Assembly (NCBI GenBank): GCA_041661605.1
Contig: JBAZUE010000001.1
Span: 159,467 to 223,466 of the forward strand
DNA length: 64,000 bases
Direction: 5' to 3'
Source of the DNA: Candidatus Omnitrophota bacterium
GTDB taxonomy: Bacteria; Omnitrophota; Gorgyraeia; Gygaellales; Profunditerraquicolaceae
Shown: piece by piece, positions 1-64,000 of the stretch
How the letters are laid out: the number at the start of each line of letters is the position of its first letter
How positions within the stretch are numbered: the first letter of the stretch is position 1
The notes under the pieces: model-generated
Told to the model about the DNA's origin: nothing
Database searches by the model: none
What the model saw: the letters and a program-made list of their open reading frames with translations, nothing else
Made by a program: the position numbers and the translations under genes

Positions 1-1
1 G

Positions 2-1144
2 CTTAAAGAAAAGTTTCCCGCTTGTTTTGTTGCTGTTTTTGGTACGCATGTTACGGTTATACACGAAAGCATTATGCAGCAATGCGCATCCATAGACTGC
101 GTAATTAGAAATGAGCCTGAATGGACTGTTTTGGATTTGGTTAAATTTCTACAGGATAAAAACACTAAGTTGCCTGTTTTGGGAGCGACGCTTAGGATTA
201 ATGGCAAAGTTATTGTATATCCTGCCAGAGAATTTAATGAAGACCTGGATTCTTTAGGATATCCTGCCTGGGACTACTTTGATTTAACCAAATATATTCA
301 TCCTGTATTTAACAAGCCGTATCTTATGGTAAATACTTCAAGAGGATGCGGCCATAGTTGCATTTTTTGTGTGGCGTCAATTTTTTATGGCAAGAAGGTG
401 CGCTATAGAACGGTGGAAAGTATTTTAGACGAGATAGAGTATTACTTGATTGGCAAGCTAGGGATCCGTCATATCTGGATGTATGCTGATGATTTTACCA
501 GGTCGCACGAATTTGTTAAAAAACTCTGCCAAGGCATAATAAATAGAAAATTAAAGATCATCTGGTGGACCAATACCCGGGTTGATAACAATGATTCGGA
601 AATGTTCCAGTTAATGAAGAAAGCCGGCTGCTACATGCTTTCCATTGGAGGGGAGAGCGCAAACTCGGAGATATTAAAAATCATCAAAAAAGGAACTAGG
701 CCGGAGCTGATTGAGAAAACGGTAAAGATCTTACGCCAAACCGGTATTAATTCTTTAGTCTATTTTTTAATTGGCCTGCCGGGGGAGACCCGAGATACTA
801 TCAGGGAAACCCTGGATTTTTGCAAGAAAATAAATCCTGATTACGTGGAATTTTATCCGGCTACTCCATATCCGGGGACTGAATTTTTCGATATTGCCAT
901 AAAGCAGAATCTGATGGTAAGCAACAATTGGGATGATTTTTTCTGCGGAGGCAGTGAGTTTGTGGTAGAAATCCCCGGAATTAAAAAAGATGAGCTGGAT
1001 AAAATTTTACGTAAAAGTTATAAAGAGTATTATTTTCGCTTTAAATATTTCATACTGTTTGTAAAGCGTATTACCCAGCCGTTAGAGTTTTTCAGATTAT
1101 TATCATTTGGTCTTGGTTATTTTAAGCGTTTTGTAACTGACTAA
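2..1144 (+). CDS. Class-B (B12-binding-domain) radical SAM protein, 5' end outside window
   Basis: The reading frame is open from nt 2 (LKEKFPACFVAVFGTHVT... precedes the track's Met at 74). CxxxCxxC cluster motif SRGCGHSCIFC. The rest looks like a radical-SAM barrel. Confidence 0.8.
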   Translation, partial: LKEKFPACFVAVFGTHVTVIHESIMQQCASIDCVIRNEPEWTVLDLVKFLQDKNTKLPVLGATLRINGKVIVYPAREFNEDLDSLGYPAWDYFDLTKYIHPVFNKPYLMVNTSRGCGHSCIFCVASIFYGKKVRYRTVESILDEIEYYLIGKLGIRHIWMYADDFTRSHEFVKKLCQGIINRKLKIIWWTNTRVDNNDSEMFQLMKKAGCYMLSIGGESANSEILKIIKKGTRPELIEKTVKILRQTGINSLVYFLIGLPGETRDTIRETLDFCKKINPDYVEFYPATPYPGTEFFDIAIKQNLMVSNNWDDFFCGGSEFVVEIPGIKKDELDKILRKSYKEYYFRFKYFILFVKRITQPLEFFRLLSFGLGYFKRFVTD

Positions 1145-1148
1145 AGAG

Positions 1149-1892
1149 GTGTTTGCTATGATATTTATTTTGTTGCCGGTCTATAACGAGGAAGACAACC
1201 TTCCGACGTTGCTTGAAAGACTGGATAAAGAAATGCGAAAAATAGGATTTTCTTATCGCGTGATTGCTTATGATGATGGAAGTAAGGACACCAGCCTTGC
1301 GATATTGAACAAATATCAAGAATCAATGCCGATTACTGTAATTGGTAAAGAAAAGAATAAGGGGCTGGGTGTTGCTTTAGATTCTTTATTAAAGAAAACA
1401 TTAGAAATGTCTCTTGGCAAAGAAGATATCGCGGTGCTGTTGGATTCCGATGATACTCATAATCCGGAGCATATTTATTCAATGGCGAACAAACTTCAAG
1501 AAGGTTTTGATGTAGTTATTGCTTCCAGGTATCTCCCAGGCAGCAGCGTTGTCGGTGTTACATGGTTTAGGCAGCTTTTTAGTATCGTCGCCTCACTATT
1601 AATGAGGGTACTTTTTCCTATTAAGGGGGTTAAAGACTACACTTGTGGTTATAGGGGGTATTCAATTAACTGCCTTGCGAAAGCTTACGCGAAATTCGGT
1701 GAATGTTTGATTGAAGAAGATAGTTTTGCCTGCATGGCTGAATTAATCATAAAATTACGGAGTATAAATTTAAGAGCGGTTGAGATACCTATTACGTTAC
1801 GTTATGACCAGAAATATGGTAAGAGCAAAATGAATGTAGTTAAAACGATTCAGAGGACTTTGCTAATCTTGTATAAACTTAGAAGAATTTAG
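1149..1892 (+). CDS. GT2 glycosyltransferase (polyprenol-phosphate sugar synthase-like)
   Basis: GTG start. N-terminal ILLPVYNEEDNL and a DDGSKD...DSDD pattern typical of GT-A/GT2. Starts 4 nt after the upstream radical SAM gene. Confidence 0.8.
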   Translation: MFAMIFILLPVYNEEDNLPTLLERLDKEMRKIGFSYRVIAYDDGSKDTSLAILNKYQESMPITVIGKEKNKGLGVALDSLLKKTLEMSLGKEDIAVLLDSDDTHNPEHIYSMANKLQEGFDVVIASRYLPGSSVVGVTWFRQLFSIVASLLMRVLFPIKGVKDYTCGYRGYSINCLAKAYAKFGECLIEEDSFACMAELIIKLRSINLRAVEIPITLRYDQKYGKSKMNVVKTIQRTLLILYKLRRI

Positions 1893-1902
1893 GAGCAATT
1901 TT

Positions 1903-2637
1903 ATGCCGGAACATCATTCTGATTGGTTTGTTTCCCATAGTAATCCTGCTGATATCGGCTCTGATTATGAAGCTAAGGCGCTTAAAAACCATAAATATTA
2001 CGTTAAGGTAAAATCGCTGCACCTATTAAAAAAGGTCGAAGAATTCTATGGGGATTTGAAAAACCTTGATTGCGTTGATCTTGGTTGCGGGACCGCTGAA
2101 ACAGATGAATACTTTCAAGATAAATTCCGCCATATTTTTTGCTGTGATTATTCAGCTGGAATGCTGGAATATGCGGCTAAGAAGAACTTACGAAACGTAA
2201 CATTTAAACTTTGTCAGTCTGAACGCCTGCCATTTGACAATGATAGTGTTGATATTGTGCTGATGTATGGGCTGATCCACCATATTGATACCGGCGAAAA
2301 GATTGTTAAGACTTTTAATGAGGCCAGTCGTATTTTAAAAAAAGGCGGCATAGTCGTGGTGTATGATTTTAATCCACTTAATCCTGTATCGCGTTATATT
2401 GTGAGAAACTGCCCGATTGATTCCGGAGTTAACCTTGATGGGTACAGAAGATCGGTGTTCCCGACAACTTTTTATCTGCCGGAGTTAGTAGAGGAATTAA
2501 AAAACGCGGGGTTTATAATAGGTAGGAAAGAGTTCCTGCTCTTTTTTCCTAAAATTCTTTCTGCCTTGCTTCCTTTGGAACCATTTCTAGCCGGGATTCC
2601 TTTTGGAGGGATGTATTCGGTAATGGGTATTAAATAG
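1903..2637 (+). CDS. Class I SAM-dependent methyltransferase
   Basis: SAM-binding motif I VDLGCGTAE, followed by the LMYGLIHH and KKGG motifs of the Methyltransf_11 type. Confidence 0.8.
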   Translation: MPEHHSDWFVSHSNPADIGSDYEAKALKNHKYYVKVKSLHLLKKVEEFYGDLKNLDCVDLGCGTAETDEYFQDKFRHIFCCDYSAGMLEYAAKKNLRNVTFKLCQSERLPFDNDSVDIVLMYGLIHHIDTGEKIVKTFNEASRILKKGGIVVVYDFNPLNPVSRYIVRNCPIDSGVNLDGYRRSVFPTTFYLPELVEELKNAGFIIGRKEFLLFFPKILSALLPLEPFLAGIPFGGMYSVMGIK

Positions 2638-2665
2638 GTCTATATTAAATAATATCGAGGGCCCA

Positions 2666-3769
2666 ATGAAAAAAATAATTTGCATTTTCGGTACGCGTCC
2701 GGAAGCCATTAAAATGGTGCCGGTGATAAGGGAATTAAGGAAATATCCCGGCCGTTGTAAGGTTACTATTTGTGTTACTGCTCAGCACAGGGAAATGCTG
2801 GATCAAGTTTTGTCTGTTTTTGACCTAAAGCCTGATATCGATTTAAATTTAATGCGGGATAATCAAAGTCTGGAGGAATTAACCGCCGGCAGTATTAAGG
2901 CATTGAGTAAGGTTATAGGAAAAACAAATCCGGATTTGGTTTTAGTGCAGGGAGATACTACCACAGCTATGGCGGCAGCCTTAGCCGCTTTTTACCAAAA
3001 AATCCCTATTGGGCATATTGAAGCGGGATTACGCACTGATAATATATATAATCCATTTCCCGAAGAGGTAAATCGTAAGATTATCAGCATCTTATCAGCT
3101 TACAATTTTGCCCCGACTAAAAAAGCGTGGGAAGCTTTATTGAAGGAAGATATCGACAGAGGAACGATTTTTTTTACCGGTAATACTATCGTGGATGCCT
3201 TAAAAGCAATAATTAGCAAAAAAAATGGCTCCGGTATAAAGGTTTTGCCTCCGTTAAGCAGGGAAAAGATAATTTTAGTCACTGCCCATCGCAGGGAGAA
3301 TTTCGGAAAACCCCTGAAAAATATCTGCCAGGCATTAAAAATAATCGCACAAAGAAATCAGGATATTGAAATTGTCTATCCGGTACATCTTAATCCTAAT
3401 GTTCGGTCAGCGGTTTATGGTATCCTGGATAATTTAAGCGGAGTGCGTCTGTCGGCGCCGCTTGCGTATCCTGAATTTATCGGATTATTGAACCGTTGTT
3501 ATTTAGTGCTTACGGATTCAGGCGGGATACAGGAAGAGGCTTCGGTATTAGGAAAACCCGTATTAGTTTTAAGGAATGAAACCGAGCGGCCTGAAGGGGT
3601 TGCGGCTAAGGTAGCAAAATTAGTTGGAACCGATCCGCAGGTTATTATTGAAAATGTAGAGAGATTGTTGAGTAAACCACGTGAGTATAAGCAAATGTCT
3701 AAAGCATCCGATCTTTACGGTGACGGCAGGGCAGCAGGAAAGATTGTCCGTATTATTTTAGGCATGTAA
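2666..3769 (+). CDS. wecB: UDP-N-acetylglucosamine 2-epimerase (non-hydrolysing)
   Basis: Hallmark N-terminus IFGTRPEAIKMVPV, plus HIEAGLRT, VTAHRREN and TDSGGIQEE motifs. 367 aa. Confidence 0.9.
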   Translation: MKKIICIFGTRPEAIKMVPVIRELRKYPGRCKVTICVTAQHREMLDQVLSVFDLKPDIDLNLMRDNQSLEELTAGSIKALSKVIGKTNPDLVLVQGDTTTAMAAALAAFYQKIPIGHIEAGLRTDNIYNPFPEEVNRKIISILSAYNFAPTKKAWEALLKEDIDRGTIFFTGNTIVDALKAIISKKNGSGIKVLPPLSREKIILVTAHRRENFGKPLKNICQALKIIAQRNQDIEIVYPVHLNPNVRSAVYGILDNLSGVRLSAPLAYPEFIGLLNRCYLVLTDSGGIQEEASVLGKPVLVLRNETERPEGVAAKVAKLVGTDPQVIIENVERLLSKPREYKQMSKASDLYGDGRAAGKIVRIILGM

Positions 3770-3785
3770 TTTTATAGGTTCCTTT

Positions 3786-5219
3786 GTGAAAAAAATAAAA
3801 ATATTATTAATTAATCCGCCTGTTTCCACGGAGGCATTATATGGCAAATTCGCCCGGGGAGGCTCTGATCTTCCGCCATTATCCTTATGTTATATTGCCG
3901 CCTACCTTTTAAAATATAACAAACAAGTCGAGATTCTGGATACGGCTAAGCTGCGATTTTCGGTCGCGGATATAAAAAACAAAATATTAGAATATGGCCC
4001 GGATATTATCGGTTTCTATACCGTTACCCCGTATATAAATACGGTTAAATTTCTGGCTGCTGAAATTAAGGCTATGTGTGCGGACACCCTGGTTATTGCC
4101 GGGGGTCCCCACTTTATAGGAGATCCTGTCAGGGATACTGAAAATTCACAATTAGATATTGTGGTGGTAGGGGAGGGAGAGCAAACTGTTTTAGAAATCA
4201 TTAAGGGGATGGAGCAAGGTAGTATAAATAATTTTCTTACCGATAGTGCTGCCCATATCCGAGGGATTGTTTACCGCAATAATAAGAACGTTTATCGTAC
4301 TTTGCCGCGCGAACCGATCGATGATATTGATACGATTCCTCTGCCTGCCCGGCATTTACTGCCGTCATTGCGTACCTACAAAGTATCCGCTGTTCAATAT
4401 AAGCATCTGCCATCGACAGGCGTTTTGACTGCTCGGGGCTGCCCGTATAAATGTATCTTTTGCGTATGTTCGAACTTAAAGCAAAAGGTGCGTTGTCACA
4501 GCGTGGGTTATGTAATGACTGAAATTGATGAATTAATTCAGCGTTATGGCATTAGGGACGTGGCTTTTTTAGATGATGTATTTACTCTGATCAGTAAAAG
4601 AACCTATGGCCTTTGTGAAGAATTGGCGAAGAGAAGGGGTAAGTTAGTTTGGTCATCTACGGTTAGAATTGGCTCAGTGGATAAAAAAATACTTAAAACG
4701 ATGAAGGATTCTGGGTGCTGGATGGTTTCAGTGGGGATAGAAAGCGGTAATCAGCAAATTCTGGATAAGATAAAGAAACAGATAAAACTTGAACAAGCCG
4801 AAGAGCTAAGTAGCTGGTGTAAAGAAACCGGTTTAATGTTTCATCCTAATTATATCATTGGCCATCCCGGTGAAACTGTCGATACGATCAATCAGACAAT
4901 CAGCTTTGCAAAAAAGCTTTATTCTCATTTTCCGATTTTTACTATCATGACGCCTTATCCGGGCACTGAGCTTTGGGATACCGCGGAACAGTATGGGACT
5001 ATAAACAGAGAAAACTTCAGTGATTTTTCTTTGGGTAGCAATAAACCTTGTTTTATTCCTGCGGGTTTAACGGAAAAATTATTGGTAGATAAAAGAGTGG
5101 AAGCTTACCGTAAGTGTTATCTTAATTTTTCTATGGCGTTACGCCACTTACGGACTATTAGATCGCTTGATGATATAAAACGCATGTTCAACGCTTTAAG
5201 TATTTTAACGGGACTTTGA
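3786..5219 (+). CDS. Class-B (B12-binding-domain) radical SAM protein
   Basis: GTG start. N-terminal Rossmann-like B12-type domain (IIGFYTVTP...VIAGGPHF). CxxxCxxC motif ARGCPYKCIFC. Confidence 0.85.
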   Translation: MKKIKILLINPPVSTEALYGKFARGGSDLPPLSLCYIAAYLLKYNKQVEILDTAKLRFSVADIKNKILEYGPDIIGFYTVTPYINTVKFLAAEIKAMCADTLVIAGGPHFIGDPVRDTENSQLDIVVVGEGEQTVLEIIKGMEQGSINNFLTDSAAHIRGIVYRNNKNVYRTLPREPIDDIDTIPLPARHLLPSLRTYKVSAVQYKHLPSTGVLTARGCPYKCIFCVCSNLKQKVRCHSVGYVMTEIDELIQRYGIRDVAFLDDVFTLISKRTYGLCEELAKRRGKLVWSSTVRIGSVDKKILKTMKDSGCWMVSVGIESGNQQILDKIKKQIKLEQAEELSSWCKETGLMFHPNYIIGHPGETVDTINQTISFAKKLYSHFPIFTIMTPYPGTELWDTAEQYGTINRENFSDFSLGSNKPCFIPAGLTEKLLVDKRVEAYRKCYLNFSMALRHLRTIRSLDDIKRMFNALSILTGL

Positions 5220-5280
5220 TATTTTGTTTTGGATCAATTAAATTTATATCGGGAAATATTAAACTGGAGCCAGTAGTAAA

Positions 5281-6876
5281 ATGGATAAGAGCTTAGTCAT
5301 TCTTTATAGCGTTGGCATAGTGATGGTGGTTGTTCTAAGCCTTGTCTTGCGCTATCTATTCCACCGGTTTAAGGCGAGAATACCGTCAATTCTATTATAC
5401 TCACTCATTGCATCTTCGGTTTATATCTTATTTGCGCAATTATTCAAGTACCTTTCCTTACATTTTTATATCGATTTTTCCTTTTGGGTAATGCTGTTGC
5501 ATAGTATAGCCCAAAGCGGGATACCGTTTAATATGTCTCAGGAATTTCTCTTCCCCGGAACTTGGAATTATTTTTCAGCGCATTTTGTACCGCTAGTCTA
5601 TGCTTTAGCCGTTCCGTTCAAGGTGTTTCCTTATAGCCAGACTATTATTCTCCTGAATTTTATACTGATGGCGTCTGCGGCGATACCTTTATATAAATTG
5701 GCATTCGCCCGGACCAAGAATGCTAAATTTTCATTATTCGCAATAAGCCTGTTGTTGTGGTATCCGACTTTCCAATATATTGTTCTTTATGAGTTTGAAA
5801 TGCTGCGTTTCAGCATCCCTGTAATTTTCTGGATGCTTTATTTTCATGAAACAAATAAAAAAACCCCGTATTTTTGTTTTGTAATTTTATCAATATTGGT
5901 AAGGGAAGAGGTGGGGCTGGCTGTTGGGTTATTTGGTGTTTATTTGGTAATTTTTGGAAAAAAGTATATTAAAGGATTGATTACTGCTTTAGCAGGGTTT
6001 GTGGGATTCCTCCTGATTACTCAAATTTTTATGCCGGGATTGAGAGTTTCGGTTAATCACACCCATGTGGCAAGTGAGTTTTATACGGGCCTGGGAAGTA
6101 ATTTCGGGGAGGTTTTTATGAATATGCTCCGGGATCCCGCCTTGTTTTTACGCAGGGCATTGGGGCCGTTTAAATTAGTGAACATGTTTATGTATTTTCT
6201 GCCGCTATTGTTTATTCCCTTGTTACGCCCTGCAGTTTTAATCAGCATTATTGCTAATTTAATTATAGTGGCCTTAAGCAGTTTTTTTAACCATTGTTCT
6301 TATATGATGTACTATTTATCCCCGGCCGTACCGTTTATTTTCTATGCTTTTATCCAAAGCTGGCCGCGGTTTATTAAATTGCTTAGCCTGGCTAAACCTA
6401 AAGGGAAATCAAGCTTAGAAGAAACCGGCATGGCTATGGTTTTAAGCGCCATGATAGTTACTAATATCTTTTTTGGCCCGTCACCGGTATCATTGCAATT
6501 TTGGTTTAAGAACATTCGGCCGGCTCCTTTTAAGACTCAGGATTTTCATTATACGGTTTATCAGATAACAGAACACAGCAAAGATGCTTTTAAGATGGCC
6601 GGGTTGATACCTGATGAGGCGTTTGTTTCAGCGCAGCACTTTTTGTTTACTTCTTTATATAAAAAGCAAGGGATAATGATATTCCCCAAGACTAAAAGCC
6701 AGGACGGAAAGATCGAGGCAGATTACGTTTTTTTCGATAAGACTAATAATGGTCTGAAAGAAGAAAGCCCCGCTTATCGGAATAAGGCCGAATTTGAAAC
6801 GATAGAATCCGATAAACAAAAATGGGAATTAATAGCTTTTCAAGATGGGTTGTCTCTTTTTAAGCGGAGAAAGTAA
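5281..6876 (+). CDS. Polytopic membrane protein, DUF2079-like (putative GT-C-type glycosyltransferase)
   Basis: At least 10 hydrophobic segments. The FSAHFVPLVYALAVPF...AAIPLYKLA region resembles DUF2079. Soluble C-terminal tail. Confidence 0.5.
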   Translation: MDKSLVILYSVGIVMVVVLSLVLRYLFHRFKARIPSILLYSLIASSVYILFAQLFKYLSLHFYIDFSFWVMLLHSIAQSGIPFNMSQEFLFPGTWNYFSAHFVPLVYALAVPFKVFPYSQTIILLNFILMASAAIPLYKLAFARTKNAKFSLFAISLLLWYPTFQYIVLYEFEMLRFSIPVIFWMLYFHETNKKTPYFCFVILSILVREEVGLAVGLFGVYLVIFGKKYIKGLITALAGFVGFLLITQIFMPGLRVSVNHTHVASEFYTGLGSNFGEVFMNMLRDPALFLRRALGPFKLVNMFMYFLPLLFIPLLRPAVLISIIANLIIVALSSFFNHCSYMMYYLSPAVPFIFYAFIQSWPRFIKLLSLAKPKGKSSLEETGMAMVLSAMIVTNIFFGPSPVSLQFWFKNIRPAPFKTQDFHYTVYQITEHSKDAFKMAGLIPDEAFVSAQHFLFTSLYKKQGIMIFPKTKSQDGKIEADYVFFDKTNNGLKEESPAYRNKAEFETIESDKQKWELIAFQDGLSLFKRRK

Positions 6877-6904
6877 AGATATGTATGATATCGCAGGATA
6901 AATA

Positions 6905-7705
6905 GTGGTATTTAAGAACGATAGGGATAGTTTAAAGAAGGCAATCAGCAGTTTCTTAGATACCGGATTAAACGTACATCTTTACGTAATTGATAATTCT
7001 CCGACTGATAGCTTAAGGAGCCTTTGCGCGGATAAAAATGTGGAGTATGTCTTTAATAATAATAATTTAGGATTTGGCGCTGGGCATAACTTCGCTATAA
7101 ATAAGATGACGGGGCAGACCAAATACTTTTTGATTTTTAACCCGGATGTTTATTTTGGCCCGGGGACACTTGAGAAATTATTCAGTTTCATGGAAAATAA
7201 CAAAGATACCGGTTTAGTAATGCCGAAAGTATTGTATCCGGATGGTTCTTTGCAGTACTTGTGCCGCCTATTGCCCGCTCCGCTTGATTCTTTACTCAGA
7301 AAGGTCGATATTAAGATTTTAAATCCTTTATTTAGAACACGAAAATACCGTTATGAACTAAGGTTTACGGATTACAATCAGTTAATGGATGTGCCATACT
7401 TATCCGGCTGCTTCATGTTTATCAGGACAGAAGTTTTCAGGAAAGCGGGAGTTTTTGATGAGAGATTTTTCCTTTATTTTGAAGATGTAGATCTGTCCAG
7501 AAGGATAAACCAGGTATCTCGCAATGTCTATTTTCCGGAAGCGATAATATACCATGGTTATGAAAGAGGCTCAAACAAGAGTATCCAGCTTTTTGGGCAG
7601 CTTATTCTTTCCGCTATCAGGTATTTTAATAAGTGGGGCTGGTTTTTTGATCGGGAACGGGCATTGGTCAATGCTAAGGCAATGAATAAGCTTGGGAAGT
7701 ATTAA
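6905..7705 (+). CDS. GT2 glycosyltransferase (rhamnosyltransferase-like)
   Basis: YVIDNSPTD, NLGFGAGHN and FFLYFEDVDL motifs. GTG start at 6905 with AGGA 7 nt upstream. An in-frame ATG at 6881 is separated from it by a TAA at 6899 (see findings). Confidence 0.75.
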   Translation: MVFKNDRDSLKKAISSFLDTGLNVHLYVIDNSPTDSLRSLCADKNVEYVFNNNNLGFGAGHNFAINKMTGQTKYFLIFNPDVYFGPGTLEKLFSFMENNKDTGLVMPKVLYPDGSLQYLCRLLPAPLDSLLRKVDIKILNPLFRTRKYRYELRFTDYNQLMDVPYLSGCFMFIRTEVFRKAGVFDERFFLYFEDVDLSRRINQVSRNVYFPEAIIYHGYERGSNKSIQLFGQLILSAIRYFNKWGWFFDRERALVNAKAMNKLGKY

Positions 7706-7863
7706 TGTCGGTAAATAGAATGCTGAAGAATTAATCAGTTTACCGGCTGGGATACTCTCAGAAATTGATAATTTTAATATTAGTACTAATACTATATGCT
7801 GAATGCTATAATACTTAAATTATCATACTGTTATCTTAACATAACCCCATATAAGGAGGGCAT

Positions 7864-9480
7864 GTGAATACCTGCACAATTTCCAGATTAAAAGGGTTGA
7901 GCTTGTGCTTATTTGCAGTTTTACTCGGTATGTTTATTTGTCAGGATATTCCGATTTCACATATCAATTTAACTACGCATACTGTAGGAATGACGACAGA
8001 CCCGATAACCGGCGGGATGACGGCGCATAATAAAACCATAAAAGAGACCTTATTAGATTGCGTGAATATCTTTAAAACTAGGATAGGGGCGTATGACCGG
8101 CCGGTGAGAGATTTAATTTGGAAGGCCAGGTATCATATTTTTGGCATGAATGCCAGCGGGTATCAGTTTATAAGTGTTTTATTTTTCGGATTATTAATCT
8201 GGATGATCTATGCTTTTTGCGAAAGATTTTTCAATTCTTCCATTTTTGGTATTTTAGCTAGCTTGTTTTATATATTTTCTCCGCCATTATGGCAGTTGAT
8301 TCCCTGCCTTGAGGAGATATCTGTTCTGCAAGAGTTGCTTGTGATCGTCCCGTTTTATTTATTCTTAGGTTATTATTTAAAAACAAATACTCAGGCCAAG
8401 GTTAACACGAAAACATTTTTGATTAATAACCTGGCAATATTATTTTTCTCTTTACTGGCGATCCAAACAAAGGGAAGCGCCAAAATAATCCTGCCGGTTT
8501 TATTTACCTTTGTCCTGATCGACGACAGGAAACGGATCAGAAGTTATGTTTGGTTATTTTTAGCTTTAGCGTTAATTTCCGCTCCGGTCTTGGGAAGTAT
8601 ATACAATCTTTTTGCCGGAATAAGCGTACCGCACGAGATACAGCTTGATGCAAGGAAAATATATAAGCTGCTTTTTACTAATCCCGATTATACGCCGATA
8701 TTCGGTTCTTCGCTTTTTTCTTCAGCTACTTTGTTCTTATTAGTGCCGGCCGGACTGGGGATGTTTTTTATGTTTTTTAAAAGGCGATTAACCAAACTTA
8801 ATATTTTTTTCATTGAAGACTTGAGTAAAAAAGTCGCGGAAAAGAGGATCTTAATCTTTGTTTCGCTTTGGTTTATATTCTCGGTGTTGTTATATATCGG
8901 CTATCCTCCCGAAAGCGAGCCAAGGTACCTTAGCAGCTGTCTAGTACCTTTTGCGATGCTTTTGGTGTTTTTTATCAGGTTCCTGTATTTTTCTTTCAAA
9001 AGAAAGTATCGGTATGTCGCCGGTTTAATTATTATTATTTTGTCGGTGATGGCTTTGGCGATGAATGCGCATAAGGTTTATCAGGTCAGGGCAGCCCACT
9101 GGTCATATTCATTCGCCCAGGAAAAGGTCAAGTATTTTATTGAAAAAGAGGAAGCTGCCAGGAACTCAATTATTTACGGCGATGTTGAATTAGTTACCGT
9201 ATCCCAGATTGACTCAACTAATACGTATGTATTAAGAATACCCGGAAATGATGAGCTTAAAGCTACAGCGGATAAAATGGGTAAAGTTTATGTAGTCAAA
9301 TGCTATACCCCGTTGGACCCGGAGAAATACGATAAGAAAATTCAGCTGCTAACAATCATAAACGGTGAAAGCGATACATATTTTGACCGCTTAAAAAACC
9401 TTATTTATAAGAAGCTGACAAGTTTAAAAAAGCCCGCGGTTTACCGGAACTATTATGTTTATAAGCTGGTTAGAGATTAG
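7864..9480 (+). CDS. Polytopic membrane protein, ArnT/PMT-like (GT-C-like) candidate
   Basis: GTG start preceded by AAGGAGGG. Many TM segments followed by a soluble domain of about 120 aa. No precise family recognised. Confidence 0.45.
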   Translation: MNTCTISRLKGLSLCLFAVLLGMFICQDIPISHINLTTHTVGMTTDPITGGMTAHNKTIKETLLDCVNIFKTRIGAYDRPVRDLIWKARYHIFGMNASGYQFISVLFFGLLIWMIYAFCERFFNSSIFGILASLFYIFSPPLWQLIPCLEEISVLQELLVIVPFYLFLGYYLKTNTQAKVNTKTFLINNLAILFFSLLAIQTKGSAKIILPVLFTFVLIDDRKRIRSYVWLFLALALISAPVLGSIYNLFAGISVPHEIQLDARKIYKLLFTNPDYTPIFGSSLFSSATLFLLVPAGLGMFFMFFKRRLTKLNIFFIEDLSKKVAEKRILIFVSLWFIFSVLLYIGYPPESEPRYLSSCLVPFAMLLVFFIRFLYFSFKRKYRYVAGLIIIILSVMALAMNAHKVYQVRAAHWSYSFAQEKVKYFIEKEEAARNSIIYGDVELVTVSQIDSTNTYVLRIPGNDELKATADKMGKVYVVKCYTPLDPEKYDKKIQLLTIINGESDTYFDRLKNLIYKKLTSLKKPAVYRNYYVYKLVRD

Positions 9481-9501
9481 CAGAAGCTAATTAGGGAAGA
9501 A

Positions 9502-10224
9502 ATGACAAAGATTGTTGTGGTAGTGCCCACATATAATGAAAGCGGAAATATCTCAAGTCTCCTGGATTCTCTTTTAGCTTTGCCGTTTGACAAAGACATA
9601 TTAATTATCGATGATAATTCACCCGACGGCACGGCTAAAATAGTAACTCATTTTATGCAGGATTTTAAGAATGTCCATTTGATAAGCAGAAGCCGAAAGC
9701 TTGGCCTTGGCAGCGCCTATATAGAGGGGTTCCGGTTTGCTATAAAGAATGGTTTTGAGCATTGCTTGACTATGGATGCGGATTTTTCGCATGACCCGAA
9801 ATTTATCCCTGACTTATTGGCAAAGAAGTATGAATTTGATATAGTTATAGGATCAAGATATGTAAAAGGCGGGGTGATAAAAAACTGGGGGTTAAGAAGA
9901 AAACTGACTAGCTTTATTGCTAATACGCTAGCCAGGTTGATTCTGGGGGTAAAATGCCAAGACTTTACCGGGGCTTTCAGGCTTTATAGCGTGCGGATCT
10001 TTATTACGCACCCCGGGATTTTAAATATAAATTCTGACGGTTATTCATCTTTGCTGGAGTTGCTTTATAAATGCTCAAAGAAAGGCTGTACTGTAGGTGA
10101 AGCCCCCATTGTTTTTAGTGATAGAAGAGCAGGAGTTTCTAAAATCTCCCGAAAGGAGATTTTAAAAGCTATCCATACGATAATGTCTATCGGCGCAGAA
10201 AGATATTTTGGAAAGAATGGCTAA
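9502..10224 (+). CDS. Polyprenol-monophosphomannose synthase-like GT2 (DPM1/Ppm1 type)
   Basis: VVVPTYNESGNI, IIDDNSPDGT, MDADFSHDP and GSRY motifs characteristic of DPM1-like enzymes. Confidence 0.85.
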   Translation: MTKIVVVVPTYNESGNISSLLDSLLALPFDKDILIIDDNSPDGTAKIVTHFMQDFKNVHLISRSRKLGLGSAYIEGFRFAIKNGFEHCLTMDADFSHDPKFIPDLLAKKYEFDIVIGSRYVKGGVIKNWGLRRKLTSFIANTLARLILGVKCQDFTGAFRLYSVRIFITHPGILNINSDGYSSLLELLYKCSKKGCTVGEAPIVFSDRRAGVSKISRKEILKAIHTIMSIGAERYFGKNG

Positions 10225-10376
10225 AACGTTATTTCCTTTGCATTATTACATAAGGCGATAATCTCATTTATATTCTTATTTTCTTCCGCTTGCCATAGTT
10301 TTCTATTTTCAGAATATTCTGATGCCATTACAAAATTATTGAGAGCGGCTTTATTCTTATCCGGTTATTTGAAAAG

Positions 10377-10404
10377 TTGACATTTTTAGTGGCTGTAGTA
10401 TTAT
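10377..10404 (+). promoter_or_regulatory. Sigma70-like promoter upstream of the WecA-like gene
   Basis: TTGACA (10377-82), 16 nt, TATTAT (10399-404), within the 237-nt intergenic gap. Confidence 0.4.
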
Positions 10405-10413
10405 AAATTTAGC

Positions 10414-10438
10414 TCTTGCAATGAGGGGAGTATTGCAA
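10414..10438 (+). repeat. Possible degenerate relative of the GCAATGA repeat (TTGCAAT/ATTGCAA hairpin)
   Basis: tcTTGCAATgaggggagtATTGCAA lies downstream of a promoter-like TTGACA-16-TATTAT and upstream of the WecA-like gene. Confidence 0.35.
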
Positions 10439-10461
10439 TTATCTATTTTTAAATAAACAAA

Positions 10462-11412
10462 ATGAATTATTTCTTTATTATTGCTATATCGTTTATTATT
10501 GTTTTTTTAATCACTCCGAATATCCGCTACTTTGCTTTGAAATTTTATGTTATCGATAAGGTGAACAAAAGAAAAATCCACAAAAAGTTAGTAACTAAAT
10601 TAGGTGGATTAGGGATTTATTTGGGGTTTTTAGGAGGATTATTCTGTATTGTTATTCTTGATCCGGGTTTTTTCAGAAGCAATTATACTTCAATGCTGGG
10701 CTTGTTAATTGGGGCATCTCTTGTATTAATCCTAGGGATTTATGATGATTTTCAGGGCAGCAGCGCTTTATTGAAATTTATCATTCAAATAATCATTTCT
10801 TCTTTAATTATCAAGTCAGGTTTTCTTCTGAATGCTATCTTTATTCCTCCTTTAATTAATATCGAGTTTGGTATATTCAGTATTCCGGTAACCCTGTTAT
10901 GGTTAGTTGGTATAATTAACGCTGTTAATCTTATTGATGGACTAGATGGATTGGCCGCCGGAGTTATTGGAATCGCATCTTTTTTTATTTTTGTCTTTGG
11001 ATTAATTTTAAGAAATAATTTTGTTATCTACGTATCTTTAGCTTTAGCTGGAGCTTGTTTTGCTTTTCTTAGATATAATTTTCATCCAGCAAAAATATTT
11101 ATGGGAGATACCGGAAGTTTGTTTTTAGGTTTAATTGTGGCGTGCTTGGGAATATACCGGCCAGTTTCTAATTTGAATAATCCTTTTTTTATCCCTGTCG
11201 TAATATTACTTTTTCTACCTATAATAGATACAACTTTTGCCGTCGCCAGAAGAATCCTGCATAAAAGAAATATTTTTTCTGGCGATGCATCCCATATTCA
11301 TCATTATTTGGTGAAGCGTGGGTTTAGCCAAGCACAAGCTGTCTTAAGACTTTATTCCATAACTTTCCTCCTTGGTGTTATATCTTTATTTGTTATATTT
11401 ATATCAAAATAA
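10462..11412 (+). CDS. WecA/MraY-family (GT4) polyprenyl-phosphate hexose/HexNAc-1-phosphate transferase
   Basis: NAVNLIDGLDGLAAG and FMGDTGSLFLG motifs. About 10 TM helices. Confidence 0.85.
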   Translation: MNYFFIIAISFIIVFLITPNIRYFALKFYVIDKVNKRKIHKKLVTKLGGLGIYLGFLGGLFCIVILDPGFFRSNYTSMLGLLIGASLVLILGIYDDFQGSSALLKFIIQIIISSLIIKSGFLLNAIFIPPLINIEFGIFSIPVTLLWLVGIINAVNLIDGLDGLAAGVIGIASFFIFVFGLILRNNFVIYVSLALAGACFAFLRYNFHPAKIFMGDTGSLFLGLIVACLGIYRPVSNLNNPFFIPVVILLFLPIIDTTFAVARRILHKRNIFSGDASHIHHYLVKRGFSQAQAVLRLYSITFLLGVISLFVIFISK

Positions 11413-11426
11413 GTAGACTGCTAAAA

Positions 11427-12733
11427 ATGTTGATTAATAGATTTGTTTTGAATAGAGAAAGATTAATTTTGTATTGTGATTGGGCAATAATAGCCTTTTT
11501 GTGTTTTTTAATTTTTTGCCTTCCGTTTTCCAAAGCAGGTATAGAGAGTTTTGTTTGGCCGGCAATATTTATTTGGATTTTAAAAAGAGTATTGGGATTT
11601 AAGTCTAGTTCCTTATGCGGGATGCTTACGCGGACTCAGTTAAACAGAGTTTTGGGCGTATTTATTGTAGCCAATGTGTTATCGGTGATATTCAGCACTA
11701 ATTTTGGACTATCCCTAAGAGCTTTTTTCGGCAAAGAACTAAAGTTTCTGGCTATATATTTTATGTTGGTTGAGGTTATTAACACTTGGGAGCGACTAAA
11801 AAGTGTTTTAATTGTGATTATCGCTTCAGCTGTATTAGTAACCGCAGATGCGTTAGTGCAATATTTCAGAGGGGTTGATTTTTTAAGAGGCTACTATTGG
11901 AATAGGCTTACTGCTTCTTTTTCAACTGGAGCCGGATTTGCCGGATGGTTAATTGTAGTTATCCCATTGATTTTGGGCATGTTATTAACAGGGAAGGTTG
12001 TAGGTAGAAGATCAAAAACACTGTTGATGATGCTTACTGTTTTGTTATTTACTTGTTTATTGGGAACCTATGCGCGTGGCGCTTGGTTGGGTTTTATAAT
12101 GTCCGTTGTTTTGACGATTGGTTATGTATTTAAGGGGCTAGATCTGAGGATTAAACTGTTATATTCATTCGTCGCTATAGGTGTATTGTCTATATTTTTA
12201 GTTTTGCCTCAATCTCTAAAAGTTAAAGCTACATCTCTTGGTAGGATTGATTTTAAGGCTGGTCAGACAATAAACGCGCGCATAAAATCAACAGCTAGGC
12301 TGGGGGAAGGCTCAATTCTGATTAGATTTAAGCTTTGGAAAGAAAATTTAAAGATAATTAGGGATCATAGTTTTATAGGCTGTGGGTTAATACTTATTCA
12401 ATCGTAGCGCGGGGTTACAAGAGTTTTGAAGGGGGTGGCGTATACTCGCATAATTCCTATCTTCAGATGGCAGCGGAAACAGGTTTATTTGGTTTGCTTA
12501 CATTTCTTTTGATCTTATTTACATTTTTCAAAATCGGGCTACGTTATTTGGGGCAAAGAAAAGATTTCTTAGTTTTGGGTCTTTTATCCGGTATTTTGGC
12601 ATATTTAGTGCATGCTTTTTTTGATACTCACTTTTATTCTTTGCAGCTTGCGGTTTTATTTTGGTATGTGCTTGGTCTGACGATTGCGATAATTAATCTT
12701 AATGCTGACCAGCATCAAAATCTAGGAGGGTAA
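11427..12733 (+). pseudogene. O-antigen ligase/polymerase (Wzy_C) family gene interrupted by a 1-nt frameshift near 12389
   Basis: ORFs 11427..12407 and 12467..12733 are two halves of one protein. The second frame is open from 12371 and reads NTYSIVARGYKSFEGGGVYSHNSYLQMAAETG, which continues ...HSFIGCGL from the first. The intact paralogue at 32053 reads HPFIGVGLNTFS...AHNIYLQTAGEVG. Confidence 0.85.
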
Positions 12734-13510
12734 ATGAAAGTAGTCATTTTAGCCGGCGGCAGGGGTACGAGAATCAGCGAGGAAACAGAGGTATTGCCGA
12801 AACCGATGGTGGAGATTGGAGGAAAGCCGGTTATTTGGCATATTATGAAACTCTATTCTCATTATGGTTTTAATGAATTCATTATTTGTTTGGGTTACAG
12901 GGGCTATATGATAAAGGAGTATTTTTCTCATTATTTTATGCATATGAGCGACGTGACCATAGATTTATCCAAGAATGAAACGAAGATCCATACTACCACT
13001 TCTGAGCCATGGAAGATCACTTTGGTGGATACCGGCTTAGGAACAATGACCGGAAGCAGGCTTAAGAGGGTAGAGAAATATGTAGGGAATCAGAGTTTCC
13101 TTTTAACTTATGGTGACGGGCTGGCTGATATTGATATGGACAAGCTGGTTCAATTCCATAGGGAGAATAAAAAGTTGGCGACACTAACCGCTATTCAGAA
13201 CGTAGGAAGGTTTGGCGTACTGGATATAGATGCCGGAAATCAAGTTTCTTCATTTTTGGAGAAGCCTAAAGGAGAAGGCGGATGGATTAACGGAGGTTTT
13301 TTTGTCCTTGAGCCGGAGGTATTCAATTTTATAGAAAACAATAATACGGTTGTCTGGGAGAAGGAACCTCTTGAGAATTTATCAAGGCAGGGAAAATTAT
13401 GCGCTTATAAGCATACAGGTTTTTGGGGTTGCATGGATACTTTAAGGGACAAGATAAGCTTTGAACAAATTTGGCAATCGGGAAGCGCTCCCTGGAAAGT
13501 ATGGGGTTAA
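12734..13510 (+). CDS. rfbF: Glucose-1-phosphate cytidylyltransferase
   Basis: MKVVILAGGRGTRISEETEVLPKPMVEIGGKPVIWHIMKLYSHYGFNEFIICLGYRGY is the canonical RfbF/DdhA N-terminus. 258 aa. Confidence 0.9.
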   Translation: MKVVILAGGRGTRISEETEVLPKPMVEIGGKPVIWHIMKLYSHYGFNEFIICLGYRGYMIKEYFSHYFMHMSDVTIDLSKNETKIHTTTSEPWKITLVDTGLGTMTGSRLKRVEKYVGNQSFLLTYGDGLADIDMDKLVQFHRENKKLATLTAIQNVGRFGVLDIDAGNQVSSFLEKPKGEGGWINGGFFVLEPEVFNFIENNNTVVWEKEPLENLSRQGKLCAYKHTGFWGCMDTLRDKISFEQIWQSGSAPWKVWG

Positions 13511-13514
13511 TGTT

Positions 13515-14495
13515 ATGAACAATAAATTTTGGAAAGATAAAAGAGTACTCATAACCGGTTTTGAGGGATTCCTGGGCTCTAACCTGACTAAAGCTATCCT
13601 TGGGATGGGGGCGAAAGTAGTCGGATTGGATATCAAAACTTTTCGTAAAGAAACTATCCTTAGCCCGCAGGATTATAAGAAAATGGTTGTTTATAAAGGG
13701 AGTGTTGCTAATTACAGCCTTATTAAAGATATCTTGCGCAAACATTCAATCAATATAATCTTCCATTTAGCCGCAGAAGCAATTGTCAGCCGCAGCCATG
13801 AGAATCCTTCAAAGACGTTTAAATCTAATATAGAAGGGACCTGGAATCTTTTGGAGGCTGCCCGGTGCTATGGCGGCGTAGAAGCTATTGTGGTTGCTTC
13901 AAGCGATAAGGCTTATGGGTCTCATAAGAAACTTCCTTACCGCGAAGAGGCTCCGCTTGTTGCAAACCATCCTTACGATGTTTCTAAAAGCTGCGCTGAT
14001 TTAATAACAAACACATATTCTCACACTTATGGCTTGCCTGCAGCGATTACGCGCTGCGGTAATATTTATGGACCGGGAGATTTTAATTTCAGCCGCCTTA
14101 TTCCTGACGCGATAAGGTGTGTTTTATCCGGGAAAACACTTAAGATACGCAGTGACGGCCAATTTGTGCGCGATTATGTTTATGTTGATGATATTGTTGC
14201 CGGATATATTAAAATAGCTGAACTTATAAAAAAGAACAGTCTTTCTGGTGAAGCCTTTAATCTAAGCGATGAAAAGCCAATAACTGTGCTTAAACTGTTA
14301 AAGGAGATTGATGGGCTTGGACTTTGCGGCAGGAAGCTAAAATATAAGATTATGAATACCGCCAAGTATGAAATTAAAAAACAATATCTTTCTTCGGCAA
14401 AGGCCAGAAGAACTTTAGGCTGGAAGCCCAAGCATAGTATTAAAGAGGGGCTTAAGCAGACGGCTGATTGGTATCGTTCCTTTCTCAGAAAATAA
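13515..14495 (+). CDS. Extended-SDR NAD-dependent sugar dehydratase, CDP-glucose 4,6-dehydratase-like
   Basis: Start moved to the ATG at 13515, just after the rfbF stop. FWKDKRVLITGFEGFLGSNL resembles the RfbG N-terminus. SSDKAYG and YDVSK (YxxxK) catalytic motifs. Sits next to rfbF. Confidence 0.65.
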   Translation: MNNKFWKDKRVLITGFEGFLGSNLTKAILGMGAKVVGLDIKTFRKETILSPQDYKKMVVYKGSVANYSLIKDILRKHSINIIFHLAAEAIVSRSHENPSKTFKSNIEGTWNLLEAARCYGGVEAIVVASSDKAYGSHKKLPYREEAPLVANHPYDVSKSCADLITNTYSHTYGLPAAITRCGNIYGPGDFNFSRLIPDAIRCVLSGKTLKIRSDGQFVRDYVYVDDIVAGYIKIAELIKKNSLSGEAFNLSDEKPITVLKLLKEIDGLGLCGRKLKYKIMNTAKYEIKKQYLSSAKARRTLGWKPKHSIKEGLKQTADWYRSFLRK

Positions 14496-14500
14496 TATTC

Positions 14501-15241
14501 ATGAAAATATATTTCTTAGGCACAAATGGCTGGTGCGATACTGATTTAGGCAATACTCTATGCGTATTGGTTGAAACAAGCCAGGCTTATATAGTTTTTG
14601 ACGCGGGCAATGGTTTATTTAAACTGGATAAATATGTTAAAGATAGACGGCCGATTTATTTATTCTTGAGTCATTTCCATCTGGACCATATTATCGGCCT
14701 GCATGGCCTGAATAAGTTTAGTTTCCCGCAAGGAATAAATATCTTTGGGCCTAAGGGTATAAAGGAGATGTTTAAACTTGTAATTAATACTCCGTATTCT
14801 AAACCAATCCATCAACTTAAAATTAAGGTGAAGGTTGGGGAGATTAATAAAGATTCAAAATTCCCGTTTGATATCAGGTTTAAAAAACTCATCCATACTA
14901 CTGAATGTTATGGTTATCGTTTGTCCGCTGATGATAAAACAATAGCGTTTTGCACAGATACCGGACCATGCAAAGAAATAGAGGTATTGGCTAATAACGC
15001 GGATCTTTTAATAGCTGAATCTTCGCTGCCTCCCGGCAAGATTGATGCCAACTGGCCGCATCTTAATCCTCAGCAAGCTGCTTTGGCAGCTAAGAACGCG
15101 GGGGCCAAGAGATTGGTTTTGGTGCATTTTGATGCCGGAGTATATTTAACAAATAAAGACCGGATCTTGGCTCAAAACGCCGCAAGAAAGATATTTAAGA
15201 ATACATTAGCAGCTGAAGATGGCTTAGTTGAAGTAGTCTAA
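14501..15241 (+). CDS. MBL-fold metallo-hydrolase (RNase Z-like fold)
   Basis: Start moved to the ATG at 14501 (MKIYFLGTNGW). HxHxDH motif LSHFHLDHIIGL. Confidence 0.75.
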   Translation: MKIYFLGTNGWCDTDLGNTLCVLVETSQAYIVFDAGNGLFKLDKYVKDRRPIYLFLSHFHLDHIIGLHGLNKFSFPQGINIFGPKGIKEMFKLVINTPYSKPIHQLKIKVKVGEINKDSKFPFDIRFKKLIHTTECYGYRLSADDKTIAFCTDTGPCKEIEVLANNADLLIAESSLPPGKIDANWPHLNPQQAALAAKNAGAKRLVLVHFDAGVYLTNKDRILAQNAARKIFKNTLAAEDGLVEVV

Positions 15242-16123
15242 ATGAAAAAAGTAAAAGTCGGCATTATCGGAACGGGAAATATTGGCACAGACTTATTGAT
15301 TAAAGTGCAGAGGTCCGATATCCTTGAATGCGGTATTTTCGCGGGGAAAAATCCGGATTCATCTGGGATTAAAAAAGCCAAGTCTATGGGGGTTAAGGTT
15401 TCTTTTGACTCAATTAAGGCTATCCAGGATGAGCCTGATTGCTGCGAGATTGTTTTTGACGCAACTTCGGCTAAGGTCCATTCATTCAATGCCCCGATTT
15501 TAAAACAGTTGGGTAAGTTTACGATTGACCTTACTCCGTCCCAAATAGGCAAAATGTGCGTTCCGGTGATCAACCTGGCGGAATGCCTGAATTGCGATAA
15601 TATCAATCTTGTTACCTGCGGTGGGCAGGCAGTTGTCCCTATAGCCTGCGCTATTATGAAAGTGCATCCTGAAACCGAATATATTGAAGTTGTCGCAAGT
15701 ATTGCTTCGAAATCCGCGGGTTCCGGCACTAGGGCGAACATTGACGAATATACCCAGGCTACTAAGGACGCCATTAGTATTTTTACCGGTGTGCCTAAAG
15801 CCAAGGCGATAATTGTCCTAAATCCGGCAGAGCCGCCCATCCTTATGCACAATACAATATACGCGAAAATTGAGAAACCTAAAATTGAAGAAATCGCAGC
15901 CCAAGTTATGTCTATGGCCAAAAAGATACAAAAATATGTTCCCGGTTATAAAGTTGTCTTGGGGCCTGTGGTTGAAAATAACCGCGTTACCACAATGGTA
16001 GAAGTGGTAGGGTTAGGAGATTTTCTTCCTAAATATTCAGGTAATTTGGATATTATAACCTGCGCAGCAGTGAATGCCGCAGAAGAGTTCGCAAAAAGGA
16101 AGATCTTAAAGTTAAGGAGCTAA
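15242..16123 (+). CDS. Acetaldehyde dehydrogenase (acetylating), DmpF/MhpF type
   Basis: KVKVGIIGTGNIGTDLL, NLVTCGGQA, and SKSAGSGTRANIDEY motifs. About 293 aa. Confidence 0.9.
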   Translation: MKKVKVGIIGTGNIGTDLLIKVQRSDILECGIFAGKNPDSSGIKKAKSMGVKVSFDSIKAIQDEPDCCEIVFDATSAKVHSFNAPILKQLGKFTIDLTPSQIGKMCVPVINLAECLNCDNINLVTCGGQAVVPIACAIMKVHPETEYIEVVASIASKSAGSGTRANIDEYTQATKDAISIFTGVPKAKAIIVLNPAEPPILMHNTIYAKIEKPKIEEIAAQVMSMAKKIQKYVPGYKVVLGPVVENNRVTTMVEVVGLGDFLPKYSGNLDIITCAAVNAAEEFAKRKILKLRS

Positions 16124-16131
16124 ATTTTATT

Positions 16132-17160
16132 ATGGAGAAGGTAGTTTTTTTTGATTCCACTTTACGCGATGGTTCGCATGCTGTCCGCCATCAATTAAGC
16201 GCTGAAAATATCCTGAATTATTGCAGGGGAATTGATGGTGCCGGGCTATATGTTGTTATCGTGGGCCATGGTAATGGTTTGGGCGCTTCTTCGCTGCAAG
16301 TTGGTTTATCCGCGATATCCGACAAGGAGATGCTTTTAACCGCCCGCAAAGGGTTAAAAAAGACAAAGCTTGGTGCATTTCTTATTCCCGGATTTGGAAC
16401 GATAAAAGATGACCTTGAACCGGCAATCGATTCAGGGGTTGAACTTGTTTGCGTGGCAAGCCATTGTACCGAGGCGGATATAACGGCGCAGCATATTGAT
16501 TATGTCAGAAAGCGGGGGAAAGAGGCTTATGGGGTATTAATGATGTATCACATGGCCTCTAAGGAAAGATTATTGGTAGAAGCAAAGAAAATGCAGAATT
16601 ATGGGGCCTTAGGTGTTATTTTAATGGATTCAGCCGGAGCTTCAGATCCAGGTATGGTAGAAGAGGCAGTAAAGTTTTTATCAAAGAACTTAAGTGTTAC
16701 GGTGGGATTTCATGGGCATAATAATTTGGGGTTAGCGGTAGCTAACTCATTAACGGCAATAGAATCCGGAGCAAAAATAATCGATGGGACAGTCCGGGGT
16801 TTTGGCGCCGGCGCAGGCAACTGCCAGCTTGAAGTTTTAGCAGGGTTATTGACCAAGCTGAAGATAGAAACAGGCGTCGACCTCTATAAAATAATGGATG
16901 TGAGTGACGGGATTGTGGCAAAGATTATGCATAAGCCGCAGGAAATAGATTCGGTTGCTTTAATCAGCGGGATTTCCGGAGTTTTTTCCGGTTTTGCGAC
17001 CCATGTCAGGAGGGCGGCAGAACGGTTTGGTGTTGACCCGCGGGATATCTTCGTTGCGTTGGGTAAGAAAAAGATGGTGGCCGGACAAGAAGATTTTATT
17101 GTTGATGTAGCTTTAGAGTTAGCTAATAAAAAAGCCAAAGACCAGGATTTGTCATTTTAG
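16132..17160 (+). CDS. 4-hydroxy-2-oxovalerate aldolase, DmpG/MhpE type
   Basis: FDSTLRDGSHAVRHQ and GFHGHNNLGLAVANS motifs. Immediately follows the DmpF-like gene, the canonical pairing. Confidence 0.9.
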   Translation: MEKVVFFDSTLRDGSHAVRHQLSAENILNYCRGIDGAGLYVVIVGHGNGLGASSLQVGLSAISDKEMLLTARKGLKKTKLGAFLIPGFGTIKDDLEPAIDSGVELVCVASHCTEADITAQHIDYVRKRGKEAYGVLMMYHMASKERLLVEAKKMQNYGALGVILMDSAGASDPGMVEEAVKFLSKNLSVTVGFHGHNNLGLAVANSLTAIESGAKIIDGTVRGFGAGAGNCQLEVLAGLLTKLKIETGVDLYKIMDVSDGIVAKIMHKPQEIDSVALISGISGVFSGFATHVRRAAERFGVDPRDIFVALGKKKMVAGQEDFIVDVALELANKKAKDQDLSF

Positions 17161-17179
17161 CCAAAGATGGAGGCGTCTG

Positions 17180-17929
17180 ATGCTTAAAAAATCATTAAAA
17201 AACGGGTCATTTGTTTTAGGGACGTGGTGTGATTTACCAAGCCCGGCAGTTGTCAATGTATTAGCTAAGGCCGGATTGGATTTTGTTATTATCGATATGG
17301 AGCATGGACCGATGGATTATAGAATTGCCCAGAATATGGTTATGGCCGCTGAATGCGAAGGAGCAGAAGCCTTGGTGCGTGTTCCATGTTTGGATGAATC
17401 AGAAATATTGCGCGCTTTAGATATAGGTTCAGCCGGGGTTATTGTTCCTCACATTGAAAGCGTAGAAGACAGAAAAAAGGCTGTTGCTTACAGCAAATTT
17501 ACTCCTGTTGGGAAGAGAGGGTTTAACCCTTATGTGCGTAGCGGTGGATATTGCAAAGCTGACCGGGAATATTTTAACAAACAAAATGAAAAAACAATCC
17601 TGGGGTTGATTTTAGAAGGCGTAGGGGCTTTAAAAAATTTAGAAGCTATCATTGATGACCCCCATATAGATCTAATCTATATTGGTACTTATGATTTATC
17701 CGCAGCTTTAGGGTTGGCCGGTGATGTTGGGCATCCTAAGGTATTAAAAGAATTGGAAAAGGCAACAACTAAAATAATAAAAGCCAAGAAAAGCGCCGGC
17801 TGCATGATCCATAGTTTCTCGGATTTGGCAAAGTTTAAGAAATTGGGCATTCAGTTTATCACTTATAAAGTAGACAGCGCGATTATCTATGAGGCGGTTG
17901 CCGGGATTAAAAGGGAGTTTACCCGATGA
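17180..17929 (+). CDS. HpcH/HpaI-family class II (pyruvate) aldolase
   Basis: GTWCDLPSPAVVNVLAKAGLDFVIIDMEHGP, VRVP and IVPHIES motifs typical of the HpcH/HpaI/citrate-lyase-beta family. Confidence 0.8.
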   Translation: MLKKSLKNGSFVLGTWCDLPSPAVVNVLAKAGLDFVIIDMEHGPMDYRIAQNMVMAAECEGAEALVRVPCLDESEILRALDIGSAGVIVPHIESVEDRKKAVAYSKFTPVGKRGFNPYVRSGGYCKADREYFNKQNEKTILGLILEGVGALKNLEAIIDDPHIDLIYIGTYDLSAALGLAGDVGHPKVLKELEKATTKIIKAKKSAGCMIHSFSDLAKFKKLGIQFITYKVDSAIIYEAVAGIKREFTR

Positions 17930-19731
17930 TGAAGCTATCCGATTATATGGTTAAGTTTTTGGAAGACAATGGTGTCAAGGATGTTTTTATGCTAACCGGC
18001 GGCGGCTGTATGCATTTAGTGGATTCATTCGGGAAATCAAAAAAAATTAAATATCTTTGCGCTCACCATGAACAAGCTTGCGCAATGGCTGCTGAGGCCT
18101 ACGCTAAATTTAAAAATGATTTAGGGGTGGTTTTGGTTACAAGTGGTCCCGGCGTGACAAATGCTTTAACCGGCCTGGTAGGGGCATTTCAGGACTCGGC
18201 TCCCTGTTTATTTATCTCGGGCCAGTCCAAAAGGCGCCAGACTGTTTTTAATGAAAAAGAGGCAAAGTTGCGTCAATTCGGCACACAAGAAGTTAATGCT
18301 ATCCCCATGGTGGAATCTGCCTGTAAATTTTCAATTATGGTTAATGAGCCGGAAAAGATCCGCTATTATCTTGAGAAGGCCCTCTATTTAGCTAAGAATG
18401 GAAGGCCCGGGCCTGTTTGGCTGGATGTCCCGCTTGATGTTCAAAGCTCTCAGGTTGACGAGGCCAATCTCCAGAGGTTTGATCCTTCAGAGTTGGAAAG
18501 CAGCTTTAAGCGTAAATTAACAGATGCGGAGCTGTTAAGTATATCCAGCTACTTTAAGAAAGCAAAACGCCCCATGATTATAGCCGGCCATGGTATAAGG
18601 CTGGCCGGCGCCTGTTCTGAATTAGTTGCATTTGCAGACAGATTTAATATTCCCGTTGTTACAACTATACTGGGTATCGATGTCATCCCTACGGGTAATA
18701 AAAACTATGCAGGCAGGATTGGGATCAAGGGAACGCGGGCAGGTAATTTTGCCATACAAAATGCGGACCTTATTTTGAGCATAGGCTCAAGGCTGGCTGT
18801 GCCTGTTGTGGGGCATGAATATAAATTATTTGCCAGGGAGGCTAAAGTTATAGTTGTGGATATTGACCCTGAAGAACACAAGAAGAAAACAATCCGTATT
18901 GATAAATTTGTCCAGGCAGACGCAGGTATTTTTATAAAAGAAATCCAGAAATATTTTAAAAAGGATGGAATAGGAATATCAAAAACCTGGCTGGCACGAT
19001 GCTTGAATTGGAAACGAAAATACCCGGTTTGCCTGCCGCAATATAAAAAAGCAAATGGCGATATTAACTTATATTATTTTGTTGAAACATTAAATAAGAA
19101 AATAAAATCCGATATGCCTGTAATTTCTGATGCCGGTTCTGTTTTTTATGCTGTTTCCCAGGGGGTTAATATCAAGAAGGGGCAGCGTTATATTACTTCC
19201 GGGGCTTTAGCAACAATGGGTTTTAGCCTGCCGGCGGCTATAGGAGTTTGTATTGCTAATAATCGGAAGAGTGTTGCCGCCATAACCGGAGATGGCTCTT
19301 TTCAGTTAAATATTCAAGAGCTGCAAACAATTATTCATTATAAACTGCCGGTTAAGATTTTCGTAATCAATAATAACGGCTATTTATCTATACGCCAGAC
19401 ACAGGCAAGATTCTTTAATTCGCATTTTGTCGGGGAGGGTGTTCGCTCCGGGGTTTCTTTCCCCGATATTAGAAAGATAGCTTTCGCGTATGGCATTAAG
19501 TATATCAAGTTAACATGCGCTAATTTATCCAAAGGCCTGGATCAAGCCTTAAAAGACAATGTTCCGGTTATCTGCGAGGTCAAATCTCCAGAGAACCAGC
19601 AAATTATCCCCACTAACACAGCAGAGATCGGACCTAACGGAGTTATGGCTTCAAAGCCATTGGAGGATATGTTTCCTTTCTTAGATAGAAAGATTTTTCT
19701 TTCAGAAATGATAGTAAAGCCGGTTGGTTAA
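17926..19731 (+). CDS. Thiamine-diphosphate-dependent enzyme, acetolactate-synthase-like (YerE-like)
   Basis: N-terminal Pyr domain (HHEQACAMAAEAYAK, VTSGPGVTNA). C-terminal ThDP/Mg motif GDGSFQLNIQELQT...NNNGY. 601 aa. Confidence 0.85.
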   Translation: MMKLSDYMVKFLEDNGVKDVFMLTGGGCMHLVDSFGKSKKIKYLCAHHEQACAMAAEAYAKFKNDLGVVLVTSGPGVTNALTGLVGAFQDSAPCLFISGQSKRRQTVFNEKEAKLRQFGTQEVNAIPMVESACKFSIMVNEPEKIRYYLEKALYLAKNGRPGPVWLDVPLDVQSSQVDEANLQRFDPSELESSFKRKLTDAELLSISSYFKKAKRPMIIAGHGIRLAGACSELVAFADRFNIPVVTTILGIDVIPTGNKNYAGRIGIKGTRAGNFAIQNADLILSIGSRLAVPVVGHEYKLFAREAKVIVVDIDPEEHKKKTIRIDKFVQADAGIFIKEIQKYFKKDGIGISKTWLARCLNWKRKYPVCLPQYKKANGDINLYYFVETLNKKIKSDMPVISDAGSVFYAVSQGVNIKKGQRYITSGALATMGFSLPAAIGVCIANNRKSVAAITGDGSFQLNIQELQTIIHYKLPVKIFVINNNGYLSIRQTQARFFNSHFVGEGVRSGVSFPDIRKIAFAYGIKYIKLTCANLSKGLDQALKDNVPVICEVKSPENQQIIPTNTAEIGPNGVMASKPLEDMFPFLDRKIFLSEMIVKPVG

Positions 19732-19736
19732 TTAAG

Positions 19737-20633
19737 ATGAAGAAAAAGATCGCTATATTGGGGGCAACAAGCCATATTGCCAAAGGGTTAATCCTGAACT
19801 TTAGGCAAAGCAAAGAAAATGAATTGTTTTTGTTTGCCCGCTCCCCTAATAAGGTGAGAGAATTCTTGAAAGATAATGGCGCGCCATTGAATCGCCATAT
19901 TTCTGAATTTAAATATTTCCAGAGGACTGAATATGATGTTGTAATCAATTGTGTAGGCCTGGGAACGCCGGTAAAAGTTAAAGAAGCAAACGCAGAGGTA
20001 TTCAGACTAACAGAAGAATTTGACAATATAGCTTTAGAATATCTACATAGACATCCTAAAACTCTTTATATAAATTTTAGCAGCGGGGCGGTTTACAGTG
20101 TATCTGTGGACGAGATAAAACCGGAACATTATTACGGGATAGCAAAATTGCATCAGGAAGCAAAGCATCGAGCTTTAGGGGAGTTTAATATTGTTGATAT
20201 AAGGCTATTTTCGTATTTTAGCCGTTTCATAGAGATGGATTCCGGGTATTTTCTAACCGAATTGATAAAGAGCTTAAAAAAGAAAAAGGCCTTTATTACT
20301 AATTCCTGCGATTTTACGCGGGATTTCATCGCGTCTTCTGATCTTTTTAACTTAATCTGTTTGATTATAAAAGCCAGGCCTTTTAATGGTGTTTTTGATG
20401 CCTATAGTTCTAAGCCGGTTAGTAAATTTAAATTGCTTGACTATTTTGTTAAGAATCATTCTTTAAAATATATTATTAACCAGAAGCTTAAGCTTGTTTG
20501 CCCAACAGGGATAAAAATCCGGTATTGCCCTGATTCGAGGAAAGCAGAGAGGTTGGGATATAAGCCGAGATTCTCTTCCATGGAAGCAGTAGCAATGGAA
20601 TCAAAGTATATACTTGGGGTAACTAATGCATAA
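19737..20633 (+). CDS. NAD(P)-dependent SDR-type sugar reductase/epimerase (YerF-like role possible)
   Basis: N-terminal Rossmann motif IAILGATSHIAKGL and YGIAK (YxxxK). Lies between the ThDP enzyme and rfbH. Confidence 0.6.
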   Translation: MKKKIAILGATSHIAKGLILNFRQSKENELFLFARSPNKVREFLKDNGAPLNRHISEFKYFQRTEYDVVINCVGLGTPVKVKEANAEVFRLTEEFDNIALEYLHRHPKTLYINFSSGAVYSVSVDEIKPEHYYGIAKLHQEAKHRALGEFNIVDIRLFSYFSRFIEMDSGYFLTELIKSLKKKKAFITNSCDFTRDFIASSDLFNLICLIIKARPFNGVFDAYSSKPVSKFKLLDYFVKNHSLKYIINQKLKLVCPTGIKIRYCPDSRKAERLGYKPRFSSMEAVAMESKYILGVTNA

Positions 20634-21939
20634 ACAGGATAGTATCAGGAAAAAGATATTAAAGCAGGTAAAGGAATATTTTGCTTGTCAGAAGAAGGAA
20701 GAGTTTGTTTGTGGGCAAACGCGTATTCCTTATGCCGGCAGAATTTATGATGAAAGGGAATTGGTTGCTTTAGTGGATGCTTCGCTTGACTTTTGGCTTA
20801 CCGCAGGCAGGTATGCGGATAAGTTTGAGAAGAGTTTTGCCGCTTTCTTAGGAGTAAAATACTGCCTTTTGACAAATTCCGGTTCTTCGGCAAATCTTTT
20901 GGCGGTTTCAGCCTTGACCTCACCCTTATTAAAGAGCAGGCAATTAAAACCGGGGGATGAAGTTATCACTATCGCCTGTGGCTTTCCTACCACATTGAAC
21001 CCGATTTTGCAGAATAAACTTGTGCCTGTGTTTGTGGATGTAGAATTGGAGACATATAATATACAAGTTGAAAAGATAGAAAAGGCCATTACTAAAAGGA
21101 CAAAAGCTATATTTATCGCGCATACATTGGGAAACCCGGCAAATTTAGAAAAAATTATGAGAGTTGTAAGGAAACACGGCCTTTGGTTGTGCGAAGATAA
21201 CTGCGATAGCTTAGGTTCAAAATATAAAGGTAAATATACCGGTTCCTTTGGAGATATTTCTACTTGTAGTTTTTTCCCTGCCCATCATATCACTATGGGG
21301 GAAGGCGGGGCAGTCTTGACCAACAACCCGCTGTTAAAAAGGATAATAACCTCTTTTCGCGACTGGGGAAGGGATTGTTACTGTGATTCCGGAAGGGAGA
21401 ATGCTTGCGGAAACCGATTCTCTCAAAAGTTCGCAGGGCTGCCATACGGGTATGATCACAAATATGTTTATTCTCATATAGGATATAACCTTAAGATTAC
21501 TGATATGCAGGCTGCCATAGGGACAGCACAGCTGGAGAAATTGCCCGGATTTATCTCGGCACGGAAGAAGAATTTCTCAATTCTGAAGGGGGCGCTAAAG
21601 AAATATACTAAATACTTAATTTTACCCGAGGCTACCAAAAAATCAGATCCCAGCTGGTTTGGTTTCCCGATTTTAGTGAGAAAAGACGCGCCTTTTACCA
21701 GAAATGATATTATTAACTGCCTTGAAAAGAATAAAATTTCCACCAGGATGCTTTTTGGCGGGAACCTGACTAAGCAGCCGGCATATAAGGATGAGAAATA
21801 CAGGATATCCGGAGATCTGAAAAACACTGATTTAGTTATGAATAATCTTTTTTGGATAGGGGTATATCCGGGTATTGATAAAAGGCGCTTAAAGTATATT
21901 TGCGCCAGTTTTGATAATTTCTTTAGGAAGAATAAATGA
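20626..21939 (+). CDS. rfbH: CDP-6-deoxy-L-threo-D-glycero-4-hexulose 3-dehydrase (E1), RfbH/DdhC
   Basis: 437 aa. LTNSGSSANLLA, ITIACGFPTT, FFPAHHITMGEGG (His in place of the aminotransferase Lys) and FRDWGRDCYC are hallmark RfbH features. Confidence 0.9.
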   Translation: MHKQDSIRKKILKQVKEYFACQKKEEFVCGQTRIPYAGRIYDERELVALVDASLDFWLTAGRYADKFEKSFAAFLGVKYCLLTNSGSSANLLAVSALTSPLLKSRQLKPGDEVITIACGFPTTLNPILQNKLVPVFVDVELETYNIQVEKIEKAITKRTKAIFIAHTLGNPANLEKIMRVVRKHGLWLCEDNCDSLGSKYKGKYTGSFGDISTCSFFPAHHITMGEGGAVLTNNPLLKRIITSFRDWGRDCYCDSGRENACGNRFSQKFAGLPYGYDHKYVYSHIGYNLKITDMQAAIGTAQLEKLPGFISARKKNFSILKGALKKYTKYLILPEATKKSDPSWFGFPILVRKDAPFTRNDIINCLEKNKISTRMLFGGNLTKQPAYKDEKYRISGDLKNTDLVMNNLFWIGVYPGIDKRRLKYICASFDNFFRKNK

Positions 21940-23474
21940 TTTTAATTAACACATCCTCTAAGGATGCTTTAAAAATCTTTCAGCCCTTTTTGCCTGTATC
22001 TGTCCCTATAGGAATAGGCTGCCTTGCTGCTTTTGCACTGCGGGAGAAAATTAATGTAAAGATTATTGATGAGCAGGTAGAAGATAATGTTTTGGAGCTT
22101 GTTTCCGAATATGTAAAAGATTTGCCTCATCCGTATATCTTTGGGTTCAGCGTGTTGACGGCAGGATATAAGAGCGCGATTTTACTTTCGGAGAAACTAA
22201 AAAGGATTTATCCGGATTCAGTAATTGTGTTTGGCGGGATTCATTCGAGCGCCTGTCCTGATGATATTTTATCGTATAGGCATATAGATGCTGTTATAAG
22301 AGGGGAAGGAGAGAAGGCACTGGTTGAATTTTATAGATGTGTTAAAGAAGGAAAAGAATTTACACATTTGGACGGTTTATCTTATAGAAAGAACGGAGTT
22401 ATAACGCATAATAAGATAGCTTTAGAAGCGGTTAGTTTAAATGAGATGCCCGCTTTTCCGTATTATCTTTTTAAATCTAAGCGTTATGATCTTAGTTTTG
22501 TGGTTGGCTCCCGCGGTTGTCCTTATAGATGCATATTTTGCAGTAATAGGGTAACTACCGGGAAGAAGTACAGGTATGCTTCAACAAAAAGCATAATCCA
22601 GGATTTAGGCTGGGTTTACAACCAGTATTTAGCCAAAAATCCGGGAAAAGGCAACGTGCAGTTTCTTGACGATAACCTATTGGTGAATAAAGAAAGAATC
22701 TATGAGCTTATAGATCAAATAAAAATACAAGGTTTTGATAAGAAAATGACTTTTAGTTTTCAGGCCAGAGGAGATAATGTAAATTATAAGTTATTGCAAG
22801 ACCTGTATGAGGCGGGATTTAAAAGTGTTTTCTTCGGTTTAGAAACTGCCTCAGAGAGGATTATGAAGATTATTAAGAAGGATGAAACAGTAGCTAAATG
22901 CGTAGAAGCTGTAAAGATGGCCAAGCAAATAGGTTTTTATGTAAGCGCTACTTTCATTTATGGGCTTCCGGGTGATTCGCATAAGGATAGAATTGATTGT
23001 TTGAGATTAAGCAAAGAATTGAAATTAGATATGGTGCGGTATAATAATGCTACCCCTTATCCTGGTACAGAATTATACGAAATAGCTAAAAGTGAAAATC
23101 GCATCAGAATAGAGGGGTTATTTGAAAACTTTATTTCAGTTTCTACTTTTATTGAGAGCCCTTTTCGCCCGATCCCTTTCTCATACGTTCCGGCCGGCAG
23201 TTCTGAAAACGAGATCAGGAATGATTTGCTCTATAGTTATTTTGTTTTTTACCTTGATTTTAATAAACTTAAGCAAATATTTACTGATCCAAATAAAGGA
23301 GCGGGCTGGTTTAATGCCGGAGAAACAACAATAAATTTAATTAAGAAGTTTCCTGCTTTGCTGCTATTAGGCGTAAATATATCCATAAAATTTTATAAAT
23401 TACTACTTAGCATGCTGATCGATAAGATTGTAATAAAATTCAGGCCAAGGGAGGGGATGATTAATGCCAGATAA
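21936..23474 (+). CDS. Class-B (B12-binding-domain) radical SAM protein
   Basis: B12-type N-domain (IFGFSVLTAGY...VFGGIHSS). CxxxCxxC motif GSRGCPYRCIFC. Overlaps rfbH by 4 nt. Confidence 0.85.
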   Translation: MILINTSSKDALKIFQPFLPVSVPIGIGCLAAFALREKINVKIIDEQVEDNVLELVSEYVKDLPHPYIFGFSVLTAGYKSAILLSEKLKRIYPDSVIVFGGIHSSACPDDILSYRHIDAVIRGEGEKALVEFYRCVKEGKEFTHLDGLSYRKNGVITHNKIALEAVSLNEMPAFPYYLFKSKRYDLSFVVGSRGCPYRCIFCSNRVTTGKKYRYASTKSIIQDLGWVYNQYLAKNPGKGNVQFLDDNLLVNKERIYELIDQIKIQGFDKKMTFSFQARGDNVNYKLLQDLYEAGFKSVFFGLETASERIMKIIKKDETVAKCVEAVKMAKQIGFYVSATFIYGLPGDSHKDRIDCLRLSKELKLDMVRYNNATPYPGTELYEIAKSENRIRIEGLFENFISVSTFIESPFRPIPFSYVPAGSSENEIRNDLLYSYFVFYLDFNKLKQIFTDPNKGAGWFNAGETTINLIKKFPALLLLGVNISIKFYKLLLSMLIDKIVIKFRPREGMINAR

Positions 23475-24405
23475 GAGCACGAAATTTTCTATAGTTACTC
23501 CTTGTTATAATGAAGAAGAAAATGTGGAGTTGCTTTATAATAAAGTAAAAGAAGTATTCAGCCAGCTGGGGGAAAACGATTACGAGCATATTTTTATAGA
23601 TAACGCGTCAACGGATAATACGGTAAAAATATTAAAATCAATAGCCCGGGAAGATAAAAACCTGAAGATTATCGTAAATTCGAGGAATTTTGGCCATATA
23701 AGATCGCCTTTTTACGGTTTACTGCAAGGAAGCGGAGATGCGGTAATTTTCTTGGCCTCTGATTTACAGGATCCTCCGGGAATGATAAAAGATTTTATAT
23801 TAAAATGGAAAGAGGGATATAAAATTGTATTGGGCGTAAAAAAAGAAAGCAAGGAGTCAAGATGGATGTTTTCCGTAAGGAAATTATTCTATAATTTGAT
23901 AGGTGCTATTTCTGAAATAGACCATATTAAAAATTTTACAGGTTTTGGATTGTATGATAAGAAAATAATCCAAATTCTCAGGAATATCGATGATCCTTAT
24001 CCATATTTCAGGGGTTTAGTTTGCGATATTGGTTTTGAAATCTTTACCATTGAGTTTGTGCAGCCAGCACGTAAAAAAGGGATAACTAAGAATAATTTCT
24101 ATTCTTTGTATGATATGGCTATGTTAGGTATAACTAATCATTCAAAAGTTCCATTGCGCCTGGCTACTATGTTAGGGTTTCTCGCTGCGCTTAGCAGCTT
24201 CTTTGTCGCCGTGGTGTATTTAATATATAAGGTTATTTTCTGGCAAAGTTTTACCGTAGGTACCGCTCCTATAGTAATAGGGCTGTTCTTTTTTTCCGCG
24301 GTTCAACTTTTCTTCATTGGTATTATTGGTGAATATATCGGTTCTATACATACGCAAGTATTAAAGCGTCCTTTAGTAATTGAAAAGGAAAGAATAAATT
24401 TCTAA
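23464..24405 (+). CDS. GT2 polyprenyl-phosphate glycosyltransferase with C-terminal TM helices (ArnC/GtrB-like)
   Basis: FSIVTPCYNEEENV, IDNASTDNT and ASDLQDPP motifs. Two C-terminal hydrophobic helices, as in ArnC/GtrB. Confidence 0.8.
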   Translation: MPDKSTKFSIVTPCYNEEENVELLYNKVKEVFSQLGENDYEHIFIDNASTDNTVKILKSIAREDKNLKIIVNSRNFGHIRSPFYGLLQGSGDAVIFLASDLQDPPGMIKDFILKWKEGYKIVLGVKKESKESRWMFSVRKLFYNLIGAISEIDHIKNFTGFGLYDKKIIQILRNIDDPYPYFRGLVCDIGFEIFTIEFVQPARKKGITKNNFYSLYDMAMLGITNHSKVPLRLATMLGFLAALSSFFVAVVYLIYKVIFWQSFTVGTAPIVIGLFFFSAVQLFFIGIIGEYIGSIHTQVLKRPLVIEKERINF

Positions 24406-26484
24406 ATGATAAATTTTATAATAGAAGCCGTAATTGTAACGGCCAGTTCCTGGTTGTTAACAAGAAAATATTTTGGCATACGTTTATTAAGCGATGCAAT
24501 TTTAGTTTCGTTTATATTATTATTTGCCCAGATTGTTTTAGTAGAACTTTTGCTGGGTGTTGCCGGACAACTTTATTTCCTAAATGTCCTTTTAGCGCAC
24601 GCAGCTATCTTGCTAATAATTTATTTAATCTATTTTCGTAAGGAAGCGCCACCGCTTGAGAAACTAAACGTTGAGCCATTTATCAATAGCAATCTTCTGC
24701 TTCTTGCCGCCTCAATTTTCTTCTCCTTTTTTTTAGTAAAATTATTTAGCAATTTGATTAATCCTCCTTTAAGCCCTGACAGCCTGCAAGTGCATCTTGC
24801 TTTTCCCGCTACCTGGATTACAAATGGAAATCTGGATAATCCGATAAATATATTTGGTTCGTTGCCTATCCTGAAACCAGGAACATTGGAGACTTGTTCG
24901 TCTTCTTATTATCCCATCAATGCTCAATTGTTTTTTACATGGCTTATGCTGCCATTAAGGAATGCTTTCTTGGCGGATGCGGGGGAGGCTCCATTTTACA
25001 TTATCGGCATAGTGGCTGTATACGCAATATTAAGGAAGTATGATGTAAATAGGGTAATGGCTTTGTTGAGCGGTTTTCTTTGGGTGCTTATTCCAAGTAT
25101 CTTTAAGCAGCTTAGGACGGGTTCCTTAATTGACGTTATTTGCGCAGTGCTGTTTCTTTTAGTATTCAATGCTCTTTTATTGCTTAAACTGGATTTTTCT
25201 CTTAAAAATGCGGCCTTGTTTGGTATTGCAACCGGGCTTTTTGTCGGAACTAAGATTATTAACCTTGCATGGTTACTTGCGCTTGTGCCATTAGCCTGCT
25301 ACATATTATATAGAAAAGTAAAAGAAAGCAAATTTGAATTGAGCAAGGTACTTAGTATCTTAGCGGTTATTGTTTCAATGATTATTTTGTTTGGATGTTT
25401 CGTATATTTAAAAAATTATTTTATCCTTGGGAATCCTTTATTTCCTGTCGAGTTGAGAATTTTTGGTAAAACTATCTTCAAGGGGTTGCTTGACAACGCT
25501 GCATATAAATCTCAAGTTGCCGGTTGGAAATTAGATTTCATGAAAATGATTTTTAAGGAGGGGTTAGGTTTACAATTTATCGCTTTAATCCTGCCTTGCA
25601 CTTTTATCCCGGTAATCTTTTATAAATATCTAAAGGCCAAGGTTTTGTCTTTGGGCGGATATTTGTTGCTTTTTGCTACGCCATTTTTTATGCTTATCTT
25701 ATACAGCTTTTTTATAAATATATACACTTCGCGATATTTTTTCCCGTATTTAAGTTTTGGGTTATTAACTGCGGTAATTTTTATTACTAAATTACCGCGG
25801 GGAGATAAATATTTAGCCGCTATTTCATTTATATCTATTCTCAGCGCAGCTTTTGAATTAGCTAACCGGTATGAGTTGGTTTCTTCAATTTTACTTTCTT
25901 TAGCAGTTTTTATTTTATTATTTCTTTATAAGAAGCAAGTATCCATTTTTTATAGAAGTAAAAATTTTAGCAGGATTATGTTGGCGGTGTTATTGGCCGG
26001 GTTTTTATTTCTTACTTATCTGAATAATAGGTATGATAAAGAAGAATTTTCCCGCTATCCCTTGAGTTTTCCTAAGAGGGAGGCCTGGCAATCTGATATA
26101 GGAAGGGGCTGGAAGGCGCTTAATGAGCTGACTAAGGGGGGCTCGCGCATTGCCTATACGGGAAGAATGGAGTTTTATCCTTTATTCGGCTCGGGTCTTA
26201 AGAATACAGTAAAGTATGTTTCTATTAATGCAAAGGAAGTAACTGCTTATAATAAGCCTGACGGTCTATTCCGGAAAACCCGGGATTTTACGGCCTGGAG
26301 AGAAAATCTGAAAAAAGGAAGAATTGAATATTTGTTTATAGCGCTGCCTTTTTTTGATAATAGAGAGTCAGAGGATCCGAAAAAGTTTCCAATTGAAGAT
26401 GAATGGGCCGGCGCTCACCCGGATGATTTTGAGTTAATATTTAGTAATTCATTATCGCGAATATATAAGGTTTTGATCAAATAA
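24406..26484 (+). CDS. Large polytopic membrane protein, GT-C-like (paralogue of 28622..30670)
   Basis: 692 aa with many TM segments. First-loop motif NPPLSPDSLQVHLAFP and a soluble C-terminal domain. Start codon directly abuts the GT2 stop. Confidence 0.5.
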   Translation: MINFIIEAVIVTASSWLLTRKYFGIRLLSDAILVSFILLFAQIVLVELLLGVAGQLYFLNVLLAHAAILLIIYLIYFRKEAPPLEKLNVEPFINSNLLLLAASIFFSFFLVKLFSNLINPPLSPDSLQVHLAFPATWITNGNLDNPINIFGSLPILKPGTLETCSSSYYPINAQLFFTWLMLPLRNAFLADAGEAPFYIIGIVAVYAILRKYDVNRVMALLSGFLWVLIPSIFKQLRTGSLIDVICAVLFLLVFNALLLLKLDFSLKNAALFGIATGLFVGTKIINLAWLLALVPLACYILYRKVKESKFELSKVLSILAVIVSMIILFGCFVYLKNYFILGNPLFPVELRIFGKTIFKGLLDNAAYKSQVAGWKLDFMKMIFKEGLGLQFIALILPCTFIPVIFYKYLKAKVLSLGGYLLLFATPFFMLILYSFFINIYTSRYFFPYLSFGLLTAVIFITKLPRGDKYLAAISFISILSAAFELANRYELVSSILLSLAVFILLFLYKKQVSIFYRSKNFSRIMLAVLLAGFLFLTYLNNRYDKEEFSRYPLSFPKREAWQSDIGRGWKALNELTKGGSRIAYTGRMEFYPLFGSGLKNTVKYVSINAKEVTAYNKPDGLFRKTRDFTAWRENLKKGRIEYLFIALPFFDNRESEDPKKFPIEDEWAGAHPDDFELIFSNSLSRIYKVLIK

Positions 26485-26485
26485 G

Positions 26486-27202
26486 ATGAAAGAGATTAAA
26501 AATACAGGCGAAAGGATACTTTTAGAAAAGGAAACGCCTTTGATGATTGCGCGGCATTTTTGTGCCTATAAGTTCGCTAAGGGTTATATAACCGCAAAAG
26601 ATGTCCTGGATATAGGATGCGGGGAAGGGTATGGTTCTGATTTTATGGCCGGTTTCGCCAAAAGCGTATTGGGGATTGATTACGATAAGGATGCTGTTGG
26701 CTATGCGAAGAATAAATACCATAAAGCGGGGCTTGAATTCCTTCTTTTGGATATAAAAAACCTTGAGAGCTTGGGTAGAAGGTTTGATGTTATCTGTTCT
26801 TTTCAGAATATAGAACATATTCAGGATACGAAAAAGCTTTTAGAAGATATTTCAGGTTTATTAAACGATGGCGGAGTATTTATCTGTTCAACATGTAACA
26901 TGAAAGATGCTTCTCCGGGCAGGACCGCGCCGTTTAATAAGTTTCATGTTAAAGAATACCTTGCGGAAGAATTTGAGTCTATGTTAAAAAAGCATTTTAG
27001 TCAGGTGGAGATGGCTGGTTTAAACAGAGGGCTGGCTTTAAGGGCTTGCCGCAGGTTAAAGAAGATAGGCTTATTTAATTTCCTGCCGGCTAAACTGGAT
27101 CCAGTGAAAAGATTTTTCGCGGAAGCTGACTGCGGGTATTTCTCCTGGGTAAAAAATAACCTGGATAGCTGTTTGGATTTTATCGCTGTTTGCAGTAAAT
27201 AA
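26486..27202 (+). CDS. Class I SAM-dependent methyltransferase
   Basis: Motif I LDIGCGEGYGS, then DVICSFQNIEH and NDGG. Confidence 0.8.
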   Translation: MKEIKNTGERILLEKETPLMIARHFCAYKFAKGYITAKDVLDIGCGEGYGSDFMAGFAKSVLGIDYDKDAVGYAKNKYHKAGLEFLLLDIKNLESLGRRFDVICSFQNIEHIQDTKKLLEDISGLLNDGGVFICSTCNMKDASPGRTAPFNKFHVKEYLAEEFESMLKKHFSQVEMAGLNRGLALRACRRLKKIGLFNFLPAKLDPVKRFFAEADCGYFSWVKNNLDSCLDFIAVCSK

Positions 27203-27219
27203 AAAAGGATGCTGATTAG

Positions 27220-28617
27220 ATGAAGGTAGCGCTTGTATATCCTGCGTCTCAAGAGTTAAACCTTAAAGGTTATCCTTTGGGCCTAGGGTATTTATCCTCT
27301 TCTTTAAAAAGAAAGCATAAAGTGGATATCTATGATTATAACGGTTGCGAATTCAGGAAAAGCTTAAGTTCATTCTTTAGCTCTATTAAGCAAACCAAGC
27401 CGGATTTGGTAGGGGTGTCATTTAATTCATTCAACCGCTGGGGGGCTTATAAGACTATTAAGGGCTTAAAAAAGATCAGCAAGGATATTAAGGTTGTCCT
27501 GGGAGGGGTGCATCCTTCGACTATGTACGGCCAGATGTTTGAATATTTCTCCGACTATTTTGATTATATTATTCAGTCGGAAGGAGAGGAGTCCTTTTAT
27601 GAATTATGCAATGCTTTGGAAGCAGGGCAAGACTATAAAAATATCAGCGGGTTAGTTTATAAAGACGGCAATAACAGCTTTAAAGCCAATCCTGTTACGG
27701 AAAAGGTAGCTAACCTTGATGATTTAGCTATGCCGGATTATTCTTACGCCTCCAGAAAGATAAAGGAAACTGAATTTGCCTATCTCATTACTTCCCGCGG
27801 GTGCCCGGTTAATTGCTCGTTTTGTTCTACTTCTTCTTTTTGGGGACAGAATGTCAGGATGAATTCTCCACAAAGGGTAGGGGAAGAGGTGGATTATGTC
27901 AAAAGCCTGGGGGCAAAGAGGTTTTTCTTTTATGATGATACTTTTAATCTGGGGATTGACAGGACTATTAAGTTAGCTGAAATTTTAAAAGAAAAGAATA
28001 TAGAGTATTCAATCTCCTGCCGCGTCAGGCCGGTGAACGAAGAGATGATCGCCAAGTTAGTTGAATCCGGATGTAAGCATATAACCTGGGGGGTAGAAAG
28101 CCTGTCGGAAAAGATGCTTAAAGCCATTGAGAAAAAGATCACCCGGGATGATGTAAAGAATGCTTTTGATATCTGCGCGAAATATTCAGACAGGATGTCA
28201 ACAGGGGCATTCTTTTGCGTTGGGGCTCCGGGTGAGACGGATGAGACGATAAGAGAGTCGGTTGATTATCTAAATAAGAATATTAAATCAACCCACGGAC
28301 CGGGAGCTTCCATGCTTTATATACTTCCAGGGACCAAGATCTACCGGGATATGATTAAAAACAATGAATTTGATGAAAAAGTATGGGTGAAAACCGATTC
28401 GGTGTATTATTATACTAAAGAACATAATATCTCAACTTTAAATAGATGGCGTAAGGAGATTAACGGCAGCGGCATAAGGCTGCAGTTTAATTATAAATAT
28501 TTCTGGGACTATGCCATGGTTGAGAAAAAAGAAGAGGCCGGCCCGGCAAGAAAAGGTTTGCGCAAAAACCTCAAGAAAATAACCAGGTTTATGAATATGC
28601 TGCGTAACAGGTATTAA
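27220..28617 (+). CDS. Class-B (B12-binding-domain) radical SAM protein
   Basis: B12-type N-domain (LVGVSFNSF...VLGGVHPS). CxxxCxxC motif TSRGCPVNCSFC. Confidence 0.85.
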   Translation: MKVALVYPASQELNLKGYPLGLGYLSSSLKRKHKVDIYDYNGCEFRKSLSSFFSSIKQTKPDLVGVSFNSFNRWGAYKTIKGLKKISKDIKVVLGGVHPSTMYGQMFEYFSDYFDYIIQSEGEESFYELCNALEAGQDYKNISGLVYKDGNNSFKANPVTEKVANLDDLAMPDYSYASRKIKETEFAYLITSRGCPVNCSFCSTSSFWGQNVRMNSPQRVGEEVDYVKSLGAKRFFFYDDTFNLGIDRTIKLAEILKEKNIEYSISCRVRPVNEEMIAKLVESGCKHITWGVESLSEKMLKAIEKKITRDDVKNAFDICAKYSDRMSTGAFFCVGAPGETDETIRESVDYLNKNIKSTHGPGASMLYILPGTKIYRDMIKNNEFDEKVWVKTDSVYYYTKEHNISTLNRWRKEINGSGIRLQFNYKYFWDYAMVEKKEEAGPARKGLRKNLKKITRFMNMLRNRY

Positions 28618-28621
28618 TCCT

Positions 28622-30670
28622 ATGCTCAATTTTTTATTATTAAATATACTTGTTTTAACCAGCGCGTTTTTTATCGTATATAAAGCCTTGAGGATTGAAA
28701 GGACTGCTGATTCTATAATAGCCTTGTTTGTGGTTTATCTTTCTCAAATTGTATTTATTGAGCTTGTCTTGGGTTTATCGGGCGCGCTGTATCTAAAAAA
28801 TGTTATTTTATTAAGCCTGGCATCTTTTCTTACAGCGTATTTGCTGACAAGGAAGAAGGAATTTTGCTTCCCGGGGTTAAATTTTAGTTTATATCTTAAG
28901 AAACTGTTAAGCAGCAGGTTCCTTAGTTTTATTTTCTCCGCAGCCTTGGCATTTGCCATAGTAAAAATATTAATTAACCTTTTAAACCCTCCTTTTGGCT
29001 GGGATTCGCTTAACTATCATTTTACTTTTCCCGTAGAATGGCTAAAGAGCGGAAACCTCAATACTCCTATTGTCATATTTGATGACCCCAGCCCGACTTA
29101 TTATCCGCTTAACGGAAGTTTGTTTTACCTTTGGTTGATTTTACCCTTTAAGTCGGTATTCTTAGCTGATTTAGGCCAGGCTCCCTTTTTTGCAATCGCC
29201 TTAATTTCTGTTTATAGCATCGCGCGCAGGTTAGGTTTAAATAAAACAAATTCATTTTATAGCGCGGTATTATTTGCGCTCATCCCGAATTTCTTTAAGC
29301 AATTGCAAATAGGTTATGTTGATGTGATGGTCGGCGCTTTGTTCCTGGTATGCGTGAACTATTTACTTGCTCTAAGGAAGGATTTTAGCCTGCAGAATGT
29401 TTTGATCTATAGTTTAAGCCTTGGTTTATTGATAGGGACCAAAACCACGGCTTTACCTTTTAGCGTTTTATTGATAATTCCCTTTTCCTTAATGTACCTT
29501 AAGAATTATAGAAAGGTCAGCCTCGGATTAGTCTTTATTTTGTGCACTTTATTTTTTGGCGGTTTTAGCTATCTTAGGAATTTCATTGAAACCGGCAACC
29601 CTTTATATCCGTTAGATTTTAGTTTATTGAATATAAACATGTTTAAGGGGGTAATGGGCAAGTCTATCTATGCCTCGCATTTTAATGCCCGGGATTACTC
29701 TTTAGGGAAAACGTTATTTCACGAAGGCCTGGGAGCGCAAGCTTTATTATTTATCCTGCCGGGGATATTTTTATCGCTGCCGGTTGCTTTAATTAGAAGA
29801 AGAAAAGAACTGAGCTTTAATTTTGCCTATTTTCTGGCATTGCCTATTTTAATTTACTTTGTTTACCGATATATTATACCGCTTGCTAATGTAAGGTATT
29901 TATACGCGATGATGGGGTTAGGGATAGTGCTGGGTTTTTATGTATTTGATGTTTTGAGAATTAAGAAGGTATTGATAAGCTTATTAGTCCTTGTGTGCAT
30001 TTTTTCTTCCATCCCATCATTGGCTAAACGGCAGGAATTGGTTGCGGCATTAATTCTGACATTGGCGTTATTTTTGTTTTTAGCTAATTTAAAAAAGATA
30101 AGAGTACTCAGCAATAAAAAATTAATTTTAAGCATAATTGCTCTATCGGTATTTTGTTTACTTTTTTTGGGAGAAAAATATTATAAAAATAACGAGTTCC
30201 CGCGTTATTATAAAATGGTAAAATATTCCGGTTTCTGGCCTGATGCAGCTAAAGCTTGGAATTGGCTGAATAGTGAAACAACCGGAAATAATATTGCCTA
30301 TACCGGCAGGGCTGTGCCATTTCCGTTGTACGGAAGCGATTTTAAAAATAATGTATATTATGTTTCGGTAAATAAAATCCAGCCGGCAAAACTGCACTAT
30401 TTTAATAATAGTAAATATGAATATGCGGCTGGGTTTGAAAGCCTGCTTAAGACTATAGAGCAGGAAAATAATTACCGGGGTAATGCCGATTATAATATTT
30501 GGCAGGATAATCTATCAAAGGCCGGGACTGATTATCTTTTTGTTTATTCACTGCAGCAGACAAAGAGTACGATATTTCCGCTTGAAGACAGCTGGGCTTT
30601 GATAAATACGGATAAATTTAAACCGGTTTTTACTAACAGTACAATACATATCTATAAAATAATTAAATGA
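28622..30670 (+). CDS. Large polytopic membrane protein, GT-C-like (paralogue of 24406..26484)
   Basis: 682 aa, colinear with the 692-aa protein. Compare NPPFGWDSLNYHFTFP with NPPLSPDSLQVHLAFP, FLADLGQAPF with FLADAGEAPF, and the C-termini IHIYKIIK with RIYKVLIK. Confidence 0.5.
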   Translation: MLNFLLLNILVLTSAFFIVYKALRIERTADSIIALFVVYLSQIVFIELVLGLSGALYLKNVILLSLASFLTAYLLTRKKEFCFPGLNFSLYLKKLLSSRFLSFIFSAALAFAIVKILINLLNPPFGWDSLNYHFTFPVEWLKSGNLNTPIVIFDDPSPTYYPLNGSLFYLWLILPFKSVFLADLGQAPFFAIALISVYSIARRLGLNKTNSFYSAVLFALIPNFFKQLQIGYVDVMVGALFLVCVNYLLALRKDFSLQNVLIYSLSLGLLIGTKTTALPFSVLLIIPFSLMYLKNYRKVSLGLVFILCTLFFGGFSYLRNFIETGNPLYPLDFSLLNINMFKGVMGKSIYASHFNARDYSLGKTLFHEGLGAQALLFILPGIFLSLPVALIRRRKELSFNFAYFLALPILIYFVYRYIIPLANVRYLYAMMGLGIVLGFYVFDVLRIKKVLISLLVLVCIFSSIPSLAKRQELVAALILTLALFLFLANLKKIRVLSNKKLILSIIALSVFCLLFLGEKYYKNNEFPRYYKMVKYSGFWPDAAKAWNWLNSETTGNNIAYTGRAVPFPLYGSDFKNNVYYVSVNKIQPAKLHYFNNSKYEYAAGFESLLKTIEQENNYRGNADYNIWQDNLSKAGTDYLFVYSLQQTKSTIFPLEDSWALINTDKFKPVFTNSTIHIYKIIK

Positions 30671-31374
30671 AACTTTCTATAGTCATCCCAGCGCACAACG
30701 AAGAAGAAAATATCGGCCAGGTTATTGAGCAGGTAGAAGAGAGGGTGAAATTACCATTTGATTTGATCGTGGTAAATGACCATTCTGCCGACAGGACTGC
30801 TGAAATTGTTTCTGGGCTGGCCAGGAAATTCAACAATATAATTTTGGTTGAGAATAAGCTTGCCGGAGGCTTTGCCAATGCAATTAAAACAGGCCTGGTG
30901 AGCGTAAAAACTGAAATAGTCGTGCCGTTAATGGGGGATTTATGCGATGACCTGGGGACAATCCCGCTTATGTTTGAAAAAATCAAGGAGGGGTTCGATG
31001 TTGTTTGCGGAGCCCGTTATATAAAAGGCGGCGGCAGGATCGGCGGCTCAAGGATAAAAGGTTTTTTCTCTTTTTTTGTGGGAAGGACAATGTCAATGTT
31101 CATTGGAATCCCCACGCGGGATATCGCCAATGCTTTTAAGATGTACCATAAGAAAGTTATTGATAGCATAAATATTGAATCAACTGGTTTCGAGGTATCT
31201 ATGGAGCTGGCGGTTAAGGCATATTTTAAGGGGTTTAGAATTACGGAAGTGCCTACGGTCTGGCGTGAGAGGGAAAAAGGCAAGTCAAATTTCAAGATGT
31301 TTAATTTGACGCCAAATTACTCTAAATGGTATTTATGGGCGATTGGAAAAAAATTGACGGATAGGAGTGGATGA
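30667..31374 (+). CDS. GT2 glycosyltransferase (DPM1-like)
   Basis: LSIVIPAHNEEENI, VNDHSADRT and GDLCDD motifs. Confidence 0.8.
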   Translation: MKLSIVIPAHNEEENIGQVIEQVEERVKLPFDLIVVNDHSADRTAEIVSGLARKFNNIILVENKLAGGFANAIKTGLVSVKTEIVVPLMGDLCDDLGTIPLMFEKIKEGFDVVCGARYIKGGGRIGGSRIKGFFSFFVGRTMSMFIGIPTRDIANAFKMYHKKVIDSINIESTGFEVSMELAVKAYFKGFRITEVPTVWREREKGKSNFKMFNLTPNYSKWYLWAIGKKLTDRSG

Positions 31375-32048
31375 TGTTACTTTCAGTGATTGTGCCGGTT
31401 TATAATGAAGCTAAGACAATAAAGCAGATAATTGAGAAAATACACTCTGTGGATATTGATAAAGAGATTATCGTGATTGATAATTGCTCGACTGACGGCA
31501 CGCAAAAAATATTAAGCGAACTGCGTTATGATAACTTGAAGGTTATTTATCATAGCAGCAACCGCGGTAAGGGAGCGTCATTTTTGACCGGGTTAAATAA
31601 CGCCTCGGGAGAATATATTGTCGTTCAAGACGCTGATTTGGAATATGACCCTAATGATTACCTGCGTTTATTTGAGGCGATAAAAGAGGGAAACTATGAT
31701 ATGGTATCCGGAGCGCGTTTTTTTAGGGGGTACCAGGGATTGATGATGCATGTTGCGGGCAATAAGTTTTTGACCTTTGTGCTTAACGCTCTTTACGGGG
31801 CAAAATTAAATGATTGCGCAACTTGTTATAAACTGGCGCGCAGGGATATATATAAATCATTCAGGCTTGAGAAGACAGGTTTTGATATTGATTTTGAGAT
31901 TATCTGCAAGGCTCTGCGGAAAAAACTTAAAATTAAAGAGTTGCAGGTTTTTTATCATCCACGTTCCTATAAAGAAGGCAAGAAGATCAGGGTAAATGAC
32001 GCCTTTTGGGCAATTTTAGCCATGTTTAAGTATAGATTCTGGAGGTGA
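31371..32048 (+). CDS. GT2 glycosyltransferase
   Basis: LSVIVPVYNEAKTI, IDNCSTDGT and QDADLEYDP motifs. Confidence 0.8.
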   Translation: MMLLSVIVPVYNEAKTIKQIIEKIHSVDIDKEIIVIDNCSTDGTQKILSELRYDNLKVIYHSSNRGKGASFLTGLNNASGEYIVVQDADLEYDPNDYLRLFEAIKEGNYDMVSGARFFRGYQGLMMHVAGNKFLTFVLNALYGAKLNDCATCYKLARRDIYKSFRLEKTGFDIDFEIICKALRKKLKIKELQVFYHPRSYKEGKKIRVNDAFWAILAMFKYRFWR

Positions 32049-32052
32049 CAAG

Positions 32053-33282
32053 ATGAAAATGCTGGGAATCCTGGATTTTATGATCTACTGGTCAATTGTA
32101 ATTATGCCGTTTTCGGTGGCTATCGCTCCCGCTCTTGCTAATAGTTTTATCGGTATTTTTAGCGTTCTGTTTATAATTAAAAAATTAATTACCCGGCAGC
32201 CGTTTTCCACTAATCGTTTAACATTGGCGTTCTTCGGTTTATTTTTCGCAGCTTCAGTTATTTCAATTATAAATTCTGTCAGCTATAGCTCAAGTTTCCA
32301 GGGGATCATAAAACTGCTTAAATATATTCTTATATTTCTGGCTTGCAGCGAAGAGATCAGAGATAAGCAGCATATAAATAAAATTATTATTTCCATCTGC
32401 TCCGGTATTTGCCTTGTAGCGATAGATGCTATATGGCAGATGGTTTTTGGCTATGATTTTATACATCATATAGCGATACAGGCTGCAATAGGCCTGCCCC
32501 GGCCAACGGCCTCGTTCCCTAATCCCAATATTCTTGGAGTCTATATGACTGCCTTGACCCCGCTCATATTCGGGCTTACATTCTTTTATTTTAAGGGCTG
32601 GCGTAAGTTACTGATGTTTTTTGTAAGCGTGCTTGGGTTGGCGGGAGTTTTCTTGACTTTATCCAGAGGGGCTGGCCTGGGAACATATCTAGCGATATTA
32701 TTCTTAAGTATTGCTAACAAGAAGAAACTGTTTACCTTTATCTTGATAGGGATCCTTATAATCTTTCCTTTTGTAATGCCTAAAGATATAAAACAATGGG
32801 CCAAAGAAATAAATTATAATCCTATAGTGTTTATGCTTAATCAAGACAGAATCAGCATTTATAATAATACTGTTAATATGATCGAACACCATCCTTTTAT
32901 AGGTGTGGGGTTAAATACATTCTCTAAGAATTATGGGAAATATAAAACTGAAGCTGCTGAAAAATACGCGCATACCCCGGATACTATATACGCGCACAAT
33001 ATCTACTTGCAGACGGCAGGTGAAGTTGGTTTATTAGGGTTGGCCATGTTCTTGCTGTTTCTATTCCAGGTGTTCAGGGTGATTTTGAAAGCTAGCCGAA
33101 AGTTAAGCGATGAGTATTTAAGAATAACCGTTTTGTCTTTGGTTGCCTGCTTGATTGCCTTTTTAGTTAACGGGTTGACTGAAACCAGCCTTTATTATCC
33201 GAGAGTGGCAATGATATTCTGGTATTTAATTGGTTTTGGGTTAGCGATAGGAAGGATCTCAGACCATAACTCTAAGAGTTGA
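32053..33282 (+). CDS. O-antigen ligase/polymerase (Wzy_C) family membrane protein
   Basis: LTLSRGAGLG and HPFIGVGLNTFS...AHNIYLQTAGEVGLLG motifs. About 10 TM segments. Confidence 0.8.
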   Translation: MKMLGILDFMIYWSIVIMPFSVAIAPALANSFIGIFSVLFIIKKLITRQPFSTNRLTLAFFGLFFAASVISIINSVSYSSSFQGIIKLLKYILIFLACSEEIRDKQHINKIIISICSGICLVAIDAIWQMVFGYDFIHHIAIQAAIGLPRPTASFPNPNILGVYMTALTPLIFGLTFFYFKGWRKLLMFFVSVLGLAGVFLTLSRGAGLGTYLAILFLSIANKKKLFTFILIGILIIFPFVMPKDIKQWAKEINYNPIVFMLNQDRISIYNNTVNMIEHHPFIGVGLNTFSKNYGKYKTEAAEKYAHTPDTIYAHNIYLQTAGEVGLLGLAMFLLFLFQVFRVILKASRKLSDEYLRITVLSLVACLIAFLVNGLTETSLYYPRVAMIFWYLIGFGLAIGRISDHNSKS

Positions 33283-33286
33283 CGGG

Positions 33287-33838
33287 GTGATTGATATGCT
33301 TTCAGTGATAATACCGGCTTATAATGAAGAAAAGGCAATTGAAGCAATTGTAAATAAAGTCAGCAGCCTGCCCATAGAAAAAGAGATTATTGTGGTTAAT
33401 GATTGTTCCAAAGACAGGACTGCTGCGATCTTAAGCTCGTTTTCCCTTAGTAACTTAAAAGTTATACATCATGCCAGTAAAAGGGGCAGGGCTGCCGCGG
33501 CGCGCACAGGCTTAGAGAATGCGATAGGGGAGTTTATTATTATCCAAGATGTAGATTTAGAATATGACCCTAATGGGCATCTTAAGCTTTTAGAGGCAAT
33601 AAAGAATTCAAACTTTGATTTGGCGCTGGGTTCGCGTTCTACCAGGATGAGCTTTAGAGATATTGCCTTAAGTATTTTATTCGGCATAAAGTTAAAAGAC
33701 TGGTCCAGCCGCTGTCAGCTTATGCGCAGGGAAAGCCTTTTGAGATTATTGCCGGAGTTAAAGGGCGTTAATATAACATTTGATATTTTAACTAAAGCGA
33801 TAAGAAAAAAGATGCGCGTAATCGAAGTGCCTGTTTAG
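33287..33838 (+). CDS. Short, possibly decayed GT2 paralogue of 31371..32048
   Basis: LSVIIPAYNEEKAI, VNDCSKDRT and QDVDLEYDP align with the 225-aa neighbour. The copy lacks about 10 aa internally and about 35 aa at the C-terminus. An alternative ATG start lies at 33296. Confidence 0.6.
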   Translation: MIDMLSVIIPAYNEEKAIEAIVNKVSSLPIEKEIIVVNDCSKDRTAAILSSFSLSNLKVIHHASKRGRAAAARTGLENAIGEFIIIQDVDLEYDPNGHLKLLEAIKNSNFDLALGSRSTRMSFRDIALSILFGIKLKDWSSRCQLMRRESLLRLLPELKGVNITFDILTKAIRKKMRVIEVPV

Positions 33839-33839
33839 C

Positions 33840-34772
33840 ATGATTAAAAATATACTTGTAATACGCAATGACCGGTTTGGGGAGTTTTTACTGAATATCC
33901 CGGCAATGCGCGCGCTGAAAGAGTTATATCCACAGGCAAGACTTACTTTGGCGGTAAGCCCGGCGGTAGTTGAATTGGCAGGCGCGGTTGAATGCGTTGA
34001 TGAGGCAGTGGCATGGGATCAGATCAAGGGGAATTTAAGTAAGCGTAAGTTTGATCTTTGCGTTGTTTTAAATCCTACAAAAGAGGCGCATTGGGCGGCG
34101 TTCTGGGCAGGCATCCCAGTACGCGTTGGGTATAACAGGAAGTGGGGAGTTTTGCTGACGCATAAATTAAAAGATACTAAATGCCTTGGTGATAGGCATG
34201 AAGTGGATTGTAATCTGGAGTTGGTTTCTTTGATTGGCGCAGGAAATAACGGGATTGCTTCGTCGCAAAAAACGCTCCTCGCAATGACGAAGATTGCCAG
34301 TGATAAATTTGATTTTTTAGCTGGAGCGGTTGCGATTCATCCGTTTACCAGCGATCCGCTAAAGCAGTGGCCTGTTGAAAGGTTTATGGAGTTGGCAGAA
34401 AGGATCACGCAGGAGTTGGGAATAAAGGTTGTAATTGTGGGATTGACGATGGGGAGGAGTAAAGAGATTATTTCGGCGCCTCGCAATGACGGGATTGTTG
34501 ATATGGTCAATAAAACTTCTCTTGTTGAGTTAGCCGCGTTATTGAAACGCTGCTCTTTGCTTGTGTCGGGAGATAGCGGGCCGGTGCATTTGGCAGCTTG
34601 CGTGGGTACGCCTGTGGTGGCTTTGTTCAGGAATGACTTGCCGGGGAAAACCAGCCGGCGTTGGGGGCCGTGGGGAGAGGGGCATGTGGTGATTGAAAAG
34701 GGAAATTTGCTTGAGATAAGCGTGGATGAAGTTGCGGGGGAGGCCAAAAGAATAGTCGGGCGTCATTGTTAA
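33840..34772 (+). CDS. GT9 glycosyltransferase (LPS heptosyltransferase family)
   Basis: ILVIRNDRFGEFLLNIPAMRALK N-terminus and SGDSGPVHLAA motif. Contains two in-frame copies of the CTCGCAATGACG repeat. Confidence 0.8.
   Translation: MIKNILVIRNDRFGEFLLNIPAMRALKELYPQARLTLAVSPAVVELAGAVECVDEAVAWDQIKGNLSKRKFDLCVVLNPTKEAHWAAFWAGIPVRVGYNRKWGVLLTHKLKDTKCLGDRHEVDCNLELVSLIGAGNNGIASSQKTLLAMTKIASDKFDFLAGAVAIHPFTSDPLKQWPVERFMELAERITQELGIKVVIVGLTMGRSKEIISAPRNDGIVDMVNKTSLVELAALLKRCSLLVSGDSGPVHLAACVGTPVVALFRNDLPGKTSRRWGPWGEGHVVIEKGNLLEISVDEVAGEAKRIVGRHC
34253..34297 (+). repeat. ATTGCTTCG-spacer-CTCGCAATGACG element, full copy, in frame inside the GT9 CDS
   Basis: gattgcttcgtcgcaaaaaacgctcCTCGCAATGACGaagattgc; core at 34278..34289. 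Encodes GIASSQKTLLAMTKIA. Confidence 0.8.
34472..34497 (+). repeat. CTCGCAATGACG element, partial copy, in frame inside the GT9 CDS
   Basis: ttcggcgcCTCGCAATGACGggattg; core at 34480..34491. Encodes ISAPRNDGI. Confidence 0.75.
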
Positions 34773-34778
34773 ATTCCC

Positions 34779-34833
34779 TTGACAAAAGATATATATAGTT
34801 TATACTCTATATAGAATATAGCTTATAAACTAT
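34779..34833 (+). promoter_or_regulatory. Sigma70-like promoter with overlapping 10-bp inverted repeat (candidate operator) for the AbiEii-like/XRE pair
   Basis: TTGACA (34779-84), 16 nt, TATACT (34801-06). Perfect inverted repeat ATAGTTTATA (34795-804) / TATAAACTAT (34824-33). Confidence 0.55.
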
Positions 34834-34842
34834 GGGGCGGGA

Positions 34843-35553
34843 ATGGATAAAACGCTTAGGAATTTTCAGTTGGAGGTCTTGAATGCTTTTAAGAGGGTAA
34901 AAGGAAGTTTTGCCCTTGCCGGAGGCACCGCGCTTGAGATTTATTACCTGCAGCACAGGTTTTCTTTAGATCTGGATTTTTTCTCTGTTGCTTTTAATAA
35001 GGATGAGATTGAAAAAATTGTTTCGACGTTCAAGAATTTGCCCGGGGTAAGCCTGAAACGGGAGAACGAAATTAAGCTAAGTGGCGCAGCCAGGGCGGTA
35101 TTCTATACTCTTTCCAGGAAAGGCTTGAAGAGGCCGCTAAAGGTTGATTTTGTCGAGAACAATTTAATCAGCCAGCCTAAAATTGTTAAGTTTAACGGGG
35201 TGCCTGTTTACAGCGCGAAGGATATATACGCTCAGAAAATATACGCTGTATCCGGAACGTCTATCCGGCAGGATGAGGCCGGCAGGTTTTTTTCTGAGGG
35301 GCGAAAAGAAGCCCGGGATGCCTTTGATATTTATATGCTTTCAAAGAAGGTAATGCCGCTGCATAAGTTTATCCGGGAAATGCCTAAGCAGGCCCAGAGG
35401 GGGCTCTTGCATTGGTATAATACATTCTCCCGGCATGATTTTAAGATAGGGCTTATTGACCTGGATATTTACGAGAAAGGCTTTAATTCCCAGGAGATGC
35501 TTATATATCTTGAAAATGAGGTTAAGGAGTTTATCAAAAAAATAGCTATATGA
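34843..35553 (+). CDS. AbiEii/AbiGii-like nucleotidyltransferase (DUF1814-type toxin family)
   Basis: FALAGGTALEIYYLQHRFSLDLDFF (NTase G[GS]...DxD region) and EARDAFDIYML motifs typical of AbiEii-family proteins. Confidence 0.65.
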   Translation: MDKTLRNFQLEVLNAFKRVKGSFALAGGTALEIYYLQHRFSLDLDFFSVAFNKDEIEKIVSTFKNLPGVSLKRENEIKLSGAARAVFYTLSRKGLKRPLKVDFVENNLISQPKIVKFNGVPVYSAKDIYAQKIYAVSGTSIRQDEAGRFFSEGRKEARDAFDIYMLSKKVMPLHKFIREMPKQAQRGLLHWYNTFSRHDFKIGLIDLDIYEKGFNSQEMLIYLENEVKEFIKKIAI

Positions 35554-36062
35554 AAAAAGACTTCGCTAAATATTTCTGGGGATTTAATGATAAGGCTTTA
35601 GCCGAGGCAGGCAAAGCGTTAAAGGATATTAACCATCCGCGTTTTGCATATTACGCGGTAATTTTATTTTCGCGCTGCGATGAGCCAAAAGAAGCCTTTC
35701 ATTTTGTCCCTAAGGATTGTTTTATTTCAGCCTGGCCTAAAATAAAATCTTATTGGCGTCGGCTTAAAGAGAATTCCGAATTCAGGGATTGGTGGCAGGC
35801 TATTTATGAAAGAATGCTTGAAGAAAGAAATGGAAGTCCCGGTCCGACTAAAGAGAGAAGTTCCTCTTATTTTCAGGCTATTGGAGCAAAAATAAGGGAG
35901 AGCCGGATTAAATTGAACATGAGCCAGAAAGAGCTGGCTGGGGCTTGCGGGGTAAGGCAGCCGGATATATCGAAGATTGAAGAAGGCAAAAAGAATATTA
36001 CGCTGGAAACATTGATTAAGATATGCAAGACAATCGGCTTAAAAGAGATCAGTACATTTTGA
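35550..36062 (+). CDS. XRE-family HTH protein with an uncharacterised ~110-aa N-terminal domain (candidate antitoxin/regulator)
   Basis: C-terminal MSQKELAGACGVRQPDISKIEEGKKNITLETLIKICKTIGL is a classic HTH_3/XRE domain. Overlaps the upstream gene by 4 nt (ATGA). Confidence 0.7.
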   Translation: MKKDFAKYFWGFNDKALAEAGKALKDINHPRFAYYAVILFSRCDEPKEAFHFVPKDCFISAWPKIKSYWRRLKENSEFRDWWQAIYERMLEERNGSPGPTKERSSSYFQAIGAKIRESRIKLNMSQKELAGACGVRQPDISKIEEGKKNITLETLIKICKTIGLKEISTF

Positions 36063-36083
36063 AAAAAGGGCAGGATAAACGAA

Positions 36084-36122
36084 ATTGCTTCGGCGCCTGC
36101 GGCGCCTCGCAATGACGAGGGG
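36084..36122 (+). repeat. ATTGCTTCG-hairpin-CTCGCAATGACG element, full copy, intergenic
   Basis: attgcttcGGCGCCtgcGGCGCCTCGCAATGACGagggg; core at 36106..36117. The internal GGCGCC/GGCGCC arms form the stem. Confidence 0.85.
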
Positions 36123-36131
36123 TTGACGAAG

Positions 36132-37514
36132 ATGATATACGCGGTTATTTTAGCCGGTGGGGTAGGAAGCAGGTTCTGGCCGTTTTCGCGCGAGCTTGAG
36201 CCTAAGCAATTCATGAAGATTATCGGAGAGACAAGCCTTTTGCAGGCGACTGTCCAGCGTTTAAAAGGGCTGGTTGAGCCGCGGCGTGTTTATATCGTTA
36301 CAAATAATATTTATTTTTATGAGGTTAAGGCGCAGGTTGCTAAATTCGGCATCCCCGATGCAAATATAATCTTGGAGCCGCAGGGTAAAAATACTGCTCC
36401 AGCAGCCGGACTTTGCGCAAAGCTAATCAGCCGTATCGATAAAGAGGCGGTACTTTTAGTTTTGCCTTCGGACCATTATATTAAGAATACGGGGAATTTT
36501 AAGAAGACGATTAAGAAAGCAATCGCTTGCGCCGGAAAAGATTTCTTAGTTACGATAGGGATTAAGCCGAACGCAGCTTCTACCGGATACGGGTATATAA
36601 AGGCTGGAGCCGGCAAGGGTGGGTATATAGAGGTTGAGAAGTTTTTGGAAAAGCCGGATTTAAATAAAGCTAAAAAATATTTTAAGGATAAGAAATTTTT
36701 CTGGAACAGCGGGATGTTTATCTGGAAGGCTTCGGTATTTCTGGAGGAGGTAGGGAAATATTTGCCCGGGCTGTATGATAGCTTAAGGTCGATCAATTCG
36801 GTAAATGATATACCTGAAATTTGGCCGGATATTGAGCCGGTTTCGGTCGATTACGGGATTATGGAGCACTCTAAGAGGATCGCGTTAATTCCGGCTAATT
36901 TTTATTGGACGGATTTGGGAAGTTGGGAGGCGCTTACGGAGATTTTCCCGAAGGATAAAAAGGGAAATATTTCTAATGGCGATGCTTTGAATGTGGACAG
37001 CCATGGGGTATGCGTGTTTGCCAGAGGCAACAGGCTGGTTTCGACAATTGGGGTTAATAATATGGTTATCGCCGATACCCCGGATGCCTTGCTGGTTTGC
37101 GACAGGAGCAGGACCCAGGATGTTAAGCATCTGGTCGGGAGGTTAAAGGCGCTTAAACGTAAAGAGCATCAGGTGCATTTGACTGAGCGCAGGCCTTGGG
37201 GATCGTTTACTGTTTTGCAGCAGGGAATAGGTTTTAAGATCAAACTTATTGAGCTTGCTTCGAAAAAACGGCTTAGTTTGCAAAGGCATAAGAGCAGGGC
37301 TGAGCATTGGGTGGTGGTAAGCGGGGTGGCAAAGATTACCAGCGACGGTAAGGTTTCATTTGTGCGCAGTAACGAGAGCGTCTATATACCTAAGGGCAGG
37401 AAACATCGCCTGGAAAACCCCCTGCGCAGCCCTTTAAAGATTGTTGAAGTGCAGACCGGGGCGTATTTGGAAGAGGATGATATAGAAAGATTCGAGGATG
37501 ATTTTAAAAGATAA
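36132..37514 (+). CDS. manC: Mannose-1-phosphate guanylyltransferase / mannose-6-phosphate isomerase (bifunctional type)
   Basis: AVILAGGVGSRFWPFSR N-terminus and C-terminal cupin (RPWGSFTVL...HRLENP). The ATG at 36132 is preferred over the track's TTG at 36123, which lies against the repeat element. Confidence 0.9.
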   Translation: MIYAVILAGGVGSRFWPFSRELEPKQFMKIIGETSLLQATVQRLKGLVEPRRVYIVTNNIYFYEVKAQVAKFGIPDANIILEPQGKNTAPAAGLCAKLISRIDKEAVLLVLPSDHYIKNTGNFKKTIKKAIACAGKDFLVTIGIKPNAASTGYGYIKAGAGKGGYIEVEKFLEKPDLNKAKKYFKDKKFFWNSGMFIWKASVFLEEVGKYLPGLYDSLRSINSVNDIPEIWPDIEPVSVDYGIMEHSKRIALIPANFYWTDLGSWEALTEIFPKDKKGNISNGDALNVDSHGVCVFARGNRLVSTIGVNNMVIADTPDALLVCDRSRTQDVKHLVGRLKALKRKEHQVHLTERRPWGSFTVLQQGIGFKIKLIELASKKRLSLQRHKSRAEHWVVVSGVAKITSDGKVSFVRSNESVYIPKGRKHRLENPLRSPLKIVEVQTGAYLEEDDIERFEDDFKR

Positions 37515-38587
37515 TGATTAAGAAATTCCTGATTGTTAATCCGTTTGGGATTGGTGATGTTTTGTTTACTACGCCGGTGATAAAGGCGATTAAGGGGCAA
37601 TATCCGGATAGTTTTATCGGTTACTGGTCGAATTTGCGGGTTAAGCCGATATTAGAAAGCAACCCTCAAATAAATAAAGTTTTCGCCCTTTCGCGCGGGG
37701 ATCTCAAGAAAATTTACCAGGAGTCGTTCTTTAGGGCTGTCTGGAGCGCAATTAAATTAACCCGGGAGATAAAAAAAGAGCGTTTTGATATTTGCCTTGA
37801 TTTTTCTCTTGATCACCGCTATAGTTTATTTGCCAAAATAATGGGGATAGGCAGGCGTATCGGATTTAATTATAAGGGCAGGGGGAGATTCCTTAGCAGC
37901 CGTTTGGACGTAGATGGTTATCATGATAAGCATGTAGTGGAGTATTATTTAGAGCTGCTTAAATTCTTAGATATTCCAGTTAGTGATAAGGGTTTGTTTT
38001 TGGCGGTTTCTCCGGGCGGTGAATTAAAAGCGAGAAATCTGCTTGCGGCATGTGGAATCGAAGAGAAAGATTTAGTAATTGGCATTGCTCCCGGAGCAGG
38101 CGGCAGTTGGGGGAAGGATGCGGTTTATAAGCATTGGCCGGCACTAAAATTCGCTCAACTGGGGGATAGGTTGGTGGATGAGTTTAAGGCTAAGGTGGTA
38201 ATCCTGGGAGATGAATCGGAGCGTGAGATCGCCGAGGTAATATTGCATGCTATGCGCAATAAGCCGGTAGATTTGGTGGGTAAGACGGGATTAGAGATTT
38301 TCCCGGGAATAATCAAAAATTGCAATTTAGTTATTACTAATGATGGCGGGCCGATGCATATGGCGGTGGCGCTGGGGGTTCGTTCAGTTTCTGTGTTTGG
38401 GCCGGTGAGTGAAGCGGTGTATGGGCCGTTTCCTCCAGGCAGCGAGCATGCAGTTTTAAAATGGGATATGGATTGCCGGCCGTGCTATAAGAATTTCAGG
38501 TTACCGGTTTGTGATAGAGATAGGGAGTGCTTGAAGCAGGTGGATGTTGATAAGGTCTTTGATGCGGTGGCGAAGTTATTAAGTTAA
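37514..38587 (+). CDS. GT9 glycosyltransferase (LPS heptosyltransferase family)
   Basis: FLIVNPFGIGDVLFTTPVIKAIK and TNDGGPMHMAVALG motifs. TAATG overlap with manC. Confidence 0.85.
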   Translation: MIKKFLIVNPFGIGDVLFTTPVIKAIKGQYPDSFIGYWSNLRVKPILESNPQINKVFALSRGDLKKIYQESFFRAVWSAIKLTREIKKERFDICLDFSLDHRYSLFAKIMGIGRRIGFNYKGRGRFLSSRLDVDGYHDKHVVEYYLELLKFLDIPVSDKGLFLAVSPGGELKARNLLAACGIEEKDLVIGIAPGAGGSWGKDAVYKHWPALKFAQLGDRLVDEFKAKVVILGDESEREIAEVILHAMRNKPVDLVGKTGLEIFPGIIKNCNLVITNDGGPMHMAVALGVRSVSVFGPVSEAVYGPFPPGSEHAVLKWDMDCRPCYKNFRLPVCDRDRECLKQVDVDKVFDAVAKLLS

Positions 38588-38642
38588 GAATTGTTTTGTA
38601 ACTTATGGAGCTTGAGACGGTTACGTAGACTGTCTACTGAAA
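38586..38642 (+). repeat. AAGAATTGTTTTGTAAC half-element ending in the palindrome GTAGACTGTCTAC, abutting the start codon at 38643
   Basis: aagaattgttttgtaacttatggagcttgagacggttacGTAGACTGTCTACtgaaa followed by ATG. Begins within the upstream gene's stop codon. Confidence 0.8.
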
Positions 38643-39764
38643 ATGAAAATACAAGCGTTGGATTTAAAAAGACAGATAGCGCCGATCCGCCAGGAGTTGG
38701 ACGCGGCGATAAAAGAGATAATTGATAACACCAGTTTTGTATTGGGACAGGGCCTGGTAAGGTTTGAAGAGAATGTTGTGAAGTACTCCGGGGCAAAATA
38801 CGCAGTTGGGGTTTCAAGCGGGACTGACGCTATAGCATTAGCTTTGCTTGCGTTGGGGATTAGGCCGGGAGACGGGGTGATTTGCCCTACGTTTACTTAT
38901 TACGCTACGGCAGGGGCAGCGGCAAGTATCGGGGCGCGCCCGGTTTTCGCGGATATTGACGCAGATACTTATAATATTTCTATCGAAAGTGTCGAGAGAA
39001 TCTTATCCAGAAAGAGTAAATTAAAAATTAAGGCGATTATCCCGGTGCATCTATATGGCCAGTGCGCGGATATGGGCGGGATATTGAAGCTGGCGGCTAA
39101 ATTTAAATTAAAGGTAATTGAAGATACGGCGCAGGCATTTGGCGCGGGATATAGAGGTAAGAAAGCCGGGACGCTGGGTGACTGCGGGACAGTGAGTTTT
39201 TATCCGGGTAAAAACCTGGGGGCTTTTGGAGATGCGGGGTTAATTTTGACGGATAGTAAAGCCATCGCCGAAAGGTTAAATATCCTGCGCAACCAGGGCA
39301 ATAGCGATAAATATTATCATCTAGTTTTGGGGCGTAATAACCGACTGGACACAATTCAGGCGGTGGTGCTGGATGTTAAACTAAAATATCTGGATGGGTG
39401 GAATAAAAAGAGGCAGGAGATAGCGCAATATTATAATGAAAACCTGTCCGGGCTGGGAATAAAGACTCCGTTTGTGCCCGATTATACAAAACATATTTAT
39501 CATCAGTATACTTTACGCGCGCCGGTTTCTAATAAGGGGTTTGTGGAGTACCTGCAGGAGAAGGGTATTGATTCGCGGGTATTCTATCCGGTACCGCTGC
39601 ATCTGCAGAAATGTTTTAAATATTTGGGGTATAAGGCTGGGGATTTTCCGGAATCGGAGTCGGCGGCGAAGCAGATTTTTACTTTACCGATATACCCGGA
39701 GATGACCCGGGAAGAAAAAGATTATATTATTGAGCAGGTCCGGAATAGGAGTGTTAATGGCTAA
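38643..39764 (+). CDS. DegT/DnrJ/EryC1/StrS-family PLP sugar aminotransferase (ArnB/WecE-like)
   Basis: GVSSGTDAIALAL, IEDTAQAFGA, and SFYPGKNLGAFGDAG (catalytic Lys present) motifs. Confidence 0.85.
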   Translation: MKIQALDLKRQIAPIRQELDAAIKEIIDNTSFVLGQGLVRFEENVVKYSGAKYAVGVSSGTDAIALALLALGIRPGDGVICPTFTYYATAGAAASIGARPVFADIDADTYNISIESVERILSRKSKLKIKAIIPVHLYGQCADMGGILKLAAKFKLKVIEDTAQAFGAGYRGKKAGTLGDCGTVSFYPGKNLGAFGDAGLILTDSKAIAERLNILRNQGNSDKYYHLVLGRNNRLDTIQAVVLDVKLKYLDGWNKKRQEIAQYYNENLSGLGIKTPFVPDYTKHIYHQYTLRAPVSNKGFVEYLQEKGIDSRVFYPVPLHLQKCFKYLGYKAGDFPESESAAKQIFTLPIYPEMTREEKDYIIEQVRNRSVNG

Positions 39765-40524
39765 ATTGTCGGTGGTGGTTTTGACGAAAAATGAGGAGTC
39801 CTGCATCGCCCAGTGCCTTGAGTCAGTGAAATGGGCTGATGAAATCATTGTTGTCGATGATGAGAGTACGGATAAGACGGTTGAGATCGTCAAGAAATAC
39901 GATTGCAAGATTTTTTTCAGGAAGATGGATATCGAGGGTAAACACAGGAATTGGGCTTATGCGCAGGCGAGGAACCAGTGGGTCTTGAGCCTGGACGCGG
40001 ATGAGACGGTTACCCCGGAGTTAAAAGTTGAAATTGAGCAGGCGATTCAATCCAGCGATTTTGCGGCTTATGATATTCCGCTGCGTAATTTTATCAGTAA
40101 TTATTGGGTAAGATACGGCGGCTGGTATCCGGCTTCGAAGGTGCGGCTTTTCCAGAAAGATAAGTTCAGGTATGAAGAAGCGGAGGTGCATCCGCGGGCA
40201 TTTGCTGACGGGGCCTGCGGGCATTTAAAAAGCGATATTATACATAGGGGATACCCTGATCTGGAGCATTTTTTAAATAGCGTCAATAGGCAATCAACTC
40301 TTGAAGCAGTGAAGTGGATTAAGACCGGGCGCAAGATGACGCTGGTGTGGGCTACCTGGAGGGCAGTGGATCGTTTCTTCAGGAGATATTTTGGTAAAAA
40401 AGGGTATAAGGATGGCATGTATGGGTTTATTATTGCTTTCTTTGATACTTTATACCAGATATTAAGTTACGCGAAGTTTCTGGAAATGAAAAAAAAGAAT
40501 AATATCAGTAAGGAGGAAAAATGA
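39757..40524 (+). CDS. GT2 glycosyltransferase, WaaE/KdtX-like LPS-core type
   Basis: Start moved to the ATG at 39757 (MAKLSVVVLTKNEE). VVDDESTDKT and LSLDADE motifs. Confidence 0.75.
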   Translation: MAKLSVVVLTKNEESCIAQCLESVKWADEIIVVDDESTDKTVEIVKKYDCKIFFRKMDIEGKHRNWAYAQARNQWVLSLDADETVTPELKVEIEQAIQSSDFAAYDIPLRNFISNYWVRYGGWYPASKVRLFQKDKFRYEEAEVHPRAFADGACGHLKSDIIHRGYPDLEHFLNSVNRQSTLEAVKWIKTGRKMTLVWATWRAVDRFFRRYFGKKGYKDGMYGFIIAFFDTLYQILSYAKFLEMKKKNNISKEEK

Positions 40525-40958
40525 GAAGAAGTTTATTAGCGTTATCTATTGTTGTGGTTTTTGTGTTGGCAGGTTGTGAGTCTGCCGGGCCAAAAACAAC
40601 CACGGGAGCTATTGCCGGCGGGTTAATCGGGGCTACTGCCGGAGGCATAATCGGTTACCAGAGCCATAATGCCCTCGCAGGCGCAGGTATCGGCGCTGTA
40701 GCCGGAGCAGTTGGCGGCGGGTTAATCGGAAACTCAATGGATAAAAAAGATAAAGAGGCAAGCGCAGTTAACCCTTATTATATACCGGTTCCCAAGATAG
40801 TTGAGATGGCTTCCCAGGGCACCCCGGATTCGATAATAATCGGCGAAATCCAGAGGACGCATTCAACCTATAATCTTGACTCAGAGACGATCACATATTT
40901 AAAAAAGAACAAAGTAAGCGACAAAGTTATTGATTATATGCTGGGGGCAAGCAATTAA
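40521..40958 (+). CDS. Lipoprotein with a glycine-zipper segment
   Basis: Signal peptide with lipobox VLAGC. Gly-zipper GAIAGGLIGATAGGIIG...GAVAGAVGGGLIG. Small C-terminal globular domain. Confidence 0.7.
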   Translation: MRRSLLALSIVVVFVLAGCESAGPKTTTGAIAGGLIGATAGGIIGYQSHNALAGAGIGAVAGAVGGGLIGNSMDKKDKEASAVNPYYIPVPKIVEMASQGTPDSIIIGEIQRTHSTYNLDSETITYLKKNKVSDKVIDYMLGASN

Positions 40959-40973
40959 ATTTTTTTAATAAAG

Positions 40974-41516
40974 ATGAAGGCAGTTTTTCTGGATAGAGAT
41001 GGCGTAATAAATAAATACCCTGGTGACAGGTTGTATGTAACTTCGCTTAAGATGTTTAAATTCCTGCCGCGGGCAAAAGAAGCGATTGTTTTGTTGAGCA
41101 GGGCGGGTTTTGAGATATTCGTGGCATCAAATCAGGCCGGTGTGGGCAAGGGGTTTTACTCTCAAAAAACACTGGATGCGATAACTGCCAAGATGCTTAA
41201 GGGTATTGAACAGGCAGGCGGGAAAGTCACCAAGGTTTATTATTGCACGCATCACAAGGAAGCCGGCTGCAGCTGCCGGAAGCCAAAGCCGGGGTTGCTT
41301 AAAAAAGCGGCCCGGGAATTTAAGGTTAATCTAAAGAAAGCGTATTTTGTGGGTGATACTATACGTGATGTGCTGACTGCCCATGCGGCGGGCGCTAAAT
41401 CCATTCTAATCTTCTCCGGTAAAGAGAAATTATCTAATCAGAAAGACTGGGAAGTAAAGCCGGATTTTGTGTTTAAGGATCTTCTGGCTGCCGCGAAATT
41501 TCTAACAAATAATTAA
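40974..41516 (+). CDS. gmhB: D-glycero-beta-D-manno-heptose-1,7-bisphosphate 7-phosphatase (HAD-IIIA)
   Basis: FLDRDGVIN, SNQAGVGKG, and Zn motif CTHHKEAGCSCRKPKPG. Confidence 0.85.
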   Translation: MKAVFLDRDGVINKYPGDRLYVTSLKMFKFLPRAKEAIVLLSRAGFEIFVASNQAGVGKGFYSQKTLDAITAKMLKGIEQAGGKVTKVYYCTHHKEAGCSCRKPKPGLLKKAAREFKVNLKKAYFVGDTIRDVLTAHAAGAKSILIFSGKEKLSNQKDWEVKPDFVFKDLLAAAKFLTNN

Positions 41517-41519
41517 TTA

Positions 41520-41575
41520 AAGAATTGTTTTGTATCTCAAGTATTTACAAATAGTTACATAGACTGTCTACTGAT
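41520..41575 (+). repeat. AAGAATTGTTTTGTA half-element ending in the palindrome TAGACTGTCTA, abutting the start codon at 41576
   Basis: aagaattgttttgtatctcaagtatttacaaatagttacaTAGACTGTCTActgat followed by ATG. Same length (56 vs 57 nt) and same ends as the copy at 38586. Confidence 0.8.
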
Positions 41576-42667
41576 ATGAGGGTGTTGATTACTTATGCTT
41601 CGGCGGGAGCGGGGCACCGCAGGGCGGCTGAGGCAATATATGGGTATTTAAAAAGCAACCGCAAGGACCTTACGCTTGAGCTGGTTGATGTATTGTCTTT
41701 TACCGGAGGATTCTTTCGTTTTTGCTATAATTCGGGTTATCCGTTTTTAGTGCATTATGCCGTATGGCTTTGGGGATTTTTCTTCTGGTTGACTGAATTC
41801 AGGCTGACCCGGTGGCTTAGCCGTAAATTATCTTTAATTGTAAATTATCTTGGCTGTCGTAGGTTCGTTAGTTATTTAATCAAAGAGGATTTTGATTTTA
41901 TTATTTCCACTCATTTTCTTAATTCAGAGCTGGCCGCAAACTTAAAACTAAGAAATAAAATTCGGGCAAAACTGGTTACGATAATTACGGATTTCGGAGT
42001 GCATCCGTTTTGGGTCTGTCGAGGCACGGATCTTTATATTGCCGCATCAGGCTCAACCAGGGATATATTATTAAAGATGGGGGTTCCGGCTGGCAGGATT
42101 CAAGCTTCCGGTATTCCTGTCAGCCTCAGTTTTACTAAAACTCAAAACAGGGCCCAGTTAGCGCAAAAATTGGGGATAAATGAAAAAAGTTTTACAGTCT
42201 TATTGATGACCGGTTCATTCGGTTCAGGGCCGCTTGAGGAGATCGCCGAGAGTTTTTGCGCTCAGGCGCAGGTGCTGGTAGTCTGCGCGAAAAATAAAAA
42301 ACTTTTTAGCCGCCTGAAAAAGCGGGAATTAAAGAATGTGAAAGTTTTCGGGTTTGTGGATAACGCCGAAGAGCTTATGGGGGTAAGTGATGTTATAATT
42401 ACCAAGCCCGGAGGTTCAAGTATCGCGGAGTTTTTGAATATGGGGTTATTCCCGATATTTATATCGGCTATACCCGGACAGGAGCAGGAGAATATCAGGG
42501 TTTTGTCCGGTTATGGAGTGGGACGTGAGCCAAATAATATCAGGCAGATTAAAGAGCTGGTTATTGAGTTAAAAAACGACCCGCAGAGGTTAGAGGGTTT
42601 AAAAAAGAATATCGCCCAAGCTGCCAAGCCGCTTGCCTGCCAGGAGATATCCAGTGTTATACGCTAA
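41576..42667 (+). CDS. GT28 / MGDG-synthase-family glycosyltransferase (UgtP/MurG-like fold)
   Basis: RVLITYASAGAGHRRAAEAI N-terminus typical of the MGDG_synth domain. C-terminal ITKPGGSSIAE motif. Confidence 0.7.
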   Translation: MRVLITYASAGAGHRRAAEAIYGYLKSNRKDLTLELVDVLSFTGGFFRFCYNSGYPFLVHYAVWLWGFFFWLTEFRLTRWLSRKLSLIVNYLGCRRFVSYLIKEDFDFIISTHFLNSELAANLKLRNKIRAKLVTIITDFGVHPFWVCRGTDLYIAASGSTRDILLKMGVPAGRIQASGIPVSLSFTKTQNRAQLAQKLGINEKSFTVLLMTGSFGSGPLEEIAESFCAQAQVLVVCAKNKKLFSRLKKRELKNVKVFGFVDNAEELMGVSDVIITKPGGSSIAEFLNMGLFPIFISAIPGQEQENIRVLSGYGVGREPNNIRQIKELVIELKNDPQRLEGLKKNIAQAAKPLACQEISSVIR

Positions 42668-44483
42668 GGTTGTATTGGGCCTGCCTATTGACGGGCCGTT
42701 TGATTATTTAGTCCCGCAGGATTTAGAAAATAAGATTTCTATCGGAATAAGAGTATGGGTAAATTTCCGCAACAAAAAAGAAGTAGCCTACGTAACCGGC
42801 TTAAGCAATAAAACCAAAATCAAAAGAATAAAAGAAATTTCAGCGCTTATCGATACAGCGGCTGTTTTGGATGAAAAGATGCTGTTGTTGACCAAGAGGC
42901 TGTCTGAATATTACTGTTGTTCCTGGGGAGAGGCGATTGAGGCGGCGCTTCCGGATGAGTTAAGGAAAGGCAAGGAGATCGGCCTCGCCCCTCTGGGCTC
43001 GGCACTCCCTCGGGCAGTTTGCCCTCGGTCGCTTCTATTTCCTGCGGCGCCTGGCAATGACGCGCTTTTTGTCCAGGGGGTTGAGCGGATGCCGGTTTAT
43101 TTAAGGGAGATCAAAGAAGTCTTAGCTCTTAAGCGTTCGGCGATAGTTTTGTTTAGCGATATCCCGGAGGCAGAAAAGGCTAAGGAGCTAATTGAGAAAG
43201 ATTCAGGCGCGGAGGTTTTCTTGGCATTTCGCAAGCAGCCGGATGAGCTTAAGAGCTGGGAAAAGATCAGGCAGGCGCAGTGTTGCGTTGTTGTCGGGAC
43301 ACGGTCAAATATTTTTTCTCCGGTAAATAACCTGGGTTTAATTATAATTGATCAGGAGCAGGCGCAGGTTTATAAACAGGAGCAGGCACCGCATTATCAT
43401 GCCAGGCAAGTCGCGTTAATGCGCGGGGAGATTTGCGCCGCAAAGGTTGTTTTGGGCAGCCGCATTCCTTCCCTTGAGAGTTTTTACCTTGCGCAAGAGG
43501 ATAAGCTTAAATTTGAAGTTATCCCGGCTAAAGCCGCTTACCCTGAGGTCAAGGTCATCGACGCCCGCCGGCTTTCATACGCGGATAGAAAAAGCAAGCT
43601 CATATTTTCAAAGTTTTTGGCGGATGCGATTTATACAACTTTGAGCGAAAAGGGGAAGGTTTTGTTGTTTATCGAACGCAAGGGTTTTGCAACCAGCGCT
43701 GCCTGCCATAATTGCGGAGCGGCTTTAAAATGCCCGCGTTGCAATATCAACCTGGTATTCCATTTTGATGAAGATAAGTTAAAATGCCATCATTGCAATT
43801 TTAAGATGGATGTGCCTAATATTTGCCCGAGCTGCAATACCGGCTACATTAAATATTCCGGGATAGGCACAGAAAAGGTGGAGAGTGAATTGGCCAAGAT
43901 CTTTCCGCAGGCGCGTATGGATGTAGATATTTTTGTTGCTACCAGTTCAGTAATTAAGCACCAGGATTTGAAGTTTGATTTGATAGGGGTAATGGCGATA
44001 GATAATTCGCTTAACCGGGTGGATTTCCGCGCAGCGGAGAAGACTTTTGGACTGCTTATGGGGCTGGCCAGCTTGACTTCCAAGAAAATGATCATTCAGA
44101 GCGTGAATGTTAACCATCATTGTTTCCAAGCCATAATTAAGAATGACCCGCAGCTTTTCTTGCAAGAAGAGCTGAAGCAGCGCAAACAGTTAAACTTGGC
44201 GCCTTATAAACATATGCTCTTAATAAAACTCAGGGGAATAAACCTGGAGAAGGTTAAGAAAAGCGCCCATGATTTATTTGAAAGGTTAAGCCTGATTAAA
44301 ACCTCCAGTATAAAGATGCTCTCGCTTAATCCCGGCCAGCCGGCTAAATTGCGCGGGAATTTCTATTATCAGATATTAATGCGCGCATCCAGCCCGGAGA
44401 AGGCGAGCCATTTCCTAAAATTACACTTAAAAGAAGGCCATTTTTCGGGTATAATAGTGACAGTTGATATTGATCCTATTTAG
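42633..44483 (+). CDS. priA: Primosomal protein N' (PriA) homologue with degenerate helicase motifs
   Basis: PriA-type N-terminus (VVLGLPIDGPFDYLVPQ). Intact Cys-rich region CHNCGAALKCPRCNINLVFH...CHHCNF...CPSCN. Walker A, Walker B and the arginine motif are not conserved (see findings). An alternative GTG start lies at 42654. Confidence 0.75.
   Translation: MPARRYPVLYAKVVLGLPIDGPFDYLVPQDLENKISIGIRVWVNFRNKKEVAYVTGLSNKTKIKRIKEISALIDTAAVLDEKMLLLTKRLSEYYCCSWGEAIEAALPDELRKGKEIGLAPLGSALPRAVCPRSLLFPAAPGNDALFVQGVERMPVYLREIKEVLALKRSAIVLFSDIPEAEKAKELIEKDSGAEVFLAFRKQPDELKSWEKIRQAQCCVVVGTRSNIFSPVNNLGLIIIDQEQAQVYKQEQAPHYHARQVALMRGEICAAKVVLGSRIPSLESFYLAQEDKLKFEVIPAKAAYPEVKVIDARRLSYADRKSKLIFSKFLADAIYTTLSEKGKVLLFIERKGFATSAACHNCGAALKCPRCNINLVFHFDEDKLKCHHCNFKMDVPNICPSCNTGYIKYSGIGTEKVESELAKIFPQARMDVDIFVATSSVIKHQDLKFDLIGVMAIDNSLNRVDFRAAEKTFGLLMGLASLTSKKMIIQSVNVNHHCFQAIIKNDPQLFLQEELKQRKQLNLAPYKHMLLIKLRGINLEKVKKSAHDLFERLSLIKTSSIKMLSLNPGQPAKLRGNFYYQILMRASSPEKASHFLKLHLKEGHFSGIIVTVDIDPI
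42981..43066 (+). repeat. GC-rich repeat-derived insertion ending in the variant core CTGGCAATGACG, in frame inside priA
   Basis: ggcctcgcccctctgggctcggcactccctcgggcagtttgccctcggtcgcttctatttcctgcggcgcCTGGCAATGACGcgc; core at 43051..43062. Encodes GLAPLGSALPRAVCPRSLLFPAAPGNDA. Confidence 0.6.
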
Positions 44484-44508
44484 CTATATTTAAGGTAAGG
44501 GTAAGAAA

Positions 44509-45443
44509 ATGAAGATTGCATTCTTTGGCAGCGCACATTTCGCGGTCCCCGCACTGAAAGCTTTGATTAAAAGCGGCCATGAGTTGGTTTGCGTGGTTAC
44601 CCAGCCGGATAAGAAGAAGGGCAGGCATTTGCATGTTGCAGGAACTGACGTAAAAAGCACGGCTGTTTCGGCAGGGCTTAAAACATTCCAGCCGGAAGAT
44701 ATTAAAGCTAAGGAAAGCGTAGATTTCCTAAAAAAACTGGAAGCCGAGCTTTTTGTCATTGTGGCTTATGGCCAGGTATTTTCACAGGAGGTCCTGGATA
44801 TCCCGAAGATCATGCCGGTTAATATCCACGCGTCGCTGTTGCCGCGGTACCGCGGGGCAGCCCCTATTAATTGGCGATAATCAACGCGGAGAAGAAGACC
44901 GGAATAAGCATTATATACGTGAGCCTGAAAGTAGACTCGGGCCCGGTTATGCTGCAGAAGGAAATAAAAATTGAAGAAAGCGATAGCGCGATAAGCCTTG
45001 AGGAAAAGCTGCGAAATCTGGGGGCGGAGTTGTTGATGGAGGCCCTTACGATGATTGACAGCAGGAGCTACCGCCTGTTAGAGCAGGATGAAGATAAGGT
45101 AATCCTCGCGCCAAAACTTAAGAAAGAAGACGGTTTAATTGATTGGAGCGCCTCCGCGGCAGATATTCATAATCAGATAAGGGGGGTCTTGCCGTGGCCG
45201 GGGGCTTTTACCTGTTACCGCGGTAAAATTCTTAAAATATTCCAGGCGGATGTCCTGCCGATATTCCCAAATCATAAGCCTGCGCCCGGAGAGGTGGTCA
45301 GGGCGGATAAGCATGAGATTATCGTAGCTTGCGGCAGGGGGTTTTTGAACCTTAAGGAACTGCAGCTGGAAGCAGGCAAGCGTATGTCCGGACAGAATTT
45401 TATCATCGGGCATAAGCTTAAGGTTGGGGATATATTAGTGTGA
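44509..45443 (+). pseudogene. fmt: Methionyl-tRNA formyltransferase interrupted by an apparent 1-nt deletion at about 44874
   Basis: ORF 44509..44880 ends ...NIHASLLPRYRGAAPINWR*. The -1 frame continues AIINAEKKTGISI..., restoring the conserved PINWAIING-type sequence if one G is added after the TGG at 44872-74. Confidence 0.85.
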
Positions 45444-45466
45444 GATTGGCCTCGCAATGACGGGGA
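45444..45466 (+). repeat. CTCGCAATGACG element, partial copy, intergenic after fmt
   Basis: gattggcCTCGCAATGACGgggat; core at 45451..45462. Confidence 0.75.
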
Positions 45467-45512
45467 TATAAACTTGTTGTAAATTAAAGAAGTTCTGTTA
45501 TAATTTATTTCT

Positions 45513-46535
45513 ATGCCAGAATTAAGAAAAGATCCGATTATAGGTAGGTGGGTTATTATCGCCACTGAACGCGCCCGCAGGCCTGACCAGTTCGAAGGCC
45601 ATAAAGAGCCGGACGACCATAGCACCTGTCCATTCTGCGAAGGCAGGGAAGCTAATACTCCTCCGGAGATTTACGCTATCCGGCCGCATAATTCTACGCG
45701 CAACGGGCCGGGCTGGGATTTACGCGTTGTCCCCAGTATCGCGCCTTTTTTAAGGGTTGAAGGGGATTTGGACCGGCGCGGTAATGGTTTATATGACGTG
45801 ATGAACGGCTTGGGAGCTCATGAAGTGGTGATTGAAACCAATCAGCATATCGCCAATATGGCGGATTTGAGCGAAGAGCAGATTACCAAGGTGCTTAATT
45901 GTTATTCCGACAGAATAATTGATTTAGAGAAGGATCACCGGCTTAAATATGTTTTGGTGTTTAAAAATTACGGCAAAGGTTCCGGAGGCGGCTCGATCAG
46001 GCATTCCCGTTCGCAGTTGATCGCGACTCCCGTTAACCCCAAGCGCGTAAAAGAAGAGTTGGCCGGTTCGCGCCAGTATTATGAGTATCATGAGCGCTGT
46101 GTGTTTTGCGATTTGATAACCCAGGAGTTGGCGCAGAAAGAACGCGTAATCGCTGAATTTGACGGTTTTGTGGCGTTAGCCCCGTTTGCGGCGCGTTTTC
46201 CTTTTGAGACCTGGATCCTGCCGAAAAAACATTGTTGTGATTATACCTGTATGGACGCAGATTCCAGAAGTCGCCTGGCCCATGTGCTTAAGACCGTACT
46301 TTCAAAATTAAAGACAGGGTTAAATGACCCGGATTATAATTATATAATTCATACGGCGCCATTCCGCAGGCAGAAGATAGGTTATTGGAAGACTATTGAC
46401 CAGGATTATCATTGGCATATTGAAATCATGCCGCGGCTGTCCAAGGTCGCCGGGTTTGAATGGGGCACGGGTTTTTATATTTGCCCGCTTCCACCTGAAG
46501 AGACAGCTAAATTTTTAAGAGAGGTAAAAGTTTAA
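45513..46535 (+). CDS. GalT-family (HIT-like) nucleotidyltransferase paralogue lacking the His-Pro-His nucleophile (H-S-R)
   Basis: ELRKDPIIGRWVIIA, the CPFCEGRE zinc motif and the YHWHIEIMPR motif are present. The active-site position reads RHSRSQ (46002..46010). Confidence 0.75.
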   Translation: MPELRKDPIIGRWVIIATERARRPDQFEGHKEPDDHSTCPFCEGREANTPPEIYAIRPHNSTRNGPGWDLRVVPSIAPFLRVEGDLDRRGNGLYDVMNGLGAHEVVIETNQHIANMADLSEEQITKVLNCYSDRIIDLEKDHRLKYVLVFKNYGKGSGGGSIRHSRSQLIATPVNPKRVKEELAGSRQYYEYHERCVFCDLITQELAQKERVIAEFDGFVALAPFAARFPFETWILPKKHCCDYTCMDADSRSRLAHVLKTVLSKLKTGLNDPDYNYIIHTAPFRRQKIGYWKTIDQDYHWHIEIMPRLSKVAGFEWGTGFYICPLPPEETAKFLREVKV

Positions 46536-46536
46536 G

Positions 46537-47538
46537 ATGGCAGAATTAAGAAGGGATCCGGTTGTAGGCCGATGGGTGATCGTGGATACGGAACATCCGA
46601 GCAAGCCGGAGGATTTTGAATATGAGCAGTATATTCCCTCGGGCGGATTATGTCCGTTTTGTTACGGCAATGAGTTTATGACTCCTCCTGAAATAAGTTG
46701 TTTTCGCGACCCCTCTACCGGAGCAAACACCCCGGGTTGGCAGGTGCGCGTGGTGGCGAATAAATTTCCCGCTTTGCAGATTGAAGGCGAGCTTGACCGC
46801 CGGGGTTTGGGCATTTACGATATGTCAAACGGCGTAGGCGCGCATGAAGTTTTAGTAGAAAGCCCATACCATAATAAAGATATTCCTGAGCTTCTGCAGG
46901 GGGAGATTGAAAGCTACCTGAAGATGTGTTGTGTCCGGGCGGCGGATTTAAAAAGAGACAGCCGTTTTAAATATATAATGGTATTCCGTAATTATGGGCC
47001 GGCCGCAGGGGCATCTTTAGAGCATCCGCATACGCAGCTGGTTGCTCTTCCCATGGTGCCGAAGAACGCTCTTGAGGAGATACACGGGGCGCGTAATTAT
47101 TATAATTACCGCGAGCGCTGCATATTTTGCGATATAATCCGCCAGGAGGTTTCCGATAAGGCCAGGGTAATTTTAGAGAATAAGTATTTTATTTCTTTCT
47201 GCCCGTTTGTTTCGCGGTTTCCTTTTGAGATCATGATTATGCCTAAACAGCATAGCGGTTATTTCTGCCATATGTCAGGGGATGAAATTTCCGCTTTAGC
47301 GCAGATCATGAAAGATACATTGGGAAAATTAAAAAAAGTATTTGAAAATTTGTCATATAATTATATAATTCATTCTGCACCTATTAATGGTGAGGCTGAC
47401 GTTGAGTATTACCATTGGCATATCGAAATTATGCCTAAGCTGACGCAAGTAGCAGGTTTTGAGTGGGGGACTGGTTTCTACCTTGATCCAACCTCGCCTG
47501 AATTAGCCGCGCAGTATTTAAAAGCCGTAAAAGACTAA
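46537..47538 (+). CDS. GalT-family hexose-1-phosphate nucleotidyltransferase (UDP/ADP-glucose type), catalytic HPH intact
   Basis: ELRRDPVVGRWVIV, CPFCYGNE, LEHPHTQ (47023..47031) and YHWHIEIMPK motifs. Confidence 0.8.
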   Translation: MAELRRDPVVGRWVIVDTEHPSKPEDFEYEQYIPSGGLCPFCYGNEFMTPPEISCFRDPSTGANTPGWQVRVVANKFPALQIEGELDRRGLGIYDMSNGVGAHEVLVESPYHNKDIPELLQGEIESYLKMCCVRAADLKRDSRFKYIMVFRNYGPAAGASLEHPHTQLVALPMVPKNALEEIHGARNYYNYRERCIFCDIIRQEVSDKARVILENKYFISFCPFVSRFPFEIMIMPKQHSGYFCHMSGDEISALAQIMKDTLGKLKKVFENLSYNYIIHSAPINGEADVEYYHWHIEIMPKLTQVAGFEWGTGFYLDPTSPELAAQYLKAVKD

Positions 47539-47551
47539 ACATAATATATAG

Positions 47552-48643
<1,092 letters not shown>

Positions 48644-48680
48644 GGAAAGGCACCCCGCGCTGATTAGCGCTGCGCGGGTG

Positions 48681-48696
48681 TCCTCCTTGTGGAGGA
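48681..48696 (+). promoter_or_regulatory. Hairpin able to sequester the pgk Shine-Dalgarno sequence
   Basis: TCCTCC-ttgt-GGAGGA is a perfect 6-bp stem whose 3' arm is the SD, 7 nt upstream of the ATG at 48704. Confidence 0.4.
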
Positions 48697-48703
48697 ATTA
48701 TTA

Positions 48704-49885
48704 ATGGCGAAGTTGACTTTAAAAGATGTTGATTTAAAGAATAAGACGGTGCTGGTGCGCGCGGATTTTAATGTGCCGCAGGATGCCAGCTTGAATATTA
48801 CTGATGACACGCGAATCCGGGCGACTATACCTACTTTAAAATATATTTTAGAGCATGGCGCAAAAAAAATGGTATTAATGAGCCATTTAGGCAGGCCGGA
48901 TGGCAAGGTGGTTGCTAAATACAGCCTTAAGCCTGTAGCTGCGCGCTTAAAAGAGTTATTAGGGCAGGAGGTATTATTTCTTAATGACTGCGTAGGCGAC
49001 TCCATTAAGCCGGATATCGATAAATCAAAAGAAAAGGTTGTCTTGCTTGAGAATTTACGATATCACGCCGAAGAAGAAGGCAATGACGCTGATTTTTCCA
49101 AGAAGCTGGCGTCTTTAGCGGATATATTTGTTAACGATGCTTTTGGCACAGCGCACCGGGCTCACGCCTCAACTGAAGGGGTAACGCATTTTTTAAAATC
49201 ATGTGCAGGGCTGCTTTTGGAAAAGGAGATTAAATATTTGGGCGAGGCGGTTAAAGATCCGCAAAAACCGTTTATGATTATCCTGGGCGGGGCAAAGGTT
49301 TCGGATAAAATCGGCCTTATTGAGAAACTCCTGCCTAAGTGCGACGCTATTATCGTAGGCGGCGGAATGGCTTATACTTTCTTGAAGGCGCAGGGAAAAC
49401 AGATTGGAAATTCAAAGTTGGAAAAAGAAAAGCTGGAGACAGCCAAGTCAATTTTAGATAAAGCCAAACAGTTAAATAAAGAAATACTGTTACCTGTTGA
49501 TAACATAATAGTTGATAATATTGACGCTAACGCTAAAACTGAAATCGCAGGCGAAAATATACCTGACGGCAAGATTGCCGTGGATATCGGTCCCAAGACA
49601 ATCAAATTATTCGAAGATAAGTTAAGATCCGCTAAAACCATTGTCTGGAACGGGCCGATGGGCATATTTGAAATGGATGCTTTCAGCAAAGGCACGCGGG
49701 AGTTAGCCGGTTTTATCGGCAGCCTGAAATGTATTTCAATTATCGGCGGCGGGGATACGGCGGCGGCTATCGCCAAATTCAAATTAGAAGATAAGATGTC
49801 GCATATTTCAACCGGAGGAGGGGCAAGCCTGGAGTTTTTAGAGGGTAAAAATTTACCGGGTATTGCCGCGCTTACTGAAAAATAA
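48704..49885 (+). CDS. pgk: Phosphoglycerate kinase
   Basis: VLVRADFNVP and SHLGRP motifs plus the GGGDT region. The ATG at 48704 with GGAGGA at 48691-96 is preferred over the track's GTG at 48689. Confidence 0.95.
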   Translation: MAKLTLKDVDLKNKTVLVRADFNVPQDASLNITDDTRIRATIPTLKYILEHGAKKMVLMSHLGRPDGKVVAKYSLKPVAARLKELLGQEVLFLNDCVGDSIKPDIDKSKEKVVLLENLRYHAEEEGNDADFSKKLASLADIFVNDAFGTAHRAHASTEGVTHFLKSCAGLLLEKEIKYLGEAVKDPQKPFMIILGGAKVSDKIGLIEKLLPKCDAIIVGGGMAYTFLKAQGKQIGNSKLEKEKLETAKSILDKAKQLNKEILLPVDNIIVDNIDANAKTEIAGENIPDGKIAVDIGPKTIKLFEDKLRSAKTIVWNGPMGIFEMDAFSKGTRELAGFIGSLKCISIIGGGDTAAAIAKFKLEDKMSHISTGGGASLEFLEGKNLPGIAALTEK

Positions 49886-49886
49886 G

Positions 49887-50660
49887 ATGAGAAAAACGAT
49901 TATTGCCGGAAACTGGAAGATGTATAAGACGATCGTAGAGGCTATTGAGCTTGCCAATGGCTTAAAACGTGAATTTTTTAAGCTGGATTTGGAGGCGGTG
50001 GATGTAGTATTGTGTCCGGCGTTTACCGCTTTAAGCGAAGTAGCTGAGGTTTTGGCTGAAACAGGCATCGGCTTAGGCGGCCAGGATCTTTATTGGCAGG
50101 AGGAAGGGGCTTTTACCGGAGAGGTTTCTCCGCTGATGTTAAAAGACGCCGGATGTCAATATGTGATTATCGGCCACTCTGAGCGCAGGCAGTTTTTTGG
50201 TGAGACTAATGAGACTGTGAATAAGAAAATCAAGGCAGCGATTAAAGCCGGGCTTACTCCTATTGTTTGTGTGGGGGAGAATTTGCAGGAAAGAGAAGCT
50301 AATAAAACATTTAAAGTTATAGAAGACCATATCAATAACGGGTTAATAGATATAAGCGGCTCGGACATATTGAAATTAGTCATTGCTTATGAGCCGGTTT
50401 GGGCAATCGGAACGGGCAAGACCGCAACTGGCGAGCAGGCGCAGGAGGTACATAAATTTATCCGTGATTTATTAAAGAAAAATTATGGACAGGAGGCATC
50501 CGACAGCATAAGGATCCAATATGGCGGAAGCGTTAAGCCTGATAATATTACGGAGTTAATGAACAAGCCGGATGTAGACGGCGCCCTGGTGGGAGGGGCA
50601 AGCCTTAAGGCGGATTCTTTTAGCGTGATTGTCACTAAAGCTAGCGAGGTTATAAAATGA
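49887..50660 (+). CDS. tpiA: Triose-phosphate isomerase
   Basis: IIAGNWKMY, IIGHSERR, AYEPVWAIGTG and YGGS motifs. ATG at 49887, 1 nt after the pgk stop. Confidence 0.95.
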   Translation: MRKTIIAGNWKMYKTIVEAIELANGLKREFFKLDLEAVDVVLCPAFTALSEVAEVLAETGIGLGGQDLYWQEEGAFTGEVSPLMLKDAGCQYVIIGHSERRQFFGETNETVNKKIKAAIKAGLTPIVCVGENLQEREANKTFKVIEDHINNGLIDISGSDILKLVIAYEPVWAIGTGKTATGEQAQEVHKFIRDLLKKNYGQEASDSIRIQYGGSVKPDNITELMNKPDVDGALVGGASLKADSFSVIVTKASEVIK

Positions 50661-51025
50661 TGACGTTCGTAATTGTAATTCATGTGATTGCCTGTATAGT
50701 TTTGATTATCCTGGTTTTAATCCAGCGTGGAAGAGGGGCCGGGTTAGTGGAGAGTTTTGCCGGTGTGGAATCGATGTTCGGGACAAAGACCAGCGCTTTT
50801 CTTACGCGCACGACTACGATCATGTCCATAGTTTTTTTTATGACCTGCTTGAGCCTGGCGGTATTATCCGTTAAACAAAGCAAGTCATTGATGCGCGATG
50901 TTAAGGCTCCCGCTCCGGTGAAGGTTGAGGCTGTGAAGACAGTAGCGGCTCCGGTTAAAGCAGAGGCTCCTAAAACAGAAGCAGTAAAAGAAAAAGTTCA
51001 GCCGGAGGCAGGAAAAGCTGAGTAA
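50657..51025 (+). CDS. secG: Preprotein translocase subunit SecG with a low-complexity C-terminal extension
   Basis: Two TM helices with LIQRGRGAGL...FG..TSAFLTR between them. Follows tpiA, the conserved order. Tail rich in AP(V)K(V/A)EA. Confidence 0.85.
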   Translation: MMTFVIVIHVIACIVLIILVLIQRGRGAGLVESFAGVESMFGTKTSAFLTRTTTIMSIVFFMTCLSLAVLSVKQSKSLMRDVKAPAPVKVEAVKTVAAPVKAEAPKTEAVKEKVQPEAGKAE

Positions 51026-51051
51026 AATATTTAATTTTTAGAGTTTTCTAA

Positions 51052-51080
51052 GGCTACCAGATTAACTGGTAGCCTTTGTT
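51052..51080 (+). terminator. Rho-independent terminator after secG
   Basis: GGCTACCAG-attaa-CTGGTAGCC followed by TTTGTT. Confidence 0.75.
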
Positions 51081-51083
51081 ATA

Positions 51084-51199
51084 AAGACGTTTTATATAAC
51101 TAATTCATTCTGTTTAACTTACAAAACAATTCTTTTGATTTAGCAAAAAGTAATTGTTTTGTAACCTCAAGGCATATAAAGAGATACATAAAGCGTCTT
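51084..51199. repeat. 116-bp nested-palindrome element (12-bp terminal inverted repeats plus an inner GTTACAAAACAATT/AATTGTTTTGTAAC inverted repeat)
   Basis: Left end aagacgttttat and right end ataaagcgtctt (1 mismatch). Inner boxes at 51119..51136 and 51145..51165. Lies between the secG terminator and the MFS gene. Confidence 0.75.
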
Positions 51200-51207
51200 G
51201 TTAATCT

Positions 51208-52353
51208 ATGAAAGATAAGAAGTTATTTTGGATATTTGCGCTGAGCAGCGCGGTTTATTTTACGCAAGGCATAGAAGGCCTGCCTGGCCAGGGGCTGTTT
51301 TATTACCTTAAAGAAACCCTGCATTTCTCGCCGGAAAAGATAATGATCCTTGGCAGCCTGACTACTTTTGCCTGGATGGTGAAGCCGTTCATCGGTTATG
51401 TCATAGACCATTCTTTCAGTAAGAAATGCTGGATATTTATTTCTCTGGGCCTGGATATAATTTTTGTTTTATTCCTGGGTTTGATGCAGATGCCGATTAT
51501 TTTCCTGGTGATTTTGCTTGCGGTTACTTCCGCCAACGCCGCTTTCCGCGATGTAGCGGTTGACGGCATAATGTGCGTGGAAGGCAAGAAATACCAGGCT
51601 ACCGGGAAAATCCAGAGCATCCAATGGGTTTCAATTTTAGTGGCAGGCCTGTTTACCGGTATAGGCGGGGCTTTTATCGCCGAGAAATGGGATTATAAGA
51701 CTGCTTTTTTATGTCTCGTTCCTATTTATTTGCTCGTAGGACTGCCGGCTTATTTTTACAGGGAGGAGCCGGGAGAGAAAAAATATGGATCTTTATTAGC
51801 TGATTTAAAAAGGCTTTTTAGCGATAAAAAGATATTGATTATCGGGTTATTTATTTTTCTGTACAAGTATTCACCTTCTTTTGGGACGCCTTTATTTTTT
51901 ATGCAGCGGGATACGTTTAAGTGGGGCAAGATGTGGATTGGTACGTTAGGGACTATCAGCACGGTCTGCGGGGTTGTCGGTTCGCTGCTCTATTATAAAT
52001 TCAGCCAGAGGATAAATATCAAGAAATGGCTTTATTTTTCTGTATTCCTGGGAGCCTTAACTACTTTAAGTTACTTGTATTATACCCCTGTAACTGCTGT
52101 TATTTATGATACAATCTATAGTTTTCTGGGAATGTTTATCTTCTTGATGGTCATGGATTTTATGGCCCGGCATTCAATTAAGGGGCTAGAGGCAACTTCA
52201 TTTGCCCTGCTGTGCAGTTTAAATAATTTGTCCGGGGTAGCCAGTAATTTGTCCGGTGCGTTCCTACTGCCGCTTGTCGGTTTAAAATGGTTGATTGTTT
52301 TATCCGCGTTGACCAGCTTCCTTTGTTTGCCGTTGATCCAAAAAATAGAGTAA
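51208..52353 (+). CDS. MFS transporter, folate-biopterin (BT1)-like
   Basis: About 12 TM segments. N-terminal YFTQGIEGLPGQGLFYYLKE...WMVKPFIGYVID resembles the BT1 family. Confidence 0.6.
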   Translation: MKDKKLFWIFALSSAVYFTQGIEGLPGQGLFYYLKETLHFSPEKIMILGSLTTFAWMVKPFIGYVIDHSFSKKCWIFISLGLDIIFVLFLGLMQMPIIFLVILLAVTSANAAFRDVAVDGIMCVEGKKYQATGKIQSIQWVSILVAGLFTGIGGAFIAEKWDYKTAFLCLVPIYLLVGLPAYFYREEPGEKKYGSLLADLKRLFSDKKILIIGLFIFLYKYSPSFGTPLFFMQRDTFKWGKMWIGTLGTISTVCGVVGSLLYYKFSQRINIKKWLYFSVFLGALTTLSYLYYTPVTAVIYDTIYSFLGMFIFLMVMDFMARHSIKGLEATSFALLCSLNNLSGVASNLSGAFLLPLVGLKWLIVLSALTSFLCLPLIQKIE

Positions 52354-52400
52354 TAATTATTTATATTGCGTTTTAGGGGGAGATTTTATATAATATAATC

Positions 52401-53000
52401 ATGATGGAAGCGCTTAGGCCATATATACTTAGCTTTATTCCGCTGTTTGTGGCGGTAGACGCCATCGGGAATATCCCGATCTTTTTTTCTCTGGTTGAGG
52501 GGTCCTCAAAAACCCAGAAGAATAAGATAATTTTTGACGCGGTTATCACCGCAATGGTTATCGCGGTTATTTTTATGTTTTTAGGCACCTGGGTTTTTTC
52601 GCTCTTAGGCATAACCATACCTGATTTTCAGATTGCCGGAGGAGCGTTATTGTTTGTTATCGCTGTTCGTCTTTTATTGCCCGGGGTGCAGAAGAGCGTA
52701 TTGACCAGTTCTCATGATAAAGATATGGGGGTATTTCCGCTGGGCACGCCATTAATAACCGGGCCGGCGGTTTTGACTACCACGCTGATGATGATGAACA
52801 GCTTTGGCGCCGCGGTCACATTAGTTTCATTAATTTTGAATATGTTTTTTGTCTGGATTACTTTGGTCAAGACTGATACAATTATGAAGGTATTCGGCCC
52901 CAGCGGCACAAGGGCTTTTTCCAAGATAATGTATATATTGCTGGCGGCTATCGCGGTGATGATGATCAGGCATGGCATAATCGGAGCGTTTTTAAAATGA
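52401..53000 (+). CDS. MarC-family (UPF0056) integral membrane protein
   Basis: 199 aa, 6 TM segments. FIPLFVAVDAIGNIPIF and FPLGTPLITGPAVLTT motifs. Confidence 0.75.
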   Translation: MMEALRPYILSFIPLFVAVDAIGNIPIFFSLVEGSSKTQKNKIIFDAVITAMVIAVIFMFLGTWVFSLLGITIPDFQIAGGALLFVIAVRLLLPGVQKSVLTSSHDKDMGVFPLGTPLITGPAVLTTTLMMMNSFGAAVTLVSLILNMFFVWITLVKTDTIMKVFGPSGTRAFSKIMYILLAAIAVMMIRHGIIGAFLK

Positions 53001-54220
53001 TGCGCAAAGTTTTAACATTTATTATGGCTGGTGGAAAAGGAGAGCGGTTGCTTCCTTTGACCAAAGACCGCACTAAACCCGCAGTGCCTTTTGGCGGGAT
53101 ATACCGGATTATCGATTTTACTTTAAGCAATTGCATTAATTCGGGGATGCGCAAGATTTATATCCTTACACAGTATAAATCCGCATCTTTGCAGAGGCAT
53201 ATCCGCCTGGGCTGGAATTTTCTGCCTTCGGAGTTGGGGCAATTTATAGAGTTGCTTCCCGCCCAGCAGCGCATAGGTGATTCCTGGTATATGGGGACGG
53301 CTGATGCGATTTATCAGAACCTTTATACGCTGGAAATGGACCGTCCGGATGAAGTTTTGATTTTGGCTGGAGACCATATCTATAAAATGGATTATTATTC
53401 CATGATTGATGTGCATCGCGAACAAGACGCTGAGCTGACAGTTGGGGTGGTGGAGATAGAAAAGAGTAAAGCCAAACATCTTGGGGTGGTTGAGGTGGAT
53501 CCGTCAGGCAAGGTCACGGGTTTTTACGAGAAACCGTCTAATCCTAAAACTATTCCCGGAAAACCGGACCAGATTTATGGCTCAATGGGTATCTATGTGT
53601 TTAAGCAATCTGTCCTGATGCAGGAGCTGCTTGAGGATGCTAAAAATAATAAATCTTCGCATGATTTTGGCAAAGATATTATCCCGCAGATGTTAAAGAG
53701 AGGGATGAAGATTGTCGCCTATAATTTCCGCGATAAAGATAAAAATGAAGGATATTGGAGAGATATAGGTACGATCGATGCTTATTATGAAGCGAATATG
53801 GAGTTGATCCAGGTTAACCCTACCTTTAATCTTTATGATCAGGAGTGGCCGATAAGGACATTCCAGGAGCAGTATCCTCCGGTCAAGACTGTGCATTCAG
53901 GAGATCGTGAAGAAGGAAGGGTCGGGCTGGTGCTTGATTCTGTGGTTTCTGAAGGCTGCGTGGTTTCCGGGGGCCGTGTGCAGCGTTCAATACTATCTCC
54001 TAATGTAAGGATAAATAGTTTTTCCGAAGTATATGATTCAATACTTATGGAAGGCGTTAATGTCGGCAGGTACGCTAAGATTAAGCGGGCGATTATCGAT
54101 AAAGATGTTAATATCCCCCAGGGGATGATTATTGGTTTTAATCTGGAAGAAGACAAAAAAAGATTTTTTGTCAGCGCATCGGGAATTGTGGTGGTAGCCA
54201 AGGGCACGGAGATTAAATAG
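52997..54220 (+). CDS. glgC: Glucose-1-phosphate adenylyltransferase
   Basis: IMAGGKGERLLPLTKDRTKPAVPFGGIYRIIDFTLSNCINSG, WYMGTADAI and the C-terminal left-handed beta-helix repeats. Confidence 0.9.
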   Translation: MMRKVLTFIMAGGKGERLLPLTKDRTKPAVPFGGIYRIIDFTLSNCINSGMRKIYILTQYKSASLQRHIRLGWNFLPSELGQFIELLPAQQRIGDSWYMGTADAIYQNLYTLEMDRPDEVLILAGDHIYKMDYYSMIDVHREQDAELTVGVVEIEKSKAKHLGVVEVDPSGKVTGFYEKPSNPKTIPGKPDQIYGSMGIYVFKQSVLMQELLEDAKNNKSSHDFGKDIIPQMLKRGMKIVAYNFRDKDKNEGYWRDIGTIDAYYEANMELIQVNPTFNLYDQEWPIRTFQEQYPPVKTVHSGDREEGRVGLVLDSVVSEGCVVSGGRVQRSILSPNVRINSFSEVYDSILMEGVNVGRYAKIKRAIIDKDVNIPQGMIIGFNLEEDKKRFFVSASGIVVVAKGTEIK

Positions 54221-54222
54221 GG

Positions 54223-54672
54223 ATGATTAGAAAGGCGAAAATAAGTGATATAAAGCAAATTCAGGAGTTGATTGCCTGTTTTGCCAAGCGGGATGAGATG
54301 CTGCCCCGTTCGCTGAATGAACTTTATGAGAATATAAGGGATTTCTGGGTATATGAAGATAAAGGCAGGGTAGCTGGATGCGCGGCGCTGCATATCTCCT
54401 GGGATGGCTTAGCGGAAATTAAATCTTTGGCAGTGGCTAAAAATAAACAGGGCAAAGGTATCGGGCAGGACCTGGTGGTAGCCTGCATGGCGGAAGCCAG
54501 GGTTATGGGGGCAAAGAAGGTTTTTGTGTTAACATATAAACCGGAATTTTTTAAAAAGTTAGGTTTTAAAAGAATCAAGCATGATGCCCTTCCGCATAAA
54601 ATCTGGGCGGAATGTATTAACTGCTGTAAATTCCCCAATTGCCAGGAAATTGCCCTGTTAAAAATCTTGTAA
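54223..54672 (+). CDS. GNAT-family N-acetyltransferase (short ArgA-like type)
   Basis: Acetyl-CoA motif LAVAKNKQGKGIGQDLV. C-terminal KIWAECINCCKFPNC tail. Confidence 0.75.
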   Translation: MIRKAKISDIKQIQELIACFAKRDEMLPRSLNELYENIRDFWVYEDKGRVAGCAALHISWDGLAEIKSLAVAKNKQGKGIGQDLVVACMAEARVMGAKKVFVLTYKPEFFKKLGFKRIKHDALPHKIWAECINCCKFPNCQEIALLKIL

Positions 54673-54694
54673 AATCTAAATAATATGGTACAAT
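54667..54694 (+). promoter_or_regulatory. Extended -10 promoter upstream of leader copy A
   Basis: TTGTAA (54667-72), 16 nt ending in TGg, TACAAT (54689-94). Confidence 0.4.
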
Positions 54695-54730
54695 CTTAAA
54701 ACTTGTTATTAATTGGTCATTGGTGGTTTG

Positions 54731-54785
54731 ACACCCGGCCCGAAAGGAAGTGGCCGGTGTGCCCTTTGCGGGCAAGGAGGAAGAG
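54731..54785 (+). promoter_or_regulatory. Structured 5' leader, copy A (two hairpins plus strong SD) upstream of the acyl-CoA dehydrogenase/etf genes
   Basis: ACACCCGGCC-cgaaaggaagt-GGCCGGTGT, then GCCC-tttgc-GGGC, then AAGGAGGAAGAG and ATG. Near-identical to 63137..63190. Confidence 0.6.
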
Positions 54786-55940
54786 ATGGATTATTTGTTG
54801 ACTGATGAACAGAAGATGATCAAGGAGTTGGCGCATAAGATTGCCGAAGATAAGATTCGTCCGGCTGCGGCTAAATATGATATCAGTGAAGAGTATCCCT
54901 GGGATGTTTTAAAGGTTATGGCTGAATCTGATATGTTTGGATTATTCATCCCTGAAGAGTACGGCGGGTTTGCCACCAGTGTTTTTAATTTATGCCTTGC
55001 TACTGAAGAGTTTTCCCGGGCCTGCGGAGGTATCGCTGTTTGCTATGCTGCCAGCGCCTTAGGGACATTTCCGATTGTTTTATTCGGTGATGATGAGCAG
55101 AAGAAGAAATACCTGCCGGATTTGGCGAAAGGCAAGAAGGTAGCGGCATTTGCGATTACTGAACCGGAGGCAGGCTCAGATGCTTCAGGGATAAAGACTA
55201 CCGCGAAAAAAGAAGGCGATTATTATATTTTAAACGGTCTGAAGCATTTTATTACCAATGGCGGTGACGCCGAGACTTATGTTGTGATTGCCATGACTAA
55301 TAAGTCAAAAGGCGCCCGTGGGGCTTCAGCTTTTATTGTAGAAAAGGGGACGCCGGGTTTTACTTTCGGTAAGAAAGAGGATAAATTCGGCATCCGTGCA
55401 TCGAGTACGCGTGAGTTAATCTTTACGGATTGCAAGATTCCCGCAAGAAACCTTCTTTCTAAAGAGGGTATGGGTTTTATCGTGACGATGAAGACTTTTG
55501 ATATGTCTCGACCGGGAGTAGCTGCGCAGGCTTTAGGTATTGCTCAGGGCGCGTTAGAGTTAGCGGTAAAATACGTGCGCGAGAGGGTACAGTTTGGAAA
55601 ACCTATTTCAAGTTTCCAGGGAATTCAGTGGATGTTAGCGGATATGGCAACGGAGGTTGAGGCAGCGCGCGGCCTGGTATATTCGACTGCCAGGATGGTT
55701 GATGCCGGAATCAAGGACGTGGCAAAAGAATCCGCGATGGCCAAGATGTATGCTTCGGATGTAGCGATGAAGGTTACGGTTGATGCTTTGCAGTTATTCG
55801 GCGGGTATGGTTATATGAAGGATTATCCAATTGAGAAATATGTGCGCGATGCCAAGATTACCCAGATTTACGAGGGGACAAATCAGGTGCAGCGTAATAT
55901 TATCGCTTTGGCATTGATCAAAGAAATGGCTAAAATTTAG
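54786..55940 (+). CDS. Acyl-CoA dehydrogenase (butyryl-CoA dehydrogenase-like)
   Basis: Start moved to the ATG at 54786 behind [23 protein letters not shown] motif, QLFGGYGY motif and catalytic YEGT near the C-terminus. Confidence 0.9.
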
Positions 55941-56011
55941 GTAATTATAGTTAATAATAAGTAAAAGTAAGTAAGTTTGAGTAAGTAAGGTAATCAGATA
56001 GGAATTAAAAT

Positions 56012-56794
56012 ATGAATATAGTAGTTTGTATAAAACAGGTCCCTGAGACAACTGAAGTAAGGATTAATCCTGAGACAAATACGCTTATGCGCGAAGGGGT
56101 AAAGTCAATTATTAACCCCTTTGATATGTACGCGATTGAAGAAGCGGTGCGGCTTAAGGAAAGATTCGGGGGTAAGGTTTCTGTGTTGACAATGGGGCCG
56201 CCGCAAGCGGATGGGGCTTTACGCGAAGCAATATCTATGGGGGCAGATGAAGGATTCTTGGTCTGCGACCGCGCTTTTGCCGGAAGCGATACCTGGGCAA
56301 CCAGCTATACTTTGGCGGGAGCAATTAAGAAATTGGGCGCGTTTGATCTGATTATTTGCGGCAAACAGGCTTCAGACGGGGATACGGCGCAGGTTGGGCC
56401 GGGCATATCCACGCATTTAAATATTCCGCAGGTAACTTATGTAAAAAAAATAGAAGAGGCAACTGATAAATTGATGAAGGTTGAGAGGATGCTGGAGGAA
56501 GGATTTGAAATCATCGAGACTCCGCTGCCGGCGCTTTTAACCGTAGTTAAAGAGATCAATGAGCCGAGGATACCTTCGTTAAGAGGATTGATGAAGGCAA
56601 AGTCGGCTAAGATTACTACTTTTACCCAGAAAGAATTACAGTTGGATCCGCAGCAGATTGGCCTGTGCGGCTCACCTACTCAGGTTGTAAAGATATTTAC
56701 TCCTACTCCCAGGGTTGGCGGACAGATGCTTACGGGCGAGATTCCCGATATAGCCAGGCAACTGGTAGATTTAGTTAAAGGCGAGGTTAATTAA
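56012..56794 (+). CDS. etfB: Electron transfer flavoprotein beta subunit
   Basis: MNIVVCIKQVPET..., LTMGPPQA and ICGKQASDGDTAQVGP motifs. Confidence 0.9.
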   Translation: MNIVVCIKQVPETTEVRINPETNTLMREGVKSIINPFDMYAIEEAVRLKERFGGKVSVLTMGPPQADGALREAISMGADEGFLVCDRAFAGSDTWATSYTLAGAIKKLGAFDLIICGKQASDGDTAQVGPGISTHLNIPQVTYVKKIEEATDKLMKVERMLEEGFEIIETPLPALLTVVKEINEPRIPSLRGLMKAKSAKITTFTQKELQLDPQQIGLCGSPTQVVKIFTPTPRVGGQMLTGEIPDIARQLVDLVKGEVN

Positions 56795-56795
56795 G

Positions 56796-58040
56796 ATGCC
56801 GATTTCGATTATTATTGAGAAATGCACGGGTTGTTCTCTTTGCGTAAAAGCCTGCCCGTTTGACGCAATCCGTATAATGGACAAGCTGGAGAGCAGTGGT
56901 TCGGCCTCCGATAGCCGAAGCCAGAAGAAAGCGGTAATCGATTTAAATAAATGCACTCTTTGCGGAGCCTGCAAGGACGCCTGTAAGTTTAAGGCAGTTT
57001 TGTTGGAGAAAACTCCGGCTAAATGTGATTTGCCGGATATAAAAGGTTATAAGGGGATATGGGTGTTTGTTGAGCAGAAGAATGGCAGGGTGCAGTCGGT
57101 TTCATATGAGTTATTAGGCAAGGCGCAGGAGTTGGCCAGGAAATTAAATTGTCAGGTGAGCGGGGTTTTGATCGGTAATAAATTAGAGGACCAATTGGAT
57201 GAGCTGATCTTTTGCGGAGCGGATAACATATACCTGGTAGAGGATCCGGCGCTAGCGAATTTTCAGGATGAGCCGTATACGAATATTTTAGTTGAGTTGG
57301 TAAGAAAATATAAACCGGAGGTCCTTTTATGCGGGGCAACAAATATAGGCAGGTCTTTAATTTCGCGCGTGGCGATAAATATTAAAGCCGGTTTGACCGC
57401 GGATTGCACCGGCCTGGATATCGATCCTGATAAAAAGATACTATTACAGACGCGACCAGCTTTTGGCGGAAATATTATGGCGACAATCATTTCCCCAAAT
57501 TACCGGCCGCAGATGGCGACAGTGCGGCATAAAGTATTTACTCCAATGCCGGCGGATAAAAAACGCAAGGGTAAAGTTATCCGGGAAAATTTTGACAGTT
57601 CTCTTTATGTCTCGCGTACGAAGCTTTTGGATATCATCGAAGAAATTGAATCTACGGTAAATTTATCCGAAGCGGATGTTATTGTCTCCGGGGGTCGAGG
57701 TATGGGGGGAGCTGAAAATTTCAAGATGCTGGAAGAATTAGCGCATGTGTTGGGCGCGGCAGTCGGCTCAAGCCGTGCGGCAGTGGACAGCGGCTGGATG
57801 CCTTATTCGCACCAGGTTGGACAGACCGGCAGGACCGTGGCGCCGAAGATTTATATTGCCTGTGGAATAAGCGGCCAGATACAGCATCTTGTGGGAATGC
57901 AATCCTCGAAGATTATTATCGCCATCAATAAAGATCCCGAAGCTCCGATTTTTAAGGTAGCTACTTACGGAATTGTCGGTGATTTATTCCAGGTTGTTCC
58001 TGCTTTAATCCAAGCTTTTAAGTCTTCTCTGCGAAAATAA
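56796..58040 (+). CDS. etfA: Electron transfer flavoprotein alpha subunit with an N-terminal 2x[4Fe-4S] ferredoxin domain
   Basis: CTGCSLCVKACP and CTLCGACKDAC cluster motifs in the first ~70 aa, then the canonical EtfA sequence (SGGRG, YIACGISGQIQHLVGM). Confidence 0.9.
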   Translation: MPISIIIEKCTGCSLCVKACPFDAIRIMDKLESSGSASDSRSQKKAVIDLNKCTLCGACKDACKFKAVLLEKTPAKCDLPDIKGYKGIWVFVEQKNGRVQSVSYELLGKAQELARKLNCQVSGVLIGNKLEDQLDELIFCGADNIYLVEDPALANFQDEPYTNILVELVRKYKPEVLLCGATNIGRSLISRVAINIKAGLTADCTGLDIDPDKKILLQTRPAFGGNIMATIISPNYRPQMATVRHKVFTPMPADKKRKGKVIRENFDSSLYVSRTKLLDIIEEIESTVNLSEADVIVSGGRGMGGAENFKMLEELAHVLGAAVGSSRAAVDSGWMPYSHQVGQTGRTVAPKIYIACGISGQIQHLVGMQSSKIIIAINKDPEAPIFKVATYGIVGDLFQVVPALIQAFKSSLRK

Positions 58041-58060
58041 GCTTACCCGCAAAAATAAAT

Positions 58061-58192
58061 AAGACGCTTTATGTATCCTCTTGGCATATCTAATGGTTAC
58101 AAAACAATTATTTTCTGCCTAATTTCAGCTATCTAAATCAAAAGAATTGTTTTGTAACTTATTGATAGGAATAGGTTTAGATAAAGCGTCTT
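58061..58192. repeat. 132-bp nested-palindrome element of the same family
   Basis: Perfect 12-bp terminal inverted repeat aagacgctttat / ataaagcgtctt. Inner boxes gttacaaaacaattatttt (58096..58114) and aaaagaattgttttgtaac (58140..58158). Confidence 0.8.
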
Positions 58193-58300
58193 ACGGAGTT
58201 ACGGAGTTTGCGTATACTGTCTACTTTGCATGAATATGCATTGTTTTGCTCTATAACAACCCTGATTTCAGCTATATGTCAAAGAATGTAAAGATTTTCC

Positions 58301-58329
58301 TTGACAAGATTGCTGAAGTTATTTATAAT
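58301..58329 (+). promoter_or_regulatory. Sigma70-like promoter for the HTH-smc genes
   Basis: TTGACA (58301-06), 17 nt, TATAAT (58324-29). Confidence 0.55.
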
Positions 58330-58337
58330 ATTTTCCA

Positions 58338-58374
58338 GATTGCTTCGCCACTTCGTGGCTCGCAATGACGAGGA
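58338..58374 (+). repeat. ATTGCTTCG-hairpin-CTCGCAATGACG element, full copy, in the 5' leader of the HTH-smc genes
   Basis: gattgcttcGCCACttcGTGGCTCGCAATGACGaggag; core at 58359..58370. The internal GCCAC/GTGGC stem differs in sequence from copy 36084 but still pairs. Confidence 0.85.
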
Positions 58375-58385
58375 GAACAGGGGTT

Positions 58386-58568
58386 ATGGTAAATACAAAT
58401 TTGATGACTATTGAAGATCTGGCGGATTATTTAAAAGTAACGCGCAGGACTATTTATGATTGGCTAAAGCATAATAAGATTCCGGCGCTAAAGCTCGTCG
58501 GGCAATGGCGCTTTAAAAAAGATAAGATTGATGACTGGCTTGAAGGCCAGCAGTCGCAACCACATTAG
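58386..58568 (+). CDS. Small excisionase/MerR-type helix-turn-helix DNA-binding protein
   Basis: LMTIEDLADYLKVTRRTIYDWLKHNKIPALKLVGQWRFKKDKIDDWL matches the HTH_17 'excisionase family' pattern. The ATG at 58386 behind AGGAG is preferred because the track's ATG at 58365 lies inside a repeat core. Confidence 0.75.
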   Translation: MVNTNLMTIEDLADYLKVTRRTIYDWLKHNKIPALKLVGQWRFKKDKIDDWLEGQQSQPH

Positions 58569-58582
58569 AAAGGGAGTTAACC

Positions 58583-61500
58583 ATGTATTTTAAAAGATTA
58601 GAACTTCTGGGTTTTAAATCATTTTGCGATAAGACCGTGCTTAACTTTGAGCCCGGGATTACGGCGGTGGTTGGCCCAAATGGCTGTGGGAAATCAAATA
58701 TTTTTGATTCAATCCGCTGGGTATTAGGAGAGCAGTCGGCAAAGTCGCTGCGCGGCTCAGAGATGCTGGATGTCATTTTTAACGGCGCGGACAATAAGGA
58801 GCCGTTGAGTATGGCCGAGGTTAGCCTGGCTTTTGATAATTCTACCCGTTTCTTTAATGTTGACCATCCGGAGGTTTTGATTACGCGCCGGCTTTTCAGG
58901 AGCGGCGAAAGCGAGTACCTGTTGAATAAGGCCGTTGTGAGGCTTAAGGATATACTGGATTTGTTATTAGGCACAGGGATAGGAGCGGAAAGTTATTCCA
59001 TTATCGCGCAGGGAAAGATAGACCTGGTTTTAAGCAGCCGTCCGGAAGACCGGCGTATGGTTTTTGATGAAGCAAGCGGCATAAGTAAATATAAAGCCCA
59101 GAAGAGGGAAACTACGCGCAAGCTGGATGAGACAGAACAAAACCTGCTGCGTGTAAATGATATTGTCGCCGAGGTCAAGCGGCAGATCAGCTCTCTGGAG
59201 CGCCAGGCCAATAAAGCGCGCAGGTACAAAGAGGTTTTTGAGGAATTAAAATTAAAAGAAACTGACCTGGCAATCATGGATAAAAAGGATTTTCTTAAAC
59301 AAAAAAATGAGATTGCCGGAAAACTGGAAGATTTAAAAAAAGAGGATTTGGTATTAGCGGATGCGGTCGCTGAACTGGAGGTTAAGATCGCTAACCGCCA
59401 GTCTGAATTAAAGGCATTAGAGGAAAGTTTGATGGAGGGGCGCAGCCAGATACTTAATCTGGAGAACAGCCTGGTGCGCAATAATGAACACATCGTTTTT
59501 AACCAGCAGCGTATCGCGGAGCTCGAGGAAAATAGCCAGGTTTTAGAATCACAGATTGAGCAGGCAAGAAGCAAGCTGCTGCAGGATGAAGAAAAGCTGG
59601 AGAAGGTTCGGGTTGAATACTCAAGCCTGAAACAGAATATAGATGAGAAGCAGTCTGTATTATGGCAGAAAGAAGAGGAGATCAATAAGCTTGGCTCTTC
59701 GATTAAGAGTTCACTGGAAGCTATTTCTGAAAGCAAAAAGCTTATCCTGGATTTGGAAACCAGGATTTCCAATACCCATAATGAAGTAGGTGAGTTTAAT
59801 TCCAAACATCAGGTATTCCTGGCGCGCAAAAAGAGGCTGGAGATCGAGAAGGCAAAGGTTTATGAAGAAAAGGTTATTTCCGAGGAGGCCTTAAATAAGG
59901 TTACGCAGGAGCTGGCAAGCACCCGGCAGCTGGTGGAAGATTTCAGGCAAAAAATCGCTAATGTAAAGACCAGCCTTGAACATGAAGGATTAAATTTAAA
60001 CGGGATTACCCAGGAGATTACCAGGCTTGAAAATGAAAAGCTTACCCTGGTTTCACATAAAGAATTCCTGGAGAAACTGAAGAATAAATATGATGATATC
60101 GGCGAGTCACTTAACGCGGTGATTTATCTGGACAACCTGCCTAAGGAAAGTACAACCGGGTTGGTGGTGAAGATCCAGAATCAATCGGCTTTAAGCGATG
60201 AGGACAAGGCGTATTTTGGCTCCGCGGCCTTCAGGATAAGCGGAGAGGCCAAACCCATTGAGTTAGACACTCAGAATATCAGCGAAAAGATCGCCAACCT
60301 TGAAGAAAATCTCGGAGAGCTAAAGAACAGGAAGCTGCTGCGCCAGACTTGTATTTCAGAATTAACTAAGATGTCGGATGAATTGGAGCAGGAGCTGCGT
60401 AACCACGAGATTTCTTTAGCCAATAAGGAATCCAGCCACGCTACTACTTTGGAGCAGTTTAATAAAATAAAAGAAGAAGAGGATGTTATTGTTATGGAAT
60501 TGGCGGATGTGGCCCGTGAAATCTTTACGATCGAGCAAAATTTAGCCGATGCCCAGGCTAAGCTTTCCAGCTTAAACAATGAAGAGAGGCTAATGCAGGA
60601 TTCAATCGTACAGGAAGAAGATAATATTTCCTTAAACAGCAAGGCGCGTGAAGAGGTGCTGGTTTTAATTACCCAGACCAAGACGGAGATTGAGGCCTTA
60701 AACAAGCGTTTTAGTTCTGACGCGGCAACCTTAAAAATCCTCGATGAAACTTACGCGCAGGATAAGGCCAGCCTTGATAATATCGAGAGGCAGATATCTG
60801 ATGCAAAAGAACGCCAGCAGGGTCTAAGGGCTGAGATCGTTGATTGCCAGAATAAAATTCATGAATCAGAGGCGCAGATCAAAGAAAAGAAAGTATCTCT
60901 ATCGGATGTCGAGTTTAAATATAACGAAGTATCCAGCGGTACGGTCGGGGTGGCCAAAAGGATCGAGACTGACCGTAAGCATCTAGAGCAGATAAAAAAT
61001 CAGCTGCATGAACTGGAGATGCAGGATAAGGATCTGGATTACCGGTATTCGGCAATAAAAGAGAGGATGGCGTCGGCATATAAGATTGATTTAGACCTTT
61101 TGGAGGAGCCGGCTAAAGAATTAGACAGGCAGGCTTTGTCCTCTGAAATCAGCGAATTAAAAAGAAAGCTGGATTCTTACGGCACGGTTAATCTGGTGGC
61201 TATTGAAGAGTATGATGAGTTAAAACAGCGCTATGATTTTCTTATCCAGCAACAGACTGATCTTTTGAATGCCAAGGAGTCGATGCATCAGGCAATCTTA
61301 AAAATCAACCGTACGACCAAGCAGATGTTTATGGAAACCTTCGAGAAGGTGAAGGTGGAGTTTAAAAATTATTTCCGCCTGCTTTTTAACGGAGGGGATG
61401 CCCAGTTGTTTTTGGTCGATGAGAATGATCCGCTTGAGTCCGGGATTGAGATTATCTGCCGGCCTCCGGGAAAGAAATTACAGAATGTGCTCCTTTTAAG

Positions 61501-61807
61501 CGGCGGGGAAAAGAGTATGTCGGCGATCGCGCTGATCTTCGCTATTTTTAAAGTCAAGCCTTCGCCGTTCTGCATACTGGATGAGATTGACGCGGCCCTT
61601 GATGAGGCTAATGTAGACAGGTTCTCCAGGGTTTTGCAGGAGTTCTCCAAGACTTCCCAGTTTATCGTGATTACGCATAATAAGAAGACGATTGTGAACG
61701 CCAGCGTTATGTATGGCATTACCATGCAGCAGTCGGGAGTCTCAAAGATAGTTTCGGTAAAATTGTCGCAGGATAAGCAAAAGCAGGAACAGCCGGTTAC
61801 GGTTTAA
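58583..61807 (+). CDS. smc: Chromosome segregation protein SMC with an atypically short hinge region
   Basis: Walker A GPNGCGKSNIFDSIRWVLGE. Signature and Walker B LSGGEKSMSAIALIFAIFKVKPSPFCILDEIDAALD. Long coiled coils. The central region (~60080..60290) lacks a recognisable canonical hinge. Confidence 0.85.
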   Translation: MYFKRLELLGFKSFCDKTVLNFEPGITAVVGPNGCGKSNIFDSIRWVLGEQSAKSLRGSEMLDVIFNGADNKEPLSMAEVSLAFDNSTRFFNVDHPEVLITRRLFRSGESEYLLNKAVVRLKDILDLLLGTGIGAESYSIIAQGKIDLVLSSRPEDRRMVFDEASGISKYKAQKRETTRKLDETEQNLLRVNDIVAEVKRQISSLERQANKARRYKEVFEELKLKETDLAIMDKKDFLKQKNEIAGKLEDLKKEDLVLADAVAELEVKIANRQSELKALEESLMEGRSQILNLENSLVRNNEHIVFNQQRIAELEENSQVLESQIEQARSKLLQDEEKLEKVRVEYSSLKQNIDEKQSVLWQKEEEINKLGSSIKSSLEAISESKKLILDLETRISNTHNEVGEFNSKHQVFLARKKRLEIEKAKVYEEKVISEEALNKVTQELASTRQLVEDFRQKIANVKTSLEHEGLNLNGITQEITRLENEKLTLVSHKEFLEKLKNKYDDIGESLNAVIYLDNLPKESTTGLVVKIQNQSALSDEDKAYFGSAAFRISGEAKPIELDTQNISEKIANLEENLGELKNRKLLRQTCISELTKMSDELEQELRNHEISLANKESSHATTLEQFNKIKEEEDVIVMELADVAREIFTIEQNLADAQAKLSSLNNEERLMQDSIVQEEDNISLNSKAREEVLVLITQTKTEIEALNKRFSSDAATLKILDETYAQDKASLDNIERQISDAKERQQGLRAEIVDCQNKIHESEAQIKEKKVSLSDVEFKYNEVSSGTVGVAKRIETDRKHLEQIKNQLHELEMQDKDLDYRYSAIKERMASAYKIDLDLLEEPAKELDRQALSSEISELKRKLDSYGTVNLVAIEEYDELKQRYDFLIQQQTDLLNAKESMHQAILKINRTTKQMFMETFEKVKVEFKNYFRLLFNGGDAQLFLVDENDPLESGIEIICRPPGKKLQNVLLLSGGEKSMSAIALIFAIFKVKPSPFCILDEIDAALDEANVDRFSRVLQEFSKTSQFIVITHNKKTIVNASVMYGITMQQSGVSKIVSVKLSQDKQKQEQPVTV

Positions 61808-61810
61808 AGC

Positions 61811-62977
61811 TTAACCGCAGCAGGTGGTATTCTTGCCATGGTTTTTGGCTTTGTAAAGGGATTTATCTGAAACGGTAATTAAATCCGCAGGACACTGACC
61901 ATTCTCGGGGAAGGTGGCAATCCCCAAACTTACTGTCAGCATTTTATTAGGAAAGATCTCTTCGTTTAAGAACGGGTATTTTTGAATATCCACTCTCAGG
62001 CGTTCAGCGATCATATAGGCTTCTTTTTGGTCGGTCTGCGGCAGGATGACGCTGAATTCTTCGCCTCCGTAACGGCAGACGTGGTCCATTTTGCGCGATT
62101 GATTGCGCAGAAGCTGCGCTAAATCTTTTAATATTTTGTCTCCCGCCTGATGCCCCAGGGTGTCGTTATAAATCTTAAAATTATCTATATCTATGGTAAC
62201 TAAGCTAAGTTTGGTTTTGGTCGCTTTGGCTTTTTCCAACTCTGTTTGCAGGAGATATTGAAAATACCCGTGATTCCAGAGGTTAGTCAGGTAATCCGAG
62301 TGCGCCCGTTCTGCGGTCAATTCAAAAAGCTGAGAGTTTTCAATCGCCAGGCCTGCCTGGTTAGCCAGCATGGTGAGCATGCGGATATCATCTTTGGTAA
62401 TCGGATCGTTTGTGATAAAATTGTCCGCCACGATTATCCCGTTTACCCGGTCTTTTGCCTTTAAAGGGATAAGCAAAAGTTCGCTGCTTTCCAGCATTTT
62501 AATTACAGGAGAGTTGCGGTATTTTTGGATAGTCTGGCCGGTCAAATGCAGGGGCATGCCTTCTAAGACCGCTAAAGAAAGAGGGTTTTCCTCTTTATCA
62601 TACATAGATACTTTTAAGTTCCTGACCTGGCGGTTAAAACCGGATTCCAATACCGAGCTGGAGTTTTTAAAAGCGTTGATTAAGTCTTCCAGGTCCATTT
62701 TTTCTTCTTCAATTTTGGTCCAGGCGGCGTTGGCTTCTTCGCCGCTTTCCGGGCCGATACCCATTTTACCCTCGATAATCTTTTCTTTTTCATTAACCAG
62801 AAAAAGCATCGCCCGGTTGAAGCCTAAACCGGTATGCGCGGTTACTCCGGTAAGAATGATGTAGAGGATCTCATCCAGTTTTAAGGTGGTGCGCATGGCA
62901 TTGGAGATCTCATAGAGTATCCCCAGTTCGATTTTGGTGCGCTCAAGTTCTATCTTTAGTCTGTTTAATTCTTCCAT
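61811..62977 (-). CDS. GAF-domain diguanylate cyclase (GGDEF) with I-site
   Basis: N-terminal coiled coil, GAF-like middle region, GGEEF active site, and RKMD (RxxD) five residues upstream, as in PleD-type I-sites. Confidence 0.85.
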   Translation of the reverse strand: MEELNRLKIELERTKIELGILYEISNAMRTTLKLDEILYIILTGVTAHTGLGFNRAMLFLVNEKEKIIEGKMGIGPESGEEANAAWTKIEEEKMDLEDLINAFKNSSSVLESGFNRQVRNLKVSMYDKEENPLSLAVLEGMPLHLTGQTIQKYRNSPVIKMLESSELLLIPLKAKDRVNGIIVADNFITNDPITKDDIRMLTMLANQAGLAIENSQLFELTAERAHSDYLTNLWNHGYFQYLLQTELEKAKATKTKLSLVTIDIDNFKIYNDTLGHQAGDKILKDLAQLLRNQSRKMDHVCRYGGEEFSVILPQTDQKEAYMIAERLRVDIQKYPFLNEEIFPNKMLTVSLGIATFPENGQCPADLITVSDKSLYKAKNHGKNTTCCG

Positions 62978-63045
62978 AATGTTTTAAGTCTAACATATTT
63001 CTTGCCGATGTCAAGTAAGCCGGTTTGATATTGGACAGGAATTAG

Positions 63046-63074
63046 TTGACATTTCCCGGGCATTCCTATATAAT
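63046..63074 (+). promoter_or_regulatory. Sigma70-like promoter for the secreted-protein gene
   Basis: TTGACA (63046-51), 17 nt, TATAAT (63069-74). Confidence 0.55.
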
Positions 63075-63136
63075 TAATCAAATATTACCATACCCCGCGC
63101 TTATAATGATTTGCGCGGGTATGCCTTTGTAGGTTA

Positions 63137-63190
63137 ACACCCGGCCTAAAAGGAAGTAGCCGGTGTACCCTTGCGGGTAAGGAGGAAGAA
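63137..63190 (+). promoter_or_regulatory. Structured 5' leader, copy B, upstream of the secreted-protein gene
   Basis: ACACCCGGCC-taaaaggaagt-AGCCGGTGT, then ACCC-ttgc-GGGT, then AAGGAGGAAGAA and ATG. The closing pair of hairpin 2 is A-T here and G-C in copy A. Confidence 0.6.
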
Positions 63191-63646
63191 ATGGCTCGAT
63201 TATTAAAAAGTGTTTTAATAATTTTTTCTTTTTTATTCCTTTGTGCGACGGTTGTTTTTGCAGAAGATATTACTATTACGACTTATTATCCTTCTCCTTA
63301 CGGAAGTTATAACGCTTTGCAGACAAACAGGCTTGGCGTGGGAGATAATAATGCCGATGGTGTTTTGAATTCTTCCGATGTGCCTGGTACTAACGGGGAT
63401 GTATGGGTTAGTGGACATATCACGATGGGGTATCAGATTGTTACGGTGGTTATCCCTAATACTTATTCTATTGGATGGTATACCTGTGATTGTCCCGCAG
63501 GCAAGAGGGTTTTGGGCGGGGCATGTTCCGGAACGGGTGTTGCTTACACGTATATTGACGGTGGCGGCGCGGGCTTCCACTGTTATAAAAATGATCAGTG
63601 GGGGGCGAACTGGCAAATCCAGGCTGTTTGCGCTAATATGCTGTAA
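63191..63646 (+). CDS. Small secreted Cys-rich protein of unknown function
   Basis: Signal peptide MARLLKSVLIIFSFLFLCATVVFA|ED. Conserved-looking ITITTYYPSPYGSYNALQ segment. Six Cys in the C-terminal half. Strong SD, promoter and terminator. Confidence 0.7.
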   Translation: MARLLKSVLIIFSFLFLCATVVFAEDITITTYYPSPYGSYNALQTNRLGVGDNNADGVLNSSDVPGTNGDVWVSGHITMGYQIVTVVIPNTYSIGWYTCDCPAGKRVLGGACSGTGVAYTYIDGGGAGFHCYKNDQWGANWQIQAVCANML

Positions 63647-63678
63647 TAGGTATAGTTTGTAAGATTCCTTGTGAGGTT

Positions 63679-63722
63679 TCCCTCCTTTCTGCGTCTATTA
63701 ATGCAGGAAGGAGGGATTTTTA
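63679..63722 (+). terminator. Rho-independent terminator after the secreted-protein gene
   Basis: tccctcctttctgc-gtctattaat-gcaggaaggaggga (14-bp stem with one G.U position) followed by TTTTT. Confidence 0.8.
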
Positions 63723-63726
63723 TTGT

Positions 63727-63755
63727 TTGACAGTAATAGGGGGGTGGGTTATAAT
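63727..63755 (+). promoter_or_regulatory. Sigma70-like promoter for recA
   Basis: TTGACA (63727-32), 17 nt, TATAAT (63750-55). GGAGG SD at 63777-81. Confidence 0.55.
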
Positions 63756-63786
63756 ATTTTTTTAAATTTAAACAGTGGAGGTTAGA

Positions 63787-64000
63787 ATGGCAGTTGAAAA
63801 AAAGAAGGAAGAAGCAAAGGAGACATCTGACCGGCAGAAAGCGTTGGAGTTAGCGCTGGCACAGATAGAAAAGCAATTCGGCAAGGGTTCAATTATGAAA
63901 CTGGGCGCTCATACCAAGGCTAATGTTGAGACTATATCAACAGGCGCGCTTACTTTGGACCTTGCTTTAGGCGTGGGCGGGCTTCCTCGCGGCAGGGTGG
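63787..64000 (+). CDS. recA: Recombinase RecA, 3' end outside window
   Basis: Not in the ORF track because it runs off the window. ATG at 63787 behind GGAGG. Translation ...[25 protein letters not shown]...[22 protein letters not shown] is the canonical RecA N-terminus. Confidence 0.9.

Follow-up and report, generated by a model that had tools for sequence, protein, structure and literature searches.

Paired palindromes in an Omnitrophota genome as probable gene-less doublets of the ends of an IS200-like Y1 transposase element

REPIN-RAYT systems, described mainly in Pseudomonas and enterobacteria, combine short repeats outside genes, most of them paired as inverted doublets of constant length, with singlets resembling decayed remnants and with a Y1/HUH transposase gene that is flanked by its own repeats; no target-site duplication is formed and the families persist across related lineages (Bertels and Rainey 2011, PMC3116915; PMC3337134; PMC5581495). 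TIRtrons or TIRYTs are tyrosine transposase genes with long terminal inverted repeats (Di Nocera et al. 2013, PMC3733652; subclass 2.1, PMC6006769), in which a RAYT-like gene lies between repeats that are not classical REPs, one of them overlapping the gene's 3' end; the TIR families are moderately abundant and occur as singles, dimers or clusters (PMC3733652). The tag CGTC has been reported for REPs without a known transposase, which have stems of 8-9 bp and loops of 4-5 nt, are intergenic, mostly between same-direction genes, and are dominated by head-to-head dimers (Di Nocera et al. 2013, PMC3733652).

The window, i.e. the whole 64,000-nt stretch of DNA that was analysed, belongs to a bacterium of the phylum Omnitrophota. 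Two palindromes had been placed after secG and after etfA by the original prediction, and both their positions and their neighbours (SecG 50657-51025, EtfA 56796-58040) were correct on re-reading of the sequence. Copy 1 (51084..51199) was a head-to-head doublet of 116 bp with a 20-nt linker, flanked by the secG terminator and the start codon of MFS/BT1, and copy 2 (58061..58192) was a doublet of 132 bp with a 35-nt linker, located downstream of etfA. The outer inverted repeat AAGACG(T/C)TTTAT...ATAAAGCGTCTT was, as predicted, perfect in copy 2 and had one mismatch in copy 1, and it was matched four times in the window at <=1 mismatch against 0.64 expected. The inner inverted repeat had been called perfect in both copies, which was true of copy 2, but the left arm of copy 1 (CTTACAAAACAATT) had one mismatch. 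The spacings of 8 and 25 nt given for the inner arms did not hold for the 14-mers, which were separated by 20 nt in copy 1 and 35 nt in copy 2, but agreed with the extended arms, 25 nt being their gap in copy 2 and 8 nt fitting the ~9-nt extended-arm loop of copy 1.

Each palindrome was resolved into two half-units of 52 bp, composed of AAAG-AATTGTTTTGTAAC (box A), a variable spacer of 17 nt and GTTAyA-TAAAGCGTCTT (box B). The box A core AATTGTTTTGTAAC occurred seven times in the window when up to two mismatches were allowed (1.04 expected), a count that none of 100 shuffles reached. The left half of copy 1 (51084..51135, - strand; AAAGAATTGTTTTGTAAG...GTTATATAAAACGTCTT as read on that strand; nhmmer 41.7 bits, E 4.9e-11) faced the secG terminator, and the right half (51148..51199, + strand; AAGTAATTGTTTTGTAAC...GATACATAAAGCGTCTT; 48.1 bits, E 4.9e-13) stopped 8 nt short of the MFS/BT1 ATG (51208). 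The left insertion boundary of copy 1 was the secG terminator-like hairpin, GGCTACCAG-ATTAA-CTGGTAGCC followed by TTTGTTAT (51054..51077, + strand), which was outside the element and was kept in relatives with and without it. The left half of copy 2 (58061..58113, - strand; nhmmer 34.1 bits) had a gap of 24 nt, not 23 nt, between box A and TAAAGC, and the right half (58141..58192, + strand) scored 42.1 bits. A likeness between the 5' arm of copy 2 and the reverse-complemented 3' arm of copy 1 had been rightly noticed by the original prediction; it reflects that the two halves differ in subtype and that the copies lie in opposite orientations, so that the subtypes are swapped.

While both predicted copies were real, two solo half-units had been missed, each on the + strand with the box B variant GTTACGTAGACTGTCTAC and each found by the core-box pattern match and by nhmmer. 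The first (38586..38636) filled the 55-nt gap between a heptosyltransferase gene and a DegT aminotransferase gene, whose ATG was 7 nt downstream with no Shine-Dalgarno; the second (41519..41569) was located between a HAD-hydrolase gene and an MGDG-synthase-like glycosyltransferase gene, with the ATG 6 nt downstream. A possible, weak and degenerate remnant of box B (GTTACGGAGTTTGCGTATACTGTCTACT; 58198..58225, + strand), noticed by eye in comparison with 38616-38636, adjoined copy 2 on the outside and gave no nhmmer match.

The original prediction would have been contradicted by sequences confined to these two sites and conserved among their orthologues. A strict pattern had 67 matches spread over 59 loci, almost exclusively in Candidatus Omnitrophota MAGs, in addition to six in the window, and further copies were found in ~25 related species. 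All pairs (25/25) were head-to-head with box A inside and box B outside, the commonest length being 116 bp with a 20-nt linker, and the two halves within one doublet were of different subtypes. The half-units were conserved from -4 to +47 with a sharp stop after GTCTT, and their outer end carried CGTC, or TGTC in the two solo units of the window. The whole element, including spacers and linker, was common to unrelated loci and different species, and this homology ended sharply at AAGACG/CGTCTT. The flanks of 24 doublets, inspected as the original prediction had suggested, revealed no consistent target-site duplication, as expected for HUH single-strand transposition.

The decisive link between the repeat and mobility was a Y1/HUH transposase of ~228 aa, which was found at eleven loci with one inverted half-unit on each side. 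In the full element, a left-hand box B-box A unit was followed by a promoter, the transposase gene and a right-hand box A-box B unit, with the stop codon of the gene located within the right-hand box A or adjacent to it. Such flanks were present at loci L026, L046, L056 and L057, as well as at all seven loci that were picked by protein homology alone (L140, L141, L142-144, L145, L146/147, L148 and L149). The ORFs matched Pfam Y1_Tnp with E values of 1e-11 to 1e-13, and their best NCBIfam family was REP_Tyr_transpos with 65-73 bits, the curated cut-off being 80. The only PDB match was E. coli TnpA-REP (4ER8), with the HUH motif and catalytic Tyr aligned; no IS200/IS605 TnpA (IS608, ISDra2) was matched at E <= 1. 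The window itself had been predicted to have no transposase, and tblastn found no Y1 transposase homologue there. Locus L140 shared a 25,062-bp contig with L006, in MAG SO_2017_LW4_87, other contigs of which were ~90-92% identical to the window.

The traits of REPIN-RAYT systems outlined above were all shared by the Omnitrophota elements. However, whereas a REP is a compact GC-rich hairpin of 20-40 nt, the half-unit was bipartite, 52 bp long and weakly self-complementary without covariation, and therefore not a textbook REP; unlike in REPINs, the halves of a doublet were of different subtypes, and the transposase scored below the NCBIfam RAYT cut-off. The TIRtron organization was also shared, including the overlap with the 3' end of the gene and the genome-scattered singles and head-to-head dimers, but most described TIRs have GGGGWSAS, which was absent here, and no C-terminal HTH domain, as present in subclass 2.1 proteins (PMC6006769), was detected by Pfam. 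The CGTC-tagged REPs resembled our units in their outer end, the dominance of head-to-head dimers and the genomic setting, yet the present unit was much longer and was tied to a Y1 transposase. IS200/IS605 elements (IS608, ISDra2) share the Y1 HUH transposase, the lack of target-site duplication and, likely, the single-strand, replication-coupled transposition, but their subterminal hairpins differ between left and right, and they lack long inverted repeats. Enterobacterial and neisserial elements of the Correia/ERIC type are likewise imperfect intergenic palindromes of ~100-150 bp that vary in presence between strains and possibly affect the expression of neighbour genes. Correia elements duplicate TA and are not known to have a linked HUH transposase, and no sequence similarity is known between Correia/ERIC-type elements and the Omnitrophota half-units.

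The comparison of empty and filled sites, also put forward in the original prediction, was made among relatives, and filled, half-filled and empty states were all seen. The secG-MFS gap was filled in the window, L060, L063 and L003, half-filled in L022, where only the gene-facing half was present, and empty in L061, despite an MFS protein 96% identical. In the gap after the MFS gene, L016 (92-96% nucleotide identity to the window) carried a full doublet, L060 just the gene-facing half and L066 a degenerate doublet; the gap was empty in the window (52354..52400) and L061. Close relatives thus differed by whole pairs or single halves at both sites; the second site looks old because of the degenerate copy in L066, and the differences could represent deletions rather than insertions. 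The solo unit at 38586..38636 had orthologous copies in L008, L019, L025, L029 and L055, and that at 41519..41569 in L019, L029, L041 and L049, other palindromes standing in its place in L025 and L055. The boxes of orthologous solo units were ~90-95% identical (hand estimate), while the spacers had drifted to ~60%, which implies selection or homogenisation in place, neither being required for a remnant that is purely selfish.

Since the half-units also flank a Y1 transposase gene, it was concluded with good confidence that the palindromes are non-autonomous doublets without a RAYT, comparable to REPINs or TIRtrons, and composed of the repeat that in related Omnitrophota borders an IS200-like Y1 transposase gene of RAYT/TIRYT type on both sides. 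The mobile element of the original prediction was thereby borne out by the further copies, the differing orthologous sites and the transposase ends. The 116-bp doublets look like the full element minus its gene, and by analogy with TnpA-REP (4ER8) and IS608 they were probably moved in trans via single-stranded DNA. We proposed that a transposase encoded elsewhere in the genome would recognize the conserved boxes in single-stranded DNA, possibly as a weak hairpin TTTTGTAAC/GTTAYATAAA within one half or as a foldback of two halves, and would cut near the CGTC(TT) terminus, the doublet being copied or moved into other intergenic DNA during replication and the solo half-units being presumed remnants. 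That the transposase is active, which strand it uses and where it cuts were likewise inferred.

The alternative that survived best, although we consider it unlikely, is that each half-unit acts as a promoter directed outward through box B, giving short-leader or leaderless mRNA, the doublets being bidirectional and the solos the working form; as a co-option, this would be compatible with a transposon origin. Solo units faced a co-oriented gene start rather than a gene 3' end in 26 cases against 4 (raw counts), or ~12 against 2 after orthologues were collapsed by hand and transposase ends removed, but with genes almost all on one strand this bias could stem from strand-specific, replication-coupled HUH insertion. 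Moreover, about half of the paired halves faced gene 3' ends, and one end of the transposase element of L046, that on its 5' side, faced the 3' end of a tRNA gene. In many cases only 4-10 nt separated GTCT from the ATG, with no Shine-Dalgarno, and the DegT orthologue that lacked the unit (L049) had an AAGGAG Shine-Dalgarno in its place; the MFS and MGDG-synthase orthologues, however, were without a Shine-Dalgarno even where the unit was absent. The surviving half was the gene-facing one at both half-filled sites, and boxes were kept in place across species despite the spacer divergence. Leaderless-type promoters are apparently used by the lineage (e.g. TTGCGT-N17-TATAAT-N6-ATG at 52372-52403), but so are classic TTGACA-N17-TATAAT promoters elsewhere in the window, and copy 2 was followed by a perfect sigma-70 promoter of its own (58301-58329). 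The conserved boxes contained no sigma-70-like -35/-10 pair at 16-18 nt, TTGTAA to TAAAGC being 24 nt, and a scan for the consensus gave nothing above chance.

A long structured RNA, also raised by the original prediction, gained no specific support. Most doublets were between same-direction genes and so are probably co-transcribed, and the resulting long hairpin could stabilise 3' ends, terminate transcription or serve as an RNase III site, a role regarded as improbable here despite the precedent of some REP and Correia elements, REPs in other bacteria being reported to act at the RNA level (PMC3733652). The doublets folded at -29 to -44 kcal/mol (z-scores -4.8 to -9.5), but any inverted repeat folds, and both strands did so about equally well. 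Spacer complementarity within a doublet was 0.35, no higher than the 0.45 between unrelated doublets, and several spacer columns were never complementary, so that no compensatory evolution was seen. No U-run followed the doublet hairpin, Rfam gave no match above gathering thresholds, and solo halves were conserved without a partner. A paired site for a dimeric regulator, the third predicted reading, had no specific support either, as half-units also occurred singly and the halves differed in subtype.

Site-specific, attC-like recombination sites bounding gene cassettes are very hard to credit: near-identical doublets did bracket small accessory genes (ORF6N in L013, RhuM/Fic in L043, YhcG-like in L058) and GTAAC/GTTAC resembles attC core sites with one mismatch, but these motifs were away from the element boundaries, units also flanked essential genes at positions kept between species, and the enzyme associated with the units was an HUH transposase, while neither an integron integrase nor any other recombinase of the tyrosine or serine type was found beside them. 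A classical MITE moved by cut-and-paste from a DDE transposon (IS630/Tc1-like, as for Correia or RUP) is scarcely plausible, since for all the terminal inverted repeats, uniform short length and intergenic position, and a fragment beside one L058 doublet that was read by eye as the C-terminus of an IS630-type transposase, neither TA nor any other target-site duplication was seen in the 24 doublets, no DDE transposase was found flanked by units, and all 11 Y1 transposase loci were. Hence the term MITE used in the original prediction, apt as to mobility, needs refining, and REPIN/REP-RAYT or TIRtron is the better comparison, given the lack of target-site duplication and the HUH tyrosine transposase partner.

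The doublets of Y1 transposase ends thus belong to a known kind of miniature element (REP/REPIN-RAYT or TIR-RAYT) that has not yet been described for Omnitrophota. As most of the retained solo half-units are directed towards the start of the following gene, some of them may have gained a host role and been co-opted, for example as candidate promoters.

Two elements were present as described in the original prediction, at 51084-51199 (copy 1, in the gap between secG and the MFS/BT1 gene) and at 58061-58192 (copy 2, 3' of etfA). Their outer repeat AAGACG(T/C)TTTAT...ATAAAGCGTCTT was perfect in copy 2 and had one mismatch in copy 1, as had been stated, and it was matched 4 times at no more than one mismatch, when 0.64 matches were expected. 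The inner 14-mer AATTGTTTTGTAAC was matched 7 times at up to two mismatches (1.04 expected; 0 of 100 shuffles reached 7). The inner repeat had been called perfect in both copies, which held for copy 2 but not for copy 1, where one mismatch was found. The arm distances had been given as 8 and 25 nt; the inner 14-mers were in fact 20 nt (copy 1) and 35 nt (copy 2) apart, the value of 25 nt applying to the extended arms of copy 2, and that of 8 nt fitting the ~9-nt loop between the extended arms of copy 1.

Box AATTGTTTTGTAAC was found twice more in the window, at 38589 and 41523, and after lining up the six occurrences the repeated entity proved to be a 52-bp half-unit rather than a 116-bp palindrome. 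The half-unit consisted of box A, (A)AAG/T-AATTGTTTTGTAAC, a variable spacer of 17 nt, and box B, GTTAyA-TAAAGCGTCTT, with a constant 23 nt from the end of box A to TAAAGC. Copies 1 and 2 were each doublets of two head-to-head half-units with box A inward and box B outward. Two solo half-units, both carrying the box B variant GTTACrTAGACTGTCTAC, occupied gaps of 55-60 nt before the genes for a DegT-type aminotransferase (38586-38636) and an MGDG-synthase-like glycosyltransferase (41519-41569). All six half-units in the 64 kb were intergenic, that is, a repeated extragenic repeat in the REP sense. The two halves of a doublet belonged to systematically different subtypes, and copy 2 was inverted relative to copy 1, which accounted for the likeness previously remarked upon between their arms.

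Species-representative genomes were scanned with the pattern AATTGTTTTGTA-N25-26-TARANYGTCT, resulting in 67 strict matches in related MAGs across 59 loci. These loci represented about 25 species, nearly all of them Candidatus Omnitrophota MAGs, several bearing the label "uncultured Planctomycetales". Among 70 aligned instances, positions outside the search pattern were also conserved (-4 to -1, 12-14, 19, 26, 30-36 and 47), and the conservation of the half-unit ended abruptly past GTCTT. In a profile search, many seeming singles proved to have a more degenerate partner, which gave 25 pairs, all head-to-head and none tail-to-tail; their commonest length was 116 bp, the linker being 20 nt. Within one clade, copies from different species and unrelated loci were ~90% identical (by eye) from end to end, in the spacers and the linker as well, and the homology between loci stopped exactly at AAGACG and CGTCTT. 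Judged by sequence, the sharing of a whole element with sharp ends is the signature of a dispersed repeat spreading as a unit. The flanks of 24 doublets were also inspected, as the original prediction had proposed, and no consistent direct repeat or target-site duplication was found across them (TA, GTTA and others were tried).

The proposed comparison of filled and empty sites was performed on 80 loci coding MFS/BT1 orthologues, the L-numbers denoting loci from related Omnitrophota genomes. The window was 90-96% identical at the DNA level to contigs of the MAGs STD1_97 and SO_2017_LW4_87; no exact match to its MFS protein was on record. Occupancy differed at two sites. In the secG-MFS gap, a full doublet was present in the window, L060, L063 and L003, the gene-facing half alone was present in L022, where the linker was conserved, and L061 was empty, its terminator hairpin directly abutting the ATG of an MFS gene whose protein was 96% identical. 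Other lineages carried an unrelated palindrome, GGGACGGTTCT...AGAACCGTCCC, in this gap. In the gap 3' of the MFS gene, L016 had a full doublet, L066 a degenerate doublet, and L060 the gene-facing half alone with the same right junction as in L016, when the window and L061 were empty. These filled, half-filled and empty states indicate that close relatives gain or lose whole doublets and single halves, with boundaries falling at the unit ends.

A different palindromic element, GGGGACGGTTCT(A)TTTTT...AAAAATAGAACCGTCCCC with variants such as GGGACAGTTCT, was observed at the same intergenic sites of other Omnitrophota lineages, namely in the secG-MFS gap (L062, L065, L066, L069, L073, L075, L090, L091, L095 and L101) and upstream of the MGDG gene (L025 and L055), and had no copy in the window. 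It was terminator-like in form and resembled the GGGGWSAS motif reported for TIRYT repeats. This palindrome may be the element of a second transposase, for example the distant Y1 homologue at 504-1100 of L027.

Further, about 170 ORFs near the units were surveyed, and two of them resembled REP-associated tyrosine transposases. Both matched Pfam Y1_Tnp (E 1.7e-11 and 1.1e-13). The best and only NCBIfam family was REP_Tyr_transpos, at 65 and 73 bits, below the cut-off of 80, and the only solved structure matched was E. coli TnpA-REP 4ER8 (E 2.3e-5), in an alignment that brought both the HUH motif and the catalytic Tyr into register. By tblastn over the unit-selected loci, four such genes were found (L026, L046, L056 and L057), all with a reverse half-unit on the 5' side and a forward half-unit at the 3' end. 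A sigma-70-like promoter followed the 5' half-unit in L026 and L056, the two upstream regions read closely. The transposase stop codon was located within or beside box A; in L057 the last residues were encoded by ...AGA ATT GTT TTG TAA.

As the units had served to select these four loci, an independent test by protein homology was needed. The protein search returned 876 homologues at E <= 1e-20, and those with a source name were Candidatus Omnitrophota. Seven homologues were looked up, and all seven were at distinct loci with inverted half-unit flanks (L140, L141, L142-144, L145, L146/147, L148 and L149). Hence eleven transposase loci flanked by inverted half-units were recorded in related genomes, seven of them via protein homology alone, and none in the window. 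L140 and L006 shared one 25,062-bp contig of the MAG SO_2017_LW4_87, other contigs of which were ~90-92% identical to the window. The transposases of L026, L046, L056 and L057 were 44-55% identical to each other, and the box sequences were nearly constant. Transposase 3' ends on two contigs of one MAG (L020 and L052) hint at more than one copy there. When spacer identity was used to match each doublet half with one end of the transposase gene (5' or 3'), the values of 0.4-0.6 were not decisive; the 8 nt beside box B, taken by themselves, suggest a likeness of '...GATACATAAAGCG' halves to the 3' end and of '...GGTTAGATAAA' halves to the 5' end.

Several features were observed around the transposase genes. 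Their 5' UTRs contained a conserved CGTCTATTAnnnTAGA-like motif, a small TCTA...TAGA hairpin containing CGTCT, just before the Shine-Dalgarno sequence (L140 ~790-830, L142 ~2460-2500, L146 ~1455-1500, L148 ~360-405, L149 ~1460-1500 and L046 ~3725-3745 on the minus strand). The motif could be an additional candidate site for transposase binding or autoregulation. In L046 (3846-3925), the transposase-bearing element ended 5 nt from the 3' CCA of an opposite-strand tRNA gene, the tRNA being read by eye. Next to the units, element termini or the transposase 3' coding end were duplicated in short tandem repeats at 3222-3262 of L142, where TATGCCAAGAAGAAGAGG was repeated after the right unit, at 1313-1413 of L149, where CATCCCAGACGTTTTAG was repeated, and at 4807-4884 of L043. 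These duplications may have been left behind by successive rounds of cleavage and joining.

The transposase flanks, the further copies and the variable occupancy bore out the MITE/REP-like mobile element as the main reading. We proposed that the repeats are most fittingly classed as doublets of REPIN-like or TIR type, forming an Omnitrophota family that probably belongs to a Y1 tyrosine transposase. The complete element has the structure [B-A]-promoter-transposase-[A-B], and the 116-bp doublet looks like the same structure minus the gene. TnpA-REP and IS608 serve as the analogy for the mechanism: like them, the enzyme would most likely use single-stranded DNA as its substrate, recognise the boxes and cleave close to the CGTC terminus; its action on single strands would explain the lack of target duplications.

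The element and its gene-less doublets match the published descriptions of REPIN-RAYT systems (PMC3116915, PMC3337134, PMC5581495) and of TIRtrons. The traits shared with REPIN-RAYT are many extragenic copies, inverted foldback doublets of fixed spacing, a Y1/HUH gene between inverted repeats and no target-site duplication. However, a textbook REP is an imperfect palindrome of 20-40 nt tagged with GTAG or CGTC, whereas the present unit is long (52 bp) and bipartite, has CGTC at its outer end, and forms doublets whose halves are of systematically different subtypes. TIRtrons are RAYT-like genes between long inverted repeats which also occur single and dimeric in the genome (PMC3733652; PMC6006769). 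They share with the present family the ~52-bp inverted units on both sides of the gene, the right one overlapping or adjoining the gene end. Most described TIRs contain GGGGWSAS, which is absent from the present unit consensus. A separate palindrome family of the relatives, GGGACRGTTCT, is close to GGGGWSAS and some of its copies match it (e.g. GGGGACAG in L025); this family was absent from the window. TIRYT subclass 2.1 has a C-terminal HTH (PMC6006769), whereas Pfam detected only Y1_Tnp in the transposases of 227-244 aa, and any C-terminal HTH domain there would be a divergent one. CGTC-ended repeats have been reported without a dedicated transposase (Di Nocera et al. 2013, PMC3733652), unlike the CGTC-ended repeat described here, with its link to a Y1 transposase. 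The literature searched on such repeats mentioned neither the motif nor the phylum Omnitrophota, and the search for an Omnitrophota promoter motif gave no relevant match.

A role of the half-unit as a co-opted outward promoter was considered unlikely, even though the orientation of the solo units was non-random: 26 faced the start of a co-oriented gene versus 4 facing a gene 3' end. When orthologues were collapsed and transposase ends removed by hand, the ratio was ~12 versus 2 (binomial P ~0.007, our own arithmetic). GTCT was often located 4-10 nt before an ATG without a Shine-Dalgarno sequence, more distant units were followed by a normal one, and the DegT orthologue without a unit had AAGGAG. 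Moreover, the boxes of orthologous solo units were ~90-95% identical (hand-estimated) with spacers down to ~60%, and the gene-facing half was retained at both half-filled sites. These observations would suit an outward promoter, but the counter-evidence is considerable: the boxes matched no sigma-factor geometry tested, the genome uses classic sigma-70 promoters, and copy 2 has its own perfect promoter after it (58301-58329). The Shine-Dalgarno sequence was lacking in the MFS and MGDG orthologues even where the unit was absent, and replication-coupled strand-specific insertion could yield the same bias, nearly all genes being on one strand.

Several individual sites were tried within the unit. 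The conserved TTGTAA and TAAAGC/TAGACT were 24 nt apart versus the 16-18 nt required for sigma-70. A sigma-70 scan of the region gave 16 sites versus 17.6 expected, none pairing the conserved boxes; two low-scoring sites (9/12) fell inside copy 2, at the left spacer/box A and in the linker. An ECF/sigma-E type site (GTAAC...CGTCT) had a 28-29-nt spacing, ~12 nt too long, and the sigma-54, sigma-28 and Bacteroidetes -33/-7 types were ruled out on motif content, both by hand against the consensus. An IHF site in the linker (ATCAA...TTG) was off by one in spacing, and the linker was not conserved.

Two promoters in the window were noted besides. For the MarC-family gene downstream of MFS, a sigma-70-type TTGCGT-N17-TATAAT (52372-52403) lies only 6 nt before the ATG, and there is no Shine-Dalgarno sequence; this arrangement, conserved in L016, L060-L062, L068, L070 and many others, suggests that the lineage uses leaderless mRNAs. 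The promoter downstream of copy 2 was a perfect sigma-70 consensus, TTGACA-N17-TATAAT (12/12), and behind it genes at 58365-61807 code for a 67-aa HTH_17 (excisionase-type) protein and a 1074-aa SMC_N protein. A second repeat family was represented by CTCGCAATGACG, found exactly five times (0.18 expected at no more than one mismatch), all on the plus strand, at 34278-34289, 34480-34491, 36106-36117, 45451-45462 and 58359-58370. In many cases ATTGCTTCG and a short stem rich in GC, e.g. ATTGCTTCGGCGCCTGCGGCGCCTCGCAATGACGAGG, stood before it, and similar sequences were present in L079 and, in reverse, in L073. Three of the five copies (36106, 45451 and 58359) either fell within ~20 nt upstream of the following gene's predicted start codon or spanned it, the one at 58359 overlapping the start of the HTH gene (58365).

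The alternative of the original prediction that the doublet is a structured RNA was judged improbable. The doublets folded with z-scores of -4.8 to -9.5, but the hairpin energies were low and similar on both strands, with no strand-specific G-U signature. Spacer complementarity was not raised within pairs (0.35 within doublets versus 0.45 between doublets), some columns were never complementary, and there was no covariation. The sole stem possible inside a half-unit was a weak one of 9 bp, TTTTGTAAC/GTTAYATAAA, closing a loop of 17 nt; its T-T mismatch was constant, and no compensatory changes were found for it within one half-unit. Rfam gave no matches at gathering thresholds, and the sub-threshold ones were only hairpin-like.

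An attC-like recombination site was regarded as very improbable. Doublets do bracket accessory genes (ORF6N, RhuM/Fic, YhcG-like), but the attC core sites RYYYAAC/GTTRRRY belong at boundaries, when GTAAC/GTTAC here were internal and each one mismatch off, and no integrase was seen among the ~170 neighbouring ORFs (by eye and selected Pfam scans). The bracketing doublets or units were near-identical and enclosed an ORF6N-domain protein, RhuM/Fic, a YhcG-like PDDEXK nuclease and a 156-aa ORF without a Pfam match (L013 150-1001, L043 4835-6375, L058 456-1958 and L024 637-1371); the genes give the impression of having been inserted into element copies or carried between them. A MITE of a DDE transposon (Correia/IS630-type), which the terminal inverted repeats would fit, was excluded by the lack of a fixed target-site duplication such as TA or any other consistent one and by the Y1 transposase link, the only DDE trace being one chance-looking fragment in L058, read as IS630-type.

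The Y1-linked repeat family explains conserved 50-130-bp intergenic blocks in Omnitrophota MAGs, and caution is advised in annotation, as spurious ORFs, promoters or RNAs could be called there. It extends repeat and tyrosine-transposase systems to an uncultivated phylum of small genomes and may offer a marker for use in binning and in strain typing. With its nearly constant boxes and diverged transposases, the family lends itself to studies of how such elements persist over long times. Three points deserve further attention: that a CGTC-ended repeat is linked to a transposase, that the boxes have stayed constant over long periods, and that solo units may have been co-opted. It is doubtful that solo half-units were recruited by the host to act as portable promoters directed outward or as cis-regulatory landing pads of another kind, to which the RAYT itself may bind; equally doubtful is the accompanying use of short-leader mRNAs without a Shine-Dalgarno sequence for cell-envelope and housekeeping genes (DegT, the MGDG-synthase-like glycosyltransferase, alaS and MFS). 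If the solo units do have a regulatory role, they would clearly exemplify the co-option of transposon ends in situ, and the RAYT-repeat system would be, beyond selfish DNA, a phylum-wide distributor of regulatory modules.

Follow-up and report, generated by a model that had tools for sequence, protein, structure and literature searches.

Genes and leader units of the window

The window, the whole stretch of 64,000 nucleotides of Candidatus Omnitrophota DNA analysed here, carries on its + strand an operon encoding an acyl-CoA dehydrogenase (ACD; 54786-55940), EtfB (56012-56794) and a ferredoxin-EtfA fusion (Fd-EtfA; 56796-58040), and further on a gene (63191-63646) for a 151-aa protein with a signal-peptide-like N-terminus and several Cys residues, for which no Pfam match was found. 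The ACD start region (54774-54788, +) consists of the Shine-Dalgarno (SD) sequence AAGGAGG at 54774-54780, a 5-nt spacer and the ATG at 54786; a promoter-like site at 54667-54694 (+), TTGTAA-16-TACAAT with 9/12 matches and an extended -10 TG, is kept in the orthologous leaders of L072, L041 and L061. The 151-aa gene has a consensus sigma-70-type promoter at 63046-63074 (+), TTGACA-17-TATAAT with 12/12 matches; its SD AAGGAGG at 63179-63185, the gene itself and an intrinsic-terminator-like hairpin at 63679-63716 form a monocistronic unit (63179-63716, +). An earlier note, made from the letters of this stretch, had assigned similar functions to these genes and had placed promoter-like sequences at both positions; both assignments were borne out.

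The leaders of the two genes are two-hairpin structures ending in AAGGAGG and an ATG, and their units, A (54729-54775, +) and B (63135-63180, +), are about 90% identical and of the canonical subtype. Unit A was recognised by covariance-model matches of 65.6 and 69.1 bits (E ~1e-13) and unit B by matches of 70.3 and 67.3 bits, in both cases together with the alignment and the predicted fold. Unit A has the flank UGA, a first hairpin (H1) at 54731-54760 with the loop CGAAAGGAAGU and a loop GGA at 54746-54748, and a second hairpin (H2) at 54761-54773 (+; GCCC-UUUGC-GGGC); unit B has the flank UAA, H1 at 63137-63166 with the loop CUAAAAGGAAGUA and a loop GGA at 63152-63154, and H2 at 63167-63178 (+; ACCC-UUGC-GGGU). 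The near-identity, the bulged C and the shared 3' end described in the earlier note are all present: alignment of 54731-54785 with 63137-63190 gives six substitutions and one 1-nt indel, H1 of each unit has the bulged C, ViennaRNA predicts both hairpins, and AAGGAGGAAGA(G/A)ATGG closes both leaders. Exactly two occurrences of the degenerate 30-mer ACACCCGGCCNNAAAGGAAGTNGCCGGTGT are present in the 64 kb, compared with 0.00 expected from 100 shuffles; taken alone, the fold z-scores (-1.7 and -0.05) are unremarkable. The replacement of G-C by A-U between the two H2 stems, read there as a covariation, is truly compensatory; the same swap separates the ACD leader of the window (GCCC/GGGC) from its ortholog in L072 (ACCC/GGGU), and 4/4 H2 pairs covary family-wide.

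In total the window has four units at three loci, and the remaining two units were absent from the earlier note. A diverged unit at 63088-63134 (+; covariance-model matches of 15.6 and 22.2 bits, predicted fold) stands in tandem directly 5' of unit B; its first hairpin (H1', AUACCCCGCGC-loop-GCGCGGGUAU, 63090-63122) has a loop without GGA, its second (H2') covers approximately 63123-63134, and by sequence and synteny the unit is missing from the orthologous leader of L038. The third locus is the gap-pgk intercistronic spacer, which is filled by a unit at 48648-48697 (+; covariance-model matches of 18.6 and 25.2 bits, E = 0.0012, predicted fold). The ORF 5' of this unit stops at 48643 and its C-terminus reads as GAPDH; H1 lies at 48651-48681 (+; CACCCCGCGC-loop-GCGCGGGUG), and the 3' arm of H2 (48682-48695, +; CCUCC-UUGU-GGAGG) doubles as the SD of pgk, the ATG of which is at 48704. 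Orthologous units are found in L041 (at 1564) and L072 (at 10470).

Extent and structure of the RNA family

Both leaders are very probably copies of one modular RNA element that is specific to the Candidatus Omnitrophota lineage. The earlier note had recognised no known Rfam motif in them, and Rfam 15 indeed gave 0 matches at gathering score over the entire window; permissive Rfam scans of both leaders returned chance-level matches only (AsxR, CRISPR-DR57, and Lnt, whose 20.6 bits fall short of the threshold of 55), and literature searches returned nothing matching the two-hairpin module. The wider homologue search proposed there, made with covariance models and two database scans (an SD-agnostic genome scan, and a metagenome scan with loop and H2 unconstrained that matched at least 120 stretches), gathered more than 150 copies with strong covariation. 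All full-motif copies come from Omnitrophota-type MAGs and metagenome contigs; the full-motif matches of the SD-agnostic genome scan are confined to Omnitrophota-type MAGs, often on several contigs per MAG. Absent from Rfam, with more than 150 instances and strong covariation, the module is well supported as a new RNA family, from a candidate phylum that has no cultured member and in which gene regulation is almost uncharted.

The unit is about 45 nt long (range 39-47 nt). Its 5' end is a purine-rich flank, often the stop triplet UAA or UGA; H1 is a stem of 11-13 bp with a conserved base (ACACC/GGUGU), the bulged C and a central GGA in the apical loop, and H2, immediately 3' of H1, is a short clamp hairpin of 4-5 bp that is variable in sequence and strongly covarying. 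Among the matches listed from the metagenome scan, H2 has at least 4 bp in 97/121 copies compared with approximately 15/121 after shuffling, and 31 different stems occur. Pairing holds in 98.4% of cells over 124 distinct units, and compensatory changes (247 cells) occur in 12 of the 13 pairs; 0/500 shuffles scored as high, and sliding the partners abolishes the signal. H1 stems beyond the fixed pattern covary too, as in CACCUGGCC/GGCCAGUG, CACCCAAUC/GAUUGGUG and CACCCCAGC/GCUGGGUG.

With the loop left free, GGA occupies a fixed central position of the H1 loop in 96/121 of the matches listed, and GG in 108/121; among the matches listed from the metagenome scan, loop positions U3, A4, G7, G8, A9 and U10 are near-invariant and the closing pair covaries (UA 31, AU 15, CG 11). 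The distance from the loop GGA to the SD GGA is 27-32 nt in 94/96 cases; GGA is missing from about 20% of units, including the diverged unit 5' of unit B and the gap-pgk unit. The SD-like loop of the window, AAAGGAAGU, which the earlier note had singled out, belongs to a minority subtype and is not conserved: the orthologous ACD leader of L061 has UAUCGGAUC in its place, the common loops are UAUCGGAU and AAUCGGAAUU, and it is the central GGA that is conserved family-wide. Loop type and H2 type are correlated, giving subfamilies. Compensatory changes at orthologous positions, together with conservation of the loop over covarying stems, indicate selection on both the structure and the loop sequence.

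Genomic placement and repeat behaviour

Many housekeeping genes have one to three units as their 5' leader or as their entire intercistronic spacer; on the sense strand the last unit abuts the SD AAGGAGG with a junction of 0-2 nt, and the start codon follows 4-8 nt on. The SD-agnostic set has 23 distinct units: 21 stand 8-12 nt 5' of an ATG with GGAG before it, and the remaining 2 are found 5' of another unit. The upstream ORF stops 0-7 nt before the unit in 34/118 cases (~30%), and a stop triplet lies immediately 5' of CACCC in 51/120 units. The downstream genes, dozens to more than 100, are unrelated and include those for ribosomal proteins, GroEL, CspA, MetK, Ndk, Pgk, IlvC, PstS and lipoproteins, with Pfam confirming Ndk, S2, CspA, L7/L12, P-II, MetK, SpoVG, IlvC, GroEL and RRF; their functions range over translation, chaperones, glycolysis, amino-acid, lipid and phosphate metabolism, lipoproteins and tRNAs. 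Many of these targets are classic abundant housekeeping proteins. SD-free units occur in the spacer between tRNA-Tyr and tRNA-Gly (L122) and 5' of tRNA-Gln (L141), a placement suggestive of either a function in processing or stabilising RNA or neutral spread.

Because it is placed before the RBS of many housekeeping genes, the module looks like a lineage-wide gene-expression signal, not a two-gene switch. The small regulon of the ACD/Etf operon and the secreted-protein gene that had been suggested therefore falls, as dozens of unrelated genes have this module before them, often in intercistronic position without a promoter of its own. What stands of the proposed regulatory leader is a conserved, structured, sense-strand RNA with covariation, for which a protein-binding leader or a translation enhancer is still viable; its riboswitch option is very unlikely. 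In Omnitrophota MAGs the module can serve to pick out true start codons and, probably, genes with high expression, and for synthetic biology it is a natural portable 'insulated RBS' cassette.

The module family also behaves as an interspersed repeat, with gain and loss of units, nesting, and recombination junctions at unit boundaries. Tandem units have a period of 44-45 nt, and their number varies at orthologous leaders: the ACD leader has one unit in the window and two in L072 and L041, while the leader of the 151-aa gene has two in the window and one in L038. L088, L099 and L008 carry units nested within H1 loops. 3' of the unit, L002 matches the window at 100% identity, and it becomes L015-like exactly at the unit 5' edge; this junction could be a short-read assembly chimera, and near-identical 45-nt copies are in general a warning of assembly chimeras and collapsed repeats.

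The likeness to MIRU, BOX, REP/BIME, ERIC and Correia elements lies in short units (40-100 bp) within transcribed intergenic or intercistronic spacers, in tandem repetition and in a copy number that differs between close strains. The module shares the orientation of the operon with MIRU and is modular like pneumococcal BOX; being tandem, co-oriented, intercistronic and variable in copy number, it has the features of a MIRU-type VNTR. However, it has no sequence similarity to these elements, no terminal inverted repeats and, in approximately 1 Mb of loci, no associated transposase, and it differs from interspersed repeat families in its strict SD junction and in a loop sequence that is conserved over covarying stems. 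Small ORFs overlapping stop and start codons, as in MIRU, were considered and rejected, since the unit lengths are not multiples of three; varying H2 loop length shifts the reading frame, and the GUG...UAA mini-frame of copy B is not kept in copy A. REP/BIME are imperfect palindromes that occur in both orientations, mainly 3' of genes, in a genome with a RAYT transposase; a RAYT-associated element of this kind was rejected, as 21/23 SD-agnostic units are sense and right 5' of gene starts and no IS200/RAYT-type transposase was found in approximately 1 Mb of loci with approximate query sequences.

Candidate mechanisms

The module would work on mRNA at translation initiation, and our tentative first choice of mechanism, put forward with considerable reserve, is that a regulator of CsrA type docks on it and bridges the H1 loop and the SD. 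The compact H2 would draw together the GGA of H1 and the GGA of the SD, and the two would then provide a bipartite site for a dimeric, GGA-recognising regulator, either CsrA-type or functionally analogous; once bound, this regulator would occlude or expose the RBS, so that ~100 growth-related genes per genome could be co-regulated, and further units in tandem would raise avidity. CsrA/RsmE dimers bind a hairpin-loop GGA and a second GGA overlapping the SD with a spacing of 10-63 nt, as at BS1 and BS2 of B. subtilis hag. A loop GGA is present in most unconstrained loops among the matches listed (the 96/121 given above) and in both canonical window copies, the second GGA is provided by the AAGGAGG right after H2, and the spacing between them falls within that range. 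The CsrA/RsmA-RsmE leaders of B. subtilis hag (BS1/BS2), E. coli glgC and P. fluorescens hcnA resemble the module in having a loop GGA and an SD GGA tens of nucleotides on, and its tandem GGA hairpins recall the architecture of RsmZ/CsrB.

The module differs from these leaders in having a long, GC-rich stem of conserved sequence with a bulged C, an obligatory clamp hairpin and the loop UA..GGAU; it is also near-identical at ~100 genes per genome, including those for ribosomal proteins and chaperones. The loop consensus U-A-N-N-GGA-U, with an invariant A at -3, counts against a CsrA docking site, the enterobacterial and pseudomonad CsrA consensus being A-N-GGA. CsrA sites elsewhere are not known to need a clamp hairpin or a 12-bp stem in which base and bulge are conserved, so H1 may be read by something else. 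Abundant housekeeping targets are unusual for a repressor regulon, which also counts against CsrA. A weak point in favour of CsrA is that two Omnitrophota entries in the KO tables published by Seymour et al. 2023 (PMC10066038) list csrA (K03563) and fliW (K13626); hfq is not listed in these two entries of the tables. Tblastn gave no csrA match in the window or in ~1 Mb of loci, a sample too small to be informative; the sole CsrA match was to one unrelated Solibacteraceae contig.

Should the GGA loop be read by a single factor, global translational control across the phylum could be tested directly with one RNA and one protein. A broader reading, which we consider speculative and somewhat unlikely, is a phylum-specific post-transcriptional 'expression code': a GGA-loop/clamp cassette on the RBS of ~100 growth genes (ribosomal proteins, chaperones, central metabolism) through which one trans-factor, CsrA-FliW or another protein or RNA, toggles bulk translation, the cassette being also a recombination/VNTR hotspot that reshuffles genes. 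Such a code would have its eukaryotic counterpart in the 5'-TOP regulon and would fit the life of ultra-small, host-dependent cells switching between dormancy and hyperactivity.

An unlikely alternative that nevertheless has to be weighed is a punctuation or stability element without a regulator, in which the stable H1-H2 block marks cistron boundaries and sets relative segment abundance in polycistronic RNA; it would be a 3'->5' exonuclease barrier for the upstream cistron and 5' protection for the downstream one, and might in addition be a site of endonuclease processing, as T7 intercistronic RNase III sites or transcribed REP elements are. This accords with the units that closely follow upstream stops, with those in tRNA spacers and leaders, where translation is not involved, with the GC-rich hairpins, stable in predicted folds, and with downstream genes that require high steady-state expression; however, the near-invariant loop UA..GGAU and the fixed 0-2 nt SD junction are left unexplained. 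The T7 RNase III hairpins (R0.3, R1.1 and others) likewise lie in a cistron spacer just 5' of the next RBS, in polycistronic mRNAs of highly expressed genes, but have ~20 bp with internal loops, whereas H1, with its 11-13 bp, is short for RNase III and is joined by a sequence-conserved apical loop and a second small hairpin. With STAB-SD and 5' stem-loop stabilisers (B. thuringiensis cryIIIA, E. coli ompA, B. subtilis aprE) the module shares a stable 5' structure and, for the window subtype only, an SD-like leader sequence not used for initiation; unlike these, most members have no SD-like loop, many units are operon-internal, and the module is repeated genome-wide. Classic 5' stabilisers tolerate fewer than ~8 unpaired 5' nucleotides, and in leaders with a recognisable -10 box the first hairpin begins ~14-17 nt past it, which would leave about 8 unpaired, a point against stabilisation.

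A domesticated or largely neutral interspersed repeat, spread by duplication, slippage and recombination, tolerated sense-only in transcribed spacers and affecting expression incidentally, is an improbable reading of the module. The tandem period, the varying unit number at the ACD and 151-aa gene leaders, the nesting, the switch in L002 at the unit edge and the loop/H2 subfamilies fit such a history, but placement is too regular, with every SD-agnostic unit on an SD and start codon or on another unit, and the compensatory changes and loop conservation indicate selection. The ~1 Mb of loci holds no IS200/RAYT match to the approximate queries, 2.9 million viral contigs contain no module copies, and the L002 junction is open to the chimera explanation given above.

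A ribosome standby site or translational enhancer, in which base pairing of a purine-rich H1 loop to the 16S rRNA 3' tail pre-loads the 30S subunit beside the SD, is considered very improbable. The window loop does match 8/9 of the extended SD AAAGGAGGU (read against the general 16S 3' end; the window contains no 16S gene), and the module is associated with abundant housekeeping genes; yet the common loops offer the anti-SD just a 3-nt GGA, loop types interchange at the orthologous ACD leader, and predicted SD accessibility is not raised (mean unpaired probability 0.495 native vs 0.468 shuffled, Wilcoxon p = 0.11, n = 113). A riboswitch-like, ligand-sensing leader co-regulating the ACD/Etf operon and the secreted protein, suggested by the conserved, covarying structure 5' of both genes, is almost certainly wrong and effectively refuted by gene distribution: a module before more than 100 functionally unrelated genes and tRNAs defines no coherent gene set, and this breadth, together with a simple two-hairpin shape that has no junction or conserved internal pocket, argues strongly against it, as do the one to three copies per leader and the lack of an Rfam match.

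The module can serve as a taxon marker as well: one MAG that bears the label 'Planctomycetales' has it and is syntenic with the window.

The two leaders and further units in the window

The close likeness of the two leaders that the earlier note had reported is borne out: 54729-54789 and 63135-63195 differ by one indel and a few substitutions, a degenerate 30-mer over hairpin 1 (H1) has two matches in 64 kb, one at each leader, against 0.00 expected in shuffles, and a repeat finder groups both as one family (D11). Folding of unit A (54729-54775) and unit B (63135-63180) returns the described H1 with its bulged C (ACAC-C-CGGCC ... GGCCGGUGU), followed directly 3' by hairpin 2 (H2), which is GCCC/GGGC in A and ACCC/GGGU in B; AAGGAGG, the Shine-Dalgarno sequence (SD), is predicted to be single-stranded in both and is followed by ATG. 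Promoter-like sites lie where they had been placed, the one at 54667-54694 being a 9/12 match with an extended -10 and the one at 63046-63074 a perfect 12/12 consensus. A conserved upstream mini-ORF (GUG...UAA in copy B) was considered and rejected, as the frame is lost in copy A and across H2 loop lengths. An Rfam scan, proposed in the earlier note, gave no match in Rfam 15, either for the whole window at gathering thresholds or for both leaders at E <= 10; a literature search found no description of a structured RNA, leader motif or repeat in Omnitrophota, and searching it by sequence strings returned unrelated primer matches only.

The genes downstream are as previously assigned: unit A precedes an acyl-CoA dehydrogenase (ACD), EtfB and a ferredoxin-EtfA fusion, and unit B precedes the gene of a protein of 151 aa whose N-terminus resembles a signal peptide and which has several cysteines and no Pfam match. 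The EtfA protein (56796-58040) has an N-terminal 2x[4Fe-4S] ferredoxin domain, with Fer4 at residues 5-67; this arrangement is known from some electron-bifurcating Etf complexes. The 151-aa protein (63191-63646) combines its signal peptide with an N-terminal TTYYPSPYGSY motif and a Cys-rich C-terminal half. Expression of its gene is probably very high; the gene has the perfect-consensus promoter upstream and, 3', an intrinsic-terminator-like hairpin of 16 bp whose 5' arm is the anti-SD-like UCCCUCCUUUCU. Immediately 3' of this terminator is another perfect 12/12 sigma-70 consensus promoter (63727-63755), which precedes recA, the start of which is beyond the window end (seen in locus L001).

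Covariance models built from 14 units (R1) and, more broadly, from 37 units (R2) add exactly two diverged units in the window, one at 63088-63134 in tandem with unit B and one at 48648-48697, which fills the 60-nt spacer from the gap stop codon to the pgk start. A weak match at 1264-1374 on the minus strand lies antisense within a glycosyltransferase coding region and is considered spurious. The H2 of the gap-pgk unit (48682-48695) is CCUCC-UUGU-GGAGG, with the pgk SD as the 3' arm of this clamp hairpin, and the ortholog in L041, one of the loci fetched from other MAGs and metagenome contigs, has an extra hairpin CCCUUC-UUGU-GGAGGG, likewise with the SD as its 3' arm; some units therefore appear to sequester the SD rather than present it. 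The idea of a ribosome-binding-site insulator, in which the module keeps the SD unpaired, found no support, the predicted mean unpaired probability being 0.495 in native and 0.468 in unit-shuffled sequences (p = 0.11, n=113). Unit density is four per 64 kb in the window, and four loci lie within 7.4 kb in L010; by extrapolation from these, a genome would hold of the order of 100 units.

Extent and covariation of the family

Scanning one genome per species for the exact pattern CCGGCC-NN-AAAGGAAG-NN-GCCGG, with flanks, H2 and SD all unconstrained, matched 44 stretches, of which about 28 have the complete motif (ACAC...GUGU flanks, H2 and SD). The complete motif is confined to MAGs under the label Candidatus Omnitrophota and to a few 'Planctomycetales' bins, and for several of these, multiple contigs of a single MAG have matches; the remaining matches, from GC-rich Proteobacteria and Acidobacteria, are without any flanking feature and were set aside as chance. 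A search of 2.9 million viral contigs gave no copy. Synteny with the window at 83-87% nucleotide identity is seen in binchicken_co220_28 (L038, L043, L044), Omnitrophota STB_130 (L041) and a metagenome contig (L072), which places the window in a genome of Omnitrophota type. The first of these is deposited as 'uncultured Planctomycetales bacterium' (CAYRUB01) but, like Omnitrophota-labelled MAGs, has the module at several loci and is syntenic with the window at ~85%; its NCBI label is probably wrong. In a GC-rich 'Planctomycetales' MAG (CAZAPM01, L025 5086-5210), two H1-like units with AAAGGAAGU loops are followed by GGGGYGUCCCCUUYAGG repeats; they seem to lie within a coding region or at its end, and neither an SD nor a start follows, which is at odds with the usual context of the family.

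A metagenome scan that fixed only the lower H1 stem and the SD (CACCCGGC-N9-18-GCCGGTGT-N10-16-AAGGAGG), leaving the loop and H2 free, gave at least 120 stretches. Among the matches listed, which contain 121 units, H2 has at least 4 bp in 97/121 units compared with ~15/121 when shuffled, and is without conserved sequence (31 different stems); the window's apical H1 loop, AAAGGAAGU, represents a minority subtype, with C-UUAUCGGAUA-G, C-CUAUCGGAUG-G and GC-UAAUCGGAAUU-GC as the common loops; and GGA is present in 96/121 loops and GG in 108/121, at a fixed central loop position. In the 12-nt loop class among the matches listed, U3, A4, G7, G8, A9 and U10 are nearly invariant and positions 2 and 11 covary (UA 31, AU 15, CG 11), extending the stem.

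Comparative support for the unit as a structured leader or intergenic repeat RNA element is unusually strong. When 124 distinct units are aligned to R2, an alignment that is model-fitted and has the lower H1 stem preset by the search patterns in most rows, standard pairs fill 98.4% of cells, both-sided changes occur at 12/13 pairs (247 cells), none of 500 shuffles comes up to any of these measures, and pairing drops by half once the 3' partner is shifted by one column. Because of the fitting and the preset stem, covariation is seen most cleanly in the H2 numbers and in the loop-closing pair. H1 covaries too, as units found only by the models have CACCUGGCC/GGCCAGUG, CACCCAAUC/GAUUGGUG, CACCCGACGC/GCGUCGGUG, CACCCCAGC/GCUGGGUG and GACCCUUCC/GGAAGGGUC, most of those with altered stems keeping the GGA loop. 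The single covariation that the earlier note had seen between the two leaders proves to be real and general: beside the family-wide covariation of H2, the same swap separates orthologous ACD leaders, GCCC/GGGC in the window and ACCC/GGGU in L072, a double compensatory change. The ACD leader of L061 keeps the unit with loop UAUCGGAUC and an H2 of the UCAC/GUGA type; judged by sequence, the two loop types are interchangeable at this locus.

Placement, genes served and candidate mechanism

Among the matches listed from the metagenome scan, AAGGAGG lies 4-8 nt before the start codon in 110/118 cases and the loop GGA lies 27-32 nt from the SD GGA in 94/96; a stop triplet stands immediately 5' of CACCC in 51/120 units, and in 34/118 cases an ORF of 80 codons or more terminates 0-7 nt upstream of the unit, the unit then being the entire intercistronic spacer. 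In the exact-pattern scan, 21 of the 23 distinct units are followed after 8-12 nt by an ATG with GGAG upstream of it, the other two being directly before another unit. The genes downstream, ten of which were checked against Pfam, are functionally unrelated and mostly encode abundant housekeeping proteins: ribosomal proteins S2, S3, S8, S13, L6 and L7/L12; GroEL, CspA, RRF, MetK, Ndk, Pgk, IlvC, IlvE, FabG, ACP and PurE; glutamate dehydrogenase, aldolase, P-II, PstS, PhoU, MlaD, SpoVG, hydrogenase subunits and response regulators; and many lipoproteins or secreted proteins. Several are internal to conserved operons (S8 to L6, gap to pgk, fabG to acpP). It is unusual for such units to be fused to the ribosome-binding sites of a large set of housekeeping genes throughout a candidate phylum.

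Structural selection at the single-strand level, the sense orientation, the fixed SD junction and the conserved loop GGA point to a function of the unit on the mRNA, either at translation initiation or right beside it. A GGA in a hairpin loop together with a GGA in the SD is the textbook target architecture of CsrA/RsmE, as in B. subtilis hag. The compact H2 would bring the loop GGA and the SD GGA, ~29 nt apart, together, and a CsrA-type regulator would then bridge the two. By analogy this is tentatively considered the most likely mechanism, on the basis of the GGA loop and SD arrangement and of the KO tables of Seymour et al. 2023 (PMC10066038), where both of the Omnitrophota entries covered list csrA and fliW and do not list hfq. 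A tblastn search of ~1 Mb of loci, a sample too small to be informative, found no csrA, and for FliW, Hfq and flagellin the same small sample gave no relevant match, with some queries approximate. Several features speak against a CsrA-type regulator: the invariant loop A is at -3, not -2; CsrA proteins are not known to need a conserved stem base and bulge; GGA is absent from ~20% of units, including 2/4 in the window; some units are in tRNA spacers; and the genes downstream form a classic abundant housekeeping set, not one typical of a repressor regulon.

These tRNA-associated units include one without an SD exactly between tRNA-Tyr and tRNA-Gly in L122 (1198-1411), filling the 51-nt gap, and another, also without an SD, 47 nt upstream of tRNA-Gln in L141 (1936-2104), which implies that the module can exist independently of translation; in L100 (2298-2439) and L122, units follow tRNA genes and precede a protein gene. 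The Thr-Tyr spacer of L122 contains two further hairpins that do not fit the model. The tRNA-spacer copies and the abutment on stop codons would suit a protein-independent stabiliser or processing punctuation element, yet the conserved loop and strict SD junction argue against it, and this explanation is considered unlikely while still deserving weight.

Repeat-like behaviour and comparison with known systems

Tandem units with a 44-45 nt period occur in L027, L041, L072 and L134, and unit number varies between close relatives at orthologous leaders: the ACD leader has one unit in the window and two in L072 and L041, and that of the 151-aa gene has two units in the window, one in L038, and a lone H2 plus one unit in L002. 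Complete units are nested in the loop of another H1 in L088 (380-505), L099 (3365-3480) and L008 (5325-5435, minus strand), where full H1 and H2 within the outer loop are predicted to give a three-way-junction-like fold (z-scores -2.0 to -3.8). L002 (794-1444) matches window 63132-63782 at 100% identity downstream of the 5' edge of unit B and encodes an identical 151-aa protein; upstream of this edge, it has the sequence context that in L015 and L077 precedes a CsaA-like tRNA-binding-domain gene. The junction is either recombination at the unit or a repeat-caused chimera of short-read assembly. The tandem, nested and copy-number-variable units and this junction are as a domesticated interspersed repeat of the MIRU/BOX kind would have them, but the orientation and position of the units and their compensatory evolution are not, leaving such an origin improbable. 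For RAYT/IS200 transposases, tblastn of the small ~1 Mb sample of loci, with some queries approximate, found no relevant match near units.

Less probable again is a standby SD or translational enhancer: the window's loop matches an ideal SD at 8/9 positions, but the family as a whole fits this poorly. The earlier note's reading as a structured cis-acting RNA stands; its riboswitch and small regulon, given functionally unrelated downstream genes, are very nearly discarded.

Compared with known systems, the unit would work most like a CsrA-type leader and is a member of none of them. Its tandem copies are like RsmZ-type multi-hairpin arrays. MIRU/BOX-type intercistronic repeats are closest in genomic behaviour but have no sequence similarity to it, and, unlike the MIRU type, the unit is without reading-frame coupling, since unit lengths, 39-47 nt, are not divisible by three. 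Other resemblances were dropped as not general to the family: to SRP RNA domain IV (a 12-mer, AAGGAAGCAGCC, common to one L043 copy), to tRNA D-loop/T-loop and ANTAR dual hexaloops, and to lambda boxB/nut, HK022 put, integron attC and CRISPR repeats.

A second shared upstream sequence is present in the window at 38573-38640, 41507-41574 and 58208-58240, just upstream of a DegT-type aminotransferase-like gene (38643), a glycosyltransferase-like gene (41576) and an HTH/SMC-like pair (~58583). It contains the near-palindrome CGTAGACTGTCTACT, with three plus-strand occurrences at <=1 mismatch compared with 0.34 expected, and looks like an operator or shared promoter-leader of a different regulon.
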